From Clostridia bacterium (GTDB lineage Bacteria; Bacillota; Clostridia; Christensenellales; Aristaeellaceae): 64,000 bases of DNA. The position numbers were made by a program, and so were the translations under genes. The DNA is taken from contig JAFRPG010000100.1 in the NCBI GenBank assembly GCA_017429265.1, positions 14,645 to 78,644 on the forward strand, in the 5' to 3' direction. Numbering within the stretch: the stretch's first letter is position 1; each line of letters starts with the position of its first letter. A model generated the notes under the pieces. That model was not told where the DNA came from, did not search any database, and was given only the letters and a program-made list of their open reading frames with translations. This document shows positions 1 through 64,000 of the stretch, piece by piece.

Positions 1-1
1 C

Positions 2-85
2 GAATACTACCGGATCTTTGCGGACGCCTACAGCCTCTACGACAACATGCCCTGGCTGTGCGGACGCTTTGCTGACAAAAACTGA
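2..85 (+). CDS. 3' end of an unidentified upstream gene (partial)
   Basis: Frame is open from the window edge to TGA at 83-85 (...YSLYDNMPWLCGRFADKN*). No motif recognised. Confidence 0.3.
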   Translation, partial: EYYRIFADAYSLYDNMPWLCGRFADKN

Positions 86-100
86 CAGGAGGATTGAACC

Positions 101-952
101 GTGACAGACCTGATCATTATCGGTGGAGGTCCCGCCGCCCTGAGCTGTGCGCTGACCGCGCGCCAGCGCAACCTCGATTGCCTCGTCGTCTGCGCGGACA
201 CGAACAGCGGATGGCTGGCCCGCGCGGAGTCCCTAGACAACTATCCGGGAATGCCGCACGTCTCCGGCCGTGAGCTGCTGCGCGTCTTCCGCGCACAGGC
301 GGAGGAGGCCGGTGCTTCCTTTATGAGCGGCGTCGCCCGCCAGATCCAGCCGATGGGCTCCGAATTCATGGTACTGGTCGGCAACGACGTTCTGGAGACA
401 AAGGCCGTGGTGCTCGCCATGGGCGCCGCCCGCCCCGCCCTGCTCCCCGGCGAGGAGGATCTGCTGGGCCGCGGCGTCAGCTGGTGCGGCACCTGCGACG
501 GCATGTTCTACCGCGGGAAGCGGGTCGCCGTCCTGTCCGCCTGGAACGGCGGCGCGGAGGAAGCCGAATTCCTGGCCGGACTCTGTGCCTCGGTCGATTA
601 CTACACCCTCAAGCCGCATGATGTGCCCGCGGATGAGCGGATCACGCAGCGCAGTGAAAAGGTCCGCGGCCTGGCTGCCGGAGAGAACCGTCAGATCACG
701 GTGGAGACAGCCGACGGAAGCGTCTCTTACGACGGCGTCTTCGTCTTCCGGCCCGCCGTCGCGCCCGACCGTCTGCTGCCCGGCCTCGCGCTGAACGGAG
801 GCTTCGTATCGGTGGACCGCCGGATGGCCACCTCCGTCCCGCTGGTCTATGCGTGCGGCGACTGCACCGGTCAGCCGCTCCAGGTCGCCAAGGCCGTCGG
901 CGAGGGCAACGTGGCCGCCATCTCCGCTTCGGAAGATCTGGCCCGTGGTTAA
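101..952 (+). CDS. thioredoxin-disulfide reductase-like FAD/NAD(P)H oxidoreductase
   Basis: GTG start 8 nt after AGGAGG. IIIGGGPAALS dinucleotide fold, redox CxxC in WCGTCDG (TrxB has CATCDG) and C-terminal ACGDC motif. At 283 aa it is slightly short for canonical TrxB. Confidence 0.75.
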   Translation: MTDLIIIGGGPAALSCALTARQRNLDCLVVCADTNSGWLARAESLDNYPGMPHVSGRELLRVFRAQAEEAGASFMSGVARQIQPMGSEFMVLVGNDVLETKAVVLAMGAARPALLPGEEDLLGRGVSWCGTCDGMFYRGKRVAVLSAWNGGAEEAEFLAGLCASVDYYTLKPHDVPADERITQRSEKVRGLAAGENRQITVETADGSVSYDGVFVFRPAVAPDRLLPGLALNGGFVSVDRRMATSVPLVYACGDCTGQPLQVAKAVGEGNVAAISASEDLARG

Positions 953-1072
953 GCCGCTCTGCATCCTGCCGGCCGCGCCCGCCGGATCCGCGCCGGTACG
1001 CACGGCCTGTACGACGGCAGGCCGCGGCTGATCGCACGCCGCGTCTATACCAACTGACTGGAGGGCTCTCCC

Positions 1073-1834
1073 ATGCGCAGACTGTCCCTGCTCCTCGTTC
1101 TCTCGCTGCTCCTGTCCTCCGCCGCCCTGGCCGACCCGCTCGTGCAGCTGCCCGATCTCACCGGCGCGGCATACTGGCCCGAGGGCACGGATGAGACCAC
1201 GGCGGCGTACGTCTACCGCTACACCTATCCCCAGGTGGAGGGCGACGGACAGACGGAGACCACGATCAACGTCTACTACAGCAACGAGGTCGACTACGCC
1301 CTCGCCTTCGACGTCCCGATCCGCGGCGAGGAGCTCCGGATCCCGGGCCTGCAGTCCTCCACCGACATCCGCTACCAAATCATGGTCAACGACGACATGT
1401 TCTTCACCGTCCTCGTCGTCGCTGACTCCGTGATGGACGGCGAGCGCCATGTCAAAGTCAGCGCGCAGAACTTCAGCCGCGACACCGAGAAGCCCGGCAA
1501 CGTGATGACCCTCGCCTACCTCCTCGACATCCTTGAGGACAGCGAGGAAAACGACTGGCTGCGCAGCCGCCAGACCAACCGGGCCAGCACGGTCGCGCGC
1601 GACCTGGTCTGGGCGCAGATCGAGGAGCGGCGCGAAGAGGGCGAAGTCTTCCCGGAGGACTGGGACCGCGAGATGCTCGACTATGAGTTCTTCCCGGAGG
1701 AGGACTTCTACTGCGACGTGGAGGAAGGCCTCCTGGTCTTCTTCTTCCAGCCCTACCTGAACGGACCGGACATGGAGCCTGACAGCTACTATACCTTTCC
1801 TCTCGATATCGAGGACATTCTCGACGAGATGTGA
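1073..1834 (+). CDS. secreted acidic protein, function unknown
   Basis: Signal peptide MRRLSLLLVLSLLLSSAALA. Weak resemblance to DUF4163/DUF3298-type proteins (YRYTYPQV...INVYY). Very acidic C-terminus. Confidence 0.6.
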   Translation: MRRLSLLLVLSLLLSSAALADPLVQLPDLTGAAYWPEGTDETTAAYVYRYTYPQVEGDGQTETTINVYYSNEVDYALAFDVPIRGEELRIPGLQSSTDIRYQIMVNDDMFFTVLVVADSVMDGERHVKVSAQNFSRDTEKPGNVMTLAYLLDILEDSEENDWLRSRQTNRASTVARDLVWAQIEERREEGEVFPEDWDREMLDYEFFPEEDFYCDVEEGLLVFFFQPYLNGPDMEPDSYYTFPLDIEDILDEM

Positions 1835-1872
1835 GAGGTACAGCGAAAATACACGATCTGCCGTCGGGTTCC

Positions 1873-1900
1873 TTGACATTCGCGATGGGCGGATTATAAT
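1873..1900 (+). promoter_or_regulatory. sigma-70-type promoter upstream of ilvE
   Basis: TTGACA (1873-1878), 16-nt spacer, TATAAT (1895-1900), about 35 nt before the ilvE start. Confidence 0.5.
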
Positions 1901-1935
1901 GAAGGAAACCTGATTAAGAACTGGAGGGATCCCCA

Positions 1936-3006
1936 ATGCTTCCGATCAGCATCACCCGGTCCGAGACACTCAAGCAGAAACCCACCGATGAGAGCAAGCT
2001 GGGCTTTGGCCGTATTTTTACCGATCATATGTTCCTGATGGACTATGAGCTGGGCCGCGGCTGGCACGATGCCCGCATCGTTCCATATGCGAACTTCTCC
2101 CTCGACCCCGCCACCACCGTTTTCCACTACGGCCAGGCGATCTTTGAGGGCACCAAGTGCTACCGCCGCGCCGACGGCGGCCTGCAGCTGTTCCGGCCGC
2201 AGGACAACCTCGCCCGCATGTCCCGCAGCGCCGCGCGCATGGGCATGCCGGAACTCGATGAAGAGACGGCCCTCGAAGGCCTGCGCAAGCTGGTCGAGCT
2301 CGACCAGGACTGGGTCCCCCATCAGGACGGCACCAGCCTCTACATCCGTCCGACCATGATCGCCACGGACGTCATGCTCGGCGTGCACGCGGCTCACCAC
2401 TACCTCTTCTACATCATCCTGGACCCCGTCGGCTCCTACTACAAGGACGGCCTGAAGCCGGTCGGCATCTATGTGGAGGACGAGTATGTGCGCGCCGTCC
2501 GCGGCGGCACCGGCTTCACCAAGTGCGCAGGCAACTATGCCGCGTCGATCCTCGCGGGTGCCATCGCCGAGCAGAAGGGCTTCTCCCAGGTGCTCTGGCT
2601 CGACGGCGTGGAGCAGAAGTACGTCGAGGAAGTCGGCTCGATGAACATGATGTTCGCCTACGGCAACAAGATCGTCACCCCCGCCCTCAACGGCTCGATC
2701 CTGCCCGGCATCACCCGCCAGAGCGTCCTGACCCTGGCCGGACAGCTCGGCTATGAAACCGTCGAAACCAAGCTGGCCATCGCCGACGTCTTCGCCGACG
2801 TGAAGAGCGGCAAGCTGACCGAGGCCTTCGGCACCGGCACCGCGGCCGTCATCTCCCCCGTGGGCGAGCTGTGCTGGAAGGGCGAGAACCTCGTCATCGG
2901 CGACGGCAAGATCGGCCCGGTGGCTCAGAAGCTCTATGACACCCTGACCGGCATCCAGTACGGCCGCGTCGAGGACAAGAATCATTGGGTCCTCAAACTG
3001 ACCTGA
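1936..3006 (+). CDS. ilvE: branched-chain amino acid aminotransferase
   Basis: 356 aa. FGRIFTDHMF...FHYGQAIFEGTKCYR and the rest match class IV BCAT throughout. Confidence 0.9.
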   Translation: MLPISITRSETLKQKPTDESKLGFGRIFTDHMFLMDYELGRGWHDARIVPYANFSLDPATTVFHYGQAIFEGTKCYRRADGGLQLFRPQDNLARMSRSAARMGMPELDEETALEGLRKLVELDQDWVPHQDGTSLYIRPTMIATDVMLGVHAAHHYLFYIILDPVGSYYKDGLKPVGIYVEDEYVRAVRGGTGFTKCAGNYAASILAGAIAEQKGFSQVLWLDGVEQKYVEEVGSMNMMFAYGNKIVTPALNGSILPGITRQSVLTLAGQLGYETVETKLAIADVFADVKSGKLTEAFGTGTAAVISPVGELCWKGENLVIGDGKIGPVAQKLYDTLTGIQYGRVEDKNHWVLKLT

Positions 3007-3036
3007 CCGCCCTGATCCGGCGGGTCTGGAGGTATC

Positions 3037-4074
3037 ATGCTCAGAGAATTCCACACTCCTTCCCTCTCCTGGCCGGATAAAACCATGTCTGTCATCCAGC
3101 AGCGCCAGCTTGAAGCCTGCGAAATGCGGCTGCGGCGTCTGCCTTCCTTTGGCCTGTTCAACGGCTGCACCGAGGAGAATGTCGACCAGCTCCGGCGCAT
3201 CTCCTATGACGCCCGCGAGCATCTGAATCCGCCCGGGCTGATGCACGTTGCGGACCTGACCCTGACGGTGATGCGCCGCCTGCCCGCCGAAGCACTGCTT
3301 CTCACGATGCCCGAATTCGAGCTTGTCCAGCAGCTGCTGAACGACCGCGACGGTCTCCGCCTCACCGAGTGGCATGAGACCGCCCCGGCGGAAAGCCTCG
3401 TACGCCGCCTGTGGTGCTCCGTGCAGACCGGGGAGGGCGGCGACAGCGTTTCCCTCCGCATGGAACCGCAGTTCCGCCTGGCCCTTATGCGCCTGATGGG
3501 GACGGACGAGTACCGGCAGCTCCGCATACGCATCACGCAGCTGAACATCGCCGTGATCTGCGCGCTGAACGTGTACGGCATCCTTTACGCCGACGATGTC
3601 TTCGACAGTCTCGGGGACCTGCTCCTCGGCTTTGATATCAGCCTCGCGGAGAGGATGCTCAAGATCGCTTTCGACTATTGCCTCGGCCGCGACGGCAAGA
3701 TGGTGCTCCTGCACCCCGCCCTGGCCGATCCTGAGAAGGCGATGCAGGGCCTCTTCCATGTGGATCTGCGCCCGTACGCCGAGGTCGATCCCGCCGAGCC
3801 CGCGCCGCAGATGCTGCTCTCCGACACGGAGCATCAGGCGATGCACCGCCTCTGCGCCCTGATCGAGGGCTCGCTCCGCCCCGACTACTCCGCCTATTAC
3901 TGCGTGGAGGACCTGCGCTTCCTGGCCAAGCAGTCCGTCAGCTTTGACACGCTTGCCGAGGTGCTGGCCGCTCAGCTGGCCGTACGCCCGACCGACGATA
4001 TGCTCGACGGCCTGCGCCAGCTGCAGGTGAGCGCGCCCGGCTTTGTCTGCATGCTCTCGAGAAAGGTTCACTGA
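3037..4074 (+). CDS. hypothetical protein
   Basis: 345-aa ORF, co-directional and tightly packed between ilvE and the rluA-family gene. No motif recognised. Confidence 0.55.
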   Translation: MLREFHTPSLSWPDKTMSVIQQRQLEACEMRLRRLPSFGLFNGCTEENVDQLRRISYDAREHLNPPGLMHVADLTLTVMRRLPAEALLLTMPEFELVQQLLNDRDGLRLTEWHETAPAESLVRRLWCSVQTGEGGDSVSLRMEPQFRLALMRLMGTDEYRQLRIRITQLNIAVICALNVYGILYADDVFDSLGDLLLGFDISLAERMLKIAFDYCLGRDGKMVLLHPALADPEKAMQGLFHVDLRPYAEVDPAEPAPQMLLSDTEHQAMHRLCALIEGSLRPDYSAYYCVEDLRFLAKQSVSFDTLAEVLAAQLAVRPTDDMLDGLRQLQVSAPGFVCMLSRKVH

Positions 4075-4076
4075 TC

Positions 4077-4931
4077 ATGGCGCTCCATCAATTCACAGTC
4101 TCCGCCTCCGATGACGGCAGGCGGCTGGACGATCTGGTGAAAAGGCAGCTGCCGCAACTGACCCCGCAGGAGATCCGCGGGGTTTTTGCGCACCGGGATG
4201 TCAAGCTCGACGGCAGGCGGTCCCCGGCGGACACCCGCGCTGCGGCCGGGCAGACCGTTCAGGTCTACTATGTCGAGCCCGAGACCCCGCTGATCGAGGT
4301 TGTCTACCGTGACGGCGACGTCCTGGTCGTCAACAAGAGCGCCGGTGTCTCCGTCGATGAGGGCGGCCTCATCGCGCTGGCGCACCGGGAGCTGCTCCGG
4401 ACAGACCCGGATGCCCCGCCGCCTCTCCCCTGCCACCGTCTCGACAACCAGACCTGCGGCCTCGTGCTGTTCGCCCTGAACGCGCGCGCCTCCGAGATCC
4501 TGCGCAGAGCCTTTCGCGAGCGCACTCTCGACAAGCGCTACGTCTGCCTCGTCCGAGGTCAGCCGAAGCCGCCTTCCGCCGTCTGCACCGCGTGGCTGGT
4601 CAAGGATGCGGAGGCCGGCCAGGTGCGTGTGCTCGACCGGGAAGTCCCCGGGAGCAGGAAGATCGTCACCGGCTATGAGACGCTGGAAGCCGGGCCCGTG
4701 AGCCGCCTGCGGGTGCACCTGATCACCGGACGCACGCACCAGATCCGCGCACATATGGCCTCCCTCGGCCATCCGCTGCTGGGCGACGACCTGTACGGCG
4801 ACCGCGCGCTGAACCGCTCCCTCCGCGTGCAGGGCAAGCTGCGCCTGTGTGCCCAGTCCCTGACGCTTGAAACCGGCGGCGCGCTGCCCGCGCTCGACGG
4901 CAGGCACTTCGAGGTGCGCTGCCCCTTCTGA
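4077..4931 (+). CDS. RluA-family pseudouridine synthase (S4-like N-terminus)
   Basis: Catalytic HRLDNQTCGLVLFA motif and HQIRAHMASLGHPLLGDDLYG. Confidence 0.85.
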   Translation: MALHQFTVSASDDGRRLDDLVKRQLPQLTPQEIRGVFAHRDVKLDGRRSPADTRAAAGQTVQVYYVEPETPLIEVVYRDGDVLVVNKSAGVSVDEGGLIALAHRELLRTDPDAPPPLPCHRLDNQTCGLVLFALNARASEILRRAFRERTLDKRYVCLVRGQPKPPSAVCTAWLVKDAEAGQVRVLDREVPGSRKIVTGYETLEAGPVSRLRVHLITGRTHQIRAHMASLGHPLLGDDLYGDRALNRSLRVQGKLRLCAQSLTLETGGALPALDGRHFEVRCPF

Positions 4932-4954
4932 CCCGAACGGAGAAAGGTGATCGC

Positions 4955-5734
4955 ATGAAGTACCATATCGATACGATCCCGGTCTGGGACGCCGTAAAGC
5001 AGGACTGCGAGTGTTTCCTGTGTGCCCTTGAGACCCGAACCGAGCAGCAGGAGGCGGAACGCTTCCTCGGCGCATCGGTGATGGAGCCGGACATCCGTAT
5101 TCAGGTCAACCGGCAGGGCTTCTGCCGCAATCACCACCGGATGCTGTTCGGCATGGGGAACCGCCTCGGTCACGCGCTGATGCTCGAATCGCACACGGCC
5201 GAGAGCATCCGCACGGTCTCCGCCTGCCTCAACGACATCAAAAAAGCCGCCGGAGCGGCGTCGGGATCGATCCTGTCCAAATACGGGCGGTCGGGTCAGG
5301 CGGTGAAAAAGAGCTACGAGGAGGCTGTCGGAAGGCTTGCGGACGCGGCCGGCGGCTGCATCCTCTGCGAGGCGGTCCACACTTACATGCAGCGCTGCTG
5401 TGAGACCGTCCTGCTCCTCTGGGAGAACGACAGCGAGTTCCGCCGGCAGTTTTCCGGGACGAAGGGCCTCTGCCTCTGCCATCTGGCCGATCTGCTGCGC
5501 CTCGCCCCGCAGGTGCTTTCCTCCAGGCTGGTCCCCGAGTTTGCGGACGCCGTGGAAAAGCTTGAAAAGCCGAACCTTGACCGCATCCAGGAGGACATCA
5601 GCTGGTTCATCAAGAAGTTCGACTACCGCTACGAAGCGGAGCCCTGGAAAAACAGCCAGAACGCCGTCCAGCGCACCTGCAACAAGCTGCGCGGGGCCTG
5701 TCTCCCGGAGGATCAGGCTTCCTCGGGCAGATAG
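4955..5734 (+). CDS. Cys-rich hypothetical protein (DUF6062-like)
   Basis: 259 aa with CECFLC, CILCEAV and CLCHLADL motifs. Family assignment is from memory only. Confidence 0.55.
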   Translation: MKYHIDTIPVWDAVKQDCECFLCALETRTEQQEAERFLGASVMEPDIRIQVNRQGFCRNHHRMLFGMGNRLGHALMLESHTAESIRTVSACLNDIKKAAGAASGSILSKYGRSGQAVKKSYEEAVGRLADAAGGCILCEAVHTYMQRCCETVLLLWENDSEFRRQFSGTKGLCLCHLADLLRLAPQVLSSRLVPEFADAVEKLEKPNLDRIQEDISWFIKKFDYRYEAEPWKNSQNAVQRTCNKLRGACLPEDQASSGR

Positions 5735-6171
5735 CGCTCCAGCGTCACCCCGGCCTCCTCAAACAGCGCGAGGGAGAAGTCGTCCGGATAGCCGTCGCGG
5801 TAGATCACGCGGCGGATCCCGGCGTTGATGATCATCTTCGCACAGACGCTGCAGGGCTGGTGCGTGCAGTACAGGGTGGCTCCGTCGATGGAGACGCCCA
5901 GCTTGGCTGCCTGGATGATCGCGTTCTGCTCCGCGTGGGTGGCGTAGCAAACCTCCGCACGGGTGCCGGAGGGGATCCCCAGCTTGTCGCGCAGGCACTC
6001 TTTCCGGTCCCGGCAGGTCCGGATCCCGGCGGGCGCCCCGTTGTAGCCTGTGGTCATGATGCGCTTGTCCTTGACGATCACGCAGCCGATCGCGCGTCCG
6101 GCGCGATAGCAGCTGCTCCATCCGGATACAAGCTGTGCCATCTCCATGAAGCGGGCATCCCATTTGTTCAT
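5713..6171 (-). CDS. comEB: dCMP (deoxycytidylate) deaminase, ComEB type
   Basis: HAEQNAI...THQPCSVCAKMIINAGI zinc-deaminase motifs. Start moved to MNKWDARF (ATG 6171, GGAG 8 nt upstream) from the longer track ORF. Confidence 0.85.
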   Translation of the reverse strand: MNKWDARFMEMAQLVSGWSSCYRAGRAIGCVIVKDKRIMTTGYNGAPAGIRTCRDRKECLRDKLGIPSGTRAEVCYATHAEQNAIIQAAKLGVSIDGATLYCTHQPCSVCAKMIINAGIRRVIYRDGYPDDFSLALFEEAGVTLERYLPEEA

Positions 6172-6250
6172 GCTCACATCTCCTGTCTCTCCGGTCGGGA
6201 GGTGTTTTTCTGTGCTCACCCTGTGCCCTGTCTGTCCGATGAAAACCATC

Positions 6251-7003
6251 TCACTCGATGACCAGCTCCACCGGGCAGTGGTCGCTGCCGAAGATCTCGT
6301 TGTGGATGGCGGCGCTCTTCAGCCGCGGCGTCAGCGAGGCCGACGTCACGAAATAGTCGATCCGCCACCCCGCGTTATTGTCCCTGGCGTGGAAGCGGTA
6401 GCTCCACCAGCTGTAGATATTGGCCATGTCCGGATAGAAGTAGCGGAACGTATCCACGAATCCGGCGTCCAGCAGAGCGCTGAACTTGCCGCGCTCCTGA
6501 TCGGTAAACCCGGCGTTCATGTGGTTGGAGGACGGATTCTTCAGGTCGATCTCCCTGTGCGCGACGTTCAGGTCGCCGCAGAAAACCACCGGCTTATCCC
6601 GCTCCAGACTCTTCAGATAGGCGAGGAAGGCGTCTTCCCAGGCCATCCGCCAGTCGAGACGCTTCAGTCCGTCCTGGGAATTGGGCGTGTAGACCGTCAC
6701 GAACCAGAAATCCCCGAGGTCAAGGCTGATCACCCGGCCCTCGTGATCGAACTCGTCCACGCCGATGCCGTAGCGCACTTCCTTCGGCTCGATCCGCGTG
6801 AAAACCGCCGTACCGGAGTACCCCTTCTTCTCGGCCGCGTTCCAGTACTGCCGGTAGCCCGGGAGGTCCAGCGTGACCTGTCCGGCCTGGCACTTGGTCT
6901 CCTGCAGACAGAAGACATCGGCGTCGAGGGCGGCGAAGCTCTCGTAAAAGCCCTTGCCCAGCACCGCACGGATGCCGTTGACATTCCAGGATATGAGCTT
7001 CAT
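6251..7003 (-). CDS. xth: exodeoxyribonuclease III
   Basis: MKLISWNVNGIRA...GSDHCPVELVI. Full-length EEP-family ExoIII pattern. Confidence 0.9.
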   Translation of the reverse strand: MKLISWNVNGIRAVLGKGFYESFAALDADVFCLQETKCQAGQVTLDLPGYRQYWNAAEKKGYSGTAVFTRIEPKEVRYGIGVDEFDHEGRVISLDLGDFWFVTVYTPNSQDGLKRLDWRMAWEDAFLAYLKSLERDKPVVFCGDLNVAHREIDLKNPSSNHMNAGFTDQERGKFSALLDAGFVDTFRYFYPDMANIYSWWSYRFHARDNNAGWRIDYFVTSASLTPRLKSAAIHNEIFGSDHCPVELVIE

Positions 7004-7015
7004 CGCACCCTCCCG

Positions 7016-8971
7016 TTATCGCGTCTCCGGCCGCTTCCGCGTGCCGAAGTAGATGATCTGCTGCTTGGCCGGATAGATATCCGTCTCGAGCTCGGTGCGC
7101 TCGACTTCCTTCTTGTTCACATACTTGACGAGCCAGCGGTGCACCTCGGTGCCGTTTTCGGCCTTCTGGGTCTCGTACTGCTCGTCCTCGTACATGACAT
7201 ACTTCGCGTTCCGGTCGCCGACCATCTTCGGCTCCTCGGGCGCGGGAATGACGACCTCCTCGGTTTCGAGATCGTAGGTGACGCCCTCGCCGAGGGTCTC
7301 GCCGTAGATCCAGACGTTGCAGACCAGGTTTTTCTTGTTCTTCTCGTCGCTCTGGACAGCCGCCTTGATGTAGATCGGGGAGTCTGTCGTGTTCGTGAAG
7401 ATGAAGTCGATCTTCTGGCCGCCGCGGCCCTCGAACCAGTAGACGGTCGCGTCCTTGCCATAGGGCGTGTAGTTGACGGCCAGGGAGTGCGGCGTGCGCT
7501 TGTCGATGCGCATGTTCGCCCGGACCGCCGCCTGATAGATCGTGGTGCAGGCCTGGCAGACGCCGCCGCCGATGCCCGGCACATGCTCGCCGTAGACATA
7601 CTCCTCCGCCGGGAAGAATCCGTTCTCGAGCGTGCGCTTTCCGACGATCTTGTTGAAGTCAAAGGACTTGCCCGGCTGGATCACCGAGCCGGAGATCAGC
7701 TCAAAGGCTCGGCGGATGTTGTTGTTCCGGTCGTCCGTGCTCTTCGTGGGCGAGATCGGAGTGGAGGAAAAGCCTCTCAGCGTATAGCGCTCCGCCTTCA
7801 GGGAGGCGACGGTCACGGGCGGCTCGATGTCGCTGGGGATCAGGTCGATCGTTCCGCTGATGCCGTCCCGCGCCATCTGCAGGGCCTGCTCCCGGATCGC
7901 GTCGATGTTGAGCGCGCGCCCGAGGACCTCCTTGCGGAAGATCAGCGGATCCGTGCGGTTGGGGTCGAAGCCCAGGAACTCCGCGTCGGCTGGCGCGATG
8001 TACAGGCTGTCGGCCAGTGTCTTGAGGCTCGCCTCGAGCGTGCCGCCGGTCCCGCTGTCGCTCACCGTGGAGCCGTGGTAGGCTGTCTCCTTCAGTTTCT
8101 CCATCGCCTGCCAGCGCTGTTCGGTGTCACCCTCATGGCCCTGCTGCCACGCCTGTTCCAGCGCACCGTTCACGTCCACGATGACGCCGAGGTCGGCCTC
8201 GGTCAGCGTGGCGTACAGCTCGCCTTCCCACATCAACCTGGCGGTCCAGGTGTTGTTGACCTCCGCGGCTTCTGCGACCAGCGCATGCGCCTCGGTCTGC
8301 GTCTTGCCCCCCAGGTCGATGCTGTCCACATACACGCCGGGGCAATACTTGTCATTGTAGTAGGTGACCTGCGACTCGATGTAGGCCCTGCGCTCTTCCT
8401 CAGCCCGCTCCTGCTCCATCTGAGGCTTGATGACCGTGAACCAGAGGACGACCCCCAGGATCACCAGTGTCACGCTCACACCGGAGAGGATCGCGATCAG
8501 CATCTTTTTCAGCTGCCTGCCGTCCCCGGGCTGCCGGGGCTGCGGAGCGGGCTGTCCGCCGCGGTCTCCCCTGCTCTTTTTCGGTGCCTGGGGAACCTGT
8601 CCCTGGGGATAGAGCGGCGCGGCAGGCTGTGTTCCCGGGCGGAACTGATTCTGCCATCCGTAGACAGGCTGCGCGCCGGACACCCACGGCACGTCCGCGG
8701 CATTCTGTCCCTCGGGGATCCACGGCTGGGATCCGGTGACGGAGGTATAGGGATCGTACTGCGATACGGGCACCGCCTGGGACTGGCTCGCGGTCATCCG
8801 CTGTGCCTCCCCGAAGCGCGCGTTCCCGTGCGTAAGGTTGCCGGTGTTGTACCGCTCGGGCTCCGTGCCCGGCCTCATCGACGCTTCTTCGGCGGCAGCC
8901 TGACGTTCCGCCTGCCTGGACGCATCCGCCCGGCGCCTGCGCACATACTTCTCTTCGTTCTCTTCCGTCAT
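7016..8971 (-). CDS. VanW-domain membrane protein with Pro/Gln-rich cytoplasmic N-terminus
   Basis: One TM (LIAILSGVSVTLVILGVVLWF). VanW core GGGVCQACTTIYQAAVRANMRIDKR. G5-like C-terminus. Confidence 0.8.
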   Translation of the reverse strand: MTEENEEKYVRRRRADASRQAERQAAAEEASMRPGTEPERYNTGNLTHGNARFGEAQRMTASQSQAVPVSQYDPYTSVTGSQPWIPEGQNAADVPWVSGAQPVYGWQNQFRPGTQPAAPLYPQGQVPQAPKKSRGDRGGQPAPQPRQPGDGRQLKKMLIAILSGVSVTLVILGVVLWFTVIKPQMEQERAEEERRAYIESQVTYYNDKYCPGVYVDSIDLGGKTQTEAHALVAEAAEVNNTWTARLMWEGELYATLTEADLGVIVDVNGALEQAWQQGHEGDTEQRWQAMEKLKETAYHGSTVSDSGTGGTLEASLKTLADSLYIAPADAEFLGFDPNRTDPLIFRKEVLGRALNIDAIREQALQMARDGISGTIDLIPSDIEPPVTVASLKAERYTLRGFSSTPISPTKSTDDRNNNIRRAFELISGSVIQPGKSFDFNKIVGKRTLENGFFPAEEYVYGEHVPGIGGGVCQACTTIYQAAVRANMRIDKRTPHSLAVNYTPYGKDATVYWFEGRGGQKIDFIFTNTTDSPIYIKAAVQSDEKNKKNLVCNVWIYGETLGEGVTYDLETEEVVIPAPEEPKMVGDRNAKYVMYEDEQYETQKAENGTEVHRWLVKYVNKKEVERTELETDIYPAKQQIIYFGTRKRPETR

Positions 8972-9007
8972 GCTGCCACCTCCTTTCTTGTGGGATTCCG
9001 TTATTGC

Positions 9008-9841
9008 TCACTCCGTCACGGCGCGCAGCAGCGCCGCGACGTCCTCTTCCATCCGATGCCAGTGGCGGCACATGCCGCCGATCTCGCAGTGGGTATGCCT
9101 GTTGCCCGGGGTGTGGAAATCGCTCCCGCCGGTGACCAGCATGCCCAGAGAGCGCGCCATCCGGTCGAGGCCCTCGTACCCGCGCGTCTCCGCCGAGGGG
9201 TGATAGACCTCGATGCCGCGCAGCCCCTGCGCCTGCCAGCCCTTGACCAGAGCAAGAAGTGCGCTGTCGCAGCACTTCAACTCGTACGGGTGCGCCAGGA
9301 CGGGCACCCAGCCACAGCGCGCGGCCAGGTCGAGCGCCTCGCTCATGCTCATCCGCTCCCCCGCGTCATACGCGGGCCTGCCGTTCCCGATCCAGCGGTC
9401 GAAGGCCTCCTGCGTGGAGGACGCATAGCCCGCGGCGACCATGGCGCGCGCGATATGCATCCGCCCCACCGAACCTTCGGAGCCGGAGCGGAGCGTTTCC
9501 CGGTCGATCGGCATGCCGAAGGCCGCCAGTTTGTCAAGCATCCGCCGGGCACGGTCCTCCCGCCTATTTCTCAGTTCGAGCAGACGCTCCCGGAGCATGC
9601 CGGCCGGGCGCCTCCCATAGAGGAGCAGGTGCAGGCCGTCCATGTCGCGCAGGCTCAGCTCCGTCCCGGGAAGGACGTCGATGCCCGGTGCGGATTCGAT
9701 GAGCTCATCGCTGCCGCGCAGGACGTCGTGATCCGTCACGGCGATCAGGGTCAGGCCGTGACGCAGCGCCCGATCCGCTAGTTTTCCGGGACTCAGGGTG
9801 CCGTCGGACCGGCTGCTGTGCAGATGGAGATCAGCCTTCAT
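9008..9841 (-). CDS. PHP-domain metal-dependent phosphoesterase
   Basis: [14 protein letters not shown]...VTDHD...GGSDFH PHP motifs. Confidence 0.8.
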   Translation of the reverse strand: MKADLHLHSSRSDGTLSPGKLADRALRHGLTLIAVTDHDVLRGSDELIESAPGIDVLPGTELSLRDMDGLHLLLYGRRPAGMLRERLLELRNRREDRARRMLDKLAAFGMPIDRETLRSGSEGSVGRMHIARAMVAAGYASSTQEAFDRWIGNGRPAYDAGERMSMSEALDLAARCGWVPVLAHPYELKCCDSALLALVKGWQAQGLRGIEVYHPSAETRGYEGLDRMARSLGMLVTGGSDFHTPGNRHTHCEIGGMCRHWHRMEEDVAALLRAVTE

Positions 9842-11822
9842 CGCTGTTCTTTTCGAATTCGCTGTCTTCCGTCCCGGCGGTTTCTTCCCCGCCGAGTTCC
9901 TCGATCGTCGCCTCGATGCTCACCGGCTCTTCCCGCTCAAGCGGCTTGCCGCTCATCAGGGCCAGGAATTCGCTGCGGCTGACAGTCATCTCGCGCTTGA
10001 GCGTTTCCACCAGTGCGTTCAGCTCGTCGCGGTGCTCCGCGATGATCGCCTTCGCGCGGTCGTAGCACGCGTCGAGCATCTTCTTGACTTCCGCGTCGAT
10101 CTGCGCGGCGACATTCTCGGAATACTCGCGGCTCTGGCCGAACTCCATGCCCACGAAGACCTCCTGGTCGCTGCCCAGATAGATCGTGCCGAGGGCCTCG
10201 CTCATGCCGTACTGCGTCACCATCCGGCGGCAGAACTCGGTCGCCCGCTTGAGGTCGGAGGACGATCCCGTATAGACCTCGCCGAGGATGACTTCCTCCG
10301 CCGCGTGTCCGCCCAGCATCATGCAGATCATGTCGAGCATCTGGGAGCGGCTCATGCTGTCGTGCTCCTCCGCCGGGAGGGCCAGGGTGTGGCCGCCGCT
10401 CTGTCCGCGCGGCATGATCGTCACGAGGTGGACCTCATCGCAGCCGGGCAGGAAGTGGCCGACCACCGCGTGGCCGCTCTCGTGGACCGCCACCATGTGC
10501 TGGTCCTTCGGATTGACCTTGTGGCTCTTCTTCTCCGGGCCCATCTGCACGCGGTCGATGGCCTCGATCAGGGTCTTCTGATTGATGTCCTTGCTCTTGC
10601 TGCGGGCAGCCAGGATCGCGCCCTCGTTGATCACGTTGGCGAGCTCCGCGCCCGTGGAGTAGGGCATGCGCTTGGCGATGTTGTCCAGGTCCACGTCCGC
10701 GGCCAGGGGCTTGTTCTTGCTGTGCACCTTCAGGATGGCCACGCGGCCCTCCTGGTCCGGATAGTTGACGGTCACCTGACGGTCAAAGCGGCCGGGACGC
10801 AGCAGGGCCGGGTCGAGGATGTCGCGGCGGTTCGTGGCCGCCATCACGATGACGCCCTCGTTCACGTCAAAGCCGTCCATCTCCACCAGCAGCTGGTTCA
10901 GGGTCTGCTCGCGCTCGTCGTGACCGCCGCCGAGACCGGCGCCGCGGTGACGGCCGACCGCGTCGATCTCATCGATAAAGACGATCGACGGGGCGTTTTT
11001 CTTCGCCTGTTCAAACAGATCGCGCACACGGCTCGCGCCGACGCCGACGAACATCTCCACGAAGTCGGAACCCGAGATCGAGAAAAACGGTACGCCGGCC
11101 TCGCCAGCCACGGCCTTGGCCAGAAGGGTCTTGCCCGTGCCGGGAGGGCCCACGAGGAGCACGCCCTTGGGGATCTTCGCGCCGAGGCTGGTGTAGGTGG
11201 AAGGGTTGCGGAGGAAGTCGACCATCTCCTCGAGCTCTTCCTTCTCCTCGTCGGCGCCGGCCACGTCCGCGAAGGTGACCTTGTTCTTCTCCGGATCCTG
11301 CATGCGGGCGTTGGAGCGGCTGAAGTTCATCACCTTGCTGCCGCCGCCCATCTGGCTCCGCATCATGAAGTACCAGATCATCACCACGACGCCCATCATA
11401 ACCAGATAGGGAATGAAGTCCAGCAGCCAGGAGCGCGTCACGGGCGCCCGGTACTGGATCTTGAAGCCGAGATCGGCCGCCGTCAGGGTTTCCGCATCCT
11501 TCCCGGTCGCCGCGGCGATGATCCCCTTCGCGTCCTCGATGAACTGCACGTCGCTGCCGATCGTGGTCTCGAAGTCATAGTCGTTCTCCGGGAAATCCCG
11601 CTCCTGCACCCTGGAGCCGGTAGCCTTCACGCCGACCAGGGAGGTCCCGCGCATGGCGACCGCCTTGATCTCGCCGTTCCTGACCATCTCCAAAATCTGG
11701 TGATACTCGACCCGCCTGTTCTGACCCGCGCCGCCCAGGGCGTTGTTCAGCATGATGGCGATCAGAAGCATCACACCGATAATAATGACATAACTCATCA
11801 GACCTCTGTTGGTTTTTTTCAC
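9831..11822 (-). CDS. ftsH: ATP-dependent zinc metalloprotease FtsH
   Basis: Walker A GPPGTGKT, zinc site HESGHA, N-terminal TMs. GTG start 7 nt after AAGGAGG; the track start at 11840 lies inside the RBS. Confidence 0.92.
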
Positions 11823-11899
11823 AGAAAGGTCCTCCTTCATCCAAGAATCGGTGCGAACACCGAAAAGAAATTATACCATAAACAGTTGCTTTTTGCAAA

Positions 11900-12463
11900 T
11901 CAGTCCGTCTGCTCGTAGATCCGGGGCGCCAGGACGCCGATATCGGGTAAATTACGGTACTTTCCGTCATAGTCGAGGCCGTACCCGACCACGAAGGCGT
12001 CCGGGATCTGGAAGCAGGCGTAGTCCGGTTTCAGGTCCACCCGGCGGCGGGCCGGCTTGTCGAGGAGCGTCGCGATACGGATCGATTTCGCGCCCTTGTA
12101 CTTCAGGTGGCCCAGGAGGAACTTCAGCGTCATGCCGGAGTCGATGATGTCCTCCACGATCAGGATGTCCTTGCCGGTGATATCGTGGTCGAGGTCCTTG
12201 CGGATCTGCACAACGCCGGTGGATTCGGTCGCGCTGCCGTAGGAGGATACCGCCATGAACTCGATGGACACGGGCAGATCCAGTTCGCGCATCAGGTCGC
12301 TGAAGAACACGATGGCGCCGTTGAGGATGCCCAGAAGCACGGGCTCCTTGCCGGCGTAGTCCCTGGTGATCTGTTCGCCCAGTGCCTTCACGGACGCGGC
12401 GATCTCTTCCTTGGTGACCAGGATCCTGTCCAGATCCTTGTAGATGACGGCGTTATGATCCAT
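11900..12463 (-). CDS. hpt: hypoxanthine phosphoribosyltransferase
   Basis: PRPP-binding ILIVEDIIDSGMTL. Conserved tilS-hpt-ftsH order. Confidence 0.9.
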   Translation of the reverse strand: MDHNAVIYKDLDRILVTKEEIAASVKALGEQITRDYAGKEPVLLGILNGAIVFFSDLMRELDLPVSIEFMAVSSYGSATESTGVVQIRKDLDHDITGKDILIVEDIIDSGMTLKFLLGHLKYKGAKSIRIATLLDKPARRRVDLKPDYACFQIPDAFVVGYGLDYDGKYRNLPDIGVLAPRIYEQTD

Positions 12464-13808
12464 GCTGCTCCTCCTTCAGGGTCCAGGGCATGCTGCCCTC
12501 CCAGGTGAATGTGACGGTGTCTGTCGTATCGGGATGATCCGTCGCTGTCCCGCCCTCGCCGCGTCCGAGCCCGGCCGCGTGCAGGACGGTCTTCCCCATG
12601 CAGATCAGGGGGACCCGTGCGCGGAAGGAGCGGTCCACCTCCCGCTGCCGGAAGTAGTCCTCCAGCGGACGCCTGTGTCCGCTGTGCGGCGGCAGGATCG
12701 TGTCGCCCCGGCGCGGTGTCCTGACCGTGAGCGACGGCAGCAGCGCCGCCGGCACCGTCAGACTCACACGGTCACCTGCACCGCTCTCCGTCCGGACCAG
12801 ACGGCAGCCGGAGAGGACGACTCCGGCGGATCCGTCCAGCGGGTACACCGGCGATGCGGACGTTTCCGTCCCGGCTTTCAGGTGTAGGCAATGCCTCTCG
12901 CGGAAGGCCCGCAGGCCGCCGGGCAGATTGCAGCAGCCGCCTTCCGGCCCCAGGGCCGTGCGCATCAGCTCCTCCGTCTGTTCCGCGGAGAGGCTGCGCT
13001 CATCCGGCCCGTCCTGCGCTTTCCGGGCCCACCAGGTCCGGAGCGCACGCCGCTGCAGGCCGGTCGGCAGTCTCCGCAGGGGCGGCAGCCACAGCCAGTC
13101 CTCCCCCGCGTTTCTGTCCAGGAAATCCGCCGTCAGCGCTTCCAGTGTCCGCAGATCCTCCCGCAAAAGTTCCGCCGTCTGCGCGATATGCCTTTCGGCC
13201 TCCGGGCTTACGCCGCGCATGACCGGCAGCACCTCGAGGCGCACCCGGTTGCGCAGAAAGCCCGTCTCCTCGTTCGTCGCGTCCTCGCGCCAGTCCTGGC
13301 CGATTCCGCGCAGGCACTCCCGCAGTTCCCCGCGCGTCCGGCCGAGCAGCGGGCGCACGATCCGCATGCCGTAGAGTTCCGTCTCAGCCTCCATGCCGCA
13401 CAGGCCGCGCAGGCCGGCGCCGCGCAGGAGGTGCGTCAGGACCGTCTCCGCCTGGTCGCCGCGATGGTGCGCCAGCGCCAGGGCCTCGCATCCGGTCACG
13501 TCCATGGCCCGGCGGAAGGCGGCATAGCGCGCGTCGCGGGCCGGGCCCTCTCCGGTCCCAAGTGCCAGCGACAGACGCTCCACGGTCAGGTCCACGCCGA
13601 GGCTTTCGCACAGGATGCGGCAGAAGGCCTCGTCGCCGTCGGACGCCTCGCCGCGCAGGCCGTGGTTCACATGGACAGCGGCGATCCGCTTGCCGGACAG
13701 GCAGCACAGGATCCGCAGCAGCGCCACCGAATCCGCCCCGCCGGAGAGTCCGACCAGGATGCTGTCCGGCAGCGGAGCCAGCCGGGCCGCGATCTCTTCC
13801 GGACGCAT
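12453..13808 (-). CDS. tilS: tRNA(Ile)-lysidine synthase
   Basis: PP-loop VGLSGGADSVALL. Start placed at MRPEEIAARL (ATG 13808), directly after the upstream stop; the track ORF extends further. Confidence 0.85.
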   Translation of the reverse strand: MRPEEIAARLAPLPDSILVGLSGGADSVALLRILCCLSGKRIAAVHVNHGLRGEASDGDEAFCRILCESLGVDLTVERLSLALGTGEGPARDARYAAFRRAMDVTGCEALALAHHRGDQAETVLTHLLRGAGLRGLCGMEAETELYGMRIVRPLLGRTRGELRECLRGIGQDWREDATNEETGFLRNRVRLEVLPVMRGVSPEAERHIAQTAELLREDLRTLEALTADFLDRNAGEDWLWLPPLRRLPTGLQRRALRTWWARKAQDGPDERSLSAEQTEELMRTALGPEGGCCNLPGGLRAFRERHCLHLKAGTETSASPVYPLDGSAGVVLSGCRLVRTESGAGDRVSLTVPAALLPSLTVRTPRRGDTILPPHSGHRRPLEDYFRQREVDRSFRARVPLICMGKTVLHAAGLGRGEGGTATDHPDTTDTVTFTWEGSMPWTLKEEQHGS

Positions 13809-13809
13809 G

Positions 13810-15132
13810 TCAGTACAGCCCGGGCGCGCCGCATACGGGACACGGATGCAGCTCGCCGTGCCGCCCTTCCCTGAGTTCGCGATAGGTGAACGAATCATGA
13901 AGGGGCAGATAACGTTCGGAAATCGAAGGGCAGTTCGGATCCGCGTGGTAATACCTCCCGCCCTTCGGGTTGAAATAGAGTACCGTGCTGTCGTCGGCGG
14001 CCGGCGGCGGGGTTGGAGGTTGGGTCGGTTTGGATTGCGGGATCACAGGTGCGGGCGTCTGTACCGGCAGCGTGGTCTCCGTCCGCGGCGGCGCGCCGCA
14101 CACGGTGCACGGCACCAGGTGAGCATACATAACTTCCCCCAGCTGGCGGTACAGGAAGCAGTACTCCAGCGGCAGATAAAGGTCCGCGACCGACGGGCAG
14201 TACGGGTCCGCATGATAGTAGCGGCCTCCGTAGGGATTGAAATACAGAAGGCTGTCCGCAGCGGGAAGCAGGGTCTCCCCCGTCTCCTCGCGCTCCGTGA
14301 AGCGCAGGCTCCGCGGATCCACTCCCCAGGTCGTTTCGCCCTGCCGCAAAAGCAGCATCGTAATCCCGTACCGTTTCGGCGGAACGGCCGACCCATAATG
14401 GCCCACGACCGCGGAAACCGTCGCGGTGAGCTTTCCGGTCTCTGTCCGGCCTTCGATCGATTCCACCTCATAGCTGAAAATCTGACGGTTCTCCAGCAGG
14501 GCAGCCAGCGCAAGGGTGTGACTGAGGCTGCCGCTGATCAGCACGGGGATATCCCATGCGTTCGCACAGGTCCAGACCATCCCGTCCAGATCGCCGTCCG
14601 TCCAGTAATCCATGAATGCCTGCAGACAAGCTTCCGGGGTGTCATACTCCGGCGCAGAGACGGCCTTCGGTTCGGTGTATTCCTCATAGAACCGGATCGC
14701 GTCCGGGTCCATGTACCAACGCTCCTCCTCCAGGACCAGCCCGAGGGTGATCAGGAAGGGTCTGACCGTTTCGGTGCGCGTCCGGGATCCGACGGATGCC
14801 TGCACCAGCGCGGTCCGGCGGGGATCGGTCTCCGCACCGGTGATCCCGAGCAGCGTGTCGTCCGTCAGCGTGTACATCCCGATGAGCATGAAGAGCGCGG
14901 CCTGAGCGTTTCTGCCCTCCGGCAGGGAGGCCTGCCATCCCGGGGAACAGCAGGCCGCCATCCCGTCAAAGTCGTTCAGCTTCAATGCGTCGAGGAAGGT
15001 TTGAAGGCATGCGCCCGCGGTGCTGTCGTGGTCGGCCGGGATCTCCTCGGCGCGGACCGCGATCATGCCCGGAAGCAGCAGAAGCGCGCACAGGAGCGCG
15101 GTCAGACGGATCCACCCGCGGTTCTCTTTCAT
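13810..15132 (-). CDS. secreted protein: two ~110-aa modules plus two His/Cys3 motif domains
   Basis: Signal peptide. Duplicated module (ACLQTFLDALK.../ACLQAFMDYWT...). Two copies of LYFNPxGGRYYHADPxCP...PCxVCGAP separated by a Pro/Thr linker. Confidence 0.7.
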   Translation of the reverse strand: MKENRGWIRLTALLCALLLLPGMIAVRAEEIPADHDSTAGACLQTFLDALKLNDFDGMAACCSPGWQASLPEGRNAQAALFMLIGMYTLTDDTLLGITGAETDPRRTALVQASVGSRTRTETVRPFLITLGLVLEEERWYMDPDAIRFYEEYTEPKAVSAPEYDTPEACLQAFMDYWTDGDLDGMVWTCANAWDIPVLISGSLSHTLALAALLENRQIFSYEVESIEGRTETGKLTATVSAVVGHYGSAVPPKRYGITMLLLRQGETTWGVDPRSLRFTEREETGETLLPAADSLLYFNPYGGRYYHADPYCPSVADLYLPLEYCFLYRQLGEVMYAHLVPCTVCGAPPRTETTLPVQTPAPVIPQSKPTQPPTPPPAADDSTVLYFNPKGGRYYHADPNCPSISERYLPLHDSFTYRELREGRHGELHPCPVCGAPGLY

Positions 15133-15159
15133 CCGGTTCCTCCCTTCTCCCCTTGCCGT

Positions 15160-16623
15160 TTACTTGGGGCGGCTCGGCGCGCCGCAGGAACCGCAGGGCA
15201 GCAGGTTCCTGAAGTTGCCCTCATTGATCTGCGCGTAGTAGAAGAAGCTCTTCAGGGGCTTGTATTTCTGTCCGAGCGTCGGGCAGTTCGGGTCGACGTG
15301 GTAGTACTTGCCGCCGTCCGGGTTGTAATAGAGGAGCGTGCTCTCCGTCGCCGGAGCGGGGGTCGGAGGCTGGGTCGGCTTGGAGGAAGTGCTGGTGGGC
15401 GCCGGCGTCGGCTCATAGCTCTGGAGCGACTTCGGGTTGACGTACCAGCTCTCGTTCTCCCGGACCATGATCACCGACATCTGATACTGCTTCACCGCGT
15501 CGGCCGAACCGGTCTGGCGGTCGATCGTCGCCATGATCGTCACGGTGCGGCTCTCGCTCTCGTTGGTGCCGGTGATGTTCAGCAGCTCATAGTCGATCAG
15601 CTTGCGGTTCTGCAGGATCGTGAAGAGGGACTGGAGGGCGTCCGTCGAGCGGCTCAGCGAGCGCTGCCAGCTCGGCGCGCAGAGATTGACCATGTATTGC
15701 TTATCATTGACTTTCCAATGGTCGAGGAAGTCCCGGAGCCGCTGCTCGGACTCGTCCGCGGCCTGGTCCTGCTGGGGCGCAGGCGTAGGGGTCTCCGTCT
15801 CTTCCTCGTTCACGGCCTGGAGCCCGATGGCCTGCGCCCCGGTCGGCGTCGGCTCGGGGTCCGCGGCGGTGTTCGCTTTGTCCGGCGCGATGTGCGGCAG
15901 TGCCATGATGACGGCCACCGCCAGCGCGAGCACATAGAGCACGGTGATCATCATCTGCGTCGACTTCCCGAAGGGGTTCATGTACCACATCGCGATGACG
16001 GTGGAGACGGCGCCCAGGGAGAGCAGGATGGTGGAGAGCGTCCGCATGGAGCCGGTCAGCAGCATCGTGATGATGAACAGGACGGGGATCACGCCGCAGG
16101 AGATGATGATGAACAGCATTTGCCAGTTGAACGGCCGCTTGGGATTCGGCGTCGGGCCGTTGTACAGCTGGGCCTCCTGCCAGTTCTGCGGCTGGAGCGG
16201 CTGAAAGCCGTCCATCCCCTGCTGTGGGCCGGTCCCGTTCAGCGGCATCTGCGGCCAGGCGCCCTGCTGGCTCTCCTGCTGCGGCTGGGGATTCCATCCG
16301 CCGGGCTGTCCGCCGCCGTACTGCGGCCAGGCGTTCTGGGGACCGGAGACGCCCAGGCCGTTCTGCTGTGCGCCGTTCTGCCAGGGTTGTGCTCCCTGCT
16401 GCTGCCAGCCGAAGCCGCTCTGGCCGGCATTCTGCCCGCTATAGGCATCCATCCGGGCCTGCTGGCCGAAGCCGGGGGTCATCCCCTGTCCCATGCTCGC
16501 ATAACCGCCGGCCTGGGGAGAACTCTGCTGGTTCCACAGGCTGTTGTTGTATACCCCCGGTTCCTGGCCCGCGGAGGCATCCTGAGGCTGCATACCGCCC
16601 GCCTGCGAAGGATCCTGATACAT
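15160..16623 (-). CDS. membrane protein: Gln/Gly/Pro-rich N-terminus, TMs, one module plus one His/Cys3 motif domain (paralogue of 13810-15132)
   Basis: About 160 aa of Q/G/P/W-rich low complexity, then TM helices. RLRDFLDHWKVND... module. C-terminal LLYYNPDGGKYYHVDPNCP...LPCGSCGAP. Confidence 0.7.
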   Translation of the reverse strand: MYQDPSQAGGMQPQDASAGQEPGVYNNSLWNQQSSPQAGGYASMGQGMTPGFGQQARMDAYSGQNAGQSGFGWQQQGAQPWQNGAQQNGLGVSGPQNAWPQYGGGQPGGWNPQPQQESQQGAWPQMPLNGTGPQQGMDGFQPLQPQNWQEAQLYNGPTPNPKRPFNWQMLFIIISCGVIPVLFIITMLLTGSMRTLSTILLSLGAVSTVIAMWYMNPFGKSTQMMITVLYVLALAVAVIMALPHIAPDKANTAADPEPTPTGAQAIGLQAVNEEETETPTPAPQQDQAADESEQRLRDFLDHWKVNDKQYMVNLCAPSWQRSLSRSTDALQSLFTILQNRKLIDYELLNITGTNESESRTVTIMATIDRQTGSADAVKQYQMSVIMVRENESWYVNPKSLQSYEPTPAPTSTSSKPTQPPTPAPATESTLLYYNPDGGKYYHVDPNCPTLGQKYKPLKSFFYYAQINEGNFRNLLPCGSCGAPSRPK

Positions 16624-16788
16624 GATATCTTCCTTTCGTCCCGTATTGCTTCATTAATTCAGAAAATACCGATGCGTAAACAGAATGACTCGCGTCATTC
16701 CCTGACAGTATACCACATCTCCATGGATTCTCAACCGAAAGAATGTAAATTTTCGGCTCTTCACGGAAAGTTCGGGAAAACCATTATG

Positions 16789-17010
16789 AGAGGGTTTCGC
16801 GCTCTGCGGAGCGCGCCAGGGGCTTTCCGATCGCCCCTGGACCCTTCGGGGCCGTCTCTTTCTTGTTAGTTGTCGGGTAAGGCTGAGACCATAGCCTGGC
16901 ATTCCATAAAAACCTGACAATTCCCAAGAATTATTTAACGGGACGGCCCCGAAGGAGTCCAGAGGGCGATCGGAAAGCCCTCTGGTGCCCCCGCAGGCGC
17001 ATTCCCTCAC
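16789..17010. repeat. imperfect ~70-bp-arm inverted repeat (REP/MITE-like) in an intergenic region
   Basis: Left arm 16789-16857 against the reverse complement of right arm 16940-17010. Inner ~40 bp nearly identical (GGGCTTTCCGATCGCCC..GGAC.CTTCGGGGCCGTC). Spacer ~82 bp. Confidence 0.7.
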
Positions 17011-17080
17011 CAACGGAATTTCCCTAACTAAACGTGAAGAACCAGATTTTCGGCTCTCTTCCATGAGAAAATGCGATGAG

Positions 17081-17103
17081 AAAAACCCGGCGCGGCGGCC
17101 GGG
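17081..17103 (-). terminator. intrinsic terminator after the MATE-fusion gene
   Basis: On the minus strand, CCCGGC-cgccgc-GCCGGG hairpin followed by TTTTT, about 15 nt after the stop at 17120. Confidence 0.55.
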
Positions 17104-17119
17104 CGGGACGCGGGCGGAA

Positions 17120-18880
17120 TCAGTCCGCCCGCAGCTTCAGGATCAGGTTGTTGAGGTTGAGGGAGTAGGTGTAGGACGCCTCCCTGGCCAGGGCCATGAC
17201 CAGGCGGATCCCGAGATGCGGCTTTGAGTCGTCCGGCAGGTAGGAGATCGGGTCGAACGCGCCGCAGTCGTCGCGGAAGCGGATCACCCACATGTCCTCC
17301 TTGTGCAGGATGCGGATGGAGAGATGGTGCTGCTTTCCGTCCTGGATGAATCCGTACTGGATCACGTTGACGGCCATCTCCTCCACGCACAGGGCCATCT
17401 CAGCGCTGAACTTGGCGCTCTCGCCCTGCTGCAGGCAGAACTCCTCCACCTGCCGGGAAGCGTCGGCGACGTCCTTCATCTGGTGGAGATGGAACTCGAG
17501 CAGACGGTCGTCCGGCACACCGAAGCTGTCCCGCAGCAGGAGGTACGCGCCGTCCTTCCACGGTTTTTTGCCTGTCTTCAGGCGCACGTACAGCCCGATG
17601 CATCCAAGCGTCAGCAGCTCACCCACCACGGAGTACAGCCACGCGCCGTTCACGCCCAGCAGCAGGCTGAACACGTACGCGGCCAGCGTGGGCAGCAGAG
17701 CGCCCTCCAGAAGTGACAGGACCTCCATCATCACGACGCGGCCCGTCGCCTGGTACATGCTCTTGAGCGCGTTGTTCATGCAGCAGGGGATCAGCCCGGC
17801 GGCAAAGATCCGCAGGCCAAGGATCGCGAGGCTCTGCGTCTCGCCCGGTTCCGGGATGAACAGGCCGATCACCGCGGGGGCAAAGATGAGCAGGATCACA
17901 CCCATCGCCAGGCCGAGTACGACCGAATAGCGGAAGAGCAGGGCGATCAGCCGGCGGAGGCTCGTCCTGTCCTCCTCGCTGTAGAAGATGCCCGCCAGGG
18001 TCAGGGATGTCCCCGAGATGCCCGTGCTGATGCAGTAGGAGGCGTTGCCGATGCTGAGGATGATGGCAAAGGCGGCCAGCGCGCTGCTCGCGCCGATGTT
18101 CCGCAGGATGCGGTTGATCAGGAAGACCATGATCATCGTCGAGCCCATCGTGAAGCCCGCGGGAATGCCGCTGCGGAAGATCTCCCCGATCTTCTTCCAG
18201 CTGACCTGACGGATGTGGAAGCGGAAAACGGACCTCTTGGACAGGAAATACACCGCGCCGATCGCGAGGGCGATGTAGTAGCTGAGAGAGGAGGCCAGGC
18301 CCATGCCGAACATCGGGCCCATGCCGAGCATGCCTTCCTTAAAGACCGTGACGGACAGCAGGTCCAGGGCGACATCGGAGATCGTCATGCTCAGGACGGC
18401 GACGATCAGCAGGCCGTTCTGCCCGGCCATCTGCATGAAGGGCACGAGCACCAGCGAACCCATCGAGCCGGGCGCGCCGATCGAGAAGCCCTTCAGGTAG
18501 TCGTTCGTCTGGTCGAACAGGGGGCCGTTCCGCCCGGCGCCCAGCACATGCGCCGCCGTCGGGCTCAGGATCAGCATCCCGATCATGAACGCCACGGAGA
18601 TCACCGCGGCCACCAGCGTCGCGGAGGAGAAGCCCGCGTTGGTCTCCTCCTGGGATCCCTTGCCGAGAGATTTGCCGCAGGTGATCTGGATGCCGGCCGC
18701 CAGCAGGCTCCCGGTCGCGCCAATCGCGAGCAGCGCGGGGTTCGCGAGTCCGAAGGCCGCGAGGTACTCTTCCCCGAGGAAGCGGCTGATCATCACGTTG
18801 TCGATCAGCAGACAGAGGGAGACCGTCAGCGCGGAAAACACCTGCGCCGTCAGCATCTGTCGTACAAGCTTGCGGATCAT
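17120..18880 (-). CDS. MATE-family efflux transporter fused to a C-terminal SpoIIAB-like HATPase domain
   Basis: 12-TM MATE body. The C-terminal ~130 aa carry an N-box (EEMAVNVIQYG) and G1 box (RDDCGAFDP). Start set to MIRKLVRQ (ATG 18880, AGGAGG 9 nt upstream). Confidence 0.75.
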   Translation of the reverse strand: MIRKLVRQMLTAQVFSALTVSLCLLIDNVMISRFLGEEYLAAFGLANPALLAIGATGSLLAAGIQITCGKSLGKGSQEETNAGFSSATLVAAVISVAFMIGMLILSPTAAHVLGAGRNGPLFDQTNDYLKGFSIGAPGSMGSLVLVPFMQMAGQNGLLIVAVLSMTISDVALDLLSVTVFKEGMLGMGPMFGMGLASSLSYYIALAIGAVYFLSKRSVFRFHIRQVSWKKIGEIFRSGIPAGFTMGSTMIMVFLINRILRNIGASSALAAFAIILSIGNASYCISTGISGTSLTLAGIFYSEEDRTSLRRLIALLFRYSVVLGLAMGVILLIFAPAVIGLFIPEPGETQSLAILGLRIFAAGLIPCCMNNALKSMYQATGRVVMMEVLSLLEGALLPTLAAYVFSLLLGVNGAWLYSVVGELLTLGCIGLYVRLKTGKKPWKDGAYLLLRDSFGVPDDRLLEFHLHQMKDVADASRQVEEFCLQQGESAKFSAEMALCVEEMAVNVIQYGFIQDGKQHHLSIRILHKEDMWVIRFRDDCGAFDPISYLPDDSKPHLGIRLVMALAREASYTYSLNLNNLILKLRAD

Positions 18881-19048
18881 GGGCAGCACCCTCCTGTCGC
18901 GGATCATCCGGTCCGCTTCACCGGTATCATATCTCATTCGGAAGGGATTGTCCATAAGGAATTTGAGCGCTTCGGCGAATGAAAAAGCACGGGAAGCGCG
19001 TTGGCTCCCCATGCCTGTTTATGACTGATGCGTGTCCGGGAATACCGG

Positions 19049-20062
19049 TCAGGCCGCCTCCTTGTGGAGCTTCCTGAACTTGTCGGACTTGCCGTCAAGC
19101 ATATTGAAGGATTCCTCGGTCGGCACGTCGTCGATGCCGCTCTGGATGTAGTTGCGCAGCACGCCCACCAGGACGAAGGGCCGCACAAACACGGAGTGGA
19201 GGAGCGACCAGAGGATGACGGCAGCCAGAACGGCCGCGGCGATCAGCATCACCTTGGGGTCGCTCAGGGTCTGGAAGATCTGTGGGTTCTTGGTGGACTC
19301 GTTCAGGGCGATCTGGTGCATCTCGTTCGCCAGCGCTTCGAAGACGGTCGGCGGCAGAGCGGAGAAGATGGCGAAGAACATGCCGAAGAAGGCGCCGCCG
19401 ATCACCAGGAAGGAGAGGATGCCCAGACCGAAGACCCGGCCGAGGTTCTTCGCCAGGGTCTTGCCGTGGCGGAAGAAGAGCACGGCGCCCTCACAGGTGG
19501 CCTTCGTGGTCTTTTCGCTCTCGCGGTAGAAGACCCAGCCGAGGCAGCAGTCGCACAGGTAGGCCACGACGACCTGGATCGCGGAGCTGATCGCGCTGCC
19601 GACGCTGCGGCCGGTATCGCCGCCCACGGCGCCGCCGAGCGAGGTCAGGCCGCGGCCCAGCTGGCTGAAGATGCCGCGGATGATGCGGGTCGCGATGAAG
19701 AAACCCGCAACGGTGCCGAAGCGCTTCCGCACGATCGCCTTGCCCTCGGCCAGCGTGTTGTCGGGCAGCCGGCCCTCGGTGATGCCCTTGGTCATCATCG
19801 CGATCTGGCCCGCCTTGTACGTATAGGAGACATAACGGGTCACGAAGTAGACAGCGATCAGGCCGATCACGAGCCCGACCAGCAGACCGATCAGGCCCTT
19901 GTCCGTGGTCTTGTCCATCAGCACATAGCCGCCGATGCACAGGCCGCTCAGAAGCACGATCGCCAGGAAGTCAAAGAGCAGGCGATGCAGGGAGAAGGTC
20001 AGTGTCTTTCTGTAGATTTCCTTGTTTGTCATCATTGCTGTCACATCTCCGATTTTTTTCAT
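19049..20062 (-). CDS. polytopic membrane protein, function unknown
   Basis: Multiple hydrophobic helices. Start set to MKKIGDV (ATG 20062); MMTNKEIY is an alternative start. Confidence 0.6.
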   Translation of the reverse strand: MKKIGDVTAMMTNKEIYRKTLTFSLHRLLFDFLAIVLLSGLCIGGYVLMDKTTDKGLIGLLVGLVIGLIAVYFVTRYVSYTYKAGQIAMMTKGITEGRLPDNTLAEGKAIVRKRFGTVAGFFIATRIIRGIFSQLGRGLTSLGGAVGGDTGRSVGSAISSAIQVVVAYLCDCCLGWVFYRESEKTTKATCEGAVLFFRHGKTLAKNLGRVFGLGILSFLVIGGAFFGMFFAIFSALPPTVFEALANEMHQIALNESTKNPQIFQTLSDPKVMLIAAAVLAAVILWSLLHSVFVRPFVLVGVLRNYIQSGIDDVPTEESFNMLDGKSDKFRKLHKEAA

Positions 20063-20174
20063 TCCGGGCCTTCCGTGATCGTGAAGACCCGCTTCACATC
20101 TTTTGATACGCAGGCGGAGGTCGCAGTGGCAGCGATTTCCAAAAAACTGTTTCGTTCGGGAATGCACCGGGCGC

Positions 20175-21530
20175 TCACTGCGCGAAGAGCAGCGTCAGCA
20201 GGCTCGGAGGAGCCACGCGCACGAGGGTCGCCGCGAGGTCCGCGAGGCCCTCCCGCAGGGCGGCCTGCAGCGCGTCGGCGTCATCCGCCGTCACGGTCTT
20301 CGCGTCCTCCGGCCAGGCGTCGTCGGGCGCGGGATCGTCCGTCTGCGCCGCGGTGACCGTCAGCAGGGGCATGTCGCTGCCGGCCAGGCTCGCCGCGGAG
20401 GTCATGGAGAACACGCCGCCGCGCACGGCGATGTCCGTCTTCTCCTTCAGCGCCGGCATGCCGCCGATCTTCAGGCCGATCTCGGATGACAGCGCAAAGC
20501 TGCCGTTCTCTCCGAGCTCCATCGTCACCTTTTCGATGTCAAGGTGCATCAGGATGTTCGCCGGATCCGTGCAGGCGGCGGCAAAGCCGAGGCGCTCCGG
20601 ATCGGTCAGCACGCGGACCGCCGCACCGGACAGGATGGCGTTCGGGTAAGCCTCGGTCAGTTCTCCGCCCGTGATGTCCACGAAGTAGACACTGTCCGCC
20701 CAACCGAAGCCCAGCACGCAGCGGCTGATGTTCTCCGCGTCATATCCGATCGAGAGGGTCGCGATCTGATCGTCGCCCTGCAGCACGGTCACGGTCCGGC
20801 CGACCTGTCTGCCGCTGCCGTCGAAGATCTCCCGCAGGATATAGCGGTTCGCGTTCCGGGTCGACATGGCGGTCAGCTCTTCGCGCAGCGTGCGGATCCA
20901 GGCGGCGGTCTCTTCCGTCAGACCGGCTTCCGCCGACGCAAAGATCTTCTCCAGCAGCGAGACCGCATTCAGGCAGAAGACGCCGACATCCCTGTCATCG
21001 AACGAGCGGGTGACGCAGGACGTTCCGCCCGTGAAGGCGTCGCCCGCGAAAGCGCCGTAGGTTTCTTTGGCGGCGAGGCTCTGCAGCCATTCATCCGCCA
21101 ACTTCTGCATATCCCCCATGGCCGCCAGCAGCGTGAGCAGATCCACGTCCGTCCATGCCGCGGAGGCGACCGTATCGGGTTCCGAAAGCCTGACCAGGAT
21201 GCCGGGCAGCAGGGTGGTGCTCAGCAGCAGGCCTCCGTCCGTGTAGCGCGCATCCGCGTCGATCAGCGCGGTGCCGCTCAGGCCGAAGACGGCCCGGAAG
21301 CCGTTCTGTCCGGAATACAGGTCCGCTGCCGCCGCGCCGAAGAAGTCGGTCAGCACGCGTGCCATCTGGTCCGCGGTCTCATCCGCGTAACCCATCCCGC
21401 GCAGATACAGGCCCATCTGCTCCGAGTCCGCTTCCGCGGTGATCCGGATGTGGACGGTTCCCTCCGCCGCGGCCGTTCCGAATGTCATCAGCAGCGCAAG
21501 GCAGAGCAGGCATGAAAGCAGCCTTTTCAT
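20175..21530 (-). CDS. secreted protein, function unknown
   Basis: Signal peptide MKRLLSCLLCLALLMTFGTAAA. No motif recognised. Confidence 0.6.
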   Translation of the reverse strand: MKRLLSCLLCLALLMTFGTAAAEGTVHIRITAEADSEQMGLYLRGMGYADETADQMARVLTDFFGAAAADLYSGQNGFRAVFGLSGTALIDADARYTDGGLLLSTTLLPGILVRLSEPDTVASAAWTDVDLLTLLAAMGDMQKLADEWLQSLAAKETYGAFAGDAFTGGTSCVTRSFDDRDVGVFCLNAVSLLEKIFASAEAGLTEETAAWIRTLREELTAMSTRNANRYILREIFDGSGRQVGRTVTVLQGDDQIATLSIGYDAENISRCVLGFGWADSVYFVDITGGELTEAYPNAILSGAAVRVLTDPERLGFAAACTDPANILMHLDIEKVTMELGENGSFALSSEIGLKIGGMPALKEKTDIAVRGGVFSMTSAASLAGSDMPLLTVTAAQTDDPAPDDAWPEDAKTVTADDADALQAALREGLADLAATLVRVAPPSLLTLLFAQ

Positions 21531-21546
21531 CGTTTTGTTTCCTCCC

Positions 21547-23199
21547 TCAGTCCAGGGTGACTTCTTCCTCTACATAGGGGATGATCCCGACATCTTCGCT
21601 CTCCGCTGTTTCCTCCGTCTGCGGCTCCGCACCGGCGGCATCGCGGGCCGGATCCCGGGTGTCCTCCGGCGCGGCCTCCTCCGTCTCCGGCGCTTCCGCG
21701 GCAGGGATCTCCGCCTCCTCCGTGATCTCAGCAGCTTCCTCCGTCGCGGCGGGCGTTTCCGGCATCAGGAGCTTCATCAGATCCGCGAGGAAGGAGGCCG
21801 TCAGCCGCTGCCGTTCTTCCGGCGTGAGAGCAGCGACATCGACCGCGCCGTCGACATTGCTCATCGGGCGGATCTCCCACTTTAAGATGGTGCCCACCTT
21901 GCCGGTCAGGCCGATCTGCGCGCCGCCGTAAGTGCAGCGGGCATCGATCTCCGCCGTGGTCGTACTGACGTCGCTCGCCTTGGAATAGAGGTGGATGCTG
22001 ACCTCCCCGTCGATCGGGGTGAAGGGCAGACCGCTGTCCGCGGCGGCCGAGGCCGTGAATCGCCACAGATGGCGCTCATGTTTGTATCCGCCCTCCTCGG
22101 CCTTCTGTACGGTTTCGCTGAGGCGGAAGGCCACGCTGCGTGTGGGCTGTCCGTCCGCAGTCTCCGTCCATGTGCCCTCGCGGACATCGCCACGGGTGAT
22201 CAGGGTCAGGCTCTGTGACGCGCCTTCGCGGCTGAGCGTGAAGCGCTGCTGCTGTCCCTCGGTCACGACGGACAGGTTCGTCCAGCCCGCTTCGTTCTGC
22301 GGCGCGGGCAGTTCCAGCGATTCCCTCAGGATCCCGCCGCGGGCGGAGAGCACGCGCTCGATGCGGATCCCCTCCCCGAGGGGCAGGGTGTCGATCACGC
22401 GGTCCTCATAGGCCAGGCCGGTCTCGCTGAACGCCGTCTCCAGCTGGTTCGGGCTCAGATAGAAGCGGATCTGATAATACAGGCCCTGGTCCTTCAGTGC
22501 GGTCCGAAGGAGCGTTTTCATCTCGTCCCGTACGGCTTTCGCGGGGATCACGTAGCGCACGGTGAGCGCGCTGACCCCGTTCTCAACGGTCTGCACCGGC
22601 TTCTGGGCAAAGCCCATCAGCCAGTTCTCGATCTCCTGGCGGAGCGGTGCATCGACGGAATCCCAGTCGAACCCGTGCTGAAGAGCGGTCAGCAGCGGCT
22701 CGGCAAAGCTCGGATTCCCTGTCTCGGTCCCGGTCAGGCTGGAGAAGAAGTCCCCCTTCCAGGGCCAGCGCAGGAGCTTGCTGTCCGGCAGACTGCTGCG
22801 GTAATATAGGTCTTTGCCGTCAGCCACGAAGCGGGTCTGGAGAAGGGTCTCGTCGTTCCGCAGAAGATTCGCGGTCAGATCAGCCGTGGTGCCGTCGACG
22901 CACATCCTGAACGCGGTCAGATCATCCGTGGTGCCGTCGACGCACATCCTGAAATCAAGCTTGAGACCGGACAGCGGCGCGAGCGCTTCCGCCGTCTCCC
23001 CCTCGCCCCCGACCGTCAGCAGGAACAGGCCCCGCAGACTGACGTTTTGGCGGAACTGGATGGTGAATTTGTCCACCAGGCCGTCGTAGTGTTGAACGGG
23101 CTTCGCCTCGCCCGGCACGTCCGCCGTCTCCGCGGCGGCTCCGGCGGCAAAGGCCAGGAGCGTCAGCGTGAGCAGCACGGCAGCCAGTCTCTTGAGCAT
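21547..23199 (-). CDS. secreted protein, function unknown, acidic C-terminus
   Basis: Start MLKRLAAVLLTLTLLAFAAGAAA, 6 nt after GGGGGAG. Contains the 42-bp tandem duplication. Confidence 0.6.
   Translation of the reverse strand: MLKRLAAVLLTLTLLAFAAGAAAETADVPGEAKPVQHYDGLVDKFTIQFRQNVSLRGLFLLTVGGEGETAEALAPLSGLKLDFRMCVDGTTDDLTAFRMCVDGTTADLTANLLRNDETLLQTRFVADGKDLYYRSSLPDSKLLRWPWKGDFFSSLTGTETGNPSFAEPLLTALQHGFDWDSVDAPLRQEIENWLMGFAQKPVQTVENGVSALTVRYVIPAKAVRDEMKTLLRTALKDQGLYYQIRFYLSPNQLETAFSETGLAYEDRVIDTLPLGEGIRIERVLSARGGILRESLELPAPQNEAGWTNLSVVTEGQQQRFTLSREGASQSLTLITRGDVREGTWTETADGQPTRSVAFRLSETVQKAEEGGYKHERHLWRFTASAAADSGLPFTPIDGEVSIHLYSKASDVSTTTAEIDARCTYGGAQIGLTGKVGTILKWEIRPMSNVDGAVDVAALTPEERQRLTASFLADLMKLLMPETPAATEEAAEITEEAEIPAAEAPETEEAAPEDTRDPARDAAGAEPQTEETAESEDVGIIPYVEEEVTLD
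22871..22954. repeat. 42-bp tandem duplication inside the CDS (2 copies, 2 mismatches)
   Basis: GCGGTCAGATCA[G/T]CCGTGGTGCCGTCGACGCACATCCTGAA[C/A] twice. Encodes FRMCVDGTTDDLTA / FRMCVDGTTADLTA. Confidence 0.9.
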
Positions 23200-23227
23200 A
23201 TGTCTCTCCCCCTCACAGATGATTCTG

Positions 23228-24592
23228 TCATTCATCGGCCAGATCCAGAACAGTCTGCCAGACCCGATCGTCCAGCCCCTCCCGCAGGAAGGCCGTGTCA
23301 GCCGGGTCCGGCAGCAGGATCAGGGCCGCGAGCACGCGTGTGCCGAAGACCTGCCCGGCCGTATCGAGGATCGCTTCCCGGGTGAGGCCCAGTCGCTCCG
23401 GATCCGTCTGCGTTTCCGGCAGCGCAGGCAGCAGATCGGCGGCGTTCAGACGAATGCGCGCGAGGCCGGACCAGATCTGTCCCGACGCGGCATCCGCGAG
23501 CCGCCATCCGATCGCCTGCGCGTCTTCCGCCGCGGGCTGCAGGGTCAGCGTCCGGCGGGCCGTCGCCTTCTTTCCCCTGACAAGCGCATCCTTCAGCGTC
23601 ACCGTGCCGCTCCAGCCGGATTCATCCGCCGTCACGTCCTTCATGGCAACGGTGAGTCTGTACGCCTGCCCGTCCGGCATGACGCCGTCGAAGGTGCAGT
23701 CCTTCAGCTCGATGCTCACGCGTCCGCCCTGCTTCTTCGCGCGGCGGTCGAAGGTGAACTTCATGTTCCCCGACTTGCCGGGATTCGAGCAGGTCAGCAC
23801 GTCCCGGACGTTCGCGTCCTCGCGGATCCGCTTCCATTCGAGCTGGTATTTCCGCGCGGTGCCGTCCCGCGTCAGGACGGTCCCCGTCCAGGCCGCCTTG
23901 ACCGCAAAGCCGTCGTCGCGGCAGAGCATGTAGAGCTCCTGCTCCCCGCTGAAGGTCAGCCCGCCGAGGAAGTCGGCCAGGAAGCTGTCCGGGCATGCAT
24001 CCCTCAGCAGTCTGCCGAAGGCGGCGCCGTCCGTCGCAGGGAGCGTCAGGCGCCGGGTCGTCTTGCCGAAGTTGTCCCGGATCGTCTGCCTGTCCTTCTT
24101 TTCGATGATCCCCTCCGTCCGCAGCAGCCGCTCCAGCAGGAGATCGGCGTCCGCGAGATACAGATCCGGGAGCATCATCAGGTCCCAGGAGGTCGCCTCA
24201 GAGAGAAAACCGTTCGCCGGTTCATCCCCCGTGTCGCGGATCAGGCTGTCGAAGCCCGGCAGGCCGAGGAGCCGTTCCCCGTCCCCCGGTTCCGTGACGG
24301 ACATCGCGGCGCAGGGCGACTGATCGACGGCGGCCTCGATCCCGTAGGTCCGACCGTTTCCGTCCGTGGGTGCTGTATACAGGTTCAGCCGGAGATGGCC
24401 GATCAGCGCGTTGAAGTCCGCCAGACGCCCGTCGTCGAGGGGCGGCAGGATCTCCGCCTGCGCCGTGATCTCCGCGAGCACGGCACCGTCATGCAGGGCA
24501 CCCGTCTCCGCCGGGAAAGCCCACGGCGTCTCCGCGCTGACCGTCGCGGTCAGGAGACAGCAGGCGATCACCAGCAGCGCGCATCTTCTCAT
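23228..24592 (-). CDS. secreted protein, function unknown
   Basis: Signal peptide MRRCALLVIACCLLTATVSA. No motif recognised. Confidence 0.6.
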   Translation of the reverse strand: MRRCALLVIACCLLTATVSAETPWAFPAETGALHDGAVLAEITAQAEILPPLDDGRLADFNALIGHLRLNLYTAPTDGNGRTYGIEAAVDQSPCAAMSVTEPGDGERLLGLPGFDSLIRDTGDEPANGFLSEATSWDLMMLPDLYLADADLLLERLLRTEGIIEKKDRQTIRDNFGKTTRRLTLPATDGAAFGRLLRDACPDSFLADFLGGLTFSGEQELYMLCRDDGFAVKAAWTGTVLTRDGTARKYQLEWKRIREDANVRDVLTCSNPGKSGNMKFTFDRRAKKQGGRVSIELKDCTFDGVMPDGQAYRLTVAMKDVTADESGWSGTVTLKDALVRGKKATARRTLTLQPAAEDAQAIGWRLADAASGQIWSGLARIRLNAADLLPALPETQTDPERLGLTREAILDTAGQVFGTRVLAALILLPDPADTAFLREGLDDRVWQTVLDLADE

Positions 24593-25542
24593 GCTTCTTC
24601 CTCCGTCCGCAGCGCCCCGATCAGGGCGTCCCGGACCTCCTCCGGGTTCTCCATGCGGTTGATGCGGTCGCGCAGCTGCGCCGCGCCGCGGAGGCCGCGC
24701 AGGTACCAGCCGATGTGCTTGCGCATCTCGGACACGGCCACGCGCCGCGGCTTCCAGGCCAGCATCATGTCATACTGGCGCAGGGCCAGGCTGATCTTCT
24801 CCTCCGGCGTGGGTTCGTTCACGGGCTCTCCGGCGAATGCCGCCCGGATCTGCGCGAACAGCCAGGGGTTGCCCAGTGCGCCGCGGCCGATCATCAGCCC
24901 GTCCACGCCGCTGAGCGACGCCTTTTCGACGGCGTCCCGCGCCGTGAAGATATCGCCGTTGCCGATGACCGGGATGCGGACGGCCCGCTTGACCTCCGCG
25001 ATCGCCTCCCAGTCCGCCTCGCCCGCGTACATCTGCATGCGCGTCCGTCCGTGGACGGCGATCCGGGCCACCCCGCAGTCCTCCGCCAGACGCGCTGCTT
25101 CCGCGGCGTTGCGGTGCGCGTCGTCCCAGCCGAGACGGATCTTGACCGTGACCGGGACAGCCGAGGCCGCCACCGCGGCGCGCAGGATCTTCTCCGCCAA
25201 CGGGAGGTTCCGCATCAGGCCGGAGCCCTCGCCGCTCGAGGCGATCTTGTGCGCCGGACAGCCCATGTTGAGGTCGAGGCTGTCAAAGCGCCCCGTCGCG
25301 GTCAGCGCTTCGGCCGCCCGTGCGATGAAATCGGGCTCCTTGCCGAAGAGCTGCAGGGCCAGGGTCGGCTCCTTTTCGCCGCGGATCAGCAGATCCTGAA
25401 TGGACCGGCTTTTCGGCGAATAGCAGTAGCCCAGGGCGCTGACCATCTCCGTGCAGGCACTGTCGCAGCCCTGCTCATAGCAGAGCGTGCGGAAGGGCCA
25501 GTCGGTGATCCCCGCCATGGGCGCGAGATAGAGTTTCATCAT
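24589..25542 (-). CDS. dusB: tRNA-dihydrouridine synthase
   Basis: MMKLYLAPMAGITDWPFR... and a Dus TIM barrel throughout. Start trimmed to the MMKLY methionines. Confidence 0.85.
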   Translation of the reverse strand: MMKLYLAPMAGITDWPFRTLCYEQGCDSACTEMVSALGYCYSPKSRSIQDLLIRGEKEPTLALQLFGKEPDFIARAAEALTATGRFDSLDLNMGCPAHKIASSGEGSGLMRNLPLAEKILRAAVAASAVPVTVKIRLGWDDAHRNAAEAARLAEDCGVARIAVHGRTRMQMYAGEADWEAIAEVKRAVRIPVIGNGDIFTARDAVEKASLSGVDGLMIGRGALGNPWLFAQIRAAFAGEPVNEPTPEEKISLALRQYDMMLAWKPRRVAVSEMRKHIGWYLRGLRGAAQLRDRINRMENPEEVRDALIGALRTEEEA

Positions 25543-27176
25543 GCTTTCGCGTTCCCCGCGAAGACCGCCATACCGGCGTCGGGAGACGCAAAGGGAACCA
25601 GTGTCCTGCGCACGCTTTCCCCGCAGTGCTTCGGGAGCACCGGCACGTCCGCGGGCTGACCGTCGGCGGCGCGCCATCCCTCCACGGGGATCAGTTCCGC
25701 CTCGACGCCGCCTTCCTCCTTCCGCCCGGCTCCGGCCAGGCAGAAGGCCCAGGGCTCACCCGCCTGCACCGGCAGAGCCATCAGCACCGGGCCGTCATAG
25801 ACCGCGAGGCTCTGGTGATAGCCGCTCTCCACCCGCAGCGCGCGCGTGAAGGAGACGGTCAGGCGGTCGCCGTCGCGCCAGGTCTGCTCCAGCGTGCAGC
25901 TGCCGTCGCGGACCGTTCCGCATTCCGCCCCGTTCAGGGTGATGTGGACTTGCTCCATCCAGGCCGGCACGCGGACCGTCAGGCGCATCTTCGCCGGATG
26001 GTCGGGATGGATCCCGACCGTGAGCGCATCGTGCGCGCAGGTGATCCGCAGGCGTACCCGCTCCCCGTTCACGAGAAGGCCGTAAACGCCGGGCAGGGCC
26101 GCGCGCACTGTACAGCCGTCGGTCTCCGCCGCGACAGCCGCCTGGGCCGCCGCCGCAAAGCCGCGCAGCAGCCGTCCCGTGACAGTAGGCGCAGCAGCCT
26201 TCTCCCCGTCCGGGATCCGGTTGACCGCACACGCGCCCCGGCCGGTCACGGCAGGCAGCGCGTTAACCAGGATCCGCTCCAGCGCATCCGCGGCCCAGGA
26301 CTCACCGTCCGCCGCGTAGGGCGCCAGGGCTTCCATCCAGGCGCCGGCCGCGTCGGGGCCGATCAGGGCCGCCGGGGACTTGCCTGCCAGACGGTCGACA
26401 CCCGTCACGCCGCCGCAGGCCACTCCGTGCCAGCGGCTGATCCGGCTCCAGGCACGCTCTCCTGCCTCAGCTTCGGTCCGGTTGCCGCTGTAGCGGCTGA
26501 AGCAGTGCACGGCGCGGAACCCGTCCGCCAGCACAGCCGGATCGCTCAGCTCAGCCATCCGCTCCCAGTACGCGCGCTGGGCGGAATCGGCCTGCGCCAG
26601 GCCTTCCTCCATCTGCCTCCGGTTGACCGGCCGGTCCAGCGAGAAGCTGCCGAGCCTCGACGCCCAGTCCTCCGCGTCGCGGCGGAGACGTGCCAGCAGG
26701 CGCAGCGCGCCCTGGGTCCCGAGCTGCCGGTAATTGAGCAGGAGGAGTTCCGCCAGGTCCGCCGGACGGCGGAGGATCGCAGCCTCCGACTGAAGGAGTT
26801 CATAGTGCCCGCCCAGCCAGTTCAGCCAGCGGTTCACGGCGGAAAAAAGCCCGCGGTCCCCGCTTTCCATGGCCTGAAACCACGCGGCGCGGCACACGGC
26901 AAGGGATTCCGTCATGGACAGCGGGAAAGATCCGTCCTCGGCCTGGGTGCCGATCTGCGCCTGCAGCGCGGCGGACACCGCGGCCTGCGCCTGTGCGTCG
27001 GCTCCGCACGCCGACAGCCGTACCGCACCTTCGAGGCAGTCCGGAGTCAGGTGTTCCGGCACGGACGACAGGATTTGTTCAAAAAGCTCACCGGTGAGCA
27101 GGACCTGCCCCGGGTTGAGCGGAAGGGCTTCGGACTGAACCAGGGGCGCGCGTTGGAAAATGATGGGCTGTGGCAT
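25539..27176 (-). CDS. hypothetical protein (possibly DUF1680/GH127-like, weak)
   Basis: 545-aa ORF with host-like codon usage. Only vague resemblance to the N-terminal region of the beta-L-arabinofuranosidase family. Confidence 0.5.
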   Translation of the reverse strand: MPQPIIFQRAPLVQSEALPLNPGQVLLTGELFEQILSSVPEHLTPDCLEGAVRLSACGADAQAQAAVSAALQAQIGTQAEDGSFPLSMTESLAVCRAAWFQAMESGDRGLFSAVNRWLNWLGGHYELLQSEAAILRRPADLAELLLLNYRQLGTQGALRLLARLRRDAEDWASRLGSFSLDRPVNRRQMEEGLAQADSAQRAYWERMAELSDPAVLADGFRAVHCFSRYSGNRTEAEAGERAWSRISRWHGVACGGVTGVDRLAGKSPAALIGPDAAGAWMEALAPYAADGESWAADALERILVNALPAVTGRGACAVNRIPDGEKAAAPTVTGRLLRGFAAAAQAAVAAETDGCTVRAALPGVYGLLVNGERVRLRITCAHDALTVGIHPDHPAKMRLTVRVPAWMEQVHITLNGAECGTVRDGSCTLEQTWRDGDRLTVSFTRALRVESGYHQSLAVYDGPVLMALPVQAGEPWAFCLAGAGRKEEGGVEAELIPVEGWRAADGQPADVPVLPKHCGESVRRTLVPFASPDAGMAVFAGNAKA

Positions 27177-27371
27177 CGGATCGGCCTCCGTCGCGCAGCG
27201 CGGGCGCTGCAGAATGCTTCATTCCGCGCCTGTCAGCGGCGGAAAGGGCTTGTGCGTAGTATAACAGCTTTCCTATCAAAATGCAATATTCGCGGTGCCT
27301 TCCGGACAGGGCGGAACCGCGGACCCGCCGTCCCTCCGGCGCTGCCTCCGCCCGCCGCCCGGCGGCAAAGC

Positions 27372-27407
27372 AAAACCCCTCGCGAACGCACATCCGCAAG
27401 GGGTTTT
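27372..27407 (-). terminator. native tRNA-Trp terminator, now stranded behind the orphan 3' tRNA fragment
   Basis: AAAACCCCT...AGGGGTTTT hairpin plus T-run on the minus strand, immediately after the 24-bp repeat. Confidence 0.6.
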
Positions 27408-27410
27408 ACA

Positions 27411-27434
27411 CAAGCAGGGGCTGAAGGATTCGAA
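27411..27434. repeat. att repeat (orphan 3' end of tRNA-Trp)
   Basis: CAAGCAGGGGCTGAAGGATTCGAA, identical to 34149-34172. The sequence beyond it cannot complete a T-arm or acceptor stem. Confidence 0.9.
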
Positions 27435-27523
27435 TTCTCCGGATGCCATTTTGCCTCGTTTTGTATCATCTCGCAGCCGTTGAGTTTAGCCACTTCGCAA
27501 ACCAAGAGTCTATGTAAGTATGA

Positions 27524-27567
27524 GAGGGTATTAGAATATCAAGGGTATTTGTAAGGGTACAAGGGTC
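27524..27567 (+). promoter_or_regulatory. cluster of AAGGGTA direct repeats (candidate integrase arm-type sites, left end)
   Basis: GAGGGTA 27524, AAGGGTA 27541, AAGGGTA 27553, AAGGGTC 27561. The same motif occurs twice at the right end (34069, 34081). Confidence 0.45.
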
Positions 27568-27897
27568 AGACAACATTTGTCTTCTTTTTACTCCTAGAAA
27601 TCACCTCTAGCACTACCATTATTCCGCATCTTCCTGTGGTTCATTTGTGCCTCCACTGTGCTTCCTTCATTTCAATGCTAACTTGTGTATAAACACATCC
27701 AGCTTATGATATCTATGCCCCAGAAGGCTGAGTATTCGTCTCTGCTTTCCGCCTATGTCTGGTCTCTTCATTTTTAGCTGTTTTCGGACCTCATGTAGTC
27801 GCTGGATCAAATCCTTATGTTAATGGTCTGACGGTCAATTCTCCCTGTCCTCTGCTTTCCCTGCAGTTTGCTCTCCCTTCCTTGTGCTTTCCCGCTT

Positions 27898-28200
27898 TCA
27901 ACCGTACATTATATATTGACGGACAAGGTACGCACTTTCTTCGTCCAGCTCATAGCTCCAGATATCGAGGTATTCATCCCGGCTTTCCTTGTTCTTCCAA
28001 TTCTGCAACATGAGTCCAGCAGCGTCAATCACTAGATAGCCGCTCTCAATTTCCCAAAGGTCGCGCCCATACTTCTGCCGCCATTCTACGTTATCCGCGA
28101 TCATTTCAGTATCAGGCTTATCAATACATTGCACCATGTGGGTGTCGTAGCGGTAGCGGAAAGTCCGCTTTCCACGTTTATAAGGCTTGCTGTATTTCAT
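27898..28200 (-). CDS. hypothetical protein (island cargo, 100 aa)
   Basis: MKYSKPYKRGKRTF... with AAAGGGGA RBS. No motif recognised. Confidence 0.6.
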   Translation of the reverse strand: MKYSKPYKRGKRTFRYRYDTHMVQCIDKPDTEMIADNVEWRQKYGRDLWEIESGYLVIDAAGLMLQNWKNKESRDEYLDIWSYELDEESAYLVRQYIMYG

Positions 28201-28429
28201 GGCTTAGTTTCCCCTTTCTTCTGCTTTCCGGATTAGTTGATGAGGCCGTTCTTCAAAGATCAACAAGAGCTGGTTTTGTCTCGTCTGTTAGATTCAGAAA
28301 TCTCAACGTGTAGAGAAACTTTGATGGTAGCTTTTTGTCATAGTGATTCCTCCTGTCGATTTTGCTGATCAGTTCACAAGAAACAAGGACTATACACTTT
28401 ATCACCACCCTTTTATGCTTGCATGTCGG

Positions 28430-28704
28430 TCATGTAAAGCAGAAACGGCAGACAGTAGAGGTCTTGGCAAACCGGACGAAGGTGTCAGGCTCGGTGGCTT
28501 TCAGAACTTTTGTGTCCAGGCGTGAAGAGGTTACGACTTTCCTGCTTGCTTTCCAACCGCTGCCAGTTATCTCTTCCGTTCCGGCATCGATCATTGCGGA
28601 TTTGAAGCTGTCGCGGATGGCCTCGGCCTGGCGGTCAGTTCGTCAATCTCGTTTTGGATTTCCCGCAGCTCATCGGCTTTGCTGTCGAGTTCGTGAATGG
28701 TCAT
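28430..28704 (-). pseudogene. Gp157-like/phage small protein interrupted by a 1-nt deletion
   Basis: MTIHELDSKADELREIQNEIDELTA then a frame change at GCCAGG (about 28627-28634). The next frame reads AEAIRDSFKSAMIDAGTEEITGSGWKA...VTSSRLDTKVLK...RFCFT*. One extra C restores a ~91-aa ORF. Confidence 0.6.
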
Positions 28705-29046
28705 TCTGGGAGCCTCTCTTTCTGCCTTGCGGCGGTCGTGGTGGAAATGGGTGAAGTTGATCCATCAGAATGGTTTGGGTCTAACAGCAGAAGACGGGAC
28801 GGTCAGACCATCCGGGACGGTGAGCGTGTTTGCCGTGCCGTGCTGACCGGGTCGCAAGCGGCCTTATGTCTTCTGTCTGTTCGCCGGGTATGGCTTGCCC
28901 GGCATACCGCATTACTCTGTCTGTCGTCTATATGATCTTCGTTCGTGTCGCGGTTTCCTCTTTATGGACCTGCCATCATCAGCGCCAAGCGGTCAATCCT
29001 GGCGGACGGTCAGCCGATCTGCTGGCCGTTTCGGCTCGTAGGGGTT

Positions 29047-29535
29047 TTATGCCGGAAGCGTTACGCTTGCCCAGTTGGCGGAGACAATGCGCTCGCTGCC
29101 GTATTTGGCTTTGATCTCGTCAAGAGTCTTCTTTCCACCCTTTGTACAGATGTCGCTATCATCGCGGTAATACCAGGCTTTATGTGAGTGACTCCATCGG
29201 TATCCTGCCGCCTTCAGTTCGTCCCGGCACGGGTATGTGTTGCCCGTTGCCCATAACCAGCGACCTACCAATTCAAGCACAATATCAGGATAATGTGCTG
29301 CAACTTCGACAGCCCGTCGGAATGCATCGGCATCAAACACGCTGTAATCCGTGTTAACCTTCTGTCCAGGCTTGCTATCTCCGGCGAGCCGTTCGGCGGC
29401 TTGCTCATATTGCCGGTTTACTTCCTTCATGGTTTCATCTGAACCGCCATGATCTGGATGGTACTGCATCGCGGCCTTGTGATAAGCCTTCTTCAACTCT
29501 TCGACAGAGGTGCAATGATCAAAGTATTTTGTCAT
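29047..29535 (-). CDS. J-domain (DnaJ-like) protein with an unknown C-terminal domain
   Basis: LKKAYHKAAMQYHPDHGG (HPD motif). C-terminus LELVGRWLWATGNTYPCRDELKAAGYRWSHSHKAWYY. Start set to MTKYFDH. Confidence 0.8.
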   Translation of the reverse strand: MTKYFDHCTSVEELKKAYHKAAMQYHPDHGGSDETMKEVNRQYEQAAERLAGDSKPGQKVNTDYSVFDADAFRRAVEVAAHYPDIVLELVGRWLWATGNTYPCRDELKAAGYRWSHSHKAWYYRDDSDICTKGGKKTLDEIKAKYGSERIVSANWASVTLPA

Positions 29536-29555
29536 TTCTGAGACGCTCCCTTCCG

Positions 29556-29687
29556 TTACAGTCTGTTCTCCCTGATCCACTGAATCCGCTTCTCCAATCG
29601 TTTGTAGTCCTCTGTCTCAATTTCTGTTTCTGTGACCAGCTTGCAGATCAACATGGACAGAATGTCTTTCCAGTTATCCCTTGTCAT
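29556..29687 (-). CDS. small hypothetical protein (43 aa)
   Basis: MTRDNWKDILSMLICKLVTETEIETEDYKRLEKRIQWIRENRL*, with GAGAGGGG upstream. Packed between the 136-aa ORF and the J-protein. Too short for the ORF track. Confidence 0.4.
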   Translation of the reverse strand: MTRDNWKDILSMLICKLVTETEIETEDYKRLEKRIQWIRENRL

Positions 29688-29768
29688 ACTGTACCCCTCT
29701 CTTGGCTTGCCATCATCAGCGGACAGGTTGCCGTCCTGCCCGGACCGGGAAGAGCTCCCGGTTTCGGC

Positions 29769-30179
29769 TTATGCAGTCTGCAATGCTGGGTCCTGTACAA
29801 TGATCCCGTACCGTGTGACTATGTTTTCAATGGCTTGTTTCGCGGCCTTCTTTTGCGTGGTCTCATATATGCTCGGGCTACCGAGTGTGGTATCTGCTTC
29901 ATAAACATGGGTGATTGTCATGGCTTTACCGTCATCGCTCATTGTCACAACGTTATACATCTCTGTGTAAAGACGCTCACTCCTGATGTCCACTGTCAGC
30001 TCAATAGTAGGATTGTCGCGGCCTGCAAGGCGCTTTGCAATGTAGCTGATAGCATTCTGGGTAGCGGTATAGTCGCCGATCTCGAAGAAGGAGAATGTTT
30101 CGGTTCGGTTGATCACGCTGCCGAGTGCAGGTTCATAGATATGGCTGCGAGTTGTGGCGTTTACAGTGAAGGTTGTCAT
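29769..30179 (-). CDS. hypothetical protein (island cargo, 136 aa), first gene of the leftward operon
   Basis: Start MTTFTVNATT after AAAGAAAGAGAGGGA. No motif recognised. Confidence 0.6.
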   Translation of the reverse strand: MTTFTVNATTRSHIYEPALGSVINRTETFSFFEIGDYTATQNAISYIAKRLAGRDNPTIELTVDIRSERLYTEMYNVVTMSDDGKAMTITHVYEADTTLGSPSIYETTQKKAAKQAIENIVTRYGIIVQDPALQTA

Positions 30180-30214
30180 CTGGGATCCCTCTCTTTCTTT
30201 AGTCGATACTTGTT

Positions 30215-30260
30215 TACCACCTATTTGTGGTATGCTTAATACTACCACGTTTAAGTGGTA
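30215..30260. promoter_or_regulatory. two TACCAC-N6-GTGGTA operators in the leftward promoter region
   Basis: TACCACctatttGTGGTA at 30215-30232 and TACCACgtttaaGTGGTA at 30243-30260, 28 bp centre to centre. Confidence 0.6.
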
Positions 30261-30345
30261 TTGTGAATGTATGATCCGGCAATTTGTTCTAGACCATATA
30301 ACACATGTTTGTGTTTATTCTCTAATAACCGCTCCTGTCCGCGCG

Positions 30346-30517
30346 CTGCCGGTCCAGGGAAACTGCCGCTGGTTCAGCGAGCTGCCGCTAGTCCAGGGAG
30401 CCTGCGCCGGTTTAGGGAGCCTGCCGCTGGTAAGGAACCTGCCGCTGGTCCAGGGAGCCTGCCGCCGGTTTAGGGAGCCTGCTGCCGGTCCGGGAGCCTG
30501 CCGCCGATCCGGGGAGC
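30346..30517. repeat. iteron-like array: 9 contiguous 17-20-bp direct repeats (CTGCCGCTGGTCCAGGGAGC consensus)
   Basis: Units begin at 30346, 30363, 30382, 30402, 30421, 30439, 30459, 30479 and 30498. Units 3+4 and 6+7 form a ~40-bp higher-order repeat. A GC-rich block in AT-rich surroundings. Confidence 0.85.
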
Positions 30518-30592
30518 CCACCCTAGGGGAAATGAGCAAAATTATGATCAGCGTTGTTAGTCATTTGAGTAGGCGCTGGAAACAAAAAGGAC

Positions 30593-30621
30593 TTGACTAT
30601 ACCACATTTGCGTGATATAGT
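30593..30621 (+). promoter_or_regulatory. promoter of the XRE gene overlapped by a third operator
   Basis: TTGACT (30593-30598), 17-nt spacer, TATAGT (30616-30621). TACCACatttgcGTGATA at 30600-30617 spans the spacer and -10. Confidence 0.6.
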
Positions 30622-30643
30622 ATTGTTTGAGAAGGAGGTAATT

Positions 30644-30904
30644 ATGTACATGAATGAAAAAGAGATCGTTCGGGCTGCTATTAAGTCCAGGGCCTTGACA
30701 CAGGAAGCGGTTGCAAAAGCCTGTGGGTATCAGCGGCAAAGTAATCTGACACGCCTTCTTGCAAGCGACAGCATGAAGGTCGACAGTTTTCTCATGGTCA
30801 TGGATGCACTGGGATTCGATGTTATTGTCACAGACCATAGCGACGCAACATACTCTTGGAAGCTAGAGAGAATTCATACCGAATCAGCAGATACTATCGG
30901 CTGA
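30644..30904 (+). CDS. XRE-family HTH regulator (candidate island repressor)
   Basis: ATG 6 nt after GAAGGAGG. HTH LTQEAVAKACGYQRQSNLTRLL. Confidence 0.75.
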   Translation: MYMNEKEIVRAAIKSRALTQEAVAKACGYQRQSNLTRLLASDSMKVDSFLMVMDALGFDVIVTDHSDATYSWKLERIHTESADTIG

Positions 30905-32221
30905 TGTGAGAATCAAATACAGTGCCCCGGATGGCTGCCGGAAGCCCTTCTCTTGTACACAACGTTCGAGAATAAAACGTTGCAGCATGTCGCTTTCCGC
31001 TCGATATTCGGCGATCATATCCTTCACACACTGTGGTGGTGTAAGTTTATAGCCATTTTCTATAAAGCGTTTAGCTCCCTCTATTATCCAAGTAAGGATC
31101 GCACCACCACAGTTGTTAACAAGCCAATCAGCATAGTTTTTCTTCTCTCCCGATTGTCCTCGAAATCTGGCATTAAACGGGATTAAGACTAGCCGGTCCC
31201 ATGTGCCATCATCCGTAGCCCGGACCTTGGGTAGGACATTTGTGTAAAGCACGGCGGTATGACTTGGCGTAAAGACGAATCCATCCTTGAATTTGTGTTC
31301 TCCTCGGATGGGATCGGTAGATGAAAGAAGCTTGACGGCTGACGAGTCAAGCCGCTGTCCTTCCCGTAATTCTGCCGCCAAGATAAGACGTTTACCTCTG
31401 AGATCGCCATAGATGAAATTTTTGTTCATCCGAGTGTCTAGTGTCAGGATATCCGCTGGTACGCTGAAGCTATAATCTCCAAGAACCGTTGCTATGGCGT
31501 TGAAGAAGGTTGATTTGCCGTTACCGCCGGGACCGATGGCGATAAAGATTTGTTCACTGTACACTTTACCGATGGCAATCGCTCCCACAACCTCTTGCAA
31601 ATAACACGATAGTTCCTTGTCACTCTCACAGATTGAATCAATGAATTCTAGCCATTTGACGGCTCCATCCCTTGATGGAGAACAACCGGTTATCATGGTA
31701 AGCATGTCTGCAGGGTTATGAGGGTGGACTTCGCCGCTCCTAAGATCAACAGTTCCTGCCGGAGTATTCAAGTATTCCGGGATAGCATCCAGATCTTCAA
31801 TCCTGATCTCCAGATATGGCGCGGCTTCACGAAGAACAGCACTAACTTTGTTTGTCTGCTGATATGTCAGAGCTGATCTCCTATTCATTTGAGCCTGCGA
31901 CTGTTTGTTTCTAGCCTGAGTCGCCTTCAGCTTGTCCCCGTCTCGCTCTGCCTGTTGTTCTTCGATAAGGGCTAATTTCTCCATATTGGACGCGATGTCT
32001 TCTTGAGTCTTCACCAGCTCATGCACCGCCCGCCTTGCATTCTGATCACCCATAACCCAACGTTGGCCATCAAATGACATCCAGCGCGTTGCTTCAGAAT
32101 AACACAGTTTATTTTTGTATCGACTAGCCAGGACGCTCGCTTCTCCAACATCTGTGAAGTGTGTAGGAAAGATTTCAAGGAGGTGGTCGTCATTGATAGG
32201 ATTTAGATGGATTTTGCTCAC
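30884..32221 (-). CDS. D5/P4-family SF3 helicase (phage/plasmid primase C-terminal domain), candidate Rep
   Basis: Walker A AIGPGGNGKST, Walker B LILAAE, D5_N-like N-terminus. No obvious primase (AEP/toprim) domain. Confidence 0.8.
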   Translation of the reverse strand: MSKIHLNPINDDHLLEIFPTHFTDVGEASVLASRYKNKLCYSEATRWMSFDGQRWVMGDQNARRAVHELVKTQEDIASNMEKLALIEEQQAERDGDKLKATQARNKQSQAQMNRRSALTYQQTNKVSAVLREAAPYLEIRIEDLDAIPEYLNTPAGTVDLRSGEVHPHNPADMLTMITGCSPSRDGAVKWLEFIDSICESDKELSCYLQEVVGAIAIGKVYSEQIFIAIGPGGNGKSTFFNAIATVLGDYSFSVPADILTLDTRMNKNFIYGDLRGKRLILAAELREGQRLDSSAVKLLSSTDPIRGEHKFKDGFVFTPSHTAVLYTNVLPKVRATDDGTWDRLVLIPFNARFRGQSGEKKNYADWLVNNCGGAILTWIIEGAKRFIENGYKLTPPQCVKDMIAEYRAESDMLQRFILERCVQEKGFRQPSGALYLILTSADSIC

Positions 32222-32291
32222 CTTTACATCTCCTTTCCGGTGAGATCACTTTGCTTTCCTTTGTCTCTGTTGATATGAGGTCATACGCCAT

Positions 32292-32510
32292 TTACCTCAG
32301 GGCATCCTGTGCCTCGGCATGGAGAGCATCTAGGAAGATGGGAACATCGACCAGAATTGTAGTTCCTGCACGTATGACCGGCAGACGTCCTTCATGAAAA
32401 CGCTTTCGAAGTTCAAATTCGCTGATGCCCGTTCGTTTCGATGTTTCACGAATAGTCGCAAAAGGTTTTGTTCCAAGTTCGGCTGCTTGAGGTTTGGTTA
32501 TCTTCGTCAT
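32292..32510 (-). CDS. excisionase/MerR-like HTH DNA-binding protein
   Basis: FATIRETSKRTGISEFELRKRFHEGRLPVIRAGTTILV (HTH_17-like). Start set to MTKITKP. Confidence 0.65.
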   Translation of the reverse strand: MTKITKPQAAELGTKPFATIRETSKRTGISEFELRKRFHEGRLPVIRAGTTILVDVPIFLDALHAEAQDALR

Positions 32511-32864
32511 TTCATTGCTCCTTTCTCGCAAAATAGACAAAAAGCGCCTTGTGCATTTCTCGCACAAGGCGCCGTCTTATCATAGAACGGAGTATCACCG
32601 TTCGCCCATATCGTAGCACTTTCGGCAACACATGTCAAGCCAATTTCACGACCAAAATACTCTTGCCAAAACCATACTTCTGTGATATATTATATAAGGA
32701 AACAATATATCATCACTTTAAATATCACGTAAGCATTTATGAAATTATTTTTACACTATTCTATAAAACGTGATCTTCCCACTATTGATTCAGAAGGATT
32801 CCAAAAGACTTTGGGGGATTCTGCGATACTCTGCAAGATTCTTGGAAAAACGGAGGTAACCCAA

Positions 32865-34049
32865 ATGGCAACAAAAAAGAGCAACACGAGAGCCGCAAAC
32901 GGAAACGGGACAATTCGTCAGCGTGCTGATGGGAGATGGGAGGGTCGCCTAACCGTTGAGTGGGATGCCGGAAGCGGAAAGCAAAAACAACGCTCCTTCT
33001 ATGGATGGAGTCAAAAAGAGGTCGCAGAAAAACTGCGGGCTGCTGCTGTTGAACGAGATAAAGGTCTCAACGTCAAAACGCCGGAGAAAATCACTGTCTC
33101 CTCCTGGCTTCAAACATGGTTAACGACATACTGCACCACAATTAAACCGAACACGCTATACACCTACAAAAAGCAAGTTGATTGCCGGATAGTCCCTGCA
33201 CTCGGCGCTGTTAAACTGACTGCACTTCGACCGGACCAGGTGCAGAAATCCGTGAATAATCTTACGAAGGGTGATGATCCGCTTTCCCCCAAAAGCATCA
33301 AAAACTGCGTTGCTGTCCTGCGTTCAGCCATGACCAGGGCTGTCCAGAATGACCTGATTCGGAAGAACCCTTGCGATAACGTAGAACTTCCCAAAGCAAA
33401 GAAAAAAGAAATCCAGCCATTGGACGAGACCGGTATCGCTGAGTTTATGAAAGCCATAAGCGGCCATCATAACGAGCTCATATTTAAGATTGCATTGTTT
33501 ACGGGTATGCGTCAGGGGGAACTGATGGGTCTAAAGTGGAGTGATATAGATTTTGACAAGGGATTGATCACCATTCAGAGACAGCTTGTACACGGAAAAA
33601 CCAAGGGAACGGGTTACAGTATGGCCAGCACAAAAACAGATGCTATCAGGACCATCAGACCCGCTCCCCTAGTGCTGGATTGGTTAAAGTCATGGCAAAA
33701 AGAACAATCCGCTTTACGTCTTCGTTTCGGTAAACAGTGGGGTGACAATTTCGGTGGATTGGTTTTCACTGATGTCACCGGTCAACATCTATGTCATTCA
33801 ACATTGACACATGAAGCCCGGCGTTTCGGGAAAGCTATTGGCAAACCGGATCTACGCTTTCACGATCTTCGGCACTCGTATGCGGTCATGTGCATACGAG
33901 CTGGAGATGACTTTAAAACTATCAGTTCAAACTTAGGTCATACTACCATCACGATAACAATGGATATTTACGCAGCGTTCACAAACGATATGGCCCTGGC
34001 TTCGTCAAACAGAATGACCGCATATATGCAGAGTATCGGGGTAGGTTGA
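32865..34049 (+). CDS. int: tyrosine-type site-specific integrase
   Basis: R (TGMRQGEL), H-x-x-R (HDLRHSYA), LGHTTITITMDIY catalytic Tyr. ATG after GGAGGT. Lies adjacent to the tRNA. Confidence 0.9.
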   Translation: MATKKSNTRAANGNGTIRQRADGRWEGRLTVEWDAGSGKQKQRSFYGWSQKEVAEKLRAAAVERDKGLNVKTPEKITVSSWLQTWLTTYCTTIKPNTLYTYKKQVDCRIVPALGAVKLTALRPDQVQKSVNNLTKGDDPLSPKSIKNCVAVLRSAMTRAVQNDLIRKNPCDNVELPKAKKKEIQPLDETGIAEFMKAISGHHNELIFKIALFTGMRQGELMGLKWSDIDFDKGLITIQRQLVHGKTKGTGYSMASTKTDAIRTIRPAPLVLDWLKSWQKEQSALRLRFGKQWGDNFGGLVFTDVTGQHLCHSTLTHEARRFGKAIGKPDLRFHDLRHSYAVMCIRAGDDFKTISSNLGHTTITITMDIYAAFTNDMALASSNRMTAYMQSIGVG

Positions 34050-34068
34050 TGCCTCTTTGAAGGCTAAT

Positions 34069-34087
34069 AAGGGTAAAAACAAGGGTA
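34069..34087 (+). promoter_or_regulatory. AAGGGTA direct repeats (candidate arm-type sites, right end)
   Basis: AAGGGTA at 34069-34075 and 34081-34087, between the int stop and the tRNA. Confidence 0.4.
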
Positions 34088-34108
34088 ATTGGCCTTATTT
34101 CGGTATGC

Positions 34109-34143
34109 AAAACCCCTTGGAAACGCTTGATTTCCAAGGGGTT
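34109..34143 (-). terminator. element-supplied terminator for the reconstituted tRNA-Trp
   Basis: AACCCCTTGGAAA-loop-TTTCCAAGGGGTT followed by TTTTG on the minus strand. Begins and ends like the native terminator at 27372-27407. Confidence 0.6.
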
Positions 34144-34148
34144 CCGCT

Positions 34149-34172
34149 CAAGCAGGGGCTGAAGGATTCGAA
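34149..34172. repeat. att repeat (3' end of the intact tRNA-Trp)
   Basis: Identical to 27411-27434. Confidence 0.9.
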
Positions 34173-34223
34173 CCCTCAACAAAGGTTTTGGAGACCCACG
34201 TGTTACCATTACACCAAGCCCCT
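34153..34223 (-). tRNA. trnW: tRNA-Trp (anticodon CCA)
   Basis: Hand-folded: acceptor AGGGGCT/AGCCCCT, D arm GTGT-AATGGTA-ACAC, anticodon loop CTCCAAA, T arm GAGGG-TTCGAAT-CCTTC, discriminator G. CCA is not encoded. Confidence 0.85.
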
Positions 34224-34326
34224 AAATGGCACAGTTGGTATAGTATCACGGAAAAAAGCGTTTGTCAATAGCCGAAATTCGGCAGATCGCACGCGGCGGG
34301 GCAGCCTCCCGCGATTGACATTTTTC

Positions 34327-34355
34327 TTGACAATCCACCCTCCTGTTGGTAAAAT
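34327..34355 (+). promoter_or_regulatory. strong sigma-70-type promoter for the mgtE leader
   Basis: TTGACA (34327-34332), 17-nt spacer, TAAAAT (34350-34355). Confidence 0.6.
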
Positions 34356-34361
34356 GAAGGC

Positions 34362-34520
34362 ATTCACAAGGACAAAAGTGAGGTGAGACAGGGTGGACGG
34401 TTATGACAGTATAGGAGACGGCGCGGACGCTGGGCCGTACACCCGGTCTCTGCCGGGCTGAGAGGCTCTGCGCCGCTCTGTGTTCCTGCCTGTCACAGGG
34501 AAAGACAGTCAGGTTTTTTG
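34362..34520 (+). promoter_or_regulatory. structured mgtE 5' leader ending in an intrinsic terminator (M-box candidate, unverified)
   Basis: About 210-nt leader. GAGGTGAGAC and GGACGCTGGGCC resemble M-box blocks. CCTGCCTGTC-loop-GACAGTCAGG plus TTTTTT lies at about 34486-34520. Confidence 0.4.
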
Positions 34521-34572
34521 ACGTGCTGCGGCTTGCGATGCGGGCCGCGGATGCAGAAAGGAGCGGATTCCC

Positions 34573-36141
34573 ATGGATGAGGAGAAGAAGCTTGCCGCCG
34601 AAGAAGCCGTGGAGACGGCTGCTCCCCCGGAGGCCGGCACGGTCGATCCGAATGATTCCGGCGACAGGCACGCCGCCGAGAAGAATGAGAAAGAAAACAA
34701 AGACGACGAGCGCGAGGAAGAGTTCGAGCACCCCGATTACGCCGATGAGCTCGAACAGATCATCCGCAGCGGCATCCCGGACGACGAGATGCGCGAGCGC
34801 CTCGCCGATTACCACTACAACGACATCGCGGACGTCCTGGAGCGGCTGACGCCAGAGGAACGCAGACGCCTCTACTCCCTCCTCGGTGCGGAAGAAGTCT
34901 CCGAGATCTTCGCCTACCTGGACGACGCCAGCGACTTCATCGAGGAACTGACGCCCGAAACCGCCGCGCACATCGTCCAGGAGATGGACGCCGACGACGC
35001 CGTCGACGTGCTGGAAGACCTGAACGAGGAGCAGCAGGAAGCCATCATCTCCCACATGGACGAGGAGTCCAGGGCGGACGTCCAGCTGATCCAGTCTTAT
35101 TCGGAGGACGAGATCGGCAGCAAGATGACGACCAACTTCATCGTCATCCACAAGGGCATCACCGTCAAGGCCGCCATGCGCGCGCTGGTGGATCAGGCGG
35201 CGGAGAACGACAACCTCTCCACGATCTACGTCGTGGATCAGGAGGAGCGCTTCTACGGCGCGATCACCCTGCAGGACCTGATCATCGCGCGGGAGCACAC
35301 CGACCTGGAGGACCTGATCACAACCTCCTACCCCTACGTCTATGACCACGAGGACGTGGCCGCCTGCATCGAGCAGCTGAAGGACTACAGCGAGGACTCC
35401 ATCCCCGTGGTGGACAGCGACATGAAGCTGCTCGGCATCATCACCTCCCAGGACCTGGTCGAGGTCGTGGACGAGGAGATGGGCGAAGACTACGCCAAGC
35501 TGGCCGGTCTGACCGACGAGGAGGAAATCAACGAGCCGCTGAAGCAGTCGATCAAGAAGCGCCTGCCCTGGCTGATCACCCTGATGGGCCTCGGTCTCGT
35601 GGTCTCCCTCGTGTCAAGTTCGTTCACGGGCATCATGAGCGTGATGGCCATCGCCGTGGTCTTCCAGTCCATGATCTTCGACATGTCGGGCAACTCGGGC
35701 ACCCAGTCCCTGGCCGTCACGATCCGCATCCTGACCGACAACGAGATGGATGCCAGGACGCGCATGCGCATGATCTTCAAGGAGGTCAAGGTGGGCCTGA
35801 GCAACGGCCTGATCCTCGGCATCCTTTCCTTCGTGGCGGTAGGCCTGTTTGTCTACTTCTTCAAGCAGGACCAGCTTCCCGACGGCAGCGGTGGACGCGA
35901 GCTCCTCGTCTCCTTCGGCTGCAGCGCGTGCATCGGCCTGTCGATGGTCATCGCCATGACCCTCTCCAGCTTCAACGGCACGGTGATCCCGATGATCTTC
36001 AAGAAGATCGGCATCGATCCCGCCGTGGCCTCCGGGCCCATGATCACCACCCTCAGCGACCTGATCGCCGTGGTGACCTACTACTCGCTGGCCGGTCTCC
36101 TGCTGAACATCCTGCAGCTGGGCCTGCAGACCGGGGTCTGA
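34573..36141 (+). CDS. mgtE: magnesium transporter MgtE with acidic N-terminal extension
   Basis: MgtE N-domain, CBS pair and TM domain with DMSGNSGTQS. Confidence 0.9.
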   Translation: MDEEKKLAAEEAVETAAPPEAGTVDPNDSGDRHAAEKNEKENKDDEREEEFEHPDYADELEQIIRSGIPDDEMRERLADYHYNDIADVLERLTPEERRRLYSLLGAEEVSEIFAYLDDASDFIEELTPETAAHIVQEMDADDAVDVLEDLNEEQQEAIISHMDEESRADVQLIQSYSEDEIGSKMTTNFIVIHKGITVKAAMRALVDQAAENDNLSTIYVVDQEERFYGAITLQDLIIAREHTDLEDLITTSYPYVYDHEDVAACIEQLKDYSEDSIPVVDSDMKLLGIITSQDLVEVVDEEMGEDYAKLAGLTDEEEINEPLKQSIKKRLPWLITLMGLGLVVSLVSSSFTGIMSVMAIAVVFQSMIFDMSGNSGTQSLAVTIRILTDNEMDARTRMRMIFKEVKVGLSNGLILGILSFVAVGLFVYFFKQDQLPDGSGGRELLVSFGCSACIGLSMVIAMTLSSFNGTVIPMIFKKIGIDPAVASGPMITTLSDLIAVVTYYSLAGLLLNILQLGLQTGV

Positions 36142-36161
36142 CCCGGACGGAGTTGATCGCA

Positions 36162-36944
36162 ATGGACAAGAACGCACCCGTCGGCGTCTTCGACAGCGGG
36201 GTCGGCGGCATCAGCGTGCTGGCCTCCCTGCGGAAGGAGCTGCCCGGCGAGGACTATCTCTATTACGGAGACACCCTCCACGCCCCTTACGGCACCAGGC
36301 CGAGCGAGGAAGTCTGCGCCCTGGCCGAGGCAGCCTTCCTGCACCTGACCGGTTCGGGCTGCAAGGCGGTCGTCATCGCCTGCAACACCGCGACCGCGGC
36401 CGCGGCGGCCTTCCTCCGCGGGAAGTACCCCGACTGCCCGATCCTCGGCATGGAGCCGGCGCTCAAGCCCGCCGCCCTGAACCGGGAGGACGGCGCCATC
36501 CTCGTGCTGGCCACCCCGACGACCCTGCGGCTGGGCAAGTTCCGCCACCTGATGGAGCAGTACGGCGAGGCCGCCGTGCCCGTGCCGTGCCCCGGCCTGA
36601 TGGAGCTGGTGGAGCAGCGGGACAAGGCCGCCCAGGAGGCCTACCTGCAGCGCCTGCTGTCCCCCTGGGAGAGCGAGCCGCTGGACGCTGTCGTGCTGGG
36701 CTGCACGCACTACACCTTCCTGGTGCCGATCCTGCGCCGCCTGCTCCCGCCCGGCGTGAAGCTCTACGACGGCAACGCGGGCACCGCCCGCCAGCTCCGG
36801 CGCGTTCTCACGCGGGATGGCCTGCTCCGTCCGCGGAGCGAGGGCGGCACGATCCGCCTGGAGAGCAGCGACCCGGATCCCGGTGTACTGACCGTGATGC
36901 GGGGTCTGCTCGACGAGGCCGCCGCCGGGCCGGTACTGGCGTAA
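36162..36944 (+). CDS. murI: glutamate racemase
   Basis: VGVFDSGVGGISVL, IACNTA, LGCTHY. Start MDKNAPV at 36162; the track ORF starts far upstream inside mgtE. Confidence 0.9.
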   Translation: MDKNAPVGVFDSGVGGISVLASLRKELPGEDYLYYGDTLHAPYGTRPSEEVCALAEAAFLHLTGSGCKAVVIACNTATAAAAAFLRGKYPDCPILGMEPALKPAALNREDGAILVLATPTTLRLGKFRHLMEQYGEAAVPVPCPGLMELVEQRDKAAQEAYLQRLLSPWESEPLDAVVLGCTHYTFLVPILRRLLPPGVKLYDGNAGTARQLRRVLTRDGLLRPRSEGGTIRLESSDPDPGVLTVMRGLLDEAAAGPVLA

Positions 36945-37135
36945 GCAAAAGTTCCCGGCGCTCAGTATGATCTGAACGTCCCGGGGGCTTTTGTCAGTCT
37001 GAAGTACCCAAGCGGGATCCCTCTGCAGAGGCTGTCCTGTGGCACTCAGTTCGGTGCGCCAGTAAGCGCAGTTCCCTCTCTTTATTCCCGACAAATCGTA
37101 AAAAACCCGAAAACCACTGCGAAAGGAACACGGCG

Positions 37136-38770
37136 ATGCTGCATATCGATTCCTGGATCCGTTTCATCCTCACCGAGGCCTGGGCGGTGCTAATGATGGC
37201 CTTTGTCTTCCGCAGATCGCTGCGCGCGGAAAAGCAGAATGTCTGGCTGAAGATCCTGCTGGCCATGCTGGCCATGTACCTGGCACAGGTGTTCTACATG
37301 CTGCTGAGCCCGACCTACTTCTTCCGGCGCTTCGCGTTCTCGACGGAACGGCTGAATCTCATCCCTTTCCGGGCTCTGAAGGACTGGCTTGCCCATCCGC
37401 TCAACCTCTTCGGCAACGTCCTGCTCTTCATGCCGGTCGGCTTCTTTGAGGTGCTGCTGCACCCGGAGCGGTCGCGGAAATGGCAGTTCGGTTTCTCCGC
37501 GGCCACTGCGGCCACGCTCTCGCTCATTGTCGAGATCGCCCAGCTGTTCAACTTCCGCGTGCCCGATGTGGACGATGTCATCCTGGACACGCTCGGCGGC
37601 GCACTCGGCGCCCTGCTGTGCATGCTGCTGCAGCGGATCGGCTTTGACCGGACGCGCGTCGGACGCGTGCTCCTGCCCCGGATCCCGCGGTCCTGGCGCG
37701 GCCATATGCTGCTGAACCGTTACTGCATCCTCCTCGTCGTTTCGATGGAACTGGTCCTCTTCTCCGTCAACTATATCGTCACCATTCCGAGGCCGCGGGT
37801 CCGGGAGAACACCGCGGCACAGGCTGCTCTTCCCACCGCGGCGCCGGAGCCCGACGTTCCCCCGACCGCCTCGCCGCTGCCGGAAGCATCGCCCGCGCCC
37901 ACGCCGAAGCCCTCGCCCACGCCGGTCCCGCGGGTCTACGACACGTCGGGTCTGGCGCTGGAGGCGCGGAACGTCCTCCTCGTCAGGCTCGATGACGACG
38001 GCAGTGAGAAGATCGTCTATGCCGTGGACAGCACGGCGCCGATCTATCCGGCCTCCACCCTCAAGATGGTCACGGCGCTGACCGTCCTTGGGATCGCCGG
38101 GCCGGAAGAGCGGGTAACGCTGGGCGCCGAGATCTACATTCCCCCGCTCGACGCGTCGCGCGCCGGCCTGGAGTACGGGATGACCCTCACCGTCCGCGAC
38201 CTGCTCAAGGGCCTGCTCCTGCCGTCCGGCGCGGATGCGGCCTACGCCCTGGGCGTCTACTGCGGGCGAAAGCTGACGGGAGACCCGGGCATGTCCGCTT
38301 CGGACGCCGTCAAAGCCTTCGTCGGAGCGATGAACCGGAAGGCCGCGGAGATCGGCGCTGCAAACACCGCCGCTGTCAATGTCGTGGGCCTCGACGCGAA
38401 GGGGCAGCTCACCACCGCCGAGGACGTCTTCCGGATCGCAAGGGTCTTCCTCGACGACCCCGTGCTGGCGGAGATCTGCGGTCTGCCGACAGCGAAAATC
38501 ACCAGCGAGCAGGGCAAGACGGTCTCCCTCAAAAACACGAACCGGATGCTCCTCGAAAGCAGCGAATACTACAACGAGGCCGTCGCAGGCGTGAAGACCG
38601 GCACCACGAACCGCGCGGGCAACTGCCTGGTCTCCGTCTTCACGATCGAAGGCGAGCGCTACCTGTGCGTCGTGATGAACAGCAGCTATTACGGAAAGTT
38701 CACGGACACCCAGCGGCTGTATGACCTGTGCGCCGATGCGCACGAGCGCGGGAAAGCGCTGTCGCGCTGA
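37136..38770 (+). CDS. VanZ-like membrane domain fused to a serine-type D-Ala-D-Ala carboxypeptidase (S11)
   Basis: VanZ motif LIPFRALKDW..NVLLFMPVGFF. Pro-rich linker. SxxK (ASTLK) and KTG (VKTGTT). Confidence 0.8.
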   Translation: MLHIDSWIRFILTEAWAVLMMAFVFRRSLRAEKQNVWLKILLAMLAMYLAQVFYMLLSPTYFFRRFAFSTERLNLIPFRALKDWLAHPLNLFGNVLLFMPVGFFEVLLHPERSRKWQFGFSAATAATLSLIVEIAQLFNFRVPDVDDVILDTLGGALGALLCMLLQRIGFDRTRVGRVLLPRIPRSWRGHMLLNRYCILLVVSMELVLFSVNYIVTIPRPRVRENTAAQAALPTAAPEPDVPPTASPLPEASPAPTPKPSPTPVPRVYDTSGLALEARNVLLVRLDDDGSEKIVYAVDSTAPIYPASTLKMVTALTVLGIAGPEERVTLGAEIYIPPLDASRAGLEYGMTLTVRDLLKGLLLPSGADAAYALGVYCGRKLTGDPGMSASDAVKAFVGAMNRKAAEIGAANTAAVNVVGLDAKGQLTTAEDVFRIARVFLDDPVLAEICGLPTAKITSEQGKTVSLKNTNRMLLESSEYYNEAVAGVKTGTTNRAGNCLVSVFTIEGERYLCVVMNSSYYGKFTDTQRLYDLCADAHERGKALSR

Positions 38771-38908
38771 AACCTCTTCAGACGCGCGGCCGGCAGATTT
38801 GATGCGTGAAAGTCTTGCCATCAGGCGAAAAGCTGCGTATCAACAGTCGGAAGCACACGGCGGTGCTTCCCGGCAAGACCAAATCAAAAAGCAAAAGGAG
38901 ATATCGCA

Positions 38909-39718
38909 ATGAAGAAACTGCTGAGCATCCTGCTGGCCATGATGATGGCCGTGACCCTTCTGAGCACCGCGGCACTGGCCGAGGAAGACACTTACCCGCA
39001 GCCCGAGGGCGGCAAGAAGTTTGATTCCAACTGGGCCATCATGGGCAGCCTGGTCGAGATCTACTACGAGGAGGAAGGCTACCGCGTGGCCATCCACTCT
39101 CTCAACAACGACGATCTCACCGGCACCATCTGGGAGTACAACTGCCACTACAGCGAGGAGCATGACGCCCTCGAGGCCATGTCCGCCATCAAGCGCGGCT
39201 ACAGGCTGGATCCCATGACGCTGGATGAGATCCCCGGCGAAGAGGAGTATGAACTCTTCCTTGAGGAGAACATGGACATTCACTTCACCGTTAATGAGGA
39301 AGGCAAGCTGCTCTGGTCCGACAGCGTGGAGAACGCCGGCGCCGACCTTGAGTTCCAGAACATCGGCCGCTTTGCGGGCCAGTGGAAGGCCATGGAGGAG
39401 GAAGACCTCTGGACCGAGATCAGATGGGCCGGCCTGAATGAGGAAACCTTCTTCTACACCGTGTTCATCAGCCGCGGCCCGGTGGAATTCAGCATGCAGG
39501 GTCTGTACAATCCGGAGACCGGCAAGCTGGAGTGCACCGGCACGGCCCGCACCTGGGAGCCCGACGGTGAGGGCGGCTTCAATGCCGTCGAGGACGGCGA
39601 GACCTACGAGGCCTTCTTCTCCATGATGGACAACGGCAGCCTGCTCTTCGAGACCGCCAACGGCATCGAGATGCTGCCCCAGGATCCCGCCTCCGAGGAC
39701 AGCGGCATCAATGGCTGA
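38909..39718 (+). CDS. secreted protein, function unknown
   Basis: Signal peptide MKKLLSILLAMMMAVTLLSTAALA. Acidic. Confidence 0.6.
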   Translation: MKKLLSILLAMMMAVTLLSTAALAEEDTYPQPEGGKKFDSNWAIMGSLVEIYYEEEGYRVAIHSLNNDDLTGTIWEYNCHYSEEHDALEAMSAIKRGYRLDPMTLDEIPGEEEYELFLEENMDIHFTVNEEGKLLWSDSVENAGADLEFQNIGRFAGQWKAMEEEDLWTEIRWAGLNEETFFYTVFISRGPVEFSMQGLYNPETGKLECTGTARTWEPDGEGGFNAVEDGETYEAFFSMMDNGSLLFETANGIEMLPQDPASEDSGING

Positions 39719-39842
39719 GTCTGCCGCGCACAGCGCAGGGCTGTGGGAGAACGGTATCACGCGATACCGGCTCCCGCGGCCCTTTTCGCGTGACAGAAAA
39801 GAAGCCCGATCGCTCAGGCTTCTTCATGTTGATGAACCGGGG

Positions 39843-40529
39843 TCACTCGATCGGCTCCAGATACTGCGCGAGGATGTATCCGTACTGATCATGATAGACG
39901 CACAGGATGAAGTCCCCGCTCCTGGATTCCGGGTATGCCAGCACCGGCGCGCCGAGCGGCACCTTGGCCAGGCGCGTGGCCGACTTGCTGGGCTTTTCCC
40001 GCAGGGCGACCCACTCCTTGCAGTTGGCGATGCGCATGTTCGGCCCCAGTCTTCTGTACAGGACCACATCCGCACTGCCGAAGGCCTCCTCGAAGGGGCA
40101 GACGCCGCTGCACGACACCGCTGTCAGGATCAGGGCGATCTGCTCGGTGTCGTTTTCCACCCAGGACTCCGTATAGGCCTCGTACAGGCACTCCACGTCG
40201 TATTCGGTTCCCTCGTACGCGGGATTGTTCGTCAGCGTGAAGTGCAGGGTCAGATGATCACTGTAGTCCGGAACGAACGTGAACGACCATGTCCCCCCGC
40301 AGGTCCAGGCAAACGACCCGTCCGTGCTGCGGCAGGAAAGGGACATCACGCCGTCCTCCCCCAGCGCCAGGACCGTCTCGACGCCCTCGTATTCCTCGGA
40401 CCACCGTCCGGGCAGGAGTGTCTCCATCTCGGGATCGGCGGCGAATGCCGTCGCCGCGCAGGCCAGTGCCGCAAGGAGTACGCAGAGGAACAGGACGCTG
40501 CGCACGGTACCGGTAAGTCTTCCTTTCAT
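39843..40529 (-). CDS. secreted protein with C-terminal SH3b-like domain
   Basis: Start MKGRLTGTVRSVLFLCVLLAALACAATAFA. C-terminus MRIANCKEWVALREKPSKSATRLAKVPLGAPV... is SH3-like. Confidence 0.6.
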   Translation of the reverse strand: MKGRLTGTVRSVLFLCVLLAALACAATAFAADPEMETLLPGRWSEEYEGVETVLALGEDGVMSLSCRSTDGSFAWTCGGTWSFTFVPDYSDHLTLHFTLTNNPAYEGTEYDVECLYEAYTESWVENDTEQIALILTAVSCSGVCPFEEAFGSADVVLYRRLGPNMRIANCKEWVALREKPSKSATRLAKVPLGAPVLAYPESRSGDFILCVYHDQYGYILAQYLEPIE

Positions 40530-40701
40530 GGCGGTATCTTCCTTTCTCTTCTGAACGGTCGTGCGATTTACATCTGCAGAAGCTGTCTTCGATACATGAG
40601 CGGATCTGTGGTCGTCTGCCGTCATTATACCATGACGGCTAGAATTGCGCAACAAAAACATCCCCGGATCAATACGTTCCGGGGATCGTCTGATTCACCT
40701 T

Positions 40702-41280
40702 TCAGTCTGCCGACCCTGCGGCAAGCAGTTCCTTCTGCCGGAGCAGCAGCTCACGGATCCGGCGGAACTCATCCGCGGCGGACGCTTCCGGGGCGGGCGG
40801 CACTGCCTCCTCTCCCGCGAGGGCGGCCGTGAACGCCGCGATGCTCCCGCGGATTTCGGACAGAGCCTTGGCGTCCGGAATGTGCAGCTTCCCGGATCGG
40901 GCATATTCCCACACTTCCCCGATCTGATCGGTCAGCTCGTCCAGCGCTTCCGCGTCGATCCTGCCCGCCTGCGCCGCCTGCAGGTACTCCAGCAGCATTC
41001 CCTCCAGTGCGCCGCAGCTTTTGTTGATCACGTCCGCCTCTTTCTCCGCATCCAGGTCTTCCCGCGTCTTGTCTCTGTTGCTGAAAGTCTTCCGGATCCA
41101 CTGCGCGCCCGCGGCCAGGATACCGAATCCCGTGCCGTAGGAAGCGGCCTCCAGGATCACGTCCCCGTTGATGCGGTTGTCCGAACCGTCCGCATGCGCG
41201 GCGCGCCAGAGCCGACCGCCTTCGCTGAGTTTCGTGATGATCTCCGGGTCGATGCCCGGTTTCGCATTGATATGTGCCAT
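40702..41280 (-). CDS. hypothetical protein
   Basis: Start MAHINAKPGID. No motif recognised. Confidence 0.5.
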   Translation of the reverse strand: MAHINAKPGIDPEIITKLSEGGRLWRAAHADGSDNRINGDVILEAASYGTGFGILAAGAQWIRKTFSNRDKTREDLDAEKEADVINKSCGALEGMLLEYLQAAQAGRIDAEALDELTDQIGEVWEYARSGKLHIPDAKALSEIRGSIAAFTAALAGEEAVPPAPEASAADEFRRIRELLLRQKELLAAGSAD

Positions 41281-41450
41281 GTCCTGTATCTCCTTCGCCG
41301 TATGGCGTCCTTTCTTTATCCTGCAGCCGCTGATCCGCGGACTGCCATTCATTCATACGCATCGGCGCGGCGGAATGGCAGCATAAAGAAAGCGGGAAGC
41401 CCGACAGAACAGGACTTCCCGGATGAAATGCCTCCTGCGCGGCGCATTCC

Positions 41451-42101
41451 TCAGCTGTTCTTCTCCCCGGAAGCGTACTTCAGGAAGCACCAGATCAGCA
41501 GCATGTAGCACACGGTCTTGGGGAGCATGAGCATGCCCAGCATCGGGACCAGGCCGGCGGCGACCGCCACGGGGATGTAGAAGAGGAAGGAGAGGGTGAT
41601 CAGCAGCCACACCGGGCGGAAGCAGCGAACGTCCGCCCGTCTGCGGAAGTACAGCCACACGATGACGCAGCCGAGGGCGACGAAGGGCACGTTGCGGATG
41701 ACGCCCCACAGCACATCGCTTTCGTTCTCCAGCCAGCGGTTCTGCGGGAAGAGGCAGAGGACGATCCGGATCACCGTCAGCGCAACGATCGCGGCGGTCA
41801 TCCTGCGGTCCTCCTTCTCCCCGTACACCCTGAGCCAAAGGAGATAGAGCAGCAGATAGAAGACCGTCATGGTGACGGACGTCACCAGCTTGCCGACGCC
41901 CAGCCACGCGGTGAAGTCGCCGCTGACGAAATAATTGAGCACGCGCGGGACCAGATGGAACGCGTCGCCGAGCCCCAGGATCAGGACGGCGCAGCCCATC
42001 AGCCTGCCGATCGCGTCCCTGCGTCTGTTCAGGATCCAGAGACCTGCCGCGACGGCATAGAGCAGATAGATCACATCGAATGCGCTTTCTCCGTATTTCA
42101 T
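41451..42101 (-). CDS. polytopic membrane protein, function unknown
   Basis: About 7 hydrophobic helices. Confidence 0.55.
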   Translation of the reverse strand: MKYGESAFDVIYLLYAVAAGLWILNRRRDAIGRLMGCAVLILGLGDAFHLVPRVLNYFVSGDFTAWLGVGKLVTSVTMTVFYLLLYLLWLRVYGEKEDRRMTAAIVALTVIRIVLCLFPQNRWLENESDVLWGVIRNVPFVALGCVIVWLYFRRRADVRCFRPVWLLITLSFLFYIPVAVAAGLVPMLGMLMLPKTVCYMLLIWCFLKYASGEKNS

Positions 42102-42125
42102 GACGGTACCCCCACGCCTTTCCTG

Positions 42126-43268
42126 TTATGATTCGCTTTCCTCGCTGAAATCCGTGTCCATGGCGACCTGCAGCGTGTAATCGGGATAGGCCTTCTGCAC
42201 GCTCTCGCAGACCTCGCGGTATACCTGCCGGCGGTCCTTCGCGTCGAAGCTCACCACGATGTCGAAGCGCAGCGTTTTCTCCGCCTTGTCCAGATAGAAG
42301 CCGTGCATCTGGAGGACATGCGGCTGCTCCCCGACGATCCTGGAGATCTCCTCGCGCGCGGCCGCCGCCTCGGGATCCTTCGTGTTGTAGGAGTATACCC
42401 CGATGGCCGTCAGGATCACATGGTGCTTCTGATAAACTTCCGTGCTGATCTTGCGGATCAGCTTGTCCAGGTCATCCGCGGAGAGGGTGTCCGGGACCTC
42501 CACATGGACGGAGCCGTTGTAGGAATCCGGCCCGTAGTTGTGGAGAACGAGGTCGTACGCTCCGCTGATCTCGGGATGGGAGACGACGGTCGCCTTGATC
42601 TCCCTGGCCAGTTCCGCGTCCGCCCGCTCGCCGAGGATCTGCGAAAGCGTCTCCCGCAGCATTTCGATGCCGGAACGGATGATCAGCGCGGCGATCACGG
42701 CGCCGAGCCACGCCTCCAGGGAGACATCGAAGCGCACGTAGATCAGGGCTGCCACCAGGGTGGAGGCGGAGATCACCGCGTCAAACAGCGCGTCCTTGCC
42801 GGAGTTGACCAGGGAGTCGGAACGGACCTTCTCCCCTGTGCGCTTCACGAAGCGGCCCAGCACGATCTTCACCACGACCGCAACCGCAACGATGATCAGC
42901 GCGACCGTCGTGTATTTCGGATCCTCGGGCTTGGTGAAGCTTTGGATGATCTTCTTCACAGATTCGACAAACGCGGTGACGCCGGCGTAGAGCACCAGCA
43001 GGGAGATCAGCATGGCGCTCAGGTATTCGATCCTGCCGTATCCGAAGGGGTGCTTCCGATCCGGCTCCTTCCCGGCCAGCTTTGTCCCGACGATGGTGAT
43101 CACCGAGCTCGCCGCATCCGACAGGTTGTTCACCGCGTCCATCACGATGGCGATGGAGTTGGCTGTCAGACCGACGACCGCCTTGAAGGCCGCCAGAAAC
43201 ACATTGGCCAGGATCCCGATGATGCTGGTCCGGATGATCGTCCGGTCACGGCTTGTCTCTCTGCTCAT
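42126..43268 (-). CDS. cation diffusion facilitator family transporter
   Basis: CDF TM signature (FKAVVGLTANSIAIVMDAVNNLSDAASS) and a C-terminal cytoplasmic domain. Confidence 0.85.
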   Translation of the reverse strand: MSRETSRDRTIIRTSIIGILANVFLAAFKAVVGLTANSIAIVMDAVNNLSDAASSVITIVGTKLAGKEPDRKHPFGYGRIEYLSAMLISLLVLYAGVTAFVESVKKIIQSFTKPEDPKYTTVALIIVAVAVVVKIVLGRFVKRTGEKVRSDSLVNSGKDALFDAVISASTLVAALIYVRFDVSLEAWLGAVIAALIIRSGIEMLRETLSQILGERADAELAREIKATVVSHPEISGAYDLVLHNYGPDSYNGSVHVEVPDTLSADDLDKLIRKISTEVYQKHHVILTAIGVYSYNTKDPEAAAAREEISRIVGEQPHVLQMHGFYLDKAEKTLRFDIVVSFDAKDRRQVYREVCESVQKAYPDYTLQVAMDTDFSEESES

Positions 43269-43271
43269 GGC

Positions 43272-43823
43272 TTACTTCTCCAGTTCTGCGGCAACCGCGG
43301 CCCGGACTTCCTTCATGTCCGTCGTGGGCTCAAAGCGGGCGATGACCTTGCCCTCGCGGTCGATCAGGAATTTGGTGAAATTCCAGCCGATGTTGGTCTT
43401 GTCACCGTACTTCTTGTTGTTCATGGAGGCAAACTTGTTCAGCGCGGCGTTCTTCAGCCCTCTGCCGAAGCCGTTGAAAGGCTTCTCCGCCGCCAGATAA
43501 TTGAACAGCGGATCCGCGTTCTCGCCGTTGACGTCGATCTTGGCGAACTGCGGGAACTCCGTGCCGAACTTCATCGTGCAGAAGGAATGGATCTCGTCGG
43601 CGTCCCCGGGCGCCTGGTTGGCGAACTGATTGCAGGGGAAGTCCAGGATCTCAAAGCCCTTGTCCCTGAATTCCTTATACATCGCTTCCAGCGGATCATA
43701 GTGCGGGGTAAAGCCGCAGCCGGTGGCGGTATTGACGATCAGCAGTACCTTTCCGCGATAGTCCCCCAGGCTGACCTCATTGCCCTTCCTGTCCTTCACC
43801 GTGAAATCATAAACGTTTGCCAT
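43272..43823 (-). CDS. glutathione peroxidase-family (Cys-type) peroxidase
   Basis: LIVNTATGCGFT, FPCNQF. ATG 2 nt after the MarR stop with GGAGA 6 nt upstream. Confidence 0.85.
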   Translation of the reverse strand: MANVYDFTVKDRKGNEVSLGDYRGKVLLIVNTATGCGFTPHYDPLEAMYKEFRDKGFEILDFPCNQFANQAPGDADEIHSFCTMKFGTEFPQFAKIDVNGENADPLFNYLAAEKPFNGFGRGLKNAALNKFASMNNKKYGDKTNIGWNFTKFLIDREGKVIARFEPTTDMKEVRAAVAAELEK

Positions 43824-43825
43824 GG

Positions 43826-44281
43826 TCATTCTCCTTCCTTTGTCCTGTTCGATTCCATGTGCCGCAGCGCCTTGTACGTCAGCGCGTACAGCGTCCCGAA
43901 TTCCTCCGCCGTAAGGCCCATGCATGCCGCGATCGCCGGCGGAATGGTCACAGCTCTGTCCATGAGTGCCCTGCCCGCCTCGGTCAGGGTGAGCGTCAGA
44001 AGCCGCTCATCCTCCTCCGCGCGCCGCCGGGTCAGGTATCCCGCCTGGTCCAGGCGCTTGAGCACCGGTGTCAGGGTGCCGTAGTCGAGGTGGAGGCATT
44101 CGGCGAGGTCTCTGGAGGAAACCGTCTCCCGCTCCCACAGCACCATCATCACGATGTACTGCGTGTAGGTCAGGTTCAGTTCCTTCAGGAAAGGCCCGTA
44201 CTGACGCACCAGCTCCTTGGAGCAGGCATACAGCGGAAAGCACACCTGGTTTTCCAGTTTCAGCGCATCATACTCCGCCAA
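43826..44281 (-). CDS. MarR-family regulator, OhrR-like
   Basis: LENQVCFPLYACSKELVRQYGPFLKELNLTYTQYIVMMVLWE (conserved sensing Cys). TTG start at 44281 proposed. The track ORF (to 44521) and ATG 44380 would give an atypically long N-terminus. Confidence 0.75.
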   Translation of the reverse strand: MAEYDALKLENQVCFPLYACSKELVRQYGPFLKELNLTYTQYIVMMVLWERETVSSRDLAECLHLDYGTLTPVLKRLDQAGYLTRRRAEEDERLLTLTLTEAGRALMDRAVTIPPAIAACMGLTAEEFGTLYALTYKALRHMESNRTKEGE

Positions 44282-44308
44282 GCACCCGTCGCCCCTTTCC
44301 GATCGCTT

Positions 44309-44329
44309 TTGCGCTATTTGATTGCGCAA
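44309..44329. promoter_or_regulatory. palindromic operator upstream of the MarR gene
   Basis: TTGCGC-tatttgatt-GCGCAA, about 30 nt upstream of the proposed start. Confidence 0.5.
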
Positions 44330-44456
44330 AATCAATATAGCATGGACCGCCGTTTTTGTCAAGCGGAAATCGGCAGCCATTCTGCCGCCCCACCGTCCAA
44401 ACGAAAACAAACGAACAGCAACGAAAACGAAAACTCTGATTCCCGAGATTAAGCAC

Positions 44457-44485
44457 TTGACAAAAATCCACTGATCTGATAATAT
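44457..44485 (+). promoter_or_regulatory. sigma-70-type promoter for tRNA-Val
   Basis: TTGACA (44457-44462), 17-nt spacer, TAATAT (44480-44485). Confidence 0.6.
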
Positions 44486-44513
44486 AGCATGCGTGCGAAG
44501 GATATCGCACCAC

Positions 44514-44535
44514 GGTCGCATGGCTCAGTTGGTAG
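44514..44535 (+). other. orphan 5' fragment of tRNA-Val (22 nt)
   Basis: GGTCGCATGGCTCAGTTGGTAG is identical to 44567-44588. It is followed by 31 unrelated nt and then the full tRNA. Confidence 0.8.
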
Positions 44536-44566
44536 CGCCTACTGCTACCTTTGAGTAAATGCACAA

Positions 44567-44639
44567 GGTCGCATGGCTCAGTTGGTAGAGCACATCGTTC
44601 ACATCGATGGGGTCACAGGTTCGAGTCCTGTTGCGACCA
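44567..44639 (+). tRNA. trnV: tRNA-Val (anticodon CAC)
   Basis: Hand-folded: acceptor GGTCGCA/TGCGACC, D arm GCTC-AGTTGGTA-GAGC, anticodon stem CATCG/CGATG with loop TTCACAT, T arm ACAGG-TTCGAGT-CCTGT, discriminator A. Confidence 0.85.
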
Positions 44640-44648
44640 CACACCCAC

Positions 44649-44687
44649 GAAGAAGCTTGAGAAATCAGGCTTCTTTCTTTTTTGCCT
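44649..44687 (+). terminator. terminator after the intact tRNA-Val (element side)
   Basis: GAAGAAGC-loop-GCTTCTT then TTTCTTTTTT. Confidence 0.6.
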
Positions 44688-44739
44688 CGCCTCCCTGGGG
44701 GGTACAAAAATCGGCTGTTACAGGGTACATTCTCTTGGC

Positions 44740-44876
44740 GTGAACAGAATAGGCGGACACTCCGTACACGCCCATATAGGTGTGAACGGATTGGTCGCTG
44801 AATGTGAACGGGATGCCGGAATTGATGTGAACGAATTGCTGGCTTTGGTGTGCACAGATTGCCTTTTGATGTGAAC
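44740..44876 (+). repeat. six GTGAAC-core direct repeats at ~22-bp spacing
   Basis: GTGAAC at 44740, 44782, 44804, 44827 and 44871; GTGCAC at 44850. Extended consensus tGTGAACnnAtTG. Confidence 0.75.
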
Positions 44877-44939
44877 CGTAGCCCGGATACACAGAAAAAG
44901 AACAGGGCCGAAGCCCTGAAAGAAAACTTCTCGACCAGG

Positions 44940-46514
44940 TTACTCCTGGCCGAGGAATTGCTGCATGGAAATTCTGAACTGAATGTGGAGCTTATATCCA
45001 GTGGTTACCTCCACGCGCTGAATGAGTCTGGTTACAATCATATGCTTGGTACTGATGTCAGCCGCCTCATAACAATCGGCCCATGAGACGAGCTCATCGA
45101 TCTGCGCCTTCGTTTTCTTAGCATTCGATGCTTCTTCCTCCGTGCGAGCTTTGGCGTCAACCATGGCTTGGCGGGCGGTTTCAAGCTTTGCCCGGTGCTT
45201 CAACAGCATGGAATTGACGACATTCAAGTCCAGCGCACTTTCACCGGTCAGCGCTTTGACCGCTTCCTCCTCCAGCGCCGTTACCTGCTTCTGGGCATTT
45301 TCAAAATCTCTCTCGGCCTGTTTATATGCGATCCGATAGGTCTCTTCATTCCTGGCACTCGCCATTTTCACCATCTTCTCACGAGGTACCGACTTTACCT
45401 TGGCAAAGAATTCCCGTACTTGATCCTCAACTGCTTGATTAATGACGTTTGCCTTGTAAGCGGATTGCCCGTCGCATGACTTCCTGGATGAAATTTTCCG
45501 GTAGCAGCGGTAAACCTCATAATCATATGCTGCAATTGATCCATCAGCAAGTGCTCTTTCGTCATGGTGGTGGTTGAAAGCGAGCCGGCAGCCGCAGTGA
45601 GCGCAGTAGAGAATGCCGGAGAGCAGGCTCCTAGAATCCGTACGTAGTGGTGTCTCCAGATCGTTGCCAGCCGTTTTTGTGCATCGGCCCTTTACTGTTT
45701 GCTGACACCTGATGTACATGTCTTCATCAATGATCTTGAGATGTTCAAACGGTTCCGATTTCGCTCCCTGCATATGGTATATTCCGATGTAGATGGGATT
45801 ATCGATGATTGCCCGGATTGAAGTACCCCGCCAAAGCGTTGTTCCCCGCTTCGTCTTGATTCCCTTATCATTCAGGTACTGGGCGACACGGTTTGTACCA
45901 TATCCACGGTTCGTCAGCAGATCAAAGATTTCTCTGACAATTGTTGCTTCCTCTTCGTCAACAACCAGATCTTTGACAGGCTGGTTTTTCTTGTTTGTGC
46001 GCCCATGATACTCCAGTTTGTAGCCAAATGGAAGCTTTCCTCCGCGGTACTGACCCTCTTGCACCATCTGCATATGTTTCGTTTTTACGCGGATGGAGGT
46101 CTTTTCACTTTCTCCGGACGCCTGCCAAAAACGGATGTAGTTCAGCAGTTTGTCCACATGATTGTCAAAACGCTGCTCCCCTTCCCTTGCGCTCCAGACC
46201 TCAATTCCCTGCTGAGCAAACCACTGGACTACAAAGGGCGTTTCATCGTCACGTCTGCCGAGGCGGTCGAACATGAAGACCAGCAGCACATCGAACTGAT
46301 GCGTGATAGCCCTCTTTTTGATCTCGACGATGGCATCCCGAGCATTGGCGCTGACCTTGTAACCAGAAACGCCCTTCTCGGAAATCTCATCTACAATCTC
46401 CCAATCCGGATGTGTCGCTGCATACTCGCGACAGGCCAGTTTTTGCATCGGGATATCATCGTGATCCACCTGGCCAACAGTGGAAACACGGTAAAGGCAA
46501 ATCACCCGTTTCAT
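44940..46514 (-). CDS. large serine recombinase
   Basis: N-terminal resolvase domain (VICLYRVSTVGQ), recombinase domain, zinc ribbon (CAHCGCRL...YRCYRK), coiled coil. ATG 6 nt after GGAGGTG. Confidence 0.9.
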   Translation of the reverse strand: MKRVICLYRVSTVGQVDHDDIPMQKLACREYAATHPDWEIVDEISEKGVSGYKVSANARDAIVEIKKRAITHQFDVLLVFMFDRLGRRDDETPFVVQWFAQQGIEVWSAREGEQRFDNHVDKLLNYIRFWQASGESEKTSIRVKTKHMQMVQEGQYRGGKLPFGYKLEYHGRTNKKNQPVKDLVVDEEEATIVREIFDLLTNRGYGTNRVAQYLNDKGIKTKRGTTLWRGTSIRAIIDNPIYIGIYHMQGAKSEPFEHLKIIDEDMYIRCQQTVKGRCTKTAGNDLETPLRTDSRSLLSGILYCAHCGCRLAFNHHHDERALADGSIAAYDYEVYRCYRKISSRKSCDGQSAYKANVINQAVEDQVREFFAKVKSVPREKMVKMASARNEETYRIAYKQAERDFENAQKQVTALEEEAVKALTGESALDLNVVNSMLLKHRAKLETARQAMVDAKARTEEEASNAKKTKAQIDELVSWADCYEAADISTKHMIVTRLIQRVEVTTGYKLHIQFRISMQQFLGQE

Positions 46515-46519
46515 TCTGA

Positions 46520-46843
46520 TCACCTCCGACTGAAGTTGGCGCTGCTAAGCATTGTCAGTACATCTGCCAAGGCCGTCTCATCTGGTTCGTCTGCAAAAGA
46601 AAGCGTGATTTCGCAGAAAGGCTGACCAGCGAAAAGCCTAGTGTTTACAGACTTTCTACGCTTGATAGCAGTAGTACTATTGGCTCTGTTGCCGGTACTA
46701 ATCAAGTTATCATTCGGAGATGATTCTGTTATGTTTTCTGGTTGTGTGGACACTGTCAGATCTGCGCTCTGTAGCCCGTTCCGTCGGCAGAATGCCTTCA
46801 CCGACCCAAGCGGAACCTTAAGCTCGCTGGCGATCGTGGCATC
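46520..46843 (-). pseudogene. remnant ORF with an HTH-like segment, N-terminally truncated by an in-frame TAA
   Basis: The frame reads *DATIASELKVPLGSVKAFCRRNGLQS... with no plausible start before the HTH. The track start (46801) is a GTG inside the HTH. Confidence 0.35.
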
Positions 46844-46967
46844 TTAGTCACCCGGACATAGATTCATTCTTAAGCGTATCCCGTTCCGTTCTTATCACGA
46901 GGCCTGTATGGTTTGCTCCTGCGATGACCGCTTCCGTCCGCACCATCATCGGACATCTTGATTTTAC

Positions 46968-47054
46968 TACTAACGTTATTAGTTGTCAATATGAAATACT
47001 TGCGTTATTAGTTCATGAGTGTTATCATCACTATGGAGTGTTATCATTACAATG
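46968..47054 (+). promoter_or_regulatory. two sets of direct repeats upstream of the RHH gene
   Basis: TACT[AA/TG]CGTTATTAGTT at 46968-46984 and 46997-47013. Tandem 19-mers GAGTGTTATCATCACTATG / GAGTGTTATCATTACAATG at 47017-47054 abut the RBS. Confidence 0.6.
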
Positions 47055-47065
47055 GAGGTGAGCCA

Positions 47066-47278
47066 ATGCCAAAGAAACAGACAGAATGGTCAAGAGCATA
47101 TAACGAAAAAACCTATGACCGTCTCGCAATAACAATTCCCAAGGGCCGTAAGGCAGATGTGGAGACTTTAGCCTCCAAGGCCGGGGAATCCGTCAACGGT
47201 CTTATAAACAGCCTATTGCGTGATGCAATGGGCAAAACCGAAGAAGAATGGAAGAGTAAACCAGTGCGTGATGAATGA
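47066..47278 (+). CDS. ribbon-helix-helix (CopG/Arc-like) DNA-binding protein
   Basis: YDRLAITIPKGRKADVETLASKAGESVNGLINSLLRDAMG. ATG after GGAGGTG. Confidence 0.7.
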   Translation: MPKKQTEWSRAYNEKTYDRLAITIPKGRKADVETLASKAGESVNGLINSLLRDAMGKTEEEWKSKPVRDE

Positions 47279-47639
47279 ATGGGTACGCCGATATGAACAG
47301 CCTTCCGCATGGTGATGCCATTCAATACCATTCATGACGCCTACGGCAGGCCGGCGGACAGCTGTATAACCGCGCGATGGCGAATGCCTTGCGTTCGATG
47401 CAAACAGTTTCGTGAATGAAGACGCGCGTGATATGCACCACATCATCCGTGATATGAACAAGAATGCAGCCAACCTATGCGCATAAAAAAACGCCCAATG
47501 GGCTGGGTGCAAACGGGTGCAGATTTGGGTGCAATTCTGAAACATGTGTGCACGTCTCAACAAGTCAAAATACGTGATGTGGCTTGAATCGTATGCTTGC
47601 ACACGTCTCTGCATGACCAGGCACGTGACATCCTACAAA

Positions 47640-47660
47640 TTCGAGTCCTGTTGCGACCAC
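47640..47660. repeat. orphan 3' end of tRNA-Val (att repeat)
   Basis: Identical to 44620-44640. Confidence 0.9.
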
Positions 47661-47663
47661 TCC

Positions 47664-47698
47664 GGGAGCCCTTGTAAATCAAGGGCTCCCGTTTTTTT
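47664..47698 (+). terminator. native tRNA-Val terminator
   Basis: GGGAGCCCTT-gtaaatc-AAGGGCTCCC followed by TTTTTTT. Confidence 0.7.
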
Positions 47699-47893
47699 AT
47701 CCCAAAATACGACAACCGTACGACAATTATACGACAACGCCGTTTTCCATGGACTCATAAAACCGCTGCATACGGGCTGAACTTGCCTTCATCAGCTGGA
47801 ATCCCCGTCCTGTTGGATGAACGGGAACGTTCCGGCCTTTGTCGATAGATCCGATCCGCATTCCCTGAAGGCTGCGAATACGACCCTGGACGA

Positions 47894-48706
47894 TCACTGC
47901 GGCTCTTCGCGATACGTCAGGCGCTCCAGGTCCTCACCCGCGGCGGAGAGGGACCGGCGGAGGGCGTACTCACGGGGAGACACGCCCTCCTGCGCGCGGA
48001 ACACCCTCGAGAAATACCGCTCGTCCACGTAGCCGCACAGTTCCGCCACCCGAGCGACGGACAGGTTCATGGCCTGCTTCTGTTCAAGAAGATGCCTGGC
48101 GTAGTCCATGCGCAGATGGGTGAGGAACTCCGTCGGCGTAAGGCCTGTCTCGTCCTTGAACAGCTTTCGGATGTAATTCTCCGTGTATGGTGTGGAGCGC
48201 AGGATCTGCGGCAGATCCAGATTCGGATCCGCAAAGTTTTCGGTGATCCGCTCCTTGATCTGCTCCACCAGCGGCTGCGGAGTCCGCACGGCGGCCCTGA
48301 CGGCGAGCAGCTGCATGAGATCCCGGAAGAGGGCGAGGACGATCCCTTTCTCCTCCGGCTTTTTCCGGTAGTAGAGGTTGAAGACCGCCTTGATCAGGCC
48401 GGTAAGAGTGCCGGCGCTGTCGTCCTGCAGGAGCAGTGGGCGGCTTTCGTCGAAGCGCAAACCTTCCGCGGAGAGGAATTCATCCGTGTAGAAGAAGTAA
48501 TCACGGAAGCCCTCCGCGGAAGTTTTGAAGTGGGTGACGTGCGGCGGGATGCAGGTCACCGTCCCCACGGTAAAAGGCACTTCCCGGCCGCCCATGGTCA
48601 GGGTGCCGCTGCCCTCGGTATTCACGCAGAATTCCCACAGCTCATGGGAGTGGGGAACGCATTCCGTCATCGTCTGTCTGCAGTAACCCAGTGCGCAAAG
48701 TTTCAT
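47894..48706 (-). CDS. AraC-family transcriptional regulator (cupin + HTH)
   Basis: C-terminal AraC HTH (YFSRVFRAQEGVSPREY). Divergent from a sugar-phosphate operon. Confidence 0.85.
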   Translation of the reverse strand: MKLCALGYCRQTMTECVPHSHELWEFCVNTEGSGTLTMGGREVPFTVGTVTCIPPHVTHFKTSAEGFRDYFFYTDEFLSAEGLRFDESRPLLLQDDSAGTLTGLIKAVFNLYYRKKPEEKGIVLALFRDLMQLLAVRAAVRTPQPLVEQIKERITENFADPNLDLPQILRSTPYTENYIRKLFKDETGLTPTEFLTHLRMDYARHLLEQKQAMNLSVARVAELCGYVDERYFSRVFRAQEGVSPREYALRRSLSAAGEDLERLTYREEPQ

Positions 48707-48937
48707 GCAGGCCCCTCCGTTTCCGTTCCTTCTCTGCTGCAATCATACTCCGGCTGTGGAGAATTGTCAAACACAATCGTTATTTTGTCCACCTTTTTGT
48801 TTTTCTGCACCTCCGCTTTTCTTTTTGTCCACCCTTCGGAGAAACAGACACCTTTTTCCGCGGTGTGCTCCCTCCCGGCAGCGATTCTCCTTCCATATAA
48901 TGCAGTTGTACCTGAAGATCAGAGGGAGGATGCGAAG

Positions 48938-49591
48938 ATGAAGAAGCTGCTGTGCCCGTCCATGATGTGCGCGAATTTCGGTGATCTGAGCCGGGAGGTC
49001 CGGGAACTGGAGGATGCGGGAGCGGATATCTTTCACCTGGACGTGATGGACGGCAGCTTTGTGCCCAACTTCGGCATGGGGCTGCAGGACATCGCCTACA
49101 TCTGCAAGAACGCGACGATCCCCTGCGACGTGCATCTGATGATCCGGAACCCGGACCGCTATGTGGAACTCTTCGCCGGTCTGGGAGCCAAGATCATCTA
49201 TATCCACCCCGAGGCGGATGCGCATGCGGCGCAGACCCTCCGGCAGATCCGGAGCCTGGGCTGCAGGGCGGGGATCGCGGTGAATCCCGAGACCTCCTTC
49301 AAGAGCGTACAGGATCTGCTCCCCCTCTGCGACTGTGTCCTGGTGATGAGCGTGAACCCAGGCTTCGCCGGACAGAAGTATCTGGACTTCGTCACCGACA
49401 AATTCCGGGAGTTCGTCTCCCATTCGGAAACCTTCGGCGGCTACGAGGTGCTGATCGACGGGGCCTGCTCCCCGGAGAAGGTCAGGCAGCTCTCCGCCAT
49501 GGGCGTCACCGGCTTTATCCTGGGCACCTCCGCCCTGTTCGGAAAGGACAGGCCCTACAGCGAGATCCTGCCCGAACTGCGGGCGTCCTGA
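48938..49591 (+). CDS. ribulose-phosphate/allulose-6-phosphate 3-epimerase family protein
   Basis: HLDVMDGSFVPNFGMG. ATG after GAGGGAGGA; the track ORF begins about 850 nt too early. Confidence 0.85.
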   Translation: MKKLLCPSMMCANFGDLSREVRELEDAGADIFHLDVMDGSFVPNFGMGLQDIAYICKNATIPCDVHLMIRNPDRYVELFAGLGAKIIYIHPEADAHAAQTLRQIRSLGCRAGIAVNPETSFKSVQDLLPLCDCVLVMSVNPGFAGQKYLDFVTDKFREFVSHSETFGGYEVLIDGACSPEKVRQLSAMGVTGFILGTSALFGKDRPYSEILPELRAS

Positions 49592-49615
49592 CGATATCTG
49601 AAAGGGGTATTGAGT

Positions 49616-52456
<2,841 letters not shown>

Positions 52457-52645
52457 CAATTCCGGCACCGGCACAAGAAGAGGCGGAACAGAAGGGGAAG
52501 CAAAAAAAGCAGATTTCCCTGCAAATATCGCTGTACATCGATCGAAAAGTCTGCTATACTGTCCATGCAAAGGCAAAGGGGCCGAACGGCTGCCTTTGCT
52601 TTTTCGGTTTTGGCAGGGAACAGATCGCGATGAGGGGGTGCGGGC

Positions 52646-55237
52646 ATGGCTGCCTTTGACAGAGTGAAATCCGGGATACCCGGCCTGGATCAGGCCCTGG
52701 ATCAGATCCGCCTGGGAGACAACGTGGTGTGGCGTGTCTCCAATCTGGATGAGTTCCGGTGCTTTGCGGGCCCGTTTGTGGAACAGGCCAAGCGGGACAG
52801 GCGGAACATCATCTACATCCGCTTCGCCGACCATCCGGAGCTGGTGCCCGAATGCCCGGAGGTCAAGCGGGTGTGCATCCCCCTCTCCCACCGGTTTGAG
52901 ACCTTCACCGTGGATATCCACCGGGTGATCGAACGGGAGGGCCGGGACGCGTTCTATGTCTTCGACTGTCTGTCCGAGCTGCAGACCGCATGGGCGACAG
53001 ACCTGATGATGGGCAATTTCTTCCGGGTCACCTGTCCGTTCCTGTTCATCCTGGACACGGTGGCCTTCTTCCCCGTGATCCGTGGAAGGCACTCCTTCAG
53101 CGCGATCAACAAGATCATGAACACCACGCAGCTGTTCCTGGACGTCTATGCGGACCCGGAGCAGGACGTTCTCTACATCCGGCCGCAGAAGGTATGGGAG
53201 CGAACCTCCGAAACCATGTTTCTTCCGCACCTCTGCCGCCCCGCGACGGGAGAGGTCAGTCCCCTCCGGGACGGCATCATGACCAGCCGCTTCTATCAGG
53301 TGATGAACCGGCTCCAGCGCCCGCTGGAGGAGCAGCAGGGGGATTCCTGGGACCACTTCTTCAGCCGCGCGCGGATGCTCCACGAGAACGGGATCCCCGT
53401 GACGGATGAATGCGCGCGCATGTGCAGCATCATGATGACCCGGGACGAGCGGCTGCGCCGGCTGGTCCGGAAGCATTTCCGCCCGGAGGACTATTTCGGG
53501 GTCCGGGACCACATGGTGGGAACGGGCATGGTGGGCGGGAAGACCTGCGGCATGCTGCTGGCCCGGGCCATTCTGCGGAACCTCGCCCCGGAGATCGACC
53601 GGATCCTGGAGCCCCACGATTCCTTCTATGTCGGCTCGGATGTGTTCTACACCTACATCGTGGACAACGGTTTCTGGGACCTTCGCGTCCGCCAGCGCAC
53701 GGAGGAAGGCTACTTTGCACTGGCCGGGGAGCTGGCGGAGCGGCTCAGGAGCGGGTCTTTCTCCCGGGAGATCCGGGAGCGTTTCGCGCACATTCTGGAA
53801 TACTACGGCCATGACCCGTACATCGTCCGCTCCAGCAGCATCCTGGAAGACGGCTTCGACAACGCCTTTGCCGGAAAGTACGAGTCTGTCTTCTGTTCCA
53901 ACTGCGGCACGCCGGAGGAGCGGCTGGAGGAGTTTGAGAACGCGGTCCGGACCGTGTACGCCAGCACCGCCGGGCTGTCGGCACTGGTCTACCGCAGGCA
54001 GCGCGGCCTGGACCGCCGGGACGAGCAGATGGCCCTGCTGATCATGCGGGTCTCCGGCTCCGCCTTCGGATCCTGGTACATGCCCTGCACCGCCGGTGTC
54101 GGGTATTCCTTCAGCCCCTACAAGTTCCTGCCGGATATCGATTCCTCCGCGGGCATGCTGCGCCTGGTGATGGGCCTGGGCACCTCGGCGGTGGACCGGA
54201 CGGAGGGCTCCTATCCGCGGCTGGTCAGTCTGGACAAGCCCGAGGCCACGAACTTCACCACCTCGGCGGAGAAGCACCGCTACTCCCAGCGTCAGGCGGA
54301 GGCCGTGGACCTGAAAGACCGCTGCCTGCGGCGGGTATCTCTGGAAACCCTGGAGCCGCTGCTGCCCCGCGAGGTGAAAAACCTGGTGCTGGAGCACGAC
54401 CGGGAGGCGGAGGCCTCCTTCCGGGACCGGGGGATCAGCCGGGAGATCTGCTTCATCTCCTGTCTGGGCCTGGTCCGCAGCCGCGGGATGATGGAAGCCC
54501 TGCAGCGCATGATGCGCCTGATCCAGGAGGAATACGGCGAGCCGGTGGACATCGAGTTCACCATCAATGTCTCGGCGCACGGTGAATTCATGATCAATCT
54601 GCTTCAGTGCAGGCCGCTGCAGGTCTTCCACGACACCGGAAGCATCTGTGTTCCGGCGGATGTTCCGGCTGAGGAGATCCTGCTGGAGACCCGCGGTGCA
54701 TCCATGGGCCTGTCCCGGGTGATCGATCCGGACTTCATCGTCTGGGTGGATCCGGTGGCTTACTATCACCTGCCCTACGCGGAGAAGGGGGAGATCGCGT
54801 CCCTGATCGGACAGATCAACTGGGCATACCGGGATCAGGGCAAGCATCTGATCCTGATGGCGCCGGGCCGACTCGGGACTTCTTCGCCGGAGCTGGGCGT
54901 GCCGACCGAGTTCTCCGACATCAGCGGCTTCGACGCGGTCTGCGAGGTCGCGGAGAGCCAGGCCGGCTACAACCCGGAACTGTCCTACGGCAGCCACATG
55001 TTCCAGGACCTGGTGGAAGCGCAGATCCTTTACATGGCCGTCTTCTCAAACGAAAAGACGCTGCGTTACAGGCCCGAGCTGATCCGGGCTCTGACCAACC
55101 GGATCGCGTCCGTTCCCGGCGGCGGGAAGTATCGGGAGGTGGTCCGCCTCGTCGATGTGAGCGGCCGCTGCCGTCTGTACTTCGATCTGACCGACGGGCA
55201 TGCGCTGATCCGTCTTGCGGCAGACGGGATTGCATGA
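52646..55237 (+). CDS. PEP/pyruvate-binding (PPDK_N-like) domain protein with a degenerate KaiC/RecA-like N-terminus
   Basis: N-terminal GIPGLDQALD..IRLGDNVVW lacks a P-loop. Central VRSSSILEDGFDNAFAGKYESV matches the PPDK_N ATP-grasp signature. Confidence 0.7.
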   Translation: MAAFDRVKSGIPGLDQALDQIRLGDNVVWRVSNLDEFRCFAGPFVEQAKRDRRNIIYIRFADHPELVPECPEVKRVCIPLSHRFETFTVDIHRVIEREGRDAFYVFDCLSELQTAWATDLMMGNFFRVTCPFLFILDTVAFFPVIRGRHSFSAINKIMNTTQLFLDVYADPEQDVLYIRPQKVWERTSETMFLPHLCRPATGEVSPLRDGIMTSRFYQVMNRLQRPLEEQQGDSWDHFFSRARMLHENGIPVTDECARMCSIMMTRDERLRRLVRKHFRPEDYFGVRDHMVGTGMVGGKTCGMLLARAILRNLAPEIDRILEPHDSFYVGSDVFYTYIVDNGFWDLRVRQRTEEGYFALAGELAERLRSGSFSREIRERFAHILEYYGHDPYIVRSSSILEDGFDNAFAGKYESVFCSNCGTPEERLEEFENAVRTVYASTAGLSALVYRRQRGLDRRDEQMALLIMRVSGSAFGSWYMPCTAGVGYSFSPYKFLPDIDSSAGMLRLVMGLGTSAVDRTEGSYPRLVSLDKPEATNFTTSAEKHRYSQRQAEAVDLKDRCLRRVSLETLEPLLPREVKNLVLEHDREAEASFRDRGISREICFISCLGLVRSRGMMEALQRMMRLIQEEYGEPVDIEFTINVSAHGEFMINLLQCRPLQVFHDTGSICVPADVPAEEILLETRGASMGLSRVIDPDFIVWVDPVAYYHLPYAEKGEIASLIGQINWAYRDQGKHLILMAPGRLGTSSPELGVPTEFSDISGFDAVCEVAESQAGYNPELSYGSHMFQDLVEAQILYMAVFSNEKTLRYRPELIRALTNRIASVPGGGKYREVVRLVDVSGRCRLYFDLTDGHALIRLAADGIA

Positions 55238-55467
55238 CGCGGAGCGAATGCCAGATTGAAAATGTAGCACAAGGCATCAGCACTTCACACAGGCCTCGCG
55301 CACCGGTTTCGCACCGTAGCTTACGACAATTGAAATTGAACTGTGTTTTACATGGTTGATCACAATTGGTAATAATTGCATATTCTGGTAGTATTATACC
55401 AGTTTATGCATGATTTTGCCGGATTGGTTCAACATCATGTCTTCGAGCCCTTTTGCAACCACTTTAA

Positions 55468-55504
55468 GGGGCTGCTGCAGAACCACGAATTCTGCAGCAG
55501 CCCC
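55468..55504. terminator. 13-bp perfect hairpin between convergent genes
   Basis: GGGGCTGCTGCAG-11 nt-CTGCAGCAGCCCC. T-rich on the plus side only weakly. Confidence 0.5.
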
Positions 55505-55614
55505 TTGTCTTGCAATGGGAATAAACCCGGCAACTCCGTTTGCCATGCCGTCCCGCGTCCTGTACGGAAGCGGAGGCATTGAGCCGGACTATATCGTGCT
55601 TGATTTGCAGGGCA

Positions 55615-57957
55615 CTACTCCTCAATCACATAATACCCGTAGCTTTCGGCCCACTGCACCCACTGGCTGCCTGCGGGCACAATCAGTGTCATGCCGGGGT
55701 CAAAGGCGTCCGGAGCAATGGAGGTCACATTGCCGGGGATGCGGATGGCGTCGACTAAGGGGGTGCCAATGAATGCCTCGGCATCGATGACAGAGAGAGA
55801 TTCCGGAAGAGTGAGGATGACTGTTGGATAGCAGTAAAGATGTGCCGCCATGAGAGGGTAATTGTTATCGCCAACGGAGATTTGGTCCCACTGTTCTCGT
55901 ATGCCATCGTATAAAACATCTTCCAAATCAGGGCAGTAAGCAAAGGCAGCTTCACCAATAGTGGTTAAACTGGAAGGAAGCGTCACGTTGGTCAATTGGC
56001 TGCATCCTAAAAAGGCTGCGGTTTCAATAGTTGTAACTCCTGAAGGGATCTTGATGCTTGCCAAATTCGTGCAGCTAAAAGCTTCCGATCCAATTATTCT
56101 CACACTTTGAGGGATGCTGATGCTGACTAAATCTTCGTTGCCATAAAAAGCACCATCCTGAATGACGACGACACCGTCCGGAATGACGTAGGAGTTTCCT
56201 TTCTTGTTCGGATAACATAGCAATTCCGTTTTTTCCTTGTTAAACAGCACGCCATTGATAGAACAGTATGACGGATTGTCGGGATCCACATCAATGTATG
56301 CCAAATTGATGTTGCCATAGTTAAAGTTGATCTGATCAATATAAGTCACACTCGCAGGAATGGAGATAAACCTCAGATCGCAGTAACCCAAAGCGCCAAA
56401 TCCAATGCTGGTGACAGAATCCGGGATAATGATGTTTTGTAGATTACTCTTGCCCTGAAAAGCCCAGGTAGCAATCTGTGTCACTCCATATGGGATTGAA
56501 ACAGATGTAGCGTTACCTGCATATACATGCAACACATTATTGATAATCAGAAAGCCGTTACTGTCCACCAGTCCTACGCACTCCTGGAATGCGCCTTCTC
56601 CAATATGCACAGCAGTTTCCGGAAGTGATAGAGCCGTCAGGTTTTCGCAGTATTCAAAAGCATAATCCCCAATACTGGTCACTGAGGATGGAATTGAAAC
56701 GCTTGTTAAGCCATTACAGAACGAAAATGCATGGTCTTTTATGGTTTGAACACCATTGATCATTGCCGCTGTGGTAATGCCTGAGCTATCGAATGCGTAT
56801 CTTCCAATGCTTCGTACATTCCCTGGAATCACAACCCCTGAAATGGCAGAACAACATGAAAACGCATAGTCACCGATGGCGGTGACATTGTCCGCAATCA
56901 CTAACATGTCTTTTGCGCTTGGATAACAAATCAGGGTTGTGCCGGCTTTATCCAGTATCATTCCATTTACTGCGGAATAATTGGCGTTGCCGGAACTGAT
57001 GCTGATATCTGTCAGTTGAGTACAGTAAAGGAATGTGCCTTGCGCAATCTTGGTGACTCCGGCAGGTATTGAGATGCTTGTCAGCCCATTGCAGCCTGCG
57101 AAAGCAGATTGGCATATTTGGGTTACACTGTCCGGAATGGCAATGGATGTTGCGCTCCCCTCATAGCTGATCAGTTTACCGTTGATGACGCAAAAACCAT
57201 TTTCATCAATCAAATTGGTACAACCGCCGAATGCATGCTCGCCAATGTATTCAATGTCGTCAGGGAGCGTAATGTTTTCCAAACCGATGCAGTCATAGAA
57301 TGCATAACTACCAATTCCCGTAATGCTGTGAGGAATTGTCACATTTGCCAGGCTTGTGCAACCGCGAAAAGTACTATCTTCAATTCCGGTAACCCCGTTC
57401 GGAACTGTAAAGCTCGTCAGGCTACTGCAACCAGCAAAAGCATACCAGTTGATCCTGGTAACACTGCTCGGGATCGAAATGCTCGTCAAACTACTGCAGT
57501 TATAGAAAGCATATTCGCCAATACTGGTGACGCTATCGGGAATCGTAATGCTCATCAAAGATCTGCAGTTATAGAAAGCGTATTCGCCAATACTGGTGAT
57601 GCTGTTTGGGATCGTAACGCTTGTAAGCTCCGTATCTCCGAGAAAGAGATGGCAACTATTGCTTGCACAATTCGGATGGCTTCGATTATTGGAACTGTCA
57701 AAATCGATTGACAACCATGACGCTATGCTGAATATATGGATTTCACTCAGGTTGCTGCAGTTGTAGAAAGCAGTGCTGCCAATACTGGCAACACTTTCAG
57801 GGATTGTAATGCTGGTCAAGCTGCTGCAGCCGGAGAAAGCGGAACCACCAATGTCGGTGACGTTTTCGGGAATTACAATGCTGGTCAAACTGCTGCAGCC
57901 GGAGAAAGCGGAGTTGCCAATACTGCAGACGCTTTCCGGAATTGCGATGTCGGCCAA
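55615..57957 (-). CDS. BspA-type leucine-rich-repeat surface protein, C-terminal part (frameshifted continuation of 57885-59177)
   Basis: Dozens of IPxSVTSIGxxAFxxCxSLTSI repeats and no signal peptide. The frame stays open upstream to a TGA inside an A-run at about 58040. Confidence 0.8.
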   Translation of the reverse strand: MADIAIPESVCSIGNSAFSGCSSLTSIVIPENVTDIGGSAFSGCSSLTSITIPESVASIGSTAFYNCSNLSEIHIFSIASWLSIDFDSSNNRSHPNCASNSCHLFLGDTELTSVTIPNSITSIGEYAFYNCRSLMSITIPDSVTSIGEYAFYNCSSLTSISIPSSVTRINWYAFAGCSSLTSFTVPNGVTGIEDSTFRGCTSLANVTIPHSITGIGSYAFYDCIGLENITLPDDIEYIGEHAFGGCTNLIDENGFCVINGKLISYEGSATSIAIPDSVTQICQSAFAGCNGLTSISIPAGVTKIAQGTFLYCTQLTDISISSGNANYSAVNGMILDKAGTTLICYPSAKDMLVIADNVTAIGDYAFSCCSAISGVVIPGNVRSIGRYAFDSSGITTAAMINGVQTIKDHAFSFCNGLTSVSIPSSVTSIGDYAFEYCENLTALSLPETAVHIGEGAFQECVGLVDSNGFLIINNVLHVYAGNATSVSIPYGVTQIATWAFQGKSNLQNIIIPDSVTSIGFGALGYCDLRFISIPASVTYIDQINFNYGNINLAYIDVDPDNPSYCSINGVLFNKEKTELLCYPNKKGNSYVIPDGVVVIQDGAFYGNEDLVSISIPQSVRIIGSEAFSCTNLASIKIPSGVTTIETAAFLGCSQLTNVTLPSSLTTIGEAAFAYCPDLEDVLYDGIREQWDQISVGDNNYPLMAAHLYCYPTVILTLPESLSVIDAEAFIGTPLVDAIRIPGNVTSIAPDAFDPGMTLIVPAGSQWVQWAESYGYYVIEE

Positions 57958-59177
57958 ATTCTTGCAATTGGTGAACCAATACCTGGGAATCGATGAAGGC
58001 TCACATTCAAAGACAGCGGAAACAATCTTGCTTTTTCATCTTTCCAAGGGACAGCATAATCACTTGAGACATCGGATATAACACAAGATGGCAAAATGGT
58101 CAGGACGCCGTTTGAAATGCTCCAGCGATCTGACTGATAGTAAAGCGTATAGCTTGGTAATGCGGATGTTCCTTTGTTGATACGCGACCACATATCAGGT
58201 GTGCCTGTATAGTGAACTTTAACACTATAGGTATAATCAAACGCTTTACTGCCAATACTGGTAACACTTTCCGGAATTGTGATATCCAAATTGGAATACA
58301 GGCACCAGGAAAAAGCTTCACTGCCTATGCTGGTGACACCGTCTGGGACCACGATTTTTCTTAACCTTTCACATCCGTAAAAAGTCCCGTACTTGATATC
58401 AGTGATTCCTTCAGGCAGCATTATAGTTGATAGATTTCTGCAATCCATGAAAGCACTAAATCCTATACTTGTCACATTATTCGGTATTACGATAGTACTC
58501 AAATCGCGACATTCCCGGAAAGCACCATCACCTATGGATGTTACGCTGTTCGGTAACGTAAGGCTTTGGATTCTGGAGTTTTCGAAGGCATGGTTGCCAA
58601 CTTTTGTTACGCAATCTGGAATTTGCACAGACTGCTTATTTGGCGGACACCAAATCAAGACAGTCATATCGAAACTGTAGAGAATGTCATCCACCGAAGC
58701 AAAACAAGCATTTGAATCTGATACGCCAATGCTTCTCAGATTGGTACAGTATCTGAACGCTCCATCGCCTATGATGGTGACATTATCCGGTATTGTGATG
58801 CTCGTTAAACTTTTGCAGCTATAGAACGCATAGAATCCAATAGTCGTCACACTATCTGGTATTGTGATGCTTGTCAGGCTGTTGCAACCAGAAAAAGCGT
58901 ATTTTCCAATATTGGTGACACCTGATACAATGTTTACCGACTGGATTGATGTCCGATTCGTGTACCATGGTATGTTACTGTCGGATGTAGATGTATAATC
59001 CTTCATCTCCCCAGACCCGCTGATTGTTAGCGTTCCGGCATCATCCAGCGACCATGTCAGATTATCACCGTTTACACCACAACTCCCGCTGGCCACAGTG
59101 CTCGCCGATGCCACGCCGCACCAAAGCACACCAACCAGCACCGCAACCACCAATATCCACTTAAGCACTTTTTTCAC
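57885..59177 (-). CDS. BspA-type leucine-rich-repeat surface protein, N-terminal part with signal peptide
   Basis: GTG start 7 nt after GGAGG. VKKVLKWILVVAVLVGVLWCGVASA signal peptide, GDNLTWSLDDAGTLTISGSG module and LRRs. The last ~35 aa look out of frame. Confidence 0.8.
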   Translation of the reverse strand: MKKVLKWILVVAVLVGVLWCGVASASTVASGSCGVNGDNLTWSLDDAGTLTISGSGEMKDYTSTSDSNIPWYTNRTSIQSVNIVSGVTNIGKYAFSGCNSLTSITIPDSVTTIGFYAFYSCKSLTSITIPDNVTIIGDGAFRYCTNLRSIGVSDSNACFASVDDILYSFDMTVLIWCPPNKQSVQIPDCVTKVGNHAFENSRIQSLTLPNSVTSIGDGAFRECRDLSTIVIPNNVTSIGFSAFMDCRNLSTIMLPEGITDIKYGTFYGCERLRKIVVPDGVTSIGSEAFSWCLYSNLDITIPESVTSIGSKAFDYTYSVKVHYTGTPDMWSRINKGTSALPSYTLYYQSDRWSISNGVLTILPSCVISDVSSDYAVPWKDEKARLFPLSLNVSLHRFPGIGSPIARIWPTSQFRKASAVLATPLSPAAAV

Positions 59178-59179
59178 TA

Positions 59180-59422
59180 TCAGTTCCTCCCTCTCCAATA
59201 AGCATCATTCTCAACCGCAATCCTGATCTTCTCTGCGCATTCCGTCTGCGTAACTTCGTCTTTCTCCAGCCACTTCACCAGTTCTGCAGTCAGGAACGCA
59301 TCCAGCAGCCGGTTGACCACCCGGATTACCTGCAGCTCATCGTCCTGCCGATAGCAGAACGTCGGCAGACTGTTCTCCCCGTGGGAAGATGCACACCGCA
59401 GCTTGTACGGCACCCACATCAC
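59180..59422 (-). CDS. small hypothetical protein
   Basis: 80-aa ORF between the 278-aa orphan and the LRR gene. No motif; start uncertain. Confidence 0.3.
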   Translation of the reverse strand: MMWVPYKLRCASSHGENSLPTFCYRQDDELQVIRVVNRLLDAFLTAELVKWLEKDEVTQTECAEKIRIAVENDAYWRGRN

Positions 59423-59464
59423 AGCGAAGGAGAAGACGGAGAAGGGGTAATCATACCCAAGCTT

Positions 59465-60301
59465 CTAGTTTCGCATTGCCAGCAGAAGCCGCTGCACCCA
59501 CGGATTCGTCTCATTCTCTGTCAGACAGGCTGCGCAGAAAGCGTCGATCTCATTCTCCGGGATCCGCTTCAGCGCAGCCTTCGCGGACCAGAGCAGGTGG
59601 CGTTCGTGCTGCTCGCGGATGTCCTTGGGCGTGTTCTCCGGCAGCACACAGGGTTCATGCTGCAGGCATCTGAGAAAGAAAGCCTGCCGTTCGTTTTCCT
59701 TGCCGATGGTCTGCTTCTTCCCCTTTGCCGTCGGCGGCAGGAGCGGTTCTCCGAGGCTTGCCGTGTAGTTGTACAGCGCATTCATTGCCATCCAGTAATA
59801 GGTGAACCGCTCGATCTCATACCGGTCCGACTTTGCGGTCAGCAGCGCGTGCAGGGCGACAAACCGGCCGTCATAGGCTGACTTGCTCCGCGCCGCGATG
59901 TTATGCTCCACACCGGGGCTTCGCCACGCTTTCCCGAAAGGCAGACGCAACCGTCCCTCGACCAGACTGTAGATCAGCGGCGGATCACCCGGTGCCTGGG
60001 TGAAGGCGGCTTTCTCCTCACCGTTCACGCTGACAGAGGCAGCGCGGACATTCAGGCATCTGCCGTACCGGATCAGGTACATTAGCAAAGCCTTTCTGAC
60101 CGCATCGGCAAAGAGTCTGTCGTCACCGCAAAGGATGGCATCCGGTGATTTCTCTGTTCCCGTCCGCAGCTCGATCATGACCCCGGCTGATCGGATGTGC
60201 AGCTGGATCCCCCGGTTGCTGCCGTATGCCGCAAGCACGGGTCGGGCGGACAAGTCTCCCTGGTTAAGCCGTAAAGCATATGTATACTGCAGAAGCCTCA
60301 T
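59465..60301 (-). CDS. hypothetical protein (orphan, 278 aa)
   Basis: Clean ORF in the AT-richer stretch next to ssrA. No motif recognised. Confidence 0.55.
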   Translation of the reverse strand: MRLLQYTYALRLNQGDLSARPVLAAYGSNRGIQLHIRSAGVMIELRTGTEKSPDAILCGDDRLFADAVRKALLMYLIRYGRCLNVRAASVSVNGEEKAAFTQAPGDPPLIYSLVEGRLRLPFGKAWRSPGVEHNIAARSKSAYDGRFVALHALLTAKSDRYEIERFTYYWMAMNALYNYTASLGEPLLPPTAKGKKQTIGKENERQAFFLRCLQHEPCVLPENTPKDIREQHERHLLWSAKAALKRIPENEIDAFCAACLTENETNPWVQRLLLAMRN

Positions 60302-60825
60302 CTCCTTGCTGCAAGTCGCCGGTCAAACGTTTGTATGTCACGATGATTATAGCAGACAGGGGCTGGGTGTTCAATACTTCCGTTCAGCAAAAGGGTTACA
60401 AAACGATAAATTTCAAGGCTTCTGCGATGAGCGTAAGGTGGAAGCACTGCAGCCAATGGTTATCAGGGGTCCGGAGACGGACAGTATCCTGAGCGCCGTC
60501 GCTTTTCAGGATTCTGAAAGCATCGGGCAGGAAGTGCTGTACAAAGCCGTCAGCACTTTCAATAGATTAGAACCCGATTTGCGCAAATTGCGTTCTGAAA
60601 AACCACGGCGTATTCTAAACGTGATTCAATCTGCAATCCGGAAGGTGGCCCTCAAATGCGGCCTCTTGCCCGCTGCGATGCAGACGCAGCCATCACCTCT
60701 ATCCGCGCCGCTCTTGCAAGTCAAAACGGCCCGCCGGAAGCACGTCGTGCGTGCGTCCAGCAGGCCGTCCATCGCGTCGTCATCTCTGATGACGCCATCA
60801 CCACGCTCCTCGCATGGCATACGTT

Positions 60826-61172
60826 TGGTGGAGATGAGGGGAGTCGAACCCCTGTCCGAAAGCTCTGATTCAGGACTTTCTCCGAGCGCAGTCTGTGATT
60901 TGACATTCCCTCCGCGCCCCGCCCGCAGACAGGCTGGGCGCTTCAGTAGCTTCATATTACGGACATGCTGCAAAGCTTGGGCATGTTCGTTCCCCGCGTA
61001 AATGACGTCAGGAACCGGCCACGCGGGCAGACCGGGCTGACGTCACCGCCTATCAGGCGGCGAAAGCGAAATCGCTGTTGTCAGTTCAATTTAATTTCCC
61101 GTTGTTATGCGGTCCAGGGCCGCAGCTCGCTTATCCTGCCTCCGACACTCCCGTCGAAACCGGATCATCCCC
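60826..61172 (-). ncRNA. ssrA: tmRNA (SsrA)
   Basis: 5' GGGGATGATCCGGTTTCGACGGG, 3' GGTTCGACTCCCCTCATCTCCACCA, G3-U70 in the acceptor stem. Tag frame ...GAC AAC AGC GAT TTC GCT TTC GCC GCC TGA TAG. Immediately downstream of smpB. Confidence 0.9.
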
Positions 61173-61196
61173 ATGTGACTGACTGCGATTCTTGCT

Positions 61197-61664
61197 TCAT
61201 CGGTTGTTCTGGCGGAGCGCCCTGCGGATCTCGCGGTCCGCGTCCCGCTTCGCCGTGGCGTCGCGCTTGTCATGCTCGGCCTTGCCCCTGCACAGGCCCA
61301 GTTGCAGCTTCATTCGCCCGTCCTTGAGGTAAATCTCCAGCGGCACCAGGGTGTAGCCCTGCCGCGCCACCAGACCGTCCAGCTTGCGGATCTCGCTCTT
61401 GTGCAGGAGGAGCCGCTTCGGGCGCATCGGGTCACGGTTGAACCGGTTGCCCTGCTCGTAGGGGCTGATGTGCATCCCCTCCACAAAGACCTCGCCCCGG
61501 CGCACCTGGGCCCAGCTCTCCTTGAGGCTCACCCGCCCCAGGCGCATGGACTTGACCTCCGTGCCGAAGAGCTCGATGCCGCACTCGTAGCGCTCCTCGA
61601 CAAAGTAGTCGTGAAAGGCCTTGCGATTCTGCGCCACCGGCTTGATCCCCTTCTGATGCGGCAC
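61197..61664 (-). CDS. smpB: SsrA-binding protein
   Basis: NRKAFHDY...GTEVKS...HISPY...RKLLLHK family pattern. Confidence 0.92.
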   Translation of the reverse strand: MPHQKGIKPVAQNRKAFHDYFVEERYECGIELFGTEVKSMRLGRVSLKESWAQVRRGEVFVEGMHISPYEQGNRFNRDPMRPKRLLLHKSEIRKLDGLVARQGYTLVPLEIYLKDGRMKLQLGLCRGKAEHDKRDATAKRDADREIRRALRQNNR

Positions 61665-61746
61665 GCTTCCTCACCCGTCCTTTCCGCTGCGCATCGAGTA
61701 TATCACAAGATATGCCAAAATGCAAACAAATGTTTCCCTGCGCCCG

Positions 61747-62502
61747 TCAGACCGGGATCGGGAAGTCCGCCCACGCCGCCTGATCGCAGGGATCGGGGGC
61801 CAGGAAGGTCACGGCCATCCGATTGTCCGTCAGCACCGCCAGATCGCTCCCGGGGTCCGGAGTGTCCACGGTCTCCATCGGCTTGAGCCAGAAGGAGATA
61901 TCACCGCGCGGACTGTCATAGCGCTCATAGCCGTCGCGGTACATCAGACGGCTGATCGGACAGATCACGGCACCGCGCATCTCACTGACATGGCAGCAGG
62001 GGGCGTTGAGGTTGCAGACGCTCTGCCGCGGGACCTCCGCCGTCACCAGTTTCTCCGCTGTGCGGATCGCGTAATCGGCAAAGAAGACGCGCATATCCTC
62101 CGGCGTGCGGGGTTCCATGGAGACCGCAAGGGCCTTCCCCATGGCAAAGGCGGCTTCCCGGGCCGCGCCCACGGTTCCGCTGACATAGGTGGCCAGGCCG
62201 ATGTTGTATCCTTCGTTGATGCCGCTGATCACCAGGTCCACCGGGCCCTCCGCCAGCGCCAGCATGCCCAGTCGGGTACAGTCCACCGGTGTGCCTCCGA
62301 TGCGCCAGGCCGCCGCGGCACCCGGCATCTCGGCGGGACGAACCATCAGCGGAGAGAAGACCGTGAAGGCGTGGGAGCGGGCGCTCTGCTGGGTCTCCGG
62401 CGCGCAGACGGTGACCCGATGGCCCCTGTTCGCCGCGGCCATGCACAGCAGGCGCAGGCCTTCGCAGTCGAAGCCATCGTCGTTGACCAGCAGAAAGTGC
62501 AT
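61747..62502 (-). CDS. surE: 5'/3'-nucleotidase SurE
   Basis: MHFLLVNDDGFDCEGL, SGINEGYN. Confidence 0.88.
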   Translation of the reverse strand: MHFLLVNDDGFDCEGLRLLCMAAANRGHRVTVCAPETQQSARSHAFTVFSPLMVRPAEMPGAAAAWRIGGTPVDCTRLGMLALAEGPVDLVISGINEGYNIGLATYVSGTVGAAREAAFAMGKALAVSMEPRTPEDMRVFFADYAIRTAEKLVTAEVPRQSVCNLNAPCCHVSEMRGAVICPISRLMYRDGYERYDSPRGDISFWLKPMETVDTPDPGSDLAVLTDNRMAVTFLAPDPCDQAAWADFPIPV

Positions 62503-62518
62503 GCCTTCTCCCCCTCCG

Positions 62519-63148
62519 TCAGGCGTTCTCCTCCATCAGCTTTTCCAGCTTTCGCTTGATCCGCTGCAGGGCGTTGTCGATCGATTTCACATGCCGGTTC
62601 AGCCGCTCGGCGATCTCCTGATAGCTTTTGCCATCCAGGTAGAGCGCCAGCACTTCCTGTTCCAGCTCGGAAAGCACCTCGCCGATGCGCAGGTTGATCC
62701 GCTGCATGTTCTCCTGGCTGATGATCAGGTCCTCCGGATTGGAAGCGTGGCCCTCCACGATCACGTCGAGGAGGGTGCGGTCGGACTCATCGTCGTAGAG
62801 CGGCTTGTTCAGCGAGACATAGCTGTTCAGCGGGATGTGCTTCTGCCGGGTGGCCGTCTTGATCGCCGTGATGATCTGCCGCGTGATGCACAGCTCCGCA
62901 AAGGCGTGGAAGGAAGACAGCCGGTCCGTGCGGAAGTCGCGGATCGCCTTGTACAGGCCGATCATGCCCTCCTGGACGATGTCCTCGTGGTCCGCGCCGA
63001 TGAGGAAATAGCTGCGCGCCTTCGAGCGGACGAAGTTCTTGTACTTGTTGAGCAGGAACTCGACCGCGCGCTCGTCGTCCTCATGGCACAGCGCCACTAT
63101 CTCTTCGTCGGTCATCTCCGCGAAGGGCCTTTCCTCCGGCTGCGCCAT
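62519..63148 (-). CDS. sigH: RNA polymerase sigma factor SigH
   Basis: KYKNFVRSKARSYFLIGADHEDIVQEGMIGLYKAIRDF. Follows the rlmB-yacP pair as in other Firmicutes. Confidence 0.88.
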   Translation of the reverse strand: MAQPEERPFAEMTDEEIVALCHEDDERAVEFLLNKYKNFVRSKARSYFLIGADHEDIVQEGMIGLYKAIRDFRTDRLSSFHAFAELCITRQIITAIKTATRQKHIPLNSYVSLNKPLYDDESDRTLLDVIVEGHASNPEDLIISQENMQRINLRIGEVLSELEQEVLALYLDGKSYQEIAERLNRHVKSIDNALQRIKRKLEKLMEENA

Positions 63149-63162
63149 GGGATCACCTCTTT

Positions 63163-63675
63163 TCAGCCGCTTCCGCGGCGCATTTTCTCGAGCTGTTCGA
63201 CCAGGGATTCGGGGAGGACGTCGCCGATGTTCTTCCCCGCCTGTACAGCGCGGGACCGGCCCTGCTGCACGCCGGAAGCCCGCGTGTGACGGAGCTCCCG
63301 GAGAAGCTCGCGGGAGGTCAGCCGCACCGCGCCGGTGGACAGGACCTGGCTCTGCTCCAGGCCGTCGGAGGTGGCCACACGCACCGGGCGGTACCGCGGC
63401 GTCTCCGCCACCAGGCGCTCGATGTAGCTGTCGGCGGTCTCGGCGTGCTTCGTGAAGACCAGCGTCACCGGGCCGAACTTCTCCTCGGTCCGCACCCGGC
63501 GGTCGGACTGATAGCCGTCGAAGACCAGGACGATCTCCTCATCCGTGTACCCGCCGAAATCCTGCAGGGCGTGGAGCAGGCGGTCGCGGCTCTCCTCGAC
63601 GGACCAGCCGCCCCGCTCCGCCTCCGGCCAGGCGCCGATGACGTTGTAGCCGTCGACGATCAGCAGGGGCTTCAT
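63163..63675 (-). CDS. NYN-domain ribonuclease YacP/Rae1 family
   Basis: MKPLLIVDGYNVIGAW. Conserved position between rlmB and sigH. Confidence 0.8.
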   Translation of the reverse strand: MKPLLIVDGYNVIGAWPEAERGGWSVEESRDRLLHALQDFGGYTDEEIVLVFDGYQSDRRVRTEEKFGPVTLVFTKHAETADSYIERLVAETPRYRPVRVATSDGLEQSQVLSTGAVRLTSRELLRELRHTRASGVQQGRSRAVQAGKNIGDVLPESLVEQLEKMRRGSG

Positions 63676-64000
63676 GCCCTGCGGCCGGACAGGACGCGGT
63701 ACATCACGACGCCCGCCGCTACGGAGGCGTTCAGGCTGTCGAGCCGGCCCTTCATGGGCAGGGAGACACGGCGGTCGCAGCGGTCCTCGGTCAGACGGCT
63801 GATGCCGCTGCCCTCGCTGCCGATCACCAGCGCCACGCCGCCGCCGAAGTCCACGTGCTCATAATCCTCTCCGTCCATCGAGAGGCCGTAGATCCAGATG
63901 TTCCTGCGCTTGAGCTGGTCGATGACCTGGTTGAGGTTGGCCACGCGCGCCACCTTCACATGCTCCACGGCGCCCGCGGAGGCCTTCACGGCCGCCGGGG
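63672..64000 (-). CDS. rlmB: 23S rRNA 2'-O-methyltransferase RlmB/TrmH family (C-terminal part; gene runs off the window)
   Basis: SpoU motifs VIGSEGSGIS and LNASVAAGVVMY. Confidence 0.8.
   Translation of the reverse strand, partial: PAAVKASAGAVEHVKVARVANLNQVIDQLKRRNIWIYGLSMDGEDYEHVDFGGGVALVIGSEGSGISRLTEDRCDRRVSLPMKGRLDSLNASVAAGVVMYRVLSGRRA

Follow-up and report, generated by a model that had tools for sequence, protein, structure and literature searches.

Minimal phage satellites are already known. Those described with only an integrase, a regulator and a primase/helicase include PICMI (PMC10803314), Type C PICI, which account for more than 6000 hits (PMC10085698), and StCI of S. thermophilus, a species whose satellites are able to spread via natural competence (PMC13376191). 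In SaPI, the winged-helix C-terminal domain (CTD) of Rep binds iterons in the origin just downstream of rep, and the ATPase and helicase reach full activity only with it (PMC9371898). Here, we describe an island of 6,738 bp within a 64-kb stretch of DNA (the window) from a rumen Clostridia bacterium with high GC content, where it occupies the tRNA-Trp gene. A preliminary description of this DNA had considered such satellites little described in the host lineage, a view that looks overstated given the systems above and the recurrence of similar-sized islands in other Oscillospiraceae genomes. The island shares with PICMI the set of int, small HTH and DUF5906 genes that defines them besides the fis site, as well as large non-coding regions and pseudogenes (PMC10803314), and under the SatelliteFinder criteria, as applied by us, it would rate as “Type C PICI”.

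The island is a discrete, site-specific integrative element in tRNA-Trp. The window holds exactly two copies of CAAGCAGGGGCTGAAGGATTCGAA (27411-27434 and 34149-34172; 24 of 24 positions matching), where shuffled sequences lead us to expect 0, so that the direct repeat reported earlier stands on recomputation. The right copy, or attR core, is the functional 3′ end of an intact tRNA-Trp (CCA) gene (34152-34223, minus strand; ARAGORN; Rfam, 61.1 bits), and the left copy, or attL core, is an orphan copy of that 3′ end. Adjacent to the latter, in the chromosomal flank, lies a terminator hairpin read in the sequence (27370-27410, minus strand), which is the native one of the tRNA, as had been proposed, because alignment places the same hairpin and T-run in the same flank of strains carrying a different island. 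Behind the rebuilt tRNA, an element-borne terminator hairpin (34107-34148, minus strand) takes the place of the native one, with 85-86% similarity to the native terminator region and a homologous hairpin at the matching position of a sister element, L018. Because the element brings this look-alike terminator, the direct repeat continues imperfectly beyond 24 bp, an extension that the preliminary description had missed.

We also observe the AT-richer interior that had been noted: its GC content is 0.48, compared with 0.67 in one flank and 0.62 in the other, a contrast that marks the island as foreign DNA. Coding sequence makes up only 68% of the element; the 32% that is non-coding includes a 463-nt left end with 3.2 copies of the 16-nt repeat TCCCTGTCCTCTGCTT (27842-27893; TRF). 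A motif scan found integrase arm-type repeats on the plus strand of both the left arm (GAGGGTA, AAGGGTA twice and AAGGGTC; 27524-27567) and the right arm (AAGGGTA twice; 34068-34088), and all four exact copies of AAGGGTA in the 64 kb lie inside the two element ends. The left-arm block is kept at 33 of 35 positions in the attP of L018 and the right-arm repeats at 27 of 28.

Pfam and PHROG matches confirm the integrase, SF3 helicase and J-protein named in the preliminary description. The tyrosine integrase (32865-34049, plus strand; PF00589, 1e-23; PF14659; phrog_1, 3e-71) has R216, H333, R336, H359 and Y369 in invariant alignment columns, and we assign these as its catalytic residues. The case of the proposed Xis-like HTH is mixed: the 72-aa Xis/AlpA-like protein (32292-32510, minus strand) shares its position with an L018 gene to which it is 45% identical, but its profile matches are weak (phrog_575, Cox-like excisionase, 3.6e-4; no match in the Pfam scan). 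The xis-helicase operon would be transcribed leftward from a predicted promoter (32638-32610), passing, ahead of xis, a terminator-like leader hairpin with a 13-bp stem and T-run (32543-32573, minus strand; consensus scan only). The machinery for integration seems undamaged and is similar to the one found in phage satellites, and the island is probably still able to excise and integrate. The integrase would recombine the 24-bp core, identical to the tRNA-Trp 3′ end, with help from the AAGGGTA sites on both arms, and the element, by supplying its own tRNA 3′ end and terminator, would leave the tRNA intact after insertion.

With respect to replication, the earlier statement that the element can both integrate and replicate is supported for integration, with att sites and integrase catalytic residues intact, but not for replication. 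The SF3 helicase (30884-32221, minus strand; D5_N and DUF5906; Pfam and PHROG matches) is truncated at its C terminus, and a domain search found no primase domain in it, both of which had been overlooked. Its Walker A residues are invariant columns in the alignment; its homology ends at amino acid 435 of 445 (near position 30916), and only 12 nt separate this point from the stop codon of the convergent XRE-like gene. All five close relatives tested carry a Pox_D5 C-terminal domain, which the island helicase does not. Among PDB structures, the island helicase is closest to 7ola_A (“DNA primase”), an entry cited in the SaPI5 PriRep5 paper (PMC9371898). By position, we would equate the lost Pox_D5 domain with the winged-helix CTD of SaPI Rep. 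L018 carries, right after its helicase gene, two copies of GGTGAC, a 63-bp AT-rich spacer and two copies of GTCACC, that is, a SaPI-type origin; no motifs of this kind were found in the window outside int. The helicase 3′ end therefore reads as a putative recombination scar that would have removed the Pox_D5 domain and the SaPI-type origin kept by the sister. Since such a scar would have taken both, autonomous replication of the island is doubtful. A truncated Rep might still work, and another protein, such as the ORFan orf136, might use a 20-bp repeat array described below as an origin; we found no evidence tying this array to the helicase.

The XRE/HTH_37-like regulator (30644-30904, plus strand; phrog_1373, phrog_2339) is convergent with the helicase gene and overlaps it by 21 nt. 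PHROG regulator families support the XRE repressor proposed earlier, but the HTH_37 match (4.6e-5) scores 23.6 bits, below the Pfam cut-off of 27. No relative of it was found among phage records or fetched loci. A motif scan yielded two exact operator-like palindromes, TACCAC-N6-GTGGTA (30215-30260; 0.7 sites expected in the whole window), which overlap the predicted leftward promoter (30267-30239), and a third site with 1 mismatch (30600-30617) lies within the predicted XRE promoter (30593-30621). We infer that the XRE-like repressor is paired with these three putative operators. They flank the tandem array noted in the preliminary description, which is present as nine ~20-bp units with consensus CTGCCGCCGGTCCAGGGAGC (30343-30517; TRF score 181-212; 84% column identity in the unit alignment). 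The array has a GC content of 71%, against 47% in the rest of the element; among 190 loci it is confined to copies of the same element, and it is absent from IMG/VR.

The leftward cargo operon, all on the minus strand, begins with orf136 (29769-30179), which matches no protein but itself among 5.8 billion proteins, aligns weakly with repeats of giant proteins, and with nothing else, when scanned in full with HMMER, and gives no Foldseek match with a TM above 0.4. The small orf43 (29556-29687) is annotated as a gene in public assemblies, and Pfam, PHROG and homologue searches found no relative. The J-domain protein (29047-29535; PF00226, 1.7e-7; phrog_15863, 3e-39), with an HPD motif and a conserved C-terminal domain, has relatives of full length in phages of Enterococcus, Cellulophaga and Fusobacterium and beside terminase-like genes on an IMG/VR contig (L015). 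A frameshifted pseudogene (28430-28703) of a conserved ~90-aa phage protein family (phrog_1956/phrog_6244), not noticed earlier, is broken into ORFs of 37 and 54 aa; the repaired 91 aa match positions 4-88 of 93 of phrog_1956 and align over their full length, at 35-51% identity, with intact ORFs in 15 loci. The same frameshift is present in every copy of the element, and it affects an accessory gene only. The last gene, orf100 (27898-28200), has a single relative, 59% identical, in a search of 5.8 billion proteins, no match in Pfam, PHROG or PADLOC, and a poor structure model (pLDDT 48).

Two type II hammerheads, likewise missed before, lie between these genes, both spanning the full model 1-66 of Rfam RF02276. 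The one between the J-protein gene and the pseudogene (28964-29036) reaches 41.7 bits, which exceeds the gathering score of 37. The second, hammerhead-like and between orf136 and orf43 (29700-29769), scores 32 bits, below it, with the CUGAUGA, GAAA and GUC cores intact. Prophage operons near integrases in which genes are flanked by several hammerheads have been described before (PMC3088659). Both are predicted to cut the operon transcript, which would yield three pieces: orf136, orf43 together with the gene of the J-domain co-chaperone, and the stretch from the pseudogene to orf100.

Across genomes, we observe that the same species, with the same flanks, can bear a different ~7-kb island (island B) at the tRNA-Trp gene, and the island is for this reason not fixed in the chromosome. 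The direct repeat of island B is longer (~50 nt in the flank alignment; a 93-nt blastn match at 86%), and metagenome contigs, too, end inside the tRNA. All copies found of the island described here are 100% identical, at one site and in one species, a pattern to be expected equally from one insertion passed on by descent and from recent movement. An empty tRNA-Trp site and an attP of the island itself were looked for and not found, whereas an attP was seen in the sister: on the L018 contig, left arm, core and right arm are contiguous and the tRNA is absent, and this junction is collinear with the attP assembled from the two ends of the window. Judging by this junction, the element family is active. 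L018 is 78% identical to the island in the integrase and 58% in the helicase; it is a 4.9-kb fragment and may be part of a complete phage.

Among typed elements, those most closely related in integrase and helicase are similar to capsid-forming PICI (cfPICI-like) or are tRNA islands of Oscillospiraceae. Those bounded by tRNA repeats measure 6.8-8.4 kb and carry int, HTH_3, HTH_17/AlpA, a PrimPol-D5 helicase and 2-3 unknown genes. The closest helicases in GTDB genomes (46-49% identity) show the layout int/HTH/helicase/portal/protease-capsid/HNH/TerL/head-completion; among large ORFs downstream of other relatives, structural matches are rare (Phage_capsid in 2 of 105). Satellite versus phage ancestry appears to be a matter of degree, because the helicase family is also common in gut and streptococcal phages (41-43% identity). 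The satellite kinship claimed in the preliminary description is in line with these relatives; replication competence and integrity, given one frameshifted cargo gene and the non-coding share, had been overstated.

We give about an even chance to the reading of the island as a PICI-type “hitcher” integrative element, mosaic and partly decayed. Module 1 (30917-34148: int, the Xis-like gene and the Rep helicase) would have been joined, at the scar within the helicase gene 3′ end, to module 2 (27435-30916: the XRE-like repressor, three operators, the 9 x 20-bp GC-rich array and the leftward operon), which was found in none of the related loci. As had been claimed, the island has no virion, lysis or transfer genes; Pfam and PHROG searches of every ORF found no domain of a capsid, terminase, tail or lysis protein or of a relaxase. 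Any transfer, if still occurring, would have to depend wholly on a helper, most likely a phage. It is possible, though unlikely, that the island is instead a fully functional minimalist satellite similar to PICMI, which would excise, replicate from the 20-bp array by the short helicase or another initiator, and be packaged as concatemers or via a helper-mimicking signal by a phage infecting the same host, so that packaging genes of its own would be superfluous. Its PICMI-like protein set and architecture, intact att sites, integrase catalytic residues and helicase Walker motifs, tidy predicted regulatory switch, polymorphic site and sister attP would all agree with this, as would the host-like GC content of the array, as if copied from a signal of a high-GC helper phage. 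However, the helicase lacks the domain equated with SaPI Rep origin binding and the usual origin of the family is gone; moreover, searches of IMG/VR and the JGI metagenomes found no copy of the island (and thus none in viromes), its own attP or empty site was not seen, and we recognised no defence cargo in the element and no helper phage in the window.

That the island is what remains of a temperate phage integrated at tRNA-Trp, reduced to its two ends by internal deletions that took the structural and lysis genes and most of the replication genes, seems rather improbable. The occurrence of the helicase family in many phages, the phage-typical J-domain protein, phrog_1956-like gene and clustered hammerheads, the deletion or recombination scar, the low coding density and the possible phage origin of L018 are consistent with such a remnant, but no piece of any structural or lysis gene is left, the nearest typed kin of both int and helicase are small islands or cfPICI-like elements, integrases in IMG/VR reach no more than 31% identity, and other genomes hold elements of this size that are intact. 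Tandem iterons of 19-22 bp are typical of theta plasmids, and the resemblance of the array to them, together with the missing packaging genes, could point to an integrative mobilisable element or plasmid with an iteron origin, moved by conjugation with the relaxase of a co-resident element or, once excised, by competence, the route known for S. thermophilus satellites (PMC13376191). This we consider very improbable, as neither relaxase, coupling protein, recognisable oriT nor plasmid Rep was found in the element, megablast against 72,556 plasmid records gave no near-identical DNA match, and the kin of the module are phage or satellite elements.

Taken as a partly decayed hitcher, the island is an ordinary member of a known satellite-like class, and what it adds to that class are two predicted type II hammerhead ribozymes in a cargo operon and three putative operators flanking a repeat array.

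The 6.7-kb island at 27411-34172 (the window element) is a real, site-specific integrative element. Both ends carry CAAGCAGGGGCTGAAGGATTCGAA, a 24-bp sequence with exactly two copies in the window (27411-27434 and 34149-34172; none expected by chance). Both ARAGORN and Rfam call an intact tRNA-Trp(CCA) at 34152-34223 (minus strand), so that the right copy is the 3' end of this gene and the left copy an orphan. The repeat extends imperfectly past the core (27397-27439 versus 34135-34177, 86%; 27370-27389 versus 34107-34126, 85%), and a hairpin, GCAAAACCCCT...AAGGGGTT, follows both 24-bp copies. The left hairpin is chromosomal, because it is found in the same flank of strains carrying a different island, as an alignment shows, while the right one belongs to the element, which thus supplies its own terminator to the rebuilt tRNA-Trp. 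GC content is 0.48 within the element versus 0.67 in the left and 0.62 in the right flank. On recomputation, the repeat, the intact tRNA, the orphan left copy with its native terminator and the AT-richer interior of the preliminary description were all confirmed. The attP junction of the window element would read ...CCAAGGGGTTCCGCT-CAAGCAGGGGCTGAAGGATTCGAA-TTCTCCGGATGCC..., and the empty attB of the tRNA-Trp site ...GCAAGGGGTTTTACA-CAAGCAGGGGCTGAAGGATTCGAA-CCCTCAACAAAGG....

Further inside the two ends lie all four exact copies of the heptamer AAGGGTA found in the 64-kb window, two at 107-125 nt inside attL and two at 62-80 nt inside attR. All four are co-oriented, with degenerate copies adjoining them, and their layout is that of putative arm-type integrase sites. 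The tyrosine integrase (32865-34049, plus strand; PF00589, 1.1e-23; phrog_1, 2.9e-71) retains the residues assigned as catalytic (R216, H333-x-x-R336, H359 and Y369), which are invariant among relatives. The 72-aa Xis-like helix-turn-helix (HTH) protein (32292-32510, minus strand) matches only phrog_575 (3.6e-4) and has no Pfam match at all, neither to PF05930 nor to PF12728 (AlpA/HTH_17). For the xis-helicase operon, a consensus scan predicts a promoter at 32638-32610, followed by a terminator (32573-32543; 13-bp stem and T-run) ahead of xis, which hints at control by read-through, attenuation or antitermination, maybe at induction.

The host is a MAG labeled "Clostridia bacterium", in which a GH127-like gene and mgtE flank the element. 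Its source samples suggest the ruminant gut, given the record label XIEF21 of L010 (a same-species locus) and a related locus from a water-buffalo rumen MAG. At least seven public contigs carry the window element, always at the tRNA-Trp site and with 100% identity across 6,920 bp; samples with the element include SRR12529044, SRR12529037 and the runs underlying ERZ28018901, ERZ27256812 and ERZ28019165. In further assemblies of this species, the flanks are 95.6 to 100% identical, but they enclose a different island of ~7.1 kb and 47% GC, island B, in the same tRNA-Trp (L005, 2457-9651, GCA_017539465.1 JAFYGW010000002.1; also L007, L008 and L010). This island encodes a 324-aa integrase, tRNA-Lys(ttt), tRNA-Thr(cgt), an SH3_3 protein, a weak holin_6_1 match and at least three paralogous small Cys-rich ORFs. 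Its direct repeat spans ~50 nt in the same alignment (a 93-nt blastn match at 86%), and this greater length implies a crossover site other than the one used by the window element. Several metagenome contigs end exactly within tRNA-Trp, which indicates that variants coexist in one sample.

The preliminary description had proposed finding an empty tRNA-Trp site in related genomes; a search via the flanking proteins found none, and contigs with exact flanking proteins held only the window element or island B or were broken in the tRNA. A degenerate pattern for attB, attP, attL and attR gave 0 matches in the JGI metagenomes, a pattern of the core plus left interior (attL/attP) gave 0 matches in IMG/VR, and the attP of the window element was seen on none of the contigs found. 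Near-identical DNA was likewise absent from 50,697 phage records and from plasmid records.

We considered and rejected a helper prophage in the window: the remaining stretches of low GC content are a tRNA-Val island of 3 kb with a serine recombinase and a set of BspA-type leucine-rich-repeat (LRR) genes. In the former (44567-47660), the tRNA-Val 3' end (44615-44640) is repeated at 47635-47660 (92%, 21 nt exact), and the repeats bracket a ~3.0-kb, 49%-GC segment encoding a 133-aa ORF and a large serine recombinase (44940-46523, minus strand). The 5' end of this tRNA-Val is partially duplicated at 44511-44538, and the segment resembles another tRNA island, smaller still than the first. The latter stretch (55615-59198, 45 to 50% GC) encodes two BspA-type LRR proteins (780 and 437 aa) and lies shortly past the 3' end of a genuine tmRNA (60826-61172; Rfam, 165 bits); we found no integrase or tmRNA-end direct repeat near it.

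A sister of the window element, L018, is a 4.9-kb Logan contig (from SRR30829488) whose integrase, Xis and helicase are 78%, 45% and 58% identical to those of the window element. L018 holds no tRNA; beside its int are the terminator hairpin, a pair of TACCCTTG arm sites and the core, with the left-arm homologue across the core. Compared with the attP built from the window ends, L018 matches 22/23 positions of the core, 27/28 of the right arm block and 33/35 of the left arm block. The left arm, core and right arm are contiguous, so the sister element exists in a nonintegrated form, circular or tandem. A related element in a buffalo-rumen Clostridia MAG (L019/L028; integrase 57%, helicase 51%) abuts tRNA-Trp too. 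No further sister elements were found, with integrase relatives reaching at most 31% identity in IMG/VR and 48% in JGI metagenomes.

The SF3 helicase of the window element (30884-32221, minus strand; 445 aa; D5_N and DUF5906, PF19263) has related proteins at 66 loci among GTDB species-representative genomes, and the same family is common in genuine gut and streptococcal phages (41 to 43% identity). Its homology to every relative ends at residue 435 of 445 (approximately position 30916), 12 nt from the stop codon of a convergent XRE gene. The C-terminal Pox_D5 domain, present in all five close relatives tested, is missing from the window helicase, as is a primase domain (Pfam, PHROG), and the element has no equivalent of orf172, a gene found ahead of the helicase in relatives. 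Among solved structures, 7ola_A ("DNA primase") matches best; 7OLA is cited in work on SaPI5 PriRep5 (PMC9371898). In SaPIs, the C-terminal winged helix of Rep binds iterons immediately downstream of rep, and this C-terminal domain (CTD) is required for full ATPase and helicase activity (PMC9371898). By alignment position (query 412 corresponds to chain residue 695, with the CTD starting at 682), we infer that the Pox_D5 domain is the equivalent of the SaPI Rep CTD.

L018 meanwhile encodes a full-length helicase directly followed by what reads as a textbook SaPI-type origin (L018, 3755-3847), with two GGTGAC iterons, a 63-bp AT-rich spacer and two GTCACC iterons, starting 26 nt past the helicase stop. 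Both hallmarks of a SaPI-type replicon, Rep CTD and origin, are thus present in the sister, whereas the window element has neither: it lacks inverted short iterons with an AT-rich spacer 3' of rep, and the convergent XRE gene abuts rep instead. Everything left of the break (XRE, repeat array, orf136, orf43, J-domain protein and orf100) is missing from every related locus, and the coding fraction of the element is only 68%. We read the window element as a recombinant of an int-xis-rep module (30917-34148) and an unrelated, phage-derived module (27435-30916), whose join would have removed the Rep C terminus and the cognate origin. The preliminary description held that the element can integrate and replicate; the att and arm sites support the integration half, while the truncated helicase undermines the replication half.

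The left module begins with the XRE-like gene (30644-30904, plus strand; HTH_37 at 23.6 bits, under the 27-bit Pfam cutoff), beyond which lie nine ~20-bp tandem units (30343-30517; unit CTGCCGCCGGTCCAGGGAGC). The GC content of this array is 71% versus 47% for the element, a composition that is host-like or high-GC-phage-like rather than island-like, and its unit occurs only in copies of the window element among IMG/VR and the 190 fetched loci searched. Around the array, two exact TACCAC-N6-GTGGTA palindromes (30215 and 30243) overlap a predicted leftward promoter (30267-30239), and a third with one mismatch (30600) falls within the predicted XRE promoter (30593-30621), against an expectation of 0.7 sites of this kind across the window. 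These putative operators have the arrangement of a classic repressor switch, in which, most simply, XRE would repress both the cargo operon and itself. A second operator class with the motif GTGATATA was rejected, as it was not above chance.

The leftward cargo operon runs from orf136 (29769-30179) through orf43 (29556-29687), a J-domain protein (29047-29535; PF00226, HPD motif, phrog_15863) and a frameshifted gene (28430-28703) to orf100 (27898-28200), all on the minus strand. The ORFs at 28430-28703 are a broken copy of a conserved ~90-aa phage protein, with the frameshift in all copies; the repaired product matches phrog_1956 end to end and aligns full-length to intact ORFs of 15 loci at 35 to 51% identity. 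Full-length relatives of the J-domain protein occur in a few phages, and on an IMG/VR contig it has terminase-like genes as neighbors. For orf43 we found no homologue, and for orf100 one relative (59%) and a structure model of too low quality for searching (pLDDT 48). Nor did orf136 have a homologue, retrieving only itself among 5.8 billion proteins in a word-indexed search and just weak repeat-like matches in giant proteins in a full HMMER scan; its single-sequence AlphaFold model (pLDDT 69) had no Foldseek match with an E value of ≤0.001 or a TM score of >0.4 in PDB or BFVD. Searched by tblastn against phage records, orf136, orf100 and XRE gave no match, and no meaningful PADLOC profile match to a defense system was found in the element. 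A 16- to 22-nt motif containing CTGCTTTCC has copies at 27842-27893 and 28209-28230, downstream and upstream of orf100, in the long noncoding left end.

Two type II hammerhead ribozymes (RF02276) are predicted on the minus strand of the operon; like the operators and promoters, they do not figure in the preliminary description. The one at 28964-29036 scores 41.7 bits, over the gathering score of 37, and the one at 29700-29769 scores 32 bits, under it, although it is a full-model match with intact CUGAUGA, GAAA and GUC cores. Cleavage at both would divide the transcript into three pieces, holding orf136, orf43 with the J-domain gene, and the pseudogene through orf100. This resembles the hammerhead clusters described by Perreault et al. 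in 2011, in which several ribozymes border genes of prophage operons close to integrases and show cleavage in vitro (PMC3088659): the present two type II hammerheads likewise flank a short gene block in a polycistronic unit of an integrase-bearing element. Those clusters lie in prophages, whereas the present pair lies in a 6.7-kb island, with the second copy under the Rfam gathering score.

The named genes of the preliminary description (integrase, Xis-like HTH, SF3 helicase, XRE, nine-unit array and leftward small ORFs) are present, and its list of missing functions was borne out by the Pfam and PHROG scan, in which no ORF carries a capsid, terminase (terS included), tail, lysis, relaxase or secretion domain; the element likewise has no match to a capsid-morphogenesis gene in these sets. 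The SatelliteFinder model for PICIs comprises five core components, i.e., integrase, regulator, primase-replicase, capsid morphogenesis and terS (PMC10085698). With at most three of these, the window element would rate as "Type C" by the published criteria applied to gene content. Type C has over 6,000 hits, which are explicitly said to be of ambiguous nature, be it satellites, defective PICIs or something else (PMC10085698). It resembles PICIs in the integrase at the end by the att site, the small HTH, the SaPI5 PriRep5-type SF3 helicase, the direct repeats, a GC content lower than that of the host and the absence of tail, holin and portal genes. It differs from them in lacking terS, a capsid-morphogenesis gene, the Rep CTD and a hexamer-iteron origin, in a repressor that is not next to int, and in its size (6.7 kb versus a 9.5-kb median; PMC10085698).

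Capsid-forming-PICI (cfPICI)-like loci of gut Clostridia (L020-L025, L030-L032, L044, L046 and L082) are the closest typed relatives (helicase 46 to 49%, integrase 44 to 45% where scored), sharing the order of int, HTH and helicase and the tRNA-adjacent insertion. In 7 of the 66 GTDB loci (helicase 46 to 49%) and in the metagenome loci L020-L024 (49%), genes for portal, protease-capsid, HNH, TerL and head completion directly follow the helicase, with no tail genes within ~14 kb, a layout that is cfPICI-like. Where 5 kb or more of downstream sequence was available at the remaining loci, large ORFs there seldom match structural proteins (Phage_capsid in 2 of 105), and many are already host genes. 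In the cfPICI-like loci the helicase is full-length, whereas the window element has none of the genes that follow it there and carries the unrelated XRE, array and cargo instead. The capsid, portal, protease, head-tail connectors and TerL that define cfPICIs are all present in L020-L025 and others but absent from the window element.

Other relatives are bounded by tRNA repeats, at 6.8 kb (L056), 7.3 kb (L050), 8.4 kb (L074 and L086) and 10.8 to 13.8 kb, so that a 6- to 8-kb size class recurs in Oscillospiraceae. L056 (5986-12831 of NZ_JBBHLB010000006.1; 25-nt direct repeat at a tRNA-Val) comes from a cultured isolate, Flavonifractor porci P01024, and encodes, in order, int, a CI-like HTH_3, HTH_17/AlpA, an orf, a PrimPol-D5 helicase with Pox_D5 and two unknown genes. 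Apparently intact, it might be used to study minimal satellites of Oscillospiraceae experimentally. L050, at a tRNA-Met, has the same int/HTH_3 layout and three unknown cargo genes. Both are like the window element in size, tRNA 3'-end repeats, integrase (47% in L056), helicase (39%) and a cargo of two to three genes. They differ in the CI-like HTH_3 beside int, in HTH_17/AlpA and, for L056, in the full PrimPol-D5 helicase with Pox_D5; no cargo gene is common to the window element and either of them, and TRF detects no tandem repeat array in L056.

PICMIs are defined in Vibrionaceae by int, AlpA (PF05930 or PF12728) and a DUF3987/DUF5906 primase beside fis (PMC10803314). Compared by description, the window element shares with them int, a small regulator, a DUF5906-type helicase (the PF00589 and PF19263 pair), a few unknown genes, large noncoding stretches with pseudogenes, and the absence of packaging and capsid-remodeling genes (PMC10803314). 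It sits, however, in tRNA-Trp rather than beside fis and in a Clostridia host, with no AlpA/HTH_17 Pfam match and no recognized defense cargo. Of P4-like satellites it lacks psu-delta-sid, epsilon and a full alpha, the sole similarity being that of the helicase to PHROG primase/helicase families (e.g., phrog_1883, DNA helicase). As these defining features were tested and not found, we do not file the element as a PICI proper, cfPICI, PICMI or P4-like satellite. In Firmicutes, the StCIs of Streptococcus thermophilus are Type C/D PICIs; virulent phages induce them, and they excise and use competence to spread (PMC13376191). By its gene content, the window element would work like the PICI, PICMI and StCI families. 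The idea of a little-described minimal satellite was therefore reasonable but not new, given that PICMIs, Type C PICIs and StCIs are already known.

In the account that we consider most likely, held at about even confidence, the window element is an excisable, XRE-regulated island with a ribozyme-processed accessory operon that has lost reliable autonomous replication and has no means of self-transfer. Int, with Xis, would integrate and excise the island at the tRNA-Trp core, the XRE switch would regulate it, and the accessory operon would be expressed and its transcript processed by the ribozymes; reliable autonomous replication would have been lost, and spread would require a helper. A fully working PICMI-like satellite, with which the int, small regulator and DUF5906-type helicase agree, is rather unlikely, the truncated helicase undermining replication competence. 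We regard as distinctly improbable that the island is a functional "minimalist" satellite whose helper is a new phage infecting high-GC rumen Clostridia. Its array, host-like or high-GC-phage-like in composition, would then be no Rep origin but a copy of a packaging or replication signal of the helper, and the ribozyme-processed operon with its J-domain co-chaperone and ORFan proteins would be a hijacking or interference module. If true, minimal satellites in the style of PICMIs would also exist in anaerobic Firmicutes, and their toolkit would gain ribozymes and a DnaK co-chaperone.

That the island is a prophage remnant seems similarly doubtful, although its J-domain protein and frameshifted gene have phage relatives: no ORF, those of the cargo included, matched a structural or lysis gene or a fragment of one in Pfam or PHROGs. 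Least probable, and by our estimate very much so, is an integrative mobilizable element (IME) or integrative plasmid; no relaxase, Rep_trans or coupling-protein domain was found in Pfam or PHROGs, while an oriT is not recognizable by sequence alone. The excisable, replication-impaired island remains our preferred reading; the original observation is real and correctly described, with the proposed replication competence undermined by the truncated helicase.

Islands limited to an integrase, a regulator and a primase/helicase abound but are rarely studied closely, and the literature searched holds no characterized example from rumen or gut Clostridia. The island seems complete, with an integrase, a helicase and "iterons", yet its replicon is broken at a putative recombination joint, which calls for caution in automated satellite calling. 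It also offers a testable system: a tRNA-Trp hotspot that different islands occupy within a single species, a sister in attP form, a putative repressor and its three operators, and a 2.3-kb operon that combines two predicted hammerheads with a J-domain protein of phage type. Should the window element prove mobile, the range of minimalist satellites would widen to anaerobic Firmicutes; if it is not mobile, it documents a stage of satellite decay.

Follow-up and report, generated by a model that had tools for sequence, protein, structure and literature searches.

Two predicted type II hammerhead ribozymes bracket a J-domain gene in the accessory operon of a small phage-derived integrative element

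The closest described counterparts of the locus presented here are the clustered hammerhead ribozymes of prophages, which cleave in vitro and were once seen to cleave in vivo, giving fragments of the expected sizes (Perreault 2011, PMC3088659). These hammerheads (Rfam RF02276) have the type II topology, an intact core and a pseudoknot joining loop I to the 3' tail; they lie near the integrase of a prophage-like element, and two of them can flank a short gene block within one operon. More broadly, the hammerhead, twister, pistol and hatchet ribozymes of bacteria and phages, which number in the hundreds, await a role (PMC6765202). Two same-orientation hammerheads around an RNA of several hundred nucleotides with ligatable ends are likewise found in retrozymes, viroid-like RNAs and the tandem ribozymes of RNA viruses (PMC5680766; 10.1101/2024.05.16.594327). 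As to the mobile element, PICIs, P4-like elements and the 7-20 kb satellites of Streptococcus thermophilus share with our locus an integrase, att sites, a repressor switch, a P4/D5 helicase, iterons, the lack of structural genes and an accessory operon that starts out from the switch (PMC10085698, PMC13376191). That operon is most closely comparable to the pL/exo-xis side of a lambdoid phage.

All the listed traits of the prophage hammerheads recur in two hammerheads, HH1 and HH2 (Table 1), which we found in the window, that is, the whole 64-kb stretch of DNA analysed. Since clustered hammerheads in prophage-like elements are already known (PMC3088659), the locus is a further example of them; however, those of Perreault et al. 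belong to full prophages, whereas here they occupy a 6.7-kb island without structural genes. Also, the gene flanked here encodes a J-domain protein, in contrast to the earlier clusters, whose flanked genes have identities that "are not constant" (PMC3088659), and in our present survey a hammerhead recurs at the boundary of a J-family gene in several lineages. Compared with the described satellites, the island is smaller, contains no recognisable packaging, capsid-remodelling or helper-sensing genes, and encodes a helicase closest to those of complete phages. Retrozymes and viroid-like RNAs, for their part, are non-coding or replicating eukaryotic circles, whereas the RNA considered here would be a bacterial two-ORF mRNA encoded by DNA.

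Table 1. Features of the island and of its accessory operon (positions in the window)
Feature	Position	Strand	Remarks
Low-GC integrative island	~6.74 kb, inserted at tRNA-Trp		phage-derived; att repeats, integrase, Xis-like gene, D5-type helicase, iterons, HTH repressor
attL-side direct repeat, island left end	27370..27439	.	copies the tRNA-Trp 3' part and downstream bases
100-aa ORF, near-orphan	27898-28200	-	one homologue (L088)
12-aa ORF, putative	28303-28341	-	AGGAGG seven nt upstream; without comparative support
Frame-shifted small coiled-coil phage gene	28430..28704	-	pieces 28591-28704 and 28430-28594
Non-coding leader between HH2 and frame-shifted gene	28705..28963	-	60% identical to L087 counterpart
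Hammerhead HH2, type II	28964..29036	-	predicted cleavage after C29005; Rfam RF02276
J-domain protein, 162 aa	29047-29535	-	phage-specific C-terminal alpha/beta domain
43-aa ORF, lineage-specific	29556-29687	-	good RBS
Hammerhead HH1, type II	29700..29769	-	predicted cleavage after C29743; Rfam RF02276
136-aa orphan ORF, first gene past promoter	29769-30179	-	ATG preceded by AAGAGAGGG; good RBS
Operators TACCAC-N6-GTGGTA	30215-30232 and 30243-30260		two perfect copies
Leftward promoter TTCACA-17-TAGTAT	30267..30239	-	promoter-like site, overlapped by two operators; promoter and operators together 30215..30267
Iteron-like 20-nt repeats	30348..30518	.	~8.8 copies; probable replication origin
Rightward promoter with third operator and HTH_37 repressor-like gene	30593..30904	+	operator 30600-30617; ATG 30644
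D5_N/DUF5906 helicase (P4-family primase C-terminal)	30884..32221	-	without primase domain
Cox/Xis-like HTH protein, 91 aa	32292..32567	-	phrog_575, E 6e-4
Tyrosine integrase	32739..34049	+	Pfam Phage_integrase, Phage_int_SAM_3
tRNA-Trp and attR-side repeat, island right end	34107..34223	-	tRNA-Trp 34152-34223

The initial annotation had described a small integrative element with an integrase and a D5-type helicase, and in it a leftward run of small ORFs, one of them of 12 aa behind a strong RBS, starting from a switch region at about 30180; all of this holds. Every listed ORF lies on the minus strand where it had been placed, the 12-aa ORF does follow an RBS, the run forms one same-strand accessory operon, and the switch from which it departs is genuine, with a predicted promoter under two perfect operators and the third operator in the divergent repressor promoter. 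The operator pattern gives five strand-wise matches at three sites against 0.01 expected by chance, and a promoter flanked by operators of the same type is found in a related locus (L087). Judging from these letters, the operator-covered promoter can start transcription of the operon; prediction of intrinsic terminators on the minus strand returned none between 27300 and 30950. The island ends coincide with two direct repeats, D3 (27397-27439 versus 34135-34177, 86% identical) and D10 (27370-27389 versus 34107-34126), and at the left end the GC content drops from about 70% to about 50%. The position of the island is identical in at least nine metagenome contigs, and its sequence is stable across at least nine samples. 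Its host is a high-GC bacterium annotated as Clostridia. The iteron-like repeats are a probable replication origin, and the top phage matches of the D5 helicase (41-43% identity) come from full-size phages of Oscillospiraceae, Ruminococcus and Streptococcus and are helicases as well; a scan of GTDB genomes for related islands by means of this helicase yielded one irrelevant locus only.

Both hammerheads had escaped the initial annotation, and they are the most informative features of the locus. HH2 scores 41.7 bits, above the RF02276 gathering score of 37, and HH1 scores 32.0 bits (E 3.4e-5 in a local 151-nt search), below it; both align to the model over its full length (positions 1-66 of 66). 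The core that we looked for consists of C3-U4-G5-A6-N7-G8-A9, G12-A13-A14, an A15.1-U16.1 pair and a base other than G at position 17, and it is present in HH1 and HH2 alike, both of which read ...GCC GAA A...U C^ ... CUGAUGA, with GAAA / GUC / CUGAUGA intact in HH2. As in the type II permutation, stems I and III are closed by loops and stem II is open; stem III measures 8 bp in both ribozymes, stem I 8 bp in HH1 and 7 bp in HH2, and stem II pairs GGC with GCC, an additional U following A9. Loop I and the 3' tail form a pseudoknot of four pairs in HH2 (GACC/GGUC) and of three in HH1 (GGC/GCC), the latter of which we count as short because Perreault et al. report at least four pairs for most of theirs (PMC3088659). 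Covariation in the stems and the pseudoknot is seen across 12 related hammerheads, and a strict structural descriptor retrieves exactly HH1 and HH2 from the 64 kb and nothing from 60 dinucleotide shuffles. On these sequence grounds we regard HH1 and HH2 as canonical type II hammerheads that are predicted to cleave themselves. Together they bracket the 43-aa and J-domain ORFs. The gap of about 340 bp noted beyond the J gene does contain 342 nt without an ORF (28705-29046), but it is not empty, since it begins with HH2, a type II hammerhead above the Rfam gathering score.

The bracketed J protein matches Pfam DnaJ (PF00226) above its cut-off (31.7 bits versus 27.8, E 1.7e-7), and its residues 1-152 align with positions 146-300 of the 312 of phrog_15863 (E 3.1e-39). 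It has 72 homologous clusters, the family occurs in at least 530 IMG/VR contigs, and by these sequence matches it is a widespread phage family; no D5 helicase lies within 8 kb of the J gene in any of the 80 loci examined. The HPD motif (H26-P27-D28) is invariant across 28 members, and the AF2 model (pLDDT 79) has helices at residues 11-25 and 33-51, in keeping with helices II and III of a J domain. The protein is 62% identical to its L087 homologue with a pN/pS of 0.24/0.67, and the gene thus appears to be under purifying selection. A PDB profile search and Foldseek against PDB and BFVD recognised the J domain alone; for the C-terminal domain (consensus ELxGxWLWxxGxT...LKAAG..W...K.WY) the same searches returned no solved or annotated relative. 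With its intact HPD motif, the protein may recruit host DnaK/Hsp70 to a target held by the phage-specific C-terminal domain. By analogy with phage RB43 Rki (PMC3486835) and the polyomavirus T antigens, which are likewise small viral proteins with a J domain and HPD motif and for which a hijack of Hsp70/DnaK is expected, this recruitment would most plausibly serve replication or host take-over. J domains of T antigens are among the best PDB profile matches of the protein, which otherwise shares no similarity with Rki or the T antigens beyond the J domain.

The remaining ORFs are less telling. A remote-homology check of the 136-, 100- and 43-aa proteins, which had been proposed for them, was run, and no known function or fold emerged: Pfam, PHROGs, PADLOC, NCBIfam, a word-indexed search of 5.8 billion proteins, the PDB sequence search and AF2 with Foldseek gave no usable matches, and the three remain without family, as first described. 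For the 136-aa protein, an exhaustive phmmer search produced no usable homologue either; giant adhesins matched it weakly through their Ig/cadherin repeats, and these matches were set aside as probably compositional, and its single-sequence AF2 model (pLDDT 69, pTM 0.63) had no Foldseek match. The 100-aa protein, without a match in the family libraries or in the PDB sequence search, has a single homologue besides itself (59% identity, in the different context of L088), and a pN/pS of 0.24/0.76 suggests purifying selection on this ORF as well. In its RBS and start, the 43-aa ORF is similar to the 136-aa gene and the frame-shifted gene (repeat families D5/D9).

The frameshift that had been suspected in the coiled-coil gene is genuine and amounts to 1 nt: one base is lost between 28631 and 28630 (GCT CAG in L087, GC CAG here), and three independent assemblies (L089-L091) show the same loss. 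Once repaired, the 92-aa product finds its match in an intact 89-aa ORF adjoining a J gene in another phage locus (L032, 47% identity) and in the intact N-terminus in L087. The label "Gp157-like" given to this gene is not borne out: no Pfam family, Sipho_Gp157 (PF05565) included, matches the repaired protein at E<=10, the PHROG matches are weak (434, 6244, 1956), and the intact L032 homologue has no Sipho_Gp157 profile match, its sole match being a weak one to a KR domain (E 0.011). Since one gene of the operon is frame-shifted, part of the operon may be decaying. In the leader upstream of this gene we sought a hidden non-coding RNA and obtained no Rfam match and an unexceptional folding z of -1.08; a search for further relatives by the leader motif gave no matches in JGI metagenomes. 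One leader hairpin covaries with L087 (two sequences only).

Comparison with relatives shows which parts of the arrangement are kept. L087 and L092 keep the order hammerhead, J gene, hammerhead, leader and small coiled-coil gene; in L087 the slot of the 136-aa gene is occupied by an unrelated 78-aa ORF, the 43-aa ORF is missing and HH1 directly precedes the J gene. We infer that the first slot after the promoter and the distal ORFs hold lineage-specific add-ons. HH1 is 91% identical to its L087 copy, compared with 68% for the DNA of the neighbouring J gene, and the HH1 block marks the exact junction at which neighbouring genes were swapped in this lineage; HH2 differs from its L087 copy by compensatory changes. 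The HH1 copy of L087 and L092 (two assemblies) has C for U at core position 4 (CCGAUGA), and cleavage at the HH1 site could thus be dispensable. A search with the HH1 motif found nothing in IMG/VR and a single JGI contig (L092), which is the same element as L087. Beyond these, the J gene has a hammerhead no more than 80 nt away in phage loci L009/L012, L041, L053 and L058, and one 332 nt upstream in L020/L021, and in L006 a Pistol ribozyme sits within the J-gene operon. In several unrelated phage lineages the hammerhead ends 28-41 nt before the J start or begins 15-76 nt past the J stop. A type I hammerhead spotted by eye upstream of the J gene in L006 is tentative, Rfam having failed to confirm it. 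Locus L001 has repeated 115-nt spacers between its genes, with no Rfam family match and little covariation. As about 70 of the 80 J-family loci have no ribozyme beside the J gene, a ribozyme is not needed for J expression in general.

In RiboJ-type synthetic insulators, a self-cleaving hammerhead sits directly before an RBS; its cut discards the RNA ahead of it, so that the cistron is preceded by a 5'-OH and a hairpin. HH1 is similarly placed, starting on the final base of the 136-aa stop codon and ending 12 nt before the 43-aa start codon with its 3' tail running into the RBS, and may by analogy act alike; the present arrangement, however, is natural, a type II permutation and equipped with a second ribozyme on the 3' side. 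On balance, the region is probably an early accessory operon under repressor control, belonging to a phage-derived element of some 6.74 kb; two hammerheads would cut its transcript and the J protein would recruit DnaK. During or soon after transcription, HH1 and HH2 would cleave after C29743 and C29005, giving three RNA pieces. The first would be the 136-aa mRNA, whose stem III hairpin forms the end and bears a 2',3'-cyclic phosphate; the second, a 738-nt RNA with the 43-aa and J-domain ORFs, would begin with a 5'-OH and a stem I hairpin, the latter some 45 nt before the RBS, and end in a stem III hairpin; and the third would open with a 5'-OH and carry the leader and the frame-shifted gene as well as the 12- and 100-aa ORFs. 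As natural insulators, the ribozymes would therefore endow each cistron block with its own defined ends, stability and translation efficiency. What bacterial hammerheads are for has yet to be established (PMC6765202), so that this insulation is what we infer.

The initial annotation had instead seen in the operon a candidate payload, that is, phage-satellite cargo in which the 136-, 100- and 43-aa orphans, possibly together with the J protein, would hinder a helper phage, redirect packaging or defend against phages. We consider this unlikely. Its attraction lies in a satellite-like minimum, comprising, within 6.7 kb and with no structural genes, an integrase and both att sites at a conserved site, an Xis-like gene, a replication module of its own (D5_N/DUF5906 helicase, 20-nt iterons) and a repressor switch (HTH_37 gene, three operators), and in a post-promoter slot that varies between relatives, as accessory and defence slots often do. 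Furthermore, one J homologue (L004) belongs to an integrative element in which it neighbours KwaA/KwaB, which we take to be Kiwa defence genes, and other candidate defence genes. However, Pfam, PHROGs, NCBIfam and PADLOC disclosed no terS, capsid-size redirection, packaging-interference or own-capsid gene, and PADLOC-DB v2 no system, the J protein matching ZorC marginally (E 0.0028, 32 residues) and the other five ORFs nothing. The two recognisable genes, J and the small coiled-coil gene, are ordinary early genes common in complete temperate phages, the D5 helicase is nearest to those of full-size phages, and no helper phage is known. Nor do the orphans co-occur beyond this island: the 136-aa protein is found nowhere else and the 100-aa protein once, in another context, so that the payload reading fails the co-occurrence check which the initial annotation had itself named as a refutation. 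Unassigned orphans do leave room for helper-hijack genes of an unrecognised type. A new defence system at the locus is unsupported.

Less probable still is a decaying prophage remnant, in which most of the small ORFs would be non-functional remains or have arisen by chance and the ribozymes would be relics. The fixed frameshift, the 260-nt non-coding stretch, the orphan ORFs without homologues, the att repeats that are merely 86% identical and the core variant of HH1 in L087 are what such a remnant could leave behind, yet both att sites, the integrase, the helicase, the iterons and the three perfect operators are intact, the J gene and the 100-aa ORF show pN much smaller than pS, both hammerhead cores are preserved with compensatory stem changes relative to L087, and the island sequence is stable across at least nine samples. 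Finally, the two same-orientation hammerheads could define an RNA cassette, with the 738-nt J RNA (5'-OH, 2',3'-cP) being ligated by RtcB or by the reverse ribozyme reaction into a circular, exonuclease-resistant mRNA similar to retrozyme or viroid-like circles; the 5' half of HH2 would thereby join the 3' half of HH1 as a chimeric hammerhead. The geometry fits, since two type II ribozymes sharing their stem II halves (AGCC ... UGGCA) would give a chimera that folds; the cassette boundaries are kept in L087, eukaryotic tandem hammerheads are known to give circles of 600-1000 nt (PMC5680766), and ribozyme pairs in RNA viruses enclose small RNA segments (10.1101/2024.05.16.594327). Nevertheless, Perreault and colleagues searched in vain for circular or spliced products of clustered prophage hammerheads (PMC3088659), other phages commonly have just one hammerhead, to one side of the J gene, and no feature of the sequence requires circularisation, which makes this the most improbable of the readings considered.

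Returning to an early operon whose transcript is probably cut by its own ribozymes, the identifiable biology of the locus sat in a "gap" and in short intergenic spacers rather than in the orphan ORFs. Speculatively, and with little expectation on our part, a ribozyme at the J-gene boundary could be a conserved expression signal rather than a chance neighbour, its cleavage being required for a translatable and stable (possibly circular) J mRNA, with the ribozyme blocks serving as conserved linkers for cassette exchange in phage early operons; if true, this would give bacterial hammerheads a defined biological role. In any event, the locus offers a compact case in which one operator-controlled promoter, two ribozymes and a predicted 738-nt excised RNA encoding a recognisable protein come together. 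A relative with a core-substituted ribozyme and the recurrent adjacency of hammerhead and J gene make it a gene-ribozyme pair with which one may ask whether cleavage controls the stability or translation of phage early mRNAs.

Two type II hammerhead ribozymes, HH1 and HH2, frame the part of the minus-strand small-ORF operon that encodes a 43-aa ORF and the 162-aa J-domain protein (henceforth J). The initial annotation overlooked both, and the gap that it left empty downstream of J opens with HH2 (see table). HH1 scores 32.0 bits with RF02276, under the gathering score of 37, in a full-model alignment with an E-value of 3.4e-5 (local search). In both ribozymes the catalytic core is complete (GAA-A...U-C^, CUGAUGA), stems I and III are closed and measure 7-8 bp, and stem II (GGC/GCC) is open; each also has the pseudoknot between loop I and the 3' tail (GGC/GCC in HH1, GACC/GGUC in HH2) that is required for fast cleavage (Perreault et al. 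2011, PMC3088659). With a strict structural descriptor they are the sole sites in the window, and no site appeared in 60 dinucleotide-preserving shuffles. Cleavage is predicted after C29743 in HH1 and after C29005 in HH2, the intervening RNA of 738 nt carrying the 43-aa and J ORFs. The first base of HH1 is the last base of the 136-aa ORF stop codon; its 3' tail enters the ribosome-binding site of the 43-aa ORF, whose ATG follows the end of HH1 by 12 nt, and HH2 begins 10 nt downstream of the J stop codon.

A related element, found in two independent assemblies (L087 from ENA and L092 from JGI) and encoding a J protein 62% identical to that of the window, shows the same operators and promoter followed by an unrelated 78-aa ORF, HH1, J, HH2, a leader of ~225 nt and the coiled-coil gene; HH1 stands there directly before J, and the 43-aa ORF is missing. 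Between the two elements HH1 is 91% identical and the J gene DNA 68%, and the similarity to L087 starts ~10 nt ahead of HH1 and ends right after it. This makes HH1 a conserved block of its own, placed at the point where the neighbouring genes differ. For HH2 the identity is 73%, with a stem I remade by compensatory changes (CGCCAGG/CUUGGCG versus CGGCGGGG/UCCCGCCG). In both assemblies HH1 of the related element (L087:654-722 and L092:575-644, minus strand) reads CCGAUGA, C replacing the conserved U of core position 4, while all stems and the pseudoknot are retained; judged by its sequence, this is a putative ribozyme with a naturally varied core. The 260-nt leader that follows HH2 in the window is moderately conserved with L087, and its folding is not unusual.

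The "switch" region from which the operon had been proposed to start is real, and its promoter and operators can now be placed. The operator pattern is absent from the rest of the 64 kb (chance expectation 0.01 matches), and L087 has the same operator type. In the scanned interval 27300-30950 the minus strand has no predicted intrinsic terminator, which makes it plausible that the operon ORFs form a single transcription unit. Together, the iterons and the three operators equip this 6.7-kb element with a clean repressor/origin module. Its GC content drops to 45-53% over ~27.4-34.2 kb, as against ~62-70% for the window, and the tRNA-Trp and direct repeats at both boundaries indicate an integrated element of ~6.74 kb; at least nine metagenome contigs carry the same island with the same chromosomal flanks, and samples ERZ27256812 and SRR12529037 are among those that contain it.

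Features of the island and of its minus-strand operon (window coordinates)
Feature	Position	Strand	Remarks
100-aa ORF	27898-28200	-	
12-aa ORF	28303-28341	-	
Frame-shifted gene, two pieces	28591-28704, 28430-28594	-	
Gap	28705-29046		342 nt
HH2, type II hammerhead	28964-29036	-	RF02276 41.7 bits (gathering score 37)
J-domain ORF	29047-29535	-	162 aa
43-aa ORF	29556-29687	-	
HH1, type II hammerhead	29700-29769	-	fills 136-aa/43-aa ORF spacer
136-aa ORF	29769-30179	-	
Two perfect inverted-repeat operators	30215-30232, 30243-30260		TACCAC-N6-GTGGTA; overlap leftward promoter
Sigma-70-like promoter	30267..30239	-	TTCACA-17-TAGTAT
Iteron-like 20-nt repeats	30348-30518		~8.8 copies, between the two divergent promoters
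Third operator copy	30600-30617		within divergent HTH-gene promoter; three-site pattern TACCAC-N6-GTGRTA
HTH_37 repressor-like gene	30644-30904	+	
D5_N/DUF5906 helicase	30884-32221	-	P4 primase C-terminal family, without primase domain
Cox/Xis-like protein	32292-32567	-	91 aa
Tyrosine integrase	32739-34049	+	
tRNA-Trp	34152-34223	-	one boundary of low-GC stretch
Direct repeat of tRNA 3' part	27397-27439, 34135-34177		86% identical
Direct repeat of tRNA 3' part, second pair	27370-27389, 34107-34126		

Elsewhere in the window, a second low-GC stretch (44567-48000) lies directly after tRNA-Val (44567-44640), contains a large serine recombinase (44940-46523, minus; Resolvase + Recombinase + Zn_ribbon_recom) and is probably another integrated element. 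The lowest GC (42-47%) is reached at 55615-59198 and 60826-61172, where two BspA-type leucine-rich-repeat proteins (LRR_5) are encoded; the tmRNA gene is ~1.6 kb away, and the locus may be one for surface proteins gained by horizontal transfer.

J passes the Pfam DnaJ cut-off, its HPD motif is invariant across the family, and it matches phrog_15863, a family of unknown function, with an E-value of 3e-39. Homologues form 72 clusters in the protein collection and occur on at least 530 IMG/VR viral contigs, with relatives in a few cultured phages (Enterococcus, Fusobacterium, Cellulophaga). An AF2 model (28 sequences, pLDDT 79) combines the J-domain helices with a C-terminal alpha/beta domain bearing the conserved motif ELxGxWLWxxGxT...LKAAG..W...K.WY. 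Foldseek (PDB, BFVD) and PDB profile searches recognised the J domain alone, with polyomavirus T-antigen J domains among the best matches, and returned no relative of the C-terminal domain. From its sequence we infer that J recruits host DnaK to a target. J-adjacent genes of two other phages (L006:897-1460 and L001:1268-1885) end in a short motif, VKAAGF.WS...W, resembling the J C-terminal core LKAAG..W...K.W (window 29047-29300) with an hhalign probability of only 27-32%; the two may represent a small domain shared by ribozyme-punctuated operons. A further homologue sits in an integrative/conjugative-type element (L004:4849-9811) beside FRG and NOV_C proteins and KwaA/KwaB, which we take to be Kiwa defence genes, and the J family is thus not confined to phage early operons.

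Ribozymes were surveyed near J in 80 IMG/VR phage loci. In L009/L012 (Rfam 59 bits), L041 and L058 a credible type II hammerhead precedes J by 28-41 nt; others stand 332 nt upstream in L020/L021 (45 bits) and 76 nt downstream in L053, and hammerheads occur in the same operon 2-3.6 kb from J in L006, L068, L071 and L072, the L006 type II copy being 3.6 kb downstream. In L006 a Pistol ribozyme (L006:799-874, 62 bits) is also present, one gene upstream of J, so that different ribozyme classes punctuate the same kind of operon. By eye, a type I-like hammerhead was noted immediately ahead of J at L006:1467-1530; Rfam did not confirm it. The majority of the 80 loci show no ribozyme; the link to J is therefore recurrent, not obligatory. 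Clustered prophage hammerheads near integrases, flanking single genes or short gene blocks that "are not constant", have already been described, with cleavage in vitro and, in one case, in vivo (Perreault et al. 2011, PMC3088659), and the window layout belongs to this known kind.

A different arrangement is seen in L001:1880-5310 (ENA ERZ27256878 k141_2062581), a phage-like contig whose J homologue shows 51% identity. A repeated spacer of ~115 nt precedes each of 6-7 small genes and comprises two or three GC-rich hairpins, then the invariant motif GCCCCGRAAYCATTTCA and a ribosome-binding site; Rfam matched no family to these spacers. The motif RCGCCCCGRAAYCATTTCA recurs in 2-3 copies in four unrelated IMG/VR contigs (L097, which additionally has a type II hammerhead, L100, L102 and L107), either directly ahead of a ribosome-binding site or within ORFs. 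Candidate roles of the spacer are those of a phage-specific promoter, of a binding site for a protein or of a site of RNA processing that does what the hammerheads do in the window.

Every ORF listed in the initial annotation is present on the minus strand, and its description was largely correct, apart from the ribozymes and one gene: the "Gp157-like" label is not supported, since no Pfam family is matched by the repaired gene even at E<=10. Its PHROG hits, all weak, include one to the C-terminal part of a family named "RecE-like exonuclease". Repair yields a 92-aa coiled-coil protein that shares 47% identity with the intact ORF after J in phage locus L032 and, over its N-terminal 34 residues, 68% with the L087 copy, cut short by the end of its contig. 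Neither among 5.8 billion clusters nor in an exhaustive search of 1.84 billion representatives did the 136-aa protein have a true match other than itself; weak matches point to Big_9/cadherin repeats of giant adhesins, and no structural neighbour was found for its single-sequence AF2 model (pLDDT 69, pTM 0.63). A single homologue of the 100-aa protein is known, at 59% identity and on a contig of 632 nt with another gene context, and a pN/pS of 0.24/0.76 argues for a real gene. Good ribosome-binding sites precede the 43-aa and 12-aa ORFs, for which comparison gave no support.

That the orphan proteins are satellite cargo, serving helper interference or anti-phage defence, had been proposed from position. 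The island does share with phage satellites their regulatory and replication minimum without structural genes, but satellites as described are larger, and no gene for packaging or hijacking can be recognised in it. The nearest relatives of its helicase belong to complete Oscillospiraceae, Ruminococcus and Streptococcus phages (41-43%), and no such helicase lies within 8 kb of J in any of the 80 phage loci. In 15 of the 80, J and a tyrosine integrase are 1-3 kb apart, as in an early accessory region of temperate phages. PADLOC detected no defence component among the operon ORFs. Cargo by position thus receives no positive support, the suggested co-occurrence test for the orphan proteins came out against it, and the reading as an undescribed system is unsupported; for the orphan proteins, cargo is an unlikely role. 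Alternatively, the island may be a decaying remnant. Since all three independent assemblies checked share the frameshift, one base lost between 28631 and 28630 (GCT CAG to GC CAG), it is a true mutation, and sequencing error does not explain it; the L087/L092 copy of the gene has its frame intact. The paired ribozymes could also be read as yielding a circular J mRNA; circular or spliced products were not found for the prophage hammerheads (Perreault et al. 2011, PMC3088659).

Our preferred reading is that of RNA processing around J. Upon derepression, the operon would be transcribed from its operator-controlled promoter, and the ribozymes would cut the RNA into three pieces with defined ends, leaving a 5'-OH and a stem I hairpin upstream of each ribosome-binding site and a stem III hairpin with 2',3'-cP at the 3' ends. 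Such cleavage would make the J cassette independent of its neighbour genes in stability and translation, and J could then direct DnaK to a phage or host target, in replication or take-over. The reason for ribozyme-gene associations was still undetermined according to a 2019 review (PMC6765202), and the interest of the island lies mainly in its compact, testable pair of hammerheads and J gene and in its bearing on the function of bacterial self-cleaving ribozymes.

Follow-up and report, generated by a model that had tools for sequence, protein, structure and literature searches.

A tRNA-Val(CAC) locus of a Clostridia bacterium as a probable fusion of a serine-integrase prophage stump with the remnant of a tyrosine-integrase island

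The 3-kb segment that begins at tRNA-Val(CAC) in the window (the whole stretch of 64,000 nucleotides that was analysed) is quite probably the stump of a large prophage with a large serine recombinase (LSR), joined, through a deletion, to the end piece of a tyrosine-integrase island that is unrelated to it. Comparison with related loci also makes a broader reading fairly likely, in which widespread serine-integrase prophages of rumen and gut Clostridia disrupt and replace their target: they would cut tRNA-Val(CAC) in the D-loop, place their own tRNA behind the host promoter, regenerate attB and leave a 53-nt fossil attL for each round of lysogeny and loss, the fossils serving as a tally of infections and the host possibly coming to depend on a phage gene.

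The tRNA-Val(CAC) locus

As an earlier note on this DNA had described, the 3' 21 nt of tRNA-Val(CAC), TTCGAGTCCTGTTGCGACCAC, are repeated exactly about 3 kb downstream (44620-44640 and 47640-47660), and each copy has its own terminator, a hairpin with a T-run (44649-44676 and 47663-47691). These are the only two copies in the whole 3.02-Mb assembly, and 100 shuffles gave 0 matches. The truncated HTH open reading frame, the RHH gene and several short repeat arrays placed between the copies are all there, as is the serine recombinase, which has 527 residues here and not the 524 given before. Two features had been missed. The 5'-terminal 22 nt of tRNA-Val, 44567-44588, are duplicated without mismatch 31 nt upstream of the tRNA (chance expectation 0), and a relic of the C-terminal part of a tyrosine integrase directly follows the second terminator. 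The features of the locus are as follows.

44457..44485, + strand: TTGACA-17-TAATAT with a TG extension, a promoter-like site that begins the locus and has the tRNA 5' stub about 29 nt downstream
44514..44535, + strand: host tRNA-Val 5' stub, GGTCGCATGGCTCAGTTGGTAG, the putative B arm of attL, with the presumed AG crossover at 44534-44535
44536..44566, + strand: putative P' arm and a spacer belonging to the LSR element, CGCCTACTGCTACCTTTGAG...; its counterpart by homology in the closest relatives is TACCTACTGGTACCTTTG...
44567..44640, + strand: complete tRNA-Val(CAC), probable cargo of the LSR prophage
44649..44685, + strand: element-type terminator after the phage tRNA, GAAGAAGCTTGAGAAATCAGGCTTCTTT and T-run
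44740..44876, + strand: GTGAAC/GTGCAC repeats in an array that separates the terminator from the LSR stop codon, with a phase of about 22-23 nt
44940..46523, - strand: full-length LSR, 527 aa, with Pfam and PHROG matches
46520..46846, - strand: small HTH gene, 5'-truncated, with the first ~22 codons missing; homology ends at an in-frame stop
46847..46967, no strand: interval containing the presumed deletion junction between the LSR stump and the tyrosine-integrase island piece
46968..47054, + strand: two short direct-repeat pairs, TACTAACGTTATTAGTT twice and GAGTGTTATCAT twice, just upstream of the RHH gene
47066..47278, + strand: Arc/CopG-like RHH gene (phrog_13890, 2.9e-16; phrog_582, 2e-4)
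47279..47639, + strand: putative distal (P-arm) end of the tyrosine-island remnant, ending ...CCTACAAA directly before the repeat
47640..47660, + strand: 3'-end sequence of tRNA-Val in a 21-nt copy whose first base is that of the T-loop, TTCGAG
47663..47697, + strand: terminator CGGGAGCCCTTG-loop-CAAGGGCTCCCG with T7, the putative P'-side terminator of an older tyrosine-integrase element
47727..47897, - strand: relic of a tyrosine integrase gene, ...KASSARMQRFYESMENGVVV*, with the last ~22 residues recognisable

The recombinase matches PF00239 (Resolvase; 5.8e-19, residues 8-158), PF07508 (Recombinase; 3.7e-19, residues 190-280), PF13408 (Zn_ribbon_recom; 3.1e-10, residues 300-370) and the integrase family phrog_95 (5.6e-87). 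Its N-terminal resolvase catalytic domain carries the serine nucleophile motif, with YRVSTVGQ conserved in relatives, and is followed by the Recombinase and zinc-ribbon domains in the order of an LSR. The closest solved structure is that of SPbeta SprA/YokA (E 5e-8, the match covering residues 130-342), and the protein is 78% identical from end to end to the LSR of a relative, L002; its true start is likely to be the methionine of MKRV at 46514. A small HTH gene precedes the LSR in every case. The homologues of this gene encode 127-134 aa, have weak HTH_38/Sigma70_r4_2 matches and lie downstream of holin and endolysin genes; the window copy is without the N-terminus found in them. This small gene is a candidate for a recombination directionality factor.

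The terminator at 44649-44685 is 92-100% identical in L002 and two other relatives (L025 and L039), and its family is also found 3' of tRNAs with other acceptor types. Promoters similar to that at 44457-44485 stand upstream of the stubs in the relatives L003 and L077, and the window site is probably that of the host tRNA-Val gene, from which transcription would now pass through the stub into the phage-borne tRNA. The core of the GTGAAC array is the reverse complement of GTTCAC, the anticodon-loop segment of the tRNA; the array is 85% complementary to 44589-44608 and is antisense to part of the B' half-site. Arrays of this type, with at least 3 repeats, are present in the window and at 12 related loci and at neither of the 2 tRNA-Val loci that have no adjoining LSR element.

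Attachment sites of the recombinase family

At least 22 other genomes show the LSR clade linked to tRNA-Val(CAC) in the arrangement seen here, which supports the earlier proposal that the serine recombinase is tied to targeting of this tRNA. Among relatives at 60-80% identity, the tRNA gene converges on the LSR stop at 19 loci of other species and in 5 viral contigs, and at one further locus it lies 4.3 kb from a truncated LSR. All four attachment sites of the family were located in silico: a viral contig supplied attP, one genome supplied attL and attR at a distance of 57.9 kb, and an intact attB was also found. Their homology breaks at one common AG in the D-loop. Around the crossover, AG alone is identical between attP and attB, and attB has no visible palindrome. 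These break-points suggest that the LSR crosses over at the D-loop AG of tRNA-Val(CAC), GGCTCAGTTGGT-AG-AGCACATCG, and the sites, as read in silico, have the short attP and attB, the 2-bp crossover and the hybrid attL and attR without long homology of a serine integrase.

A complete prophage of the family was found in genome G075 (contig C36). A full tRNA and the LSR lie at its left end, and a 53-nt copy (AGAGCAC...CCA) follows 57.9 kb downstream in the same orientation. The terminator and gene after this copy are homologous to those after the intact tRNA-Val in L143 (82% over 307 nt, from tRNA position 21), and no PF00589 tyrosine recombinase was found on the contig. The viral contig L097 shares 2975 nt with the right end of the G075 prophage at 99.97% identity, and the match stops exactly at the AG; past this point come the P' arm, a 157-nt spacer, a full tRNA-Val, a terminator and the LSR, so that in the attP form, as assembled, the whole tRNA-Val gene is phage-borne. 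It should be noted that L097 could represent a junction between tandem prophages instead of a free phage genome, with an identical junction either way. In two pairs aligned by eye, the P' arms approximate the reverse complement of the P arms, e.g. CCTACCAGCTG versus CCTACCACCTG. No P-side homology was found among the attR flanks, the P ends being mosaic. Related prophage records span about 47-58 kb, and a syntenic prophage of about 47 kb is present in relatives. No far-end repeats of 12 nt or more were found in the IMG/VR prophage records G046, G047 and G049, which end short of attR: G047 and G049 end just past a gene whose product reads like a DNA polymerase, and G046 ends 7.5 kb past the last block that it has in common with G047.

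Upstream of the full tRNA-Val gene, 22 of 30 loci have between one and five units of a 22-nt stub with a P' arm, often with a 53-nt period, and at 7 loci the acceptor type of the stub is unlike that of the full tRNA. This arrangement is consistent with a mechanism in which LSR integration splits the host tRNA-Val, leaving a 22-nt 5' stub behind the host promoter and placing a 3' stub of 53 nt at the opposite end of the prophage. In compensation, the phage would bring a complete tRNA-Val(CAC) of its own, situated about 30-160 nt inside attL and represented here by 44567-44640, with a separate terminator, the phased GTGAAC array and the convergent LSR gene after it. This tRNA would probably be driven by the host promoter through the stub. 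The phage tRNA would then constitute a fresh attB, so that later phages could insert again and old attL stubs would pile up, to as many as five at one locus.

In the window, attL would correspondingly comprise 44514-44566 (the 22-nt stub and the P' arm), and the left boundary of the element would be corrected from 44640 to 44534/44535. The sequence from 44536 to about 46846 may be read as the integrase-end stump of such a prophage. The prophage genes kept in the window are the tRNA, the LSR and the truncated HTH gene; the structural, lysis and replication modules that lie between attL and attR in an intact prophage were not found there. In the whole assembly the 30 nt with which the 53-nt stub begins (AGAGCAC...GGGGTCAC) were detected only once, and the expected attR is, by this in silico search, absent from both window and assembly. 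The element had already been described as decayed, and this is supported. Because it has no attR, the stump should be unable to excise, and an intact LSR reading frame is slightly unexpected in an immobile stump.

That intact frame, 78% identical over its full length to functional-looking relatives, could instead indicate domestication, the LSR and the phage tRNA being kept as a host module that, for example, blocks or captures related phages at the regenerated attB; the phage tRNA regenerates attB and is the only copy of tRNA-Val(CAC) with its sequence. Such a role is distinctly unlikely, since the upstream HTH partner gene is broken and the 12 further genomes of the genus lack the LSR, save for a 43% relative in one, which gives no sign of long retention. 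For the stump as preferred here, persistence may instead reflect its tRNA gene, 44567-44640 being the sole tRNA-Val(CAC) of its sequence found in the assembly.

The sites bear equally on the reading given in the earlier note, of one small decayed element whose LSR acts at the tRNA 3' end, with 44620-44640 and 47640-47660 as the attL and attR cores. An intact LSR does lie between the two copies, at locus L024 an LSR adjoins 19 nt copied from the tRNA end and flanked on the left by non-tRNA sequence, and the homology between L025 and L002 starts at the CCA end. However, the four attachment sites of the family all fall at the D-loop AG, the G075 prophage is bounded by 22-nt and 53-nt stubs and not by 21-nt copies, no second copy of the last 20 nt was found at the other LSR loci in the flanks fetched (2.3-16 kb past the tRNA), and the stub and arm at 44514-44566 are left unexplained; the LSR of L025 is truncated and that locus is itself decayed. 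The single-small-element reading is thus very improbable and is largely refuted in silico, together with its proposal that the LSR rebuilds the tRNA 3' end by means of the 21-bp repeat: the family appears to cross over at the D-loop AG and to carry a whole tRNA-Val.

Other placements of the crossover were considered and rejected. A crossover at the 3' end was suggested by the arm common to L025 and L002 from CCA on, and by one terminator family following three acceptor types, but is contradicted by the 5' stubs and attP, and L025 was set aside as evidence for it, being a decayed copy with a truncated LSR. A T-loop crossover, suggested by the window, L024 and L121, is ruled out by the D-loop attachment sites, the G075 stubs and the window attL stub. 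The motif CTGCATGACC to the left of the repeat in the window and L024 differs in spacing between them and is absent from other loci, and was attributed to chance.

The RHH gene, the 21-nt copy and the integrase relic

Homology to LSR elements ends near 46846, and homology to RHH islands begins near 47042. At least 247 homologues of the RHH protein were found, those at 73-76% identity lying in islands that adjoin a tRNA or tmRNA gene and also carry Phage_integrase, XRE, primase and DUF3987 genes. All six contexts examined, and that in G070, are tyrosine-integrase islands at tRNA-Thr, tRNA-Ala, tRNA-Trp or tmRNA; the integrase of the G070 island is 42% identical. No RHH homologue is present in about 45 LSR loci, and in 60 relatives the RHH gene of G070 was the only homologue found for any part of 46850-47645. 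Repeats resembling those at 46968-47054, ACTAACGC, occur upstream of the RHH homologue in L132, and the window repeats are probably operators for the RHH protein. For 47279-47639 no homologue was found anywhere, LSR loci included, and its assignment to the tyrosine island is by position only.

The second 21-nt copy runs from the exact start of the T-loop to the tRNA's 3' end, a boundary that is the same in L151 (tRNA-Trp), in L145 (tmRNA) and in the window's own tRNA-Trp island, and the junction before it, A-rich sequence followed by TTCGA, matches the T-loop-type attR of these loci. On this basis 47640-47660 is read as the attR core of a tyrosine-island remnant or, equivalently, as an attP-like junction of two tandem tyrosine islands. 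The region of the terminator at 47663-47697 is 94% identical over 150 nt in G016, of the same genus, and in G009, G011, G012, G014 and G016 a hairpin of this type stands before the tyrosine integrase gene. The integrase relic is 77% identical to the tail of the G016 copy, its homologues being full-length in G014 (402 aa) and partial in G016 and G012. Among genomes of the same genus, a block starting at the T-loop, with a terminator and then a convergent tyrosine integrase, occurs in G012 and G014 (tRNA-Val) and in G009 and G011 (another tRNA), and in none of them is the block preceded by the rest of the tRNA, for which tandem accretion is the proposed explanation. The segment 46850-47897 is a remnant, and not a working member, of the T-loop class: it has regulatory cargo in common with such islands in the form of the RHH gene, but the integrase that would belong to the RHH piece is absent, and only the tail of about 22 residues from an older element is present.

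The 21-nt copy could alternatively be what is left of the 53-nt attR stub of the LSR prophage, with the RHH gene as variable cargo, a random internal deletion having taken the body and P arm of the prophage together with 32 nt from the start of the stub. This would be simpler, requiring one element and one deletion; family prophages are mosaic at the P end, and in G016 a 53-55-nt stub stands directly before the same terminator and a tyrosine-integrase relic, so that the ancestral locus could have been tRNA-Val, terminator and relic. It is nevertheless unlikely. Such a deletion would have ended precisely at the first base of the T-loop, where the T-loop-type tyrosine-island repeats and blocks of other loci also begin; RHH homologues are found in tyrosine-integrase islands and in none of the LSR loci or of three prophage records of 47-55 kb; and a second break is required, because the RHH-side DNA abuts the truncated HTH gene. 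A history with two elements is therefore favored by the T-loop start of the 21-nt copy, by the contexts in which RHH homologues occur and by the missing homology to LSR elements.

In the preferred layered history, the LSR stump would be the first layer. The second, from about 46850 to 47660, would be the distal part of a satellite-like tyrosine-integrase island, with the RHH gene, a P arm and the T-loop-type 21-nt core, and the third, 47661-47897, would be what is left of an even older tyrosine element, its terminator and the tail of its integrase. A single deletion with its left end in about codon 22 of the HTH gene could have removed the bulk of the prophage, its P arm and the 53-nt stub, and also the integrase-proximal part of the tyrosine island. 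The order of these events, the promoter read-through and the occurrence of only one deletion are what we infer from the arrangement of the layers. With respect to the earlier note, its description of the region as an integration hotspot holds. It had also allowed that the 21-bp repeat might come from a tyrosine-integrase element with the serine recombinase acting elsewhere; the first part appears to be correct and the second does not, the recombinase apparently acting on the same tRNA at another position.

Known systems and significance

Like the serine-integrase prophages phiC31, Bxb1, A118/LI and SPbeta (SprA), the present family combines Resolvase, Recombinase and zinc-ribbon domains with short att arms, a probable 2-bp non-palindromic crossover (AG) and an integrase gene at one end of the prophage, beside attL. 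Those phages insert in protein-coding genes or intergenic DNA, and the target is disrupted or reversibly split, whereas the present family appears to target a tRNA D-loop and to bring a complete replacement gene placed for expression from the host promoter. Williams reportedly distinguished, in 2002, anticodon-loop, T-loop and 3'-end sublocations for integration in tRNA genes. The family resembles the classical tyrosine-integrase phages and islands in targeting a tRNA gene and keeping its function, and the 21-nt repeat, RHH piece and integrase relic of the window fit the T-loop class of those elements. However, the classical elements duplicate only the 3' segment from the crossover on and leave no 5' stub, whereas members of the LSR family leave stubs on both sides, a 5' one of 22 nt upstream and a 3' one of 53 nt downstream, and bring the gene in full. 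SCCmec, inserted by the LSR-family recombinase CcrAB at the 3' end of rlmH, also occupies a housekeeping gene while keeping its function and accretes in tandem. The likeness lies in the conserved gene kept functional and the successive accretion at a regenerated site; SCCmec differs in that its target is protein-coding and only the last few codons are matched (a repeat of about 15 bp), with no full spare copy.

The tycheposons of Prochlorococcus, of which 910 of 937 have a tyrosine recombinase and the rest an LSR (bioRxiv 10.1101/2020.12.28.424599), are likewise integrative elements at tRNA genes with LSRs in the minority. As described in the passages retrieved from that source, they differ in host and are cargo- or PICI-like elements instead of 50-kb prophages, and for the LSR tycheposons those passages mention neither a D-loop crossover nor a replacement tRNA. 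A literature search yielded no description of an LSR prophage with a D-loop crossover and a replacement tRNA.

Replacement of the whole gene, as opposed to duplication of its 3' end, would be a third way of living in a tRNA gene. It would account for tandem tRNA 5' stubs, which annotators might dismiss, and would make fossil stubs a countable scar of past prophage visits. For the window itself, the boundaries are corrected, and the 3-kb segment would be a chimera of two unrelated elements. Serine integrases are valued for genome engineering because short sites suffice. If the sites deduced in silico are right, attB is a stretch of about 40-50 bp in a conserved tRNA gene across many gut and rumen Clostridia and would therefore offer a ready landing pad in organisms difficult to modify genetically, and the arrangement found in nature could serve as a template for insertion without loss of the target gene. 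The locus also suggests a route to host lock-in, in which a prophage remnant now encodes the only copy of a tRNA.

The tRNA-Val(CAC) repeat and the linked recombinase clade

A tRNA-Val(CAC) gene was identified with ARAGORN at 44567-44640 of the window, and its 3'-terminal 21 nt recur as an exact second copy at 47640-47660, each copy being followed by a hairpin and T-run terminator. Shuffles of the window gave no such 21-nt match, and the sequence occurs only twice across the whole 3.02-Mb assembly. Sequence searches bore out the observation in the earlier note of this repeat, its terminators, and genes for a large serine recombinase (LSR), a small HTH protein, and a ribbon-helix-helix (RHH) protein between the copies. 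The accompanying interpretation, a single serine-recombinase element at the tRNA 3' end, stands in that the LSR clade is linked to tRNA-Val, but the crossover is now placed at an AG in the D-loop and the 21-nt repeat appears to belong with a tyrosine-integrase island.

Features of the tRNA-Val(CAC) region of the window
44514-44566: putative attL, with the AG at 44534-44535
44514-44535: perfect duplicate of the first 22 nt of the tRNA, just upstream of the tRNA gene (overlooked by the earlier note)
44740-44876: array of five GTGAAC repeats and one GTGCAC variant in 22-23-nt phase, between the phage tRNA terminator and the LSR stop
Between the 21-nt copies: LSR of 527 aa with Resolvase, Recombinase, and Zn_ribbon_recom domains (phrog_95 integrase, 5.6e-87)
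Between the 21-nt copies: small HTH ORF, interrupted by an in-frame stop
Between the 21-nt copies: Arc/RHH-like gene
Just past the second terminator: tyrosine-integrase tail (likewise overlooked)

A scan for LSR relatives, with one genome per species, returned 79 loci. The arrangement of the window, with tRNA-Val(CAC) on the opposite strand and beyond the LSR stop, recurs in 19 of these (LSR identity 60-79%) at distances of a few hundred bases up to a few kb, and at one further locus the tRNA lies 4.3 kb from a truncated LSR; IMG/VR supplied 15 additional loci, five of them with the same tRNA-LSR geometry. Domain content and the in-silico att logic place the recombinase among the large serine integrases, with predicted activity. 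It is the integrase of a large temperate phage, because ~47 kb of synteny is shared among three viral records and because the closest relatives have, beside the LSR, a conserved HTH gene (127-134 aa), a holin gene, and an endolysin-like gene with peptidoglycan-binding and SH3 domains. The LSR was not found in 11 of 12 other genomes of the window's genus, and the remaining one has a 43% relative.

The window's two tRNA-Val copies both lack an encoded CCA (…GACCAC-ACA at 44636-44645 and …GACCAC-TCC at 47656-47665), and the same holds in the same-genus genome G016. CCA is encoded in 18 of the 19 LSR-adjacent tRNAs compared, the exception being L055, a locus 4.3 kb from a truncated LSR; the phage tRNA copy in the window appears to have lost it.

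Predicted attachment sites of the recombinase family

The 21-nt repeat, at first taken at face value as the LSR att site, was rejected in that role on account of relatives that have no second tRNA-end copy, the contig G075:C36 being decisive. The last 20 nt of the tRNA were not found a second time in any relative within the flanks retrieved (2.3-16 kb beyond the tRNA), or in three whole prophage records. Partial tRNA copies fall into two classes, one of ~53-56 nt starting at (GGT)AGAGCAC and the other of ~19-21 nt starting at TTCGAG. The earlier note had proposed a search of relatives for larger intact versions of the element, and a complete prophage was found on G075:C36, an 84-kb contig that has the LSR and a full tRNA-Val at its left end and a same-orientation 53-nt copy (AGAGCAC...CCA) 57.9 kb downstream. 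Past this copy are a terminator and a gene with homology to those located 3' of the uninterrupted tRNA-Val in the related locus L143, with 82% identity over 307 nt from tRNA position 21 onward. No tyrosine recombinase was found on this contig or on the 40-kb viral contig G052.

The viral contig L097 shares 2975 nt with the right end of the G075 prophage at 99.97% identity, which ends exactly at AG; past the AG are the arm found after stubs, a 157-nt spacer, a complete tRNA-Val, a terminator, and the LSR. Judged from this order, L097 represents the unintegrated arrangement, with a putative attP around the AG of gtactaacttgcggactttaccaccggccc-AG-aacccactggtcaagttatcaaactgccgg, while the attB around the AG of the tRNA-Val D-loop is GGCTCAGTTGGT-AG-AGCACATCG.

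Left arm, core, and right arm of the four predicted att sites
attP: …ggactttaccaccggccc, AG, aacccactggtcaag…
attR: …ggactttaccaccggccc, AG, agcaccgtgttcac…
attL: …catggctcagttggt, AG, aacaccctggtcaag…
attB: …catggctcagttggt, AG, agcacatcgttcac…

The P' and P arms approximate each other's reverse complement, the relation expected of half-sites for a serine integrase, and the AG core is non-palindromic, as directional crossover requires. The att arms were classed as alpha, beta, and an L036 type that breaks after AGAGCAC. A second arm class (ATGTAC…TATGGT-AG and AG-GACATACTG…GTACAT) is present in loci with LSRs 43-56% identical to that of the window; there the 53-nt copy and the LSR are on the same strand (in L102, at 3.4 kb beyond the LSR stop), and AG is again the crossover.

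L036 has, at ~1460-1706 (+), two upstream tRNA-Val 5' stubs that diverge only after GGTAGAGCAC, a pattern suggestive of a third LSR clade (43% identity) whose crossover point in this tRNA is shifted by ~6-8 nt in the 3' direction. In L140 (3327-3416; ~58630 of G075:C36), some 300 nt past the prophage attR, a small ORF is followed by another copy of the tRNA-Val 3' end, degenerate and with a terminator of the element type; this copy is probably the fossil of an older downstream-side insertion. In L081/L120 (contig C8 of G016), a 1.3-kb insert, with a single secreted-protein-like ORF, separates tRNA-Val from a 53-55-nt tRNA stub downstream. The left flank of that stub (AATGTACATCCCCCACTTTGAC) is of the second (beta) LSR P-arm type, and no 5' stub remains upstream of the tRNA; a different LSR phage left this remnant at the locus.

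The proposed prophage stump in the window and the probable origin of the 21-nt repeat

The P' arm in the window, CGCCTACTGCTACC, differs at 3 positions from the TACCTACTGGTACC of the closest relatives. The tRNA sequence at 44567-44640, which is single copy in the assembly, is that of the phage, and the element terminator after it is 92-100% identical in three related loci (L002, L025, and L039). Arrays of at least three GTGAAC-type repeats are present in 12 related loci, those with the array at the same position as in the window including L001-L003, L005-L007, L012, L015, L033, L093, and L095; the array is absent from both tRNA-Val loci that have no adjacent LSR element (L055 and L081). The repeats, a conserved trait of the family, read as the reverse complement of that part of the B' half-site which covers the anticodon loop, and either the LSR or the small HTH protein may use them as accessory binding sites. 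The LSR of the window is intact (78% identity to that of L002 over its full length), but homology in the HTH gene begins only at about codon 22, upstream of which no match to any LSR element was found. The expected attR, a P arm joined to the 53-nt stub, is nowhere in the genome, and the stump is predicted to be incapable of excision.

The 21-nt repeat starts at the first base of the T-loop, and several lines of sequence evidence appear to tie it to a tyrosine-integrase island. RHH homologues are numerous, and all six contexts opened are 2-16-kb islands with a tyrosine integrase, an XRE repressor in five of the six, and a primase and DUF3987 helicase in most, located at tRNA-Thr, tRNA-Ala, tRNA-Trp, or tmRNA; in G070, an RHH homologue is on a 10-kb contig with a 42%-identical integrase. 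No RHH homologue was found in ~45 LSR loci or in three long prophage records. Direct repeats that start exactly at TTCGA, with an A-rich flank before them, occur in two of the RHH islands and in the tRNA-Trp island of the window itself, and the junction in the window (...CCTACAAA|TTCGAG) has the same form. On the right side of the repeat, 94% identity to G016 extends over the terminator and ~100 nt, a region that in G016 precedes the C-terminal half of a tyrosine integrase; a full 402-aa tyrosine integrase lies behind a 21-nt tRNA-Val block in G014, and G012 has a tyrosine-integrase tail. The same integrase family, with a CCCTTGTAAATCAAGGG-type terminator, is found behind the T-loop block of another tRNA (TTCAAGTCCTGTTTCCCGCA) in L089 (G009:C30) and L083 (G011:C43). 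The relic in the window retains only ~22 recognizable residues.

It should be noted that the T-loop-start block is never preceded by the rest of the tRNA in five of five same-genus cases (G009, G011, G012, G014, and the window), and that in G016 it lies within a 53-55-nt stub. Tandem arrays or another cause may lie behind these isolated blocks. Where elements are arrayed in tandem, the crossover of each would be marked by the left edge of the displaced tRNA piece to its right, and by this rule the T-loop edge would place a tyrosine-type island to the left of 47640, where the RHH gene lies. In L151/L152 (G076, tRNA-Trp), a 2.3-kb mini-island has little beyond an RHH gene and a 277-aa tyrosine integrase, the former directly upstream and co-directional; the RHH protein may be a regulator or excisionase of that integrase family.

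A simpler alternative is that the 21-nt copy is the leftover of the phage's own 53-nt stub after a random deletion, and G016 demonstrates that a 53-55-nt stub can sit directly on the same terminator; however, this reading requires a base-level coincidence, as well as the presence of an RHH gene in phages of a family that has shown none. The most economical history involves two tyrosine elements and the LSR phage. The relic at 47661-47897 would stem from an old tyrosine element; another tyrosine island, the one with the RHH gene, would next have inserted in the same tRNA; the LSR phage would then have entered at the D-loop; and a single deletion, starting at about codon 22 in the HTH gene and ending before the RHH gene, would have removed everything between. 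The window is read as holding a dead stump fused to the debris of two tyrosine elements, an arrangement that is ordinary in itself.

5' stubs, probable tRNA replacement, and comparison with known systems

In 22 of 30 loci, the full tRNA-Val is preceded by 1-5 upstream units, each comprising the first 22 nt of the tRNA (…GGCTCAGTTGGTAG) and a conserved non-tRNA arm, often with a period of exactly 53 nt. The array of L073, at 11970-12182 (-) and upstream of the phage-borne tRNA, comprises five units with this period; L011 and L014 show four apiece, and L005, L012, and L033 also have arrays. Because the arrays combine differing acceptor types and both att-arm classes, they look like a record of successive integrations. 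The acceptor stems of stub and full tRNA differ in seven loci, among them the following.

Acceptor stems of stub and full tRNA
L007, L095, and L096: stub GGTCTGTT, tRNA GGTCGCAT
L018: stub GGTCTGTT, tRNA GGTGGCAT
L016: stub GGTCGCAT, tRNA GGTCTGTT

Because of these differences, the stub is assigned to the host and the full tRNA gene is taken to have arrived with the element. At one LSR locus, L003 (~12012-12070, -), the host promoter abuts the full tRNA with no stub, whereas in the related L093 a comparable upstream flank leads into a stub, which suggests that stub and P' arm can be lost via recombination between the 22-nt repeats.

Integration at the AG would sever the tRNA-Val gene where the D-loop meets the 3' strand of the D-stem. 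The host promoter would keep the 5' stub behind it, and the complete phage tRNA-Val, ~30-160 nt past the stub, would probably be transcribed from that promoter; promoter-like sites are present upstream of stubs. The native terminator and 53-nt 3' stub would be moved to the far prophage end. Because the phage tRNA would contain a new attB, another phage could enter there, which would account for the junctions in L010 and L103 with the order P arm, 53-nt copy, terminator, and LSR. A whole tRNA with an outer stub scar could arise through prophage loss by recombination between the 53-nt repeats or through excision across mismatched att pairs in a double lysogen, and either route would produce the observed arrays.

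The LSR family differs from textbook cases in its target and in the manner in which the target is preserved. Where a tyrosine-integrase element occupies a tRNA gene, only the 3' portion is duplicated, and the usual sites of serine integrases are protein-coding genes. The small serine recombinase of the Ralstonia phage phiRSM acts at tRNA-Ser; this system and certain Prochlorococcus elements are precedents for serine recombinases near tRNA genes. Of 937 of the latter, 27 carry an LSR (bioRxiv 10.1101/2020.12.28.424599), and a large provirus survey found that tyrosine integrases prefer RNA loci and have longer att cores than serine integrases (PMC13626063). A full-text literature search, of incomplete coverage, returned no description of a D-loop crossover combined with a whole replacement tRNA and tandem fossil attL stubs. 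The integration design of the LSR family, for which we found no published description, has good in-silico support from all four att sites, and the family could serve as a landing pad in gut Clostridia.
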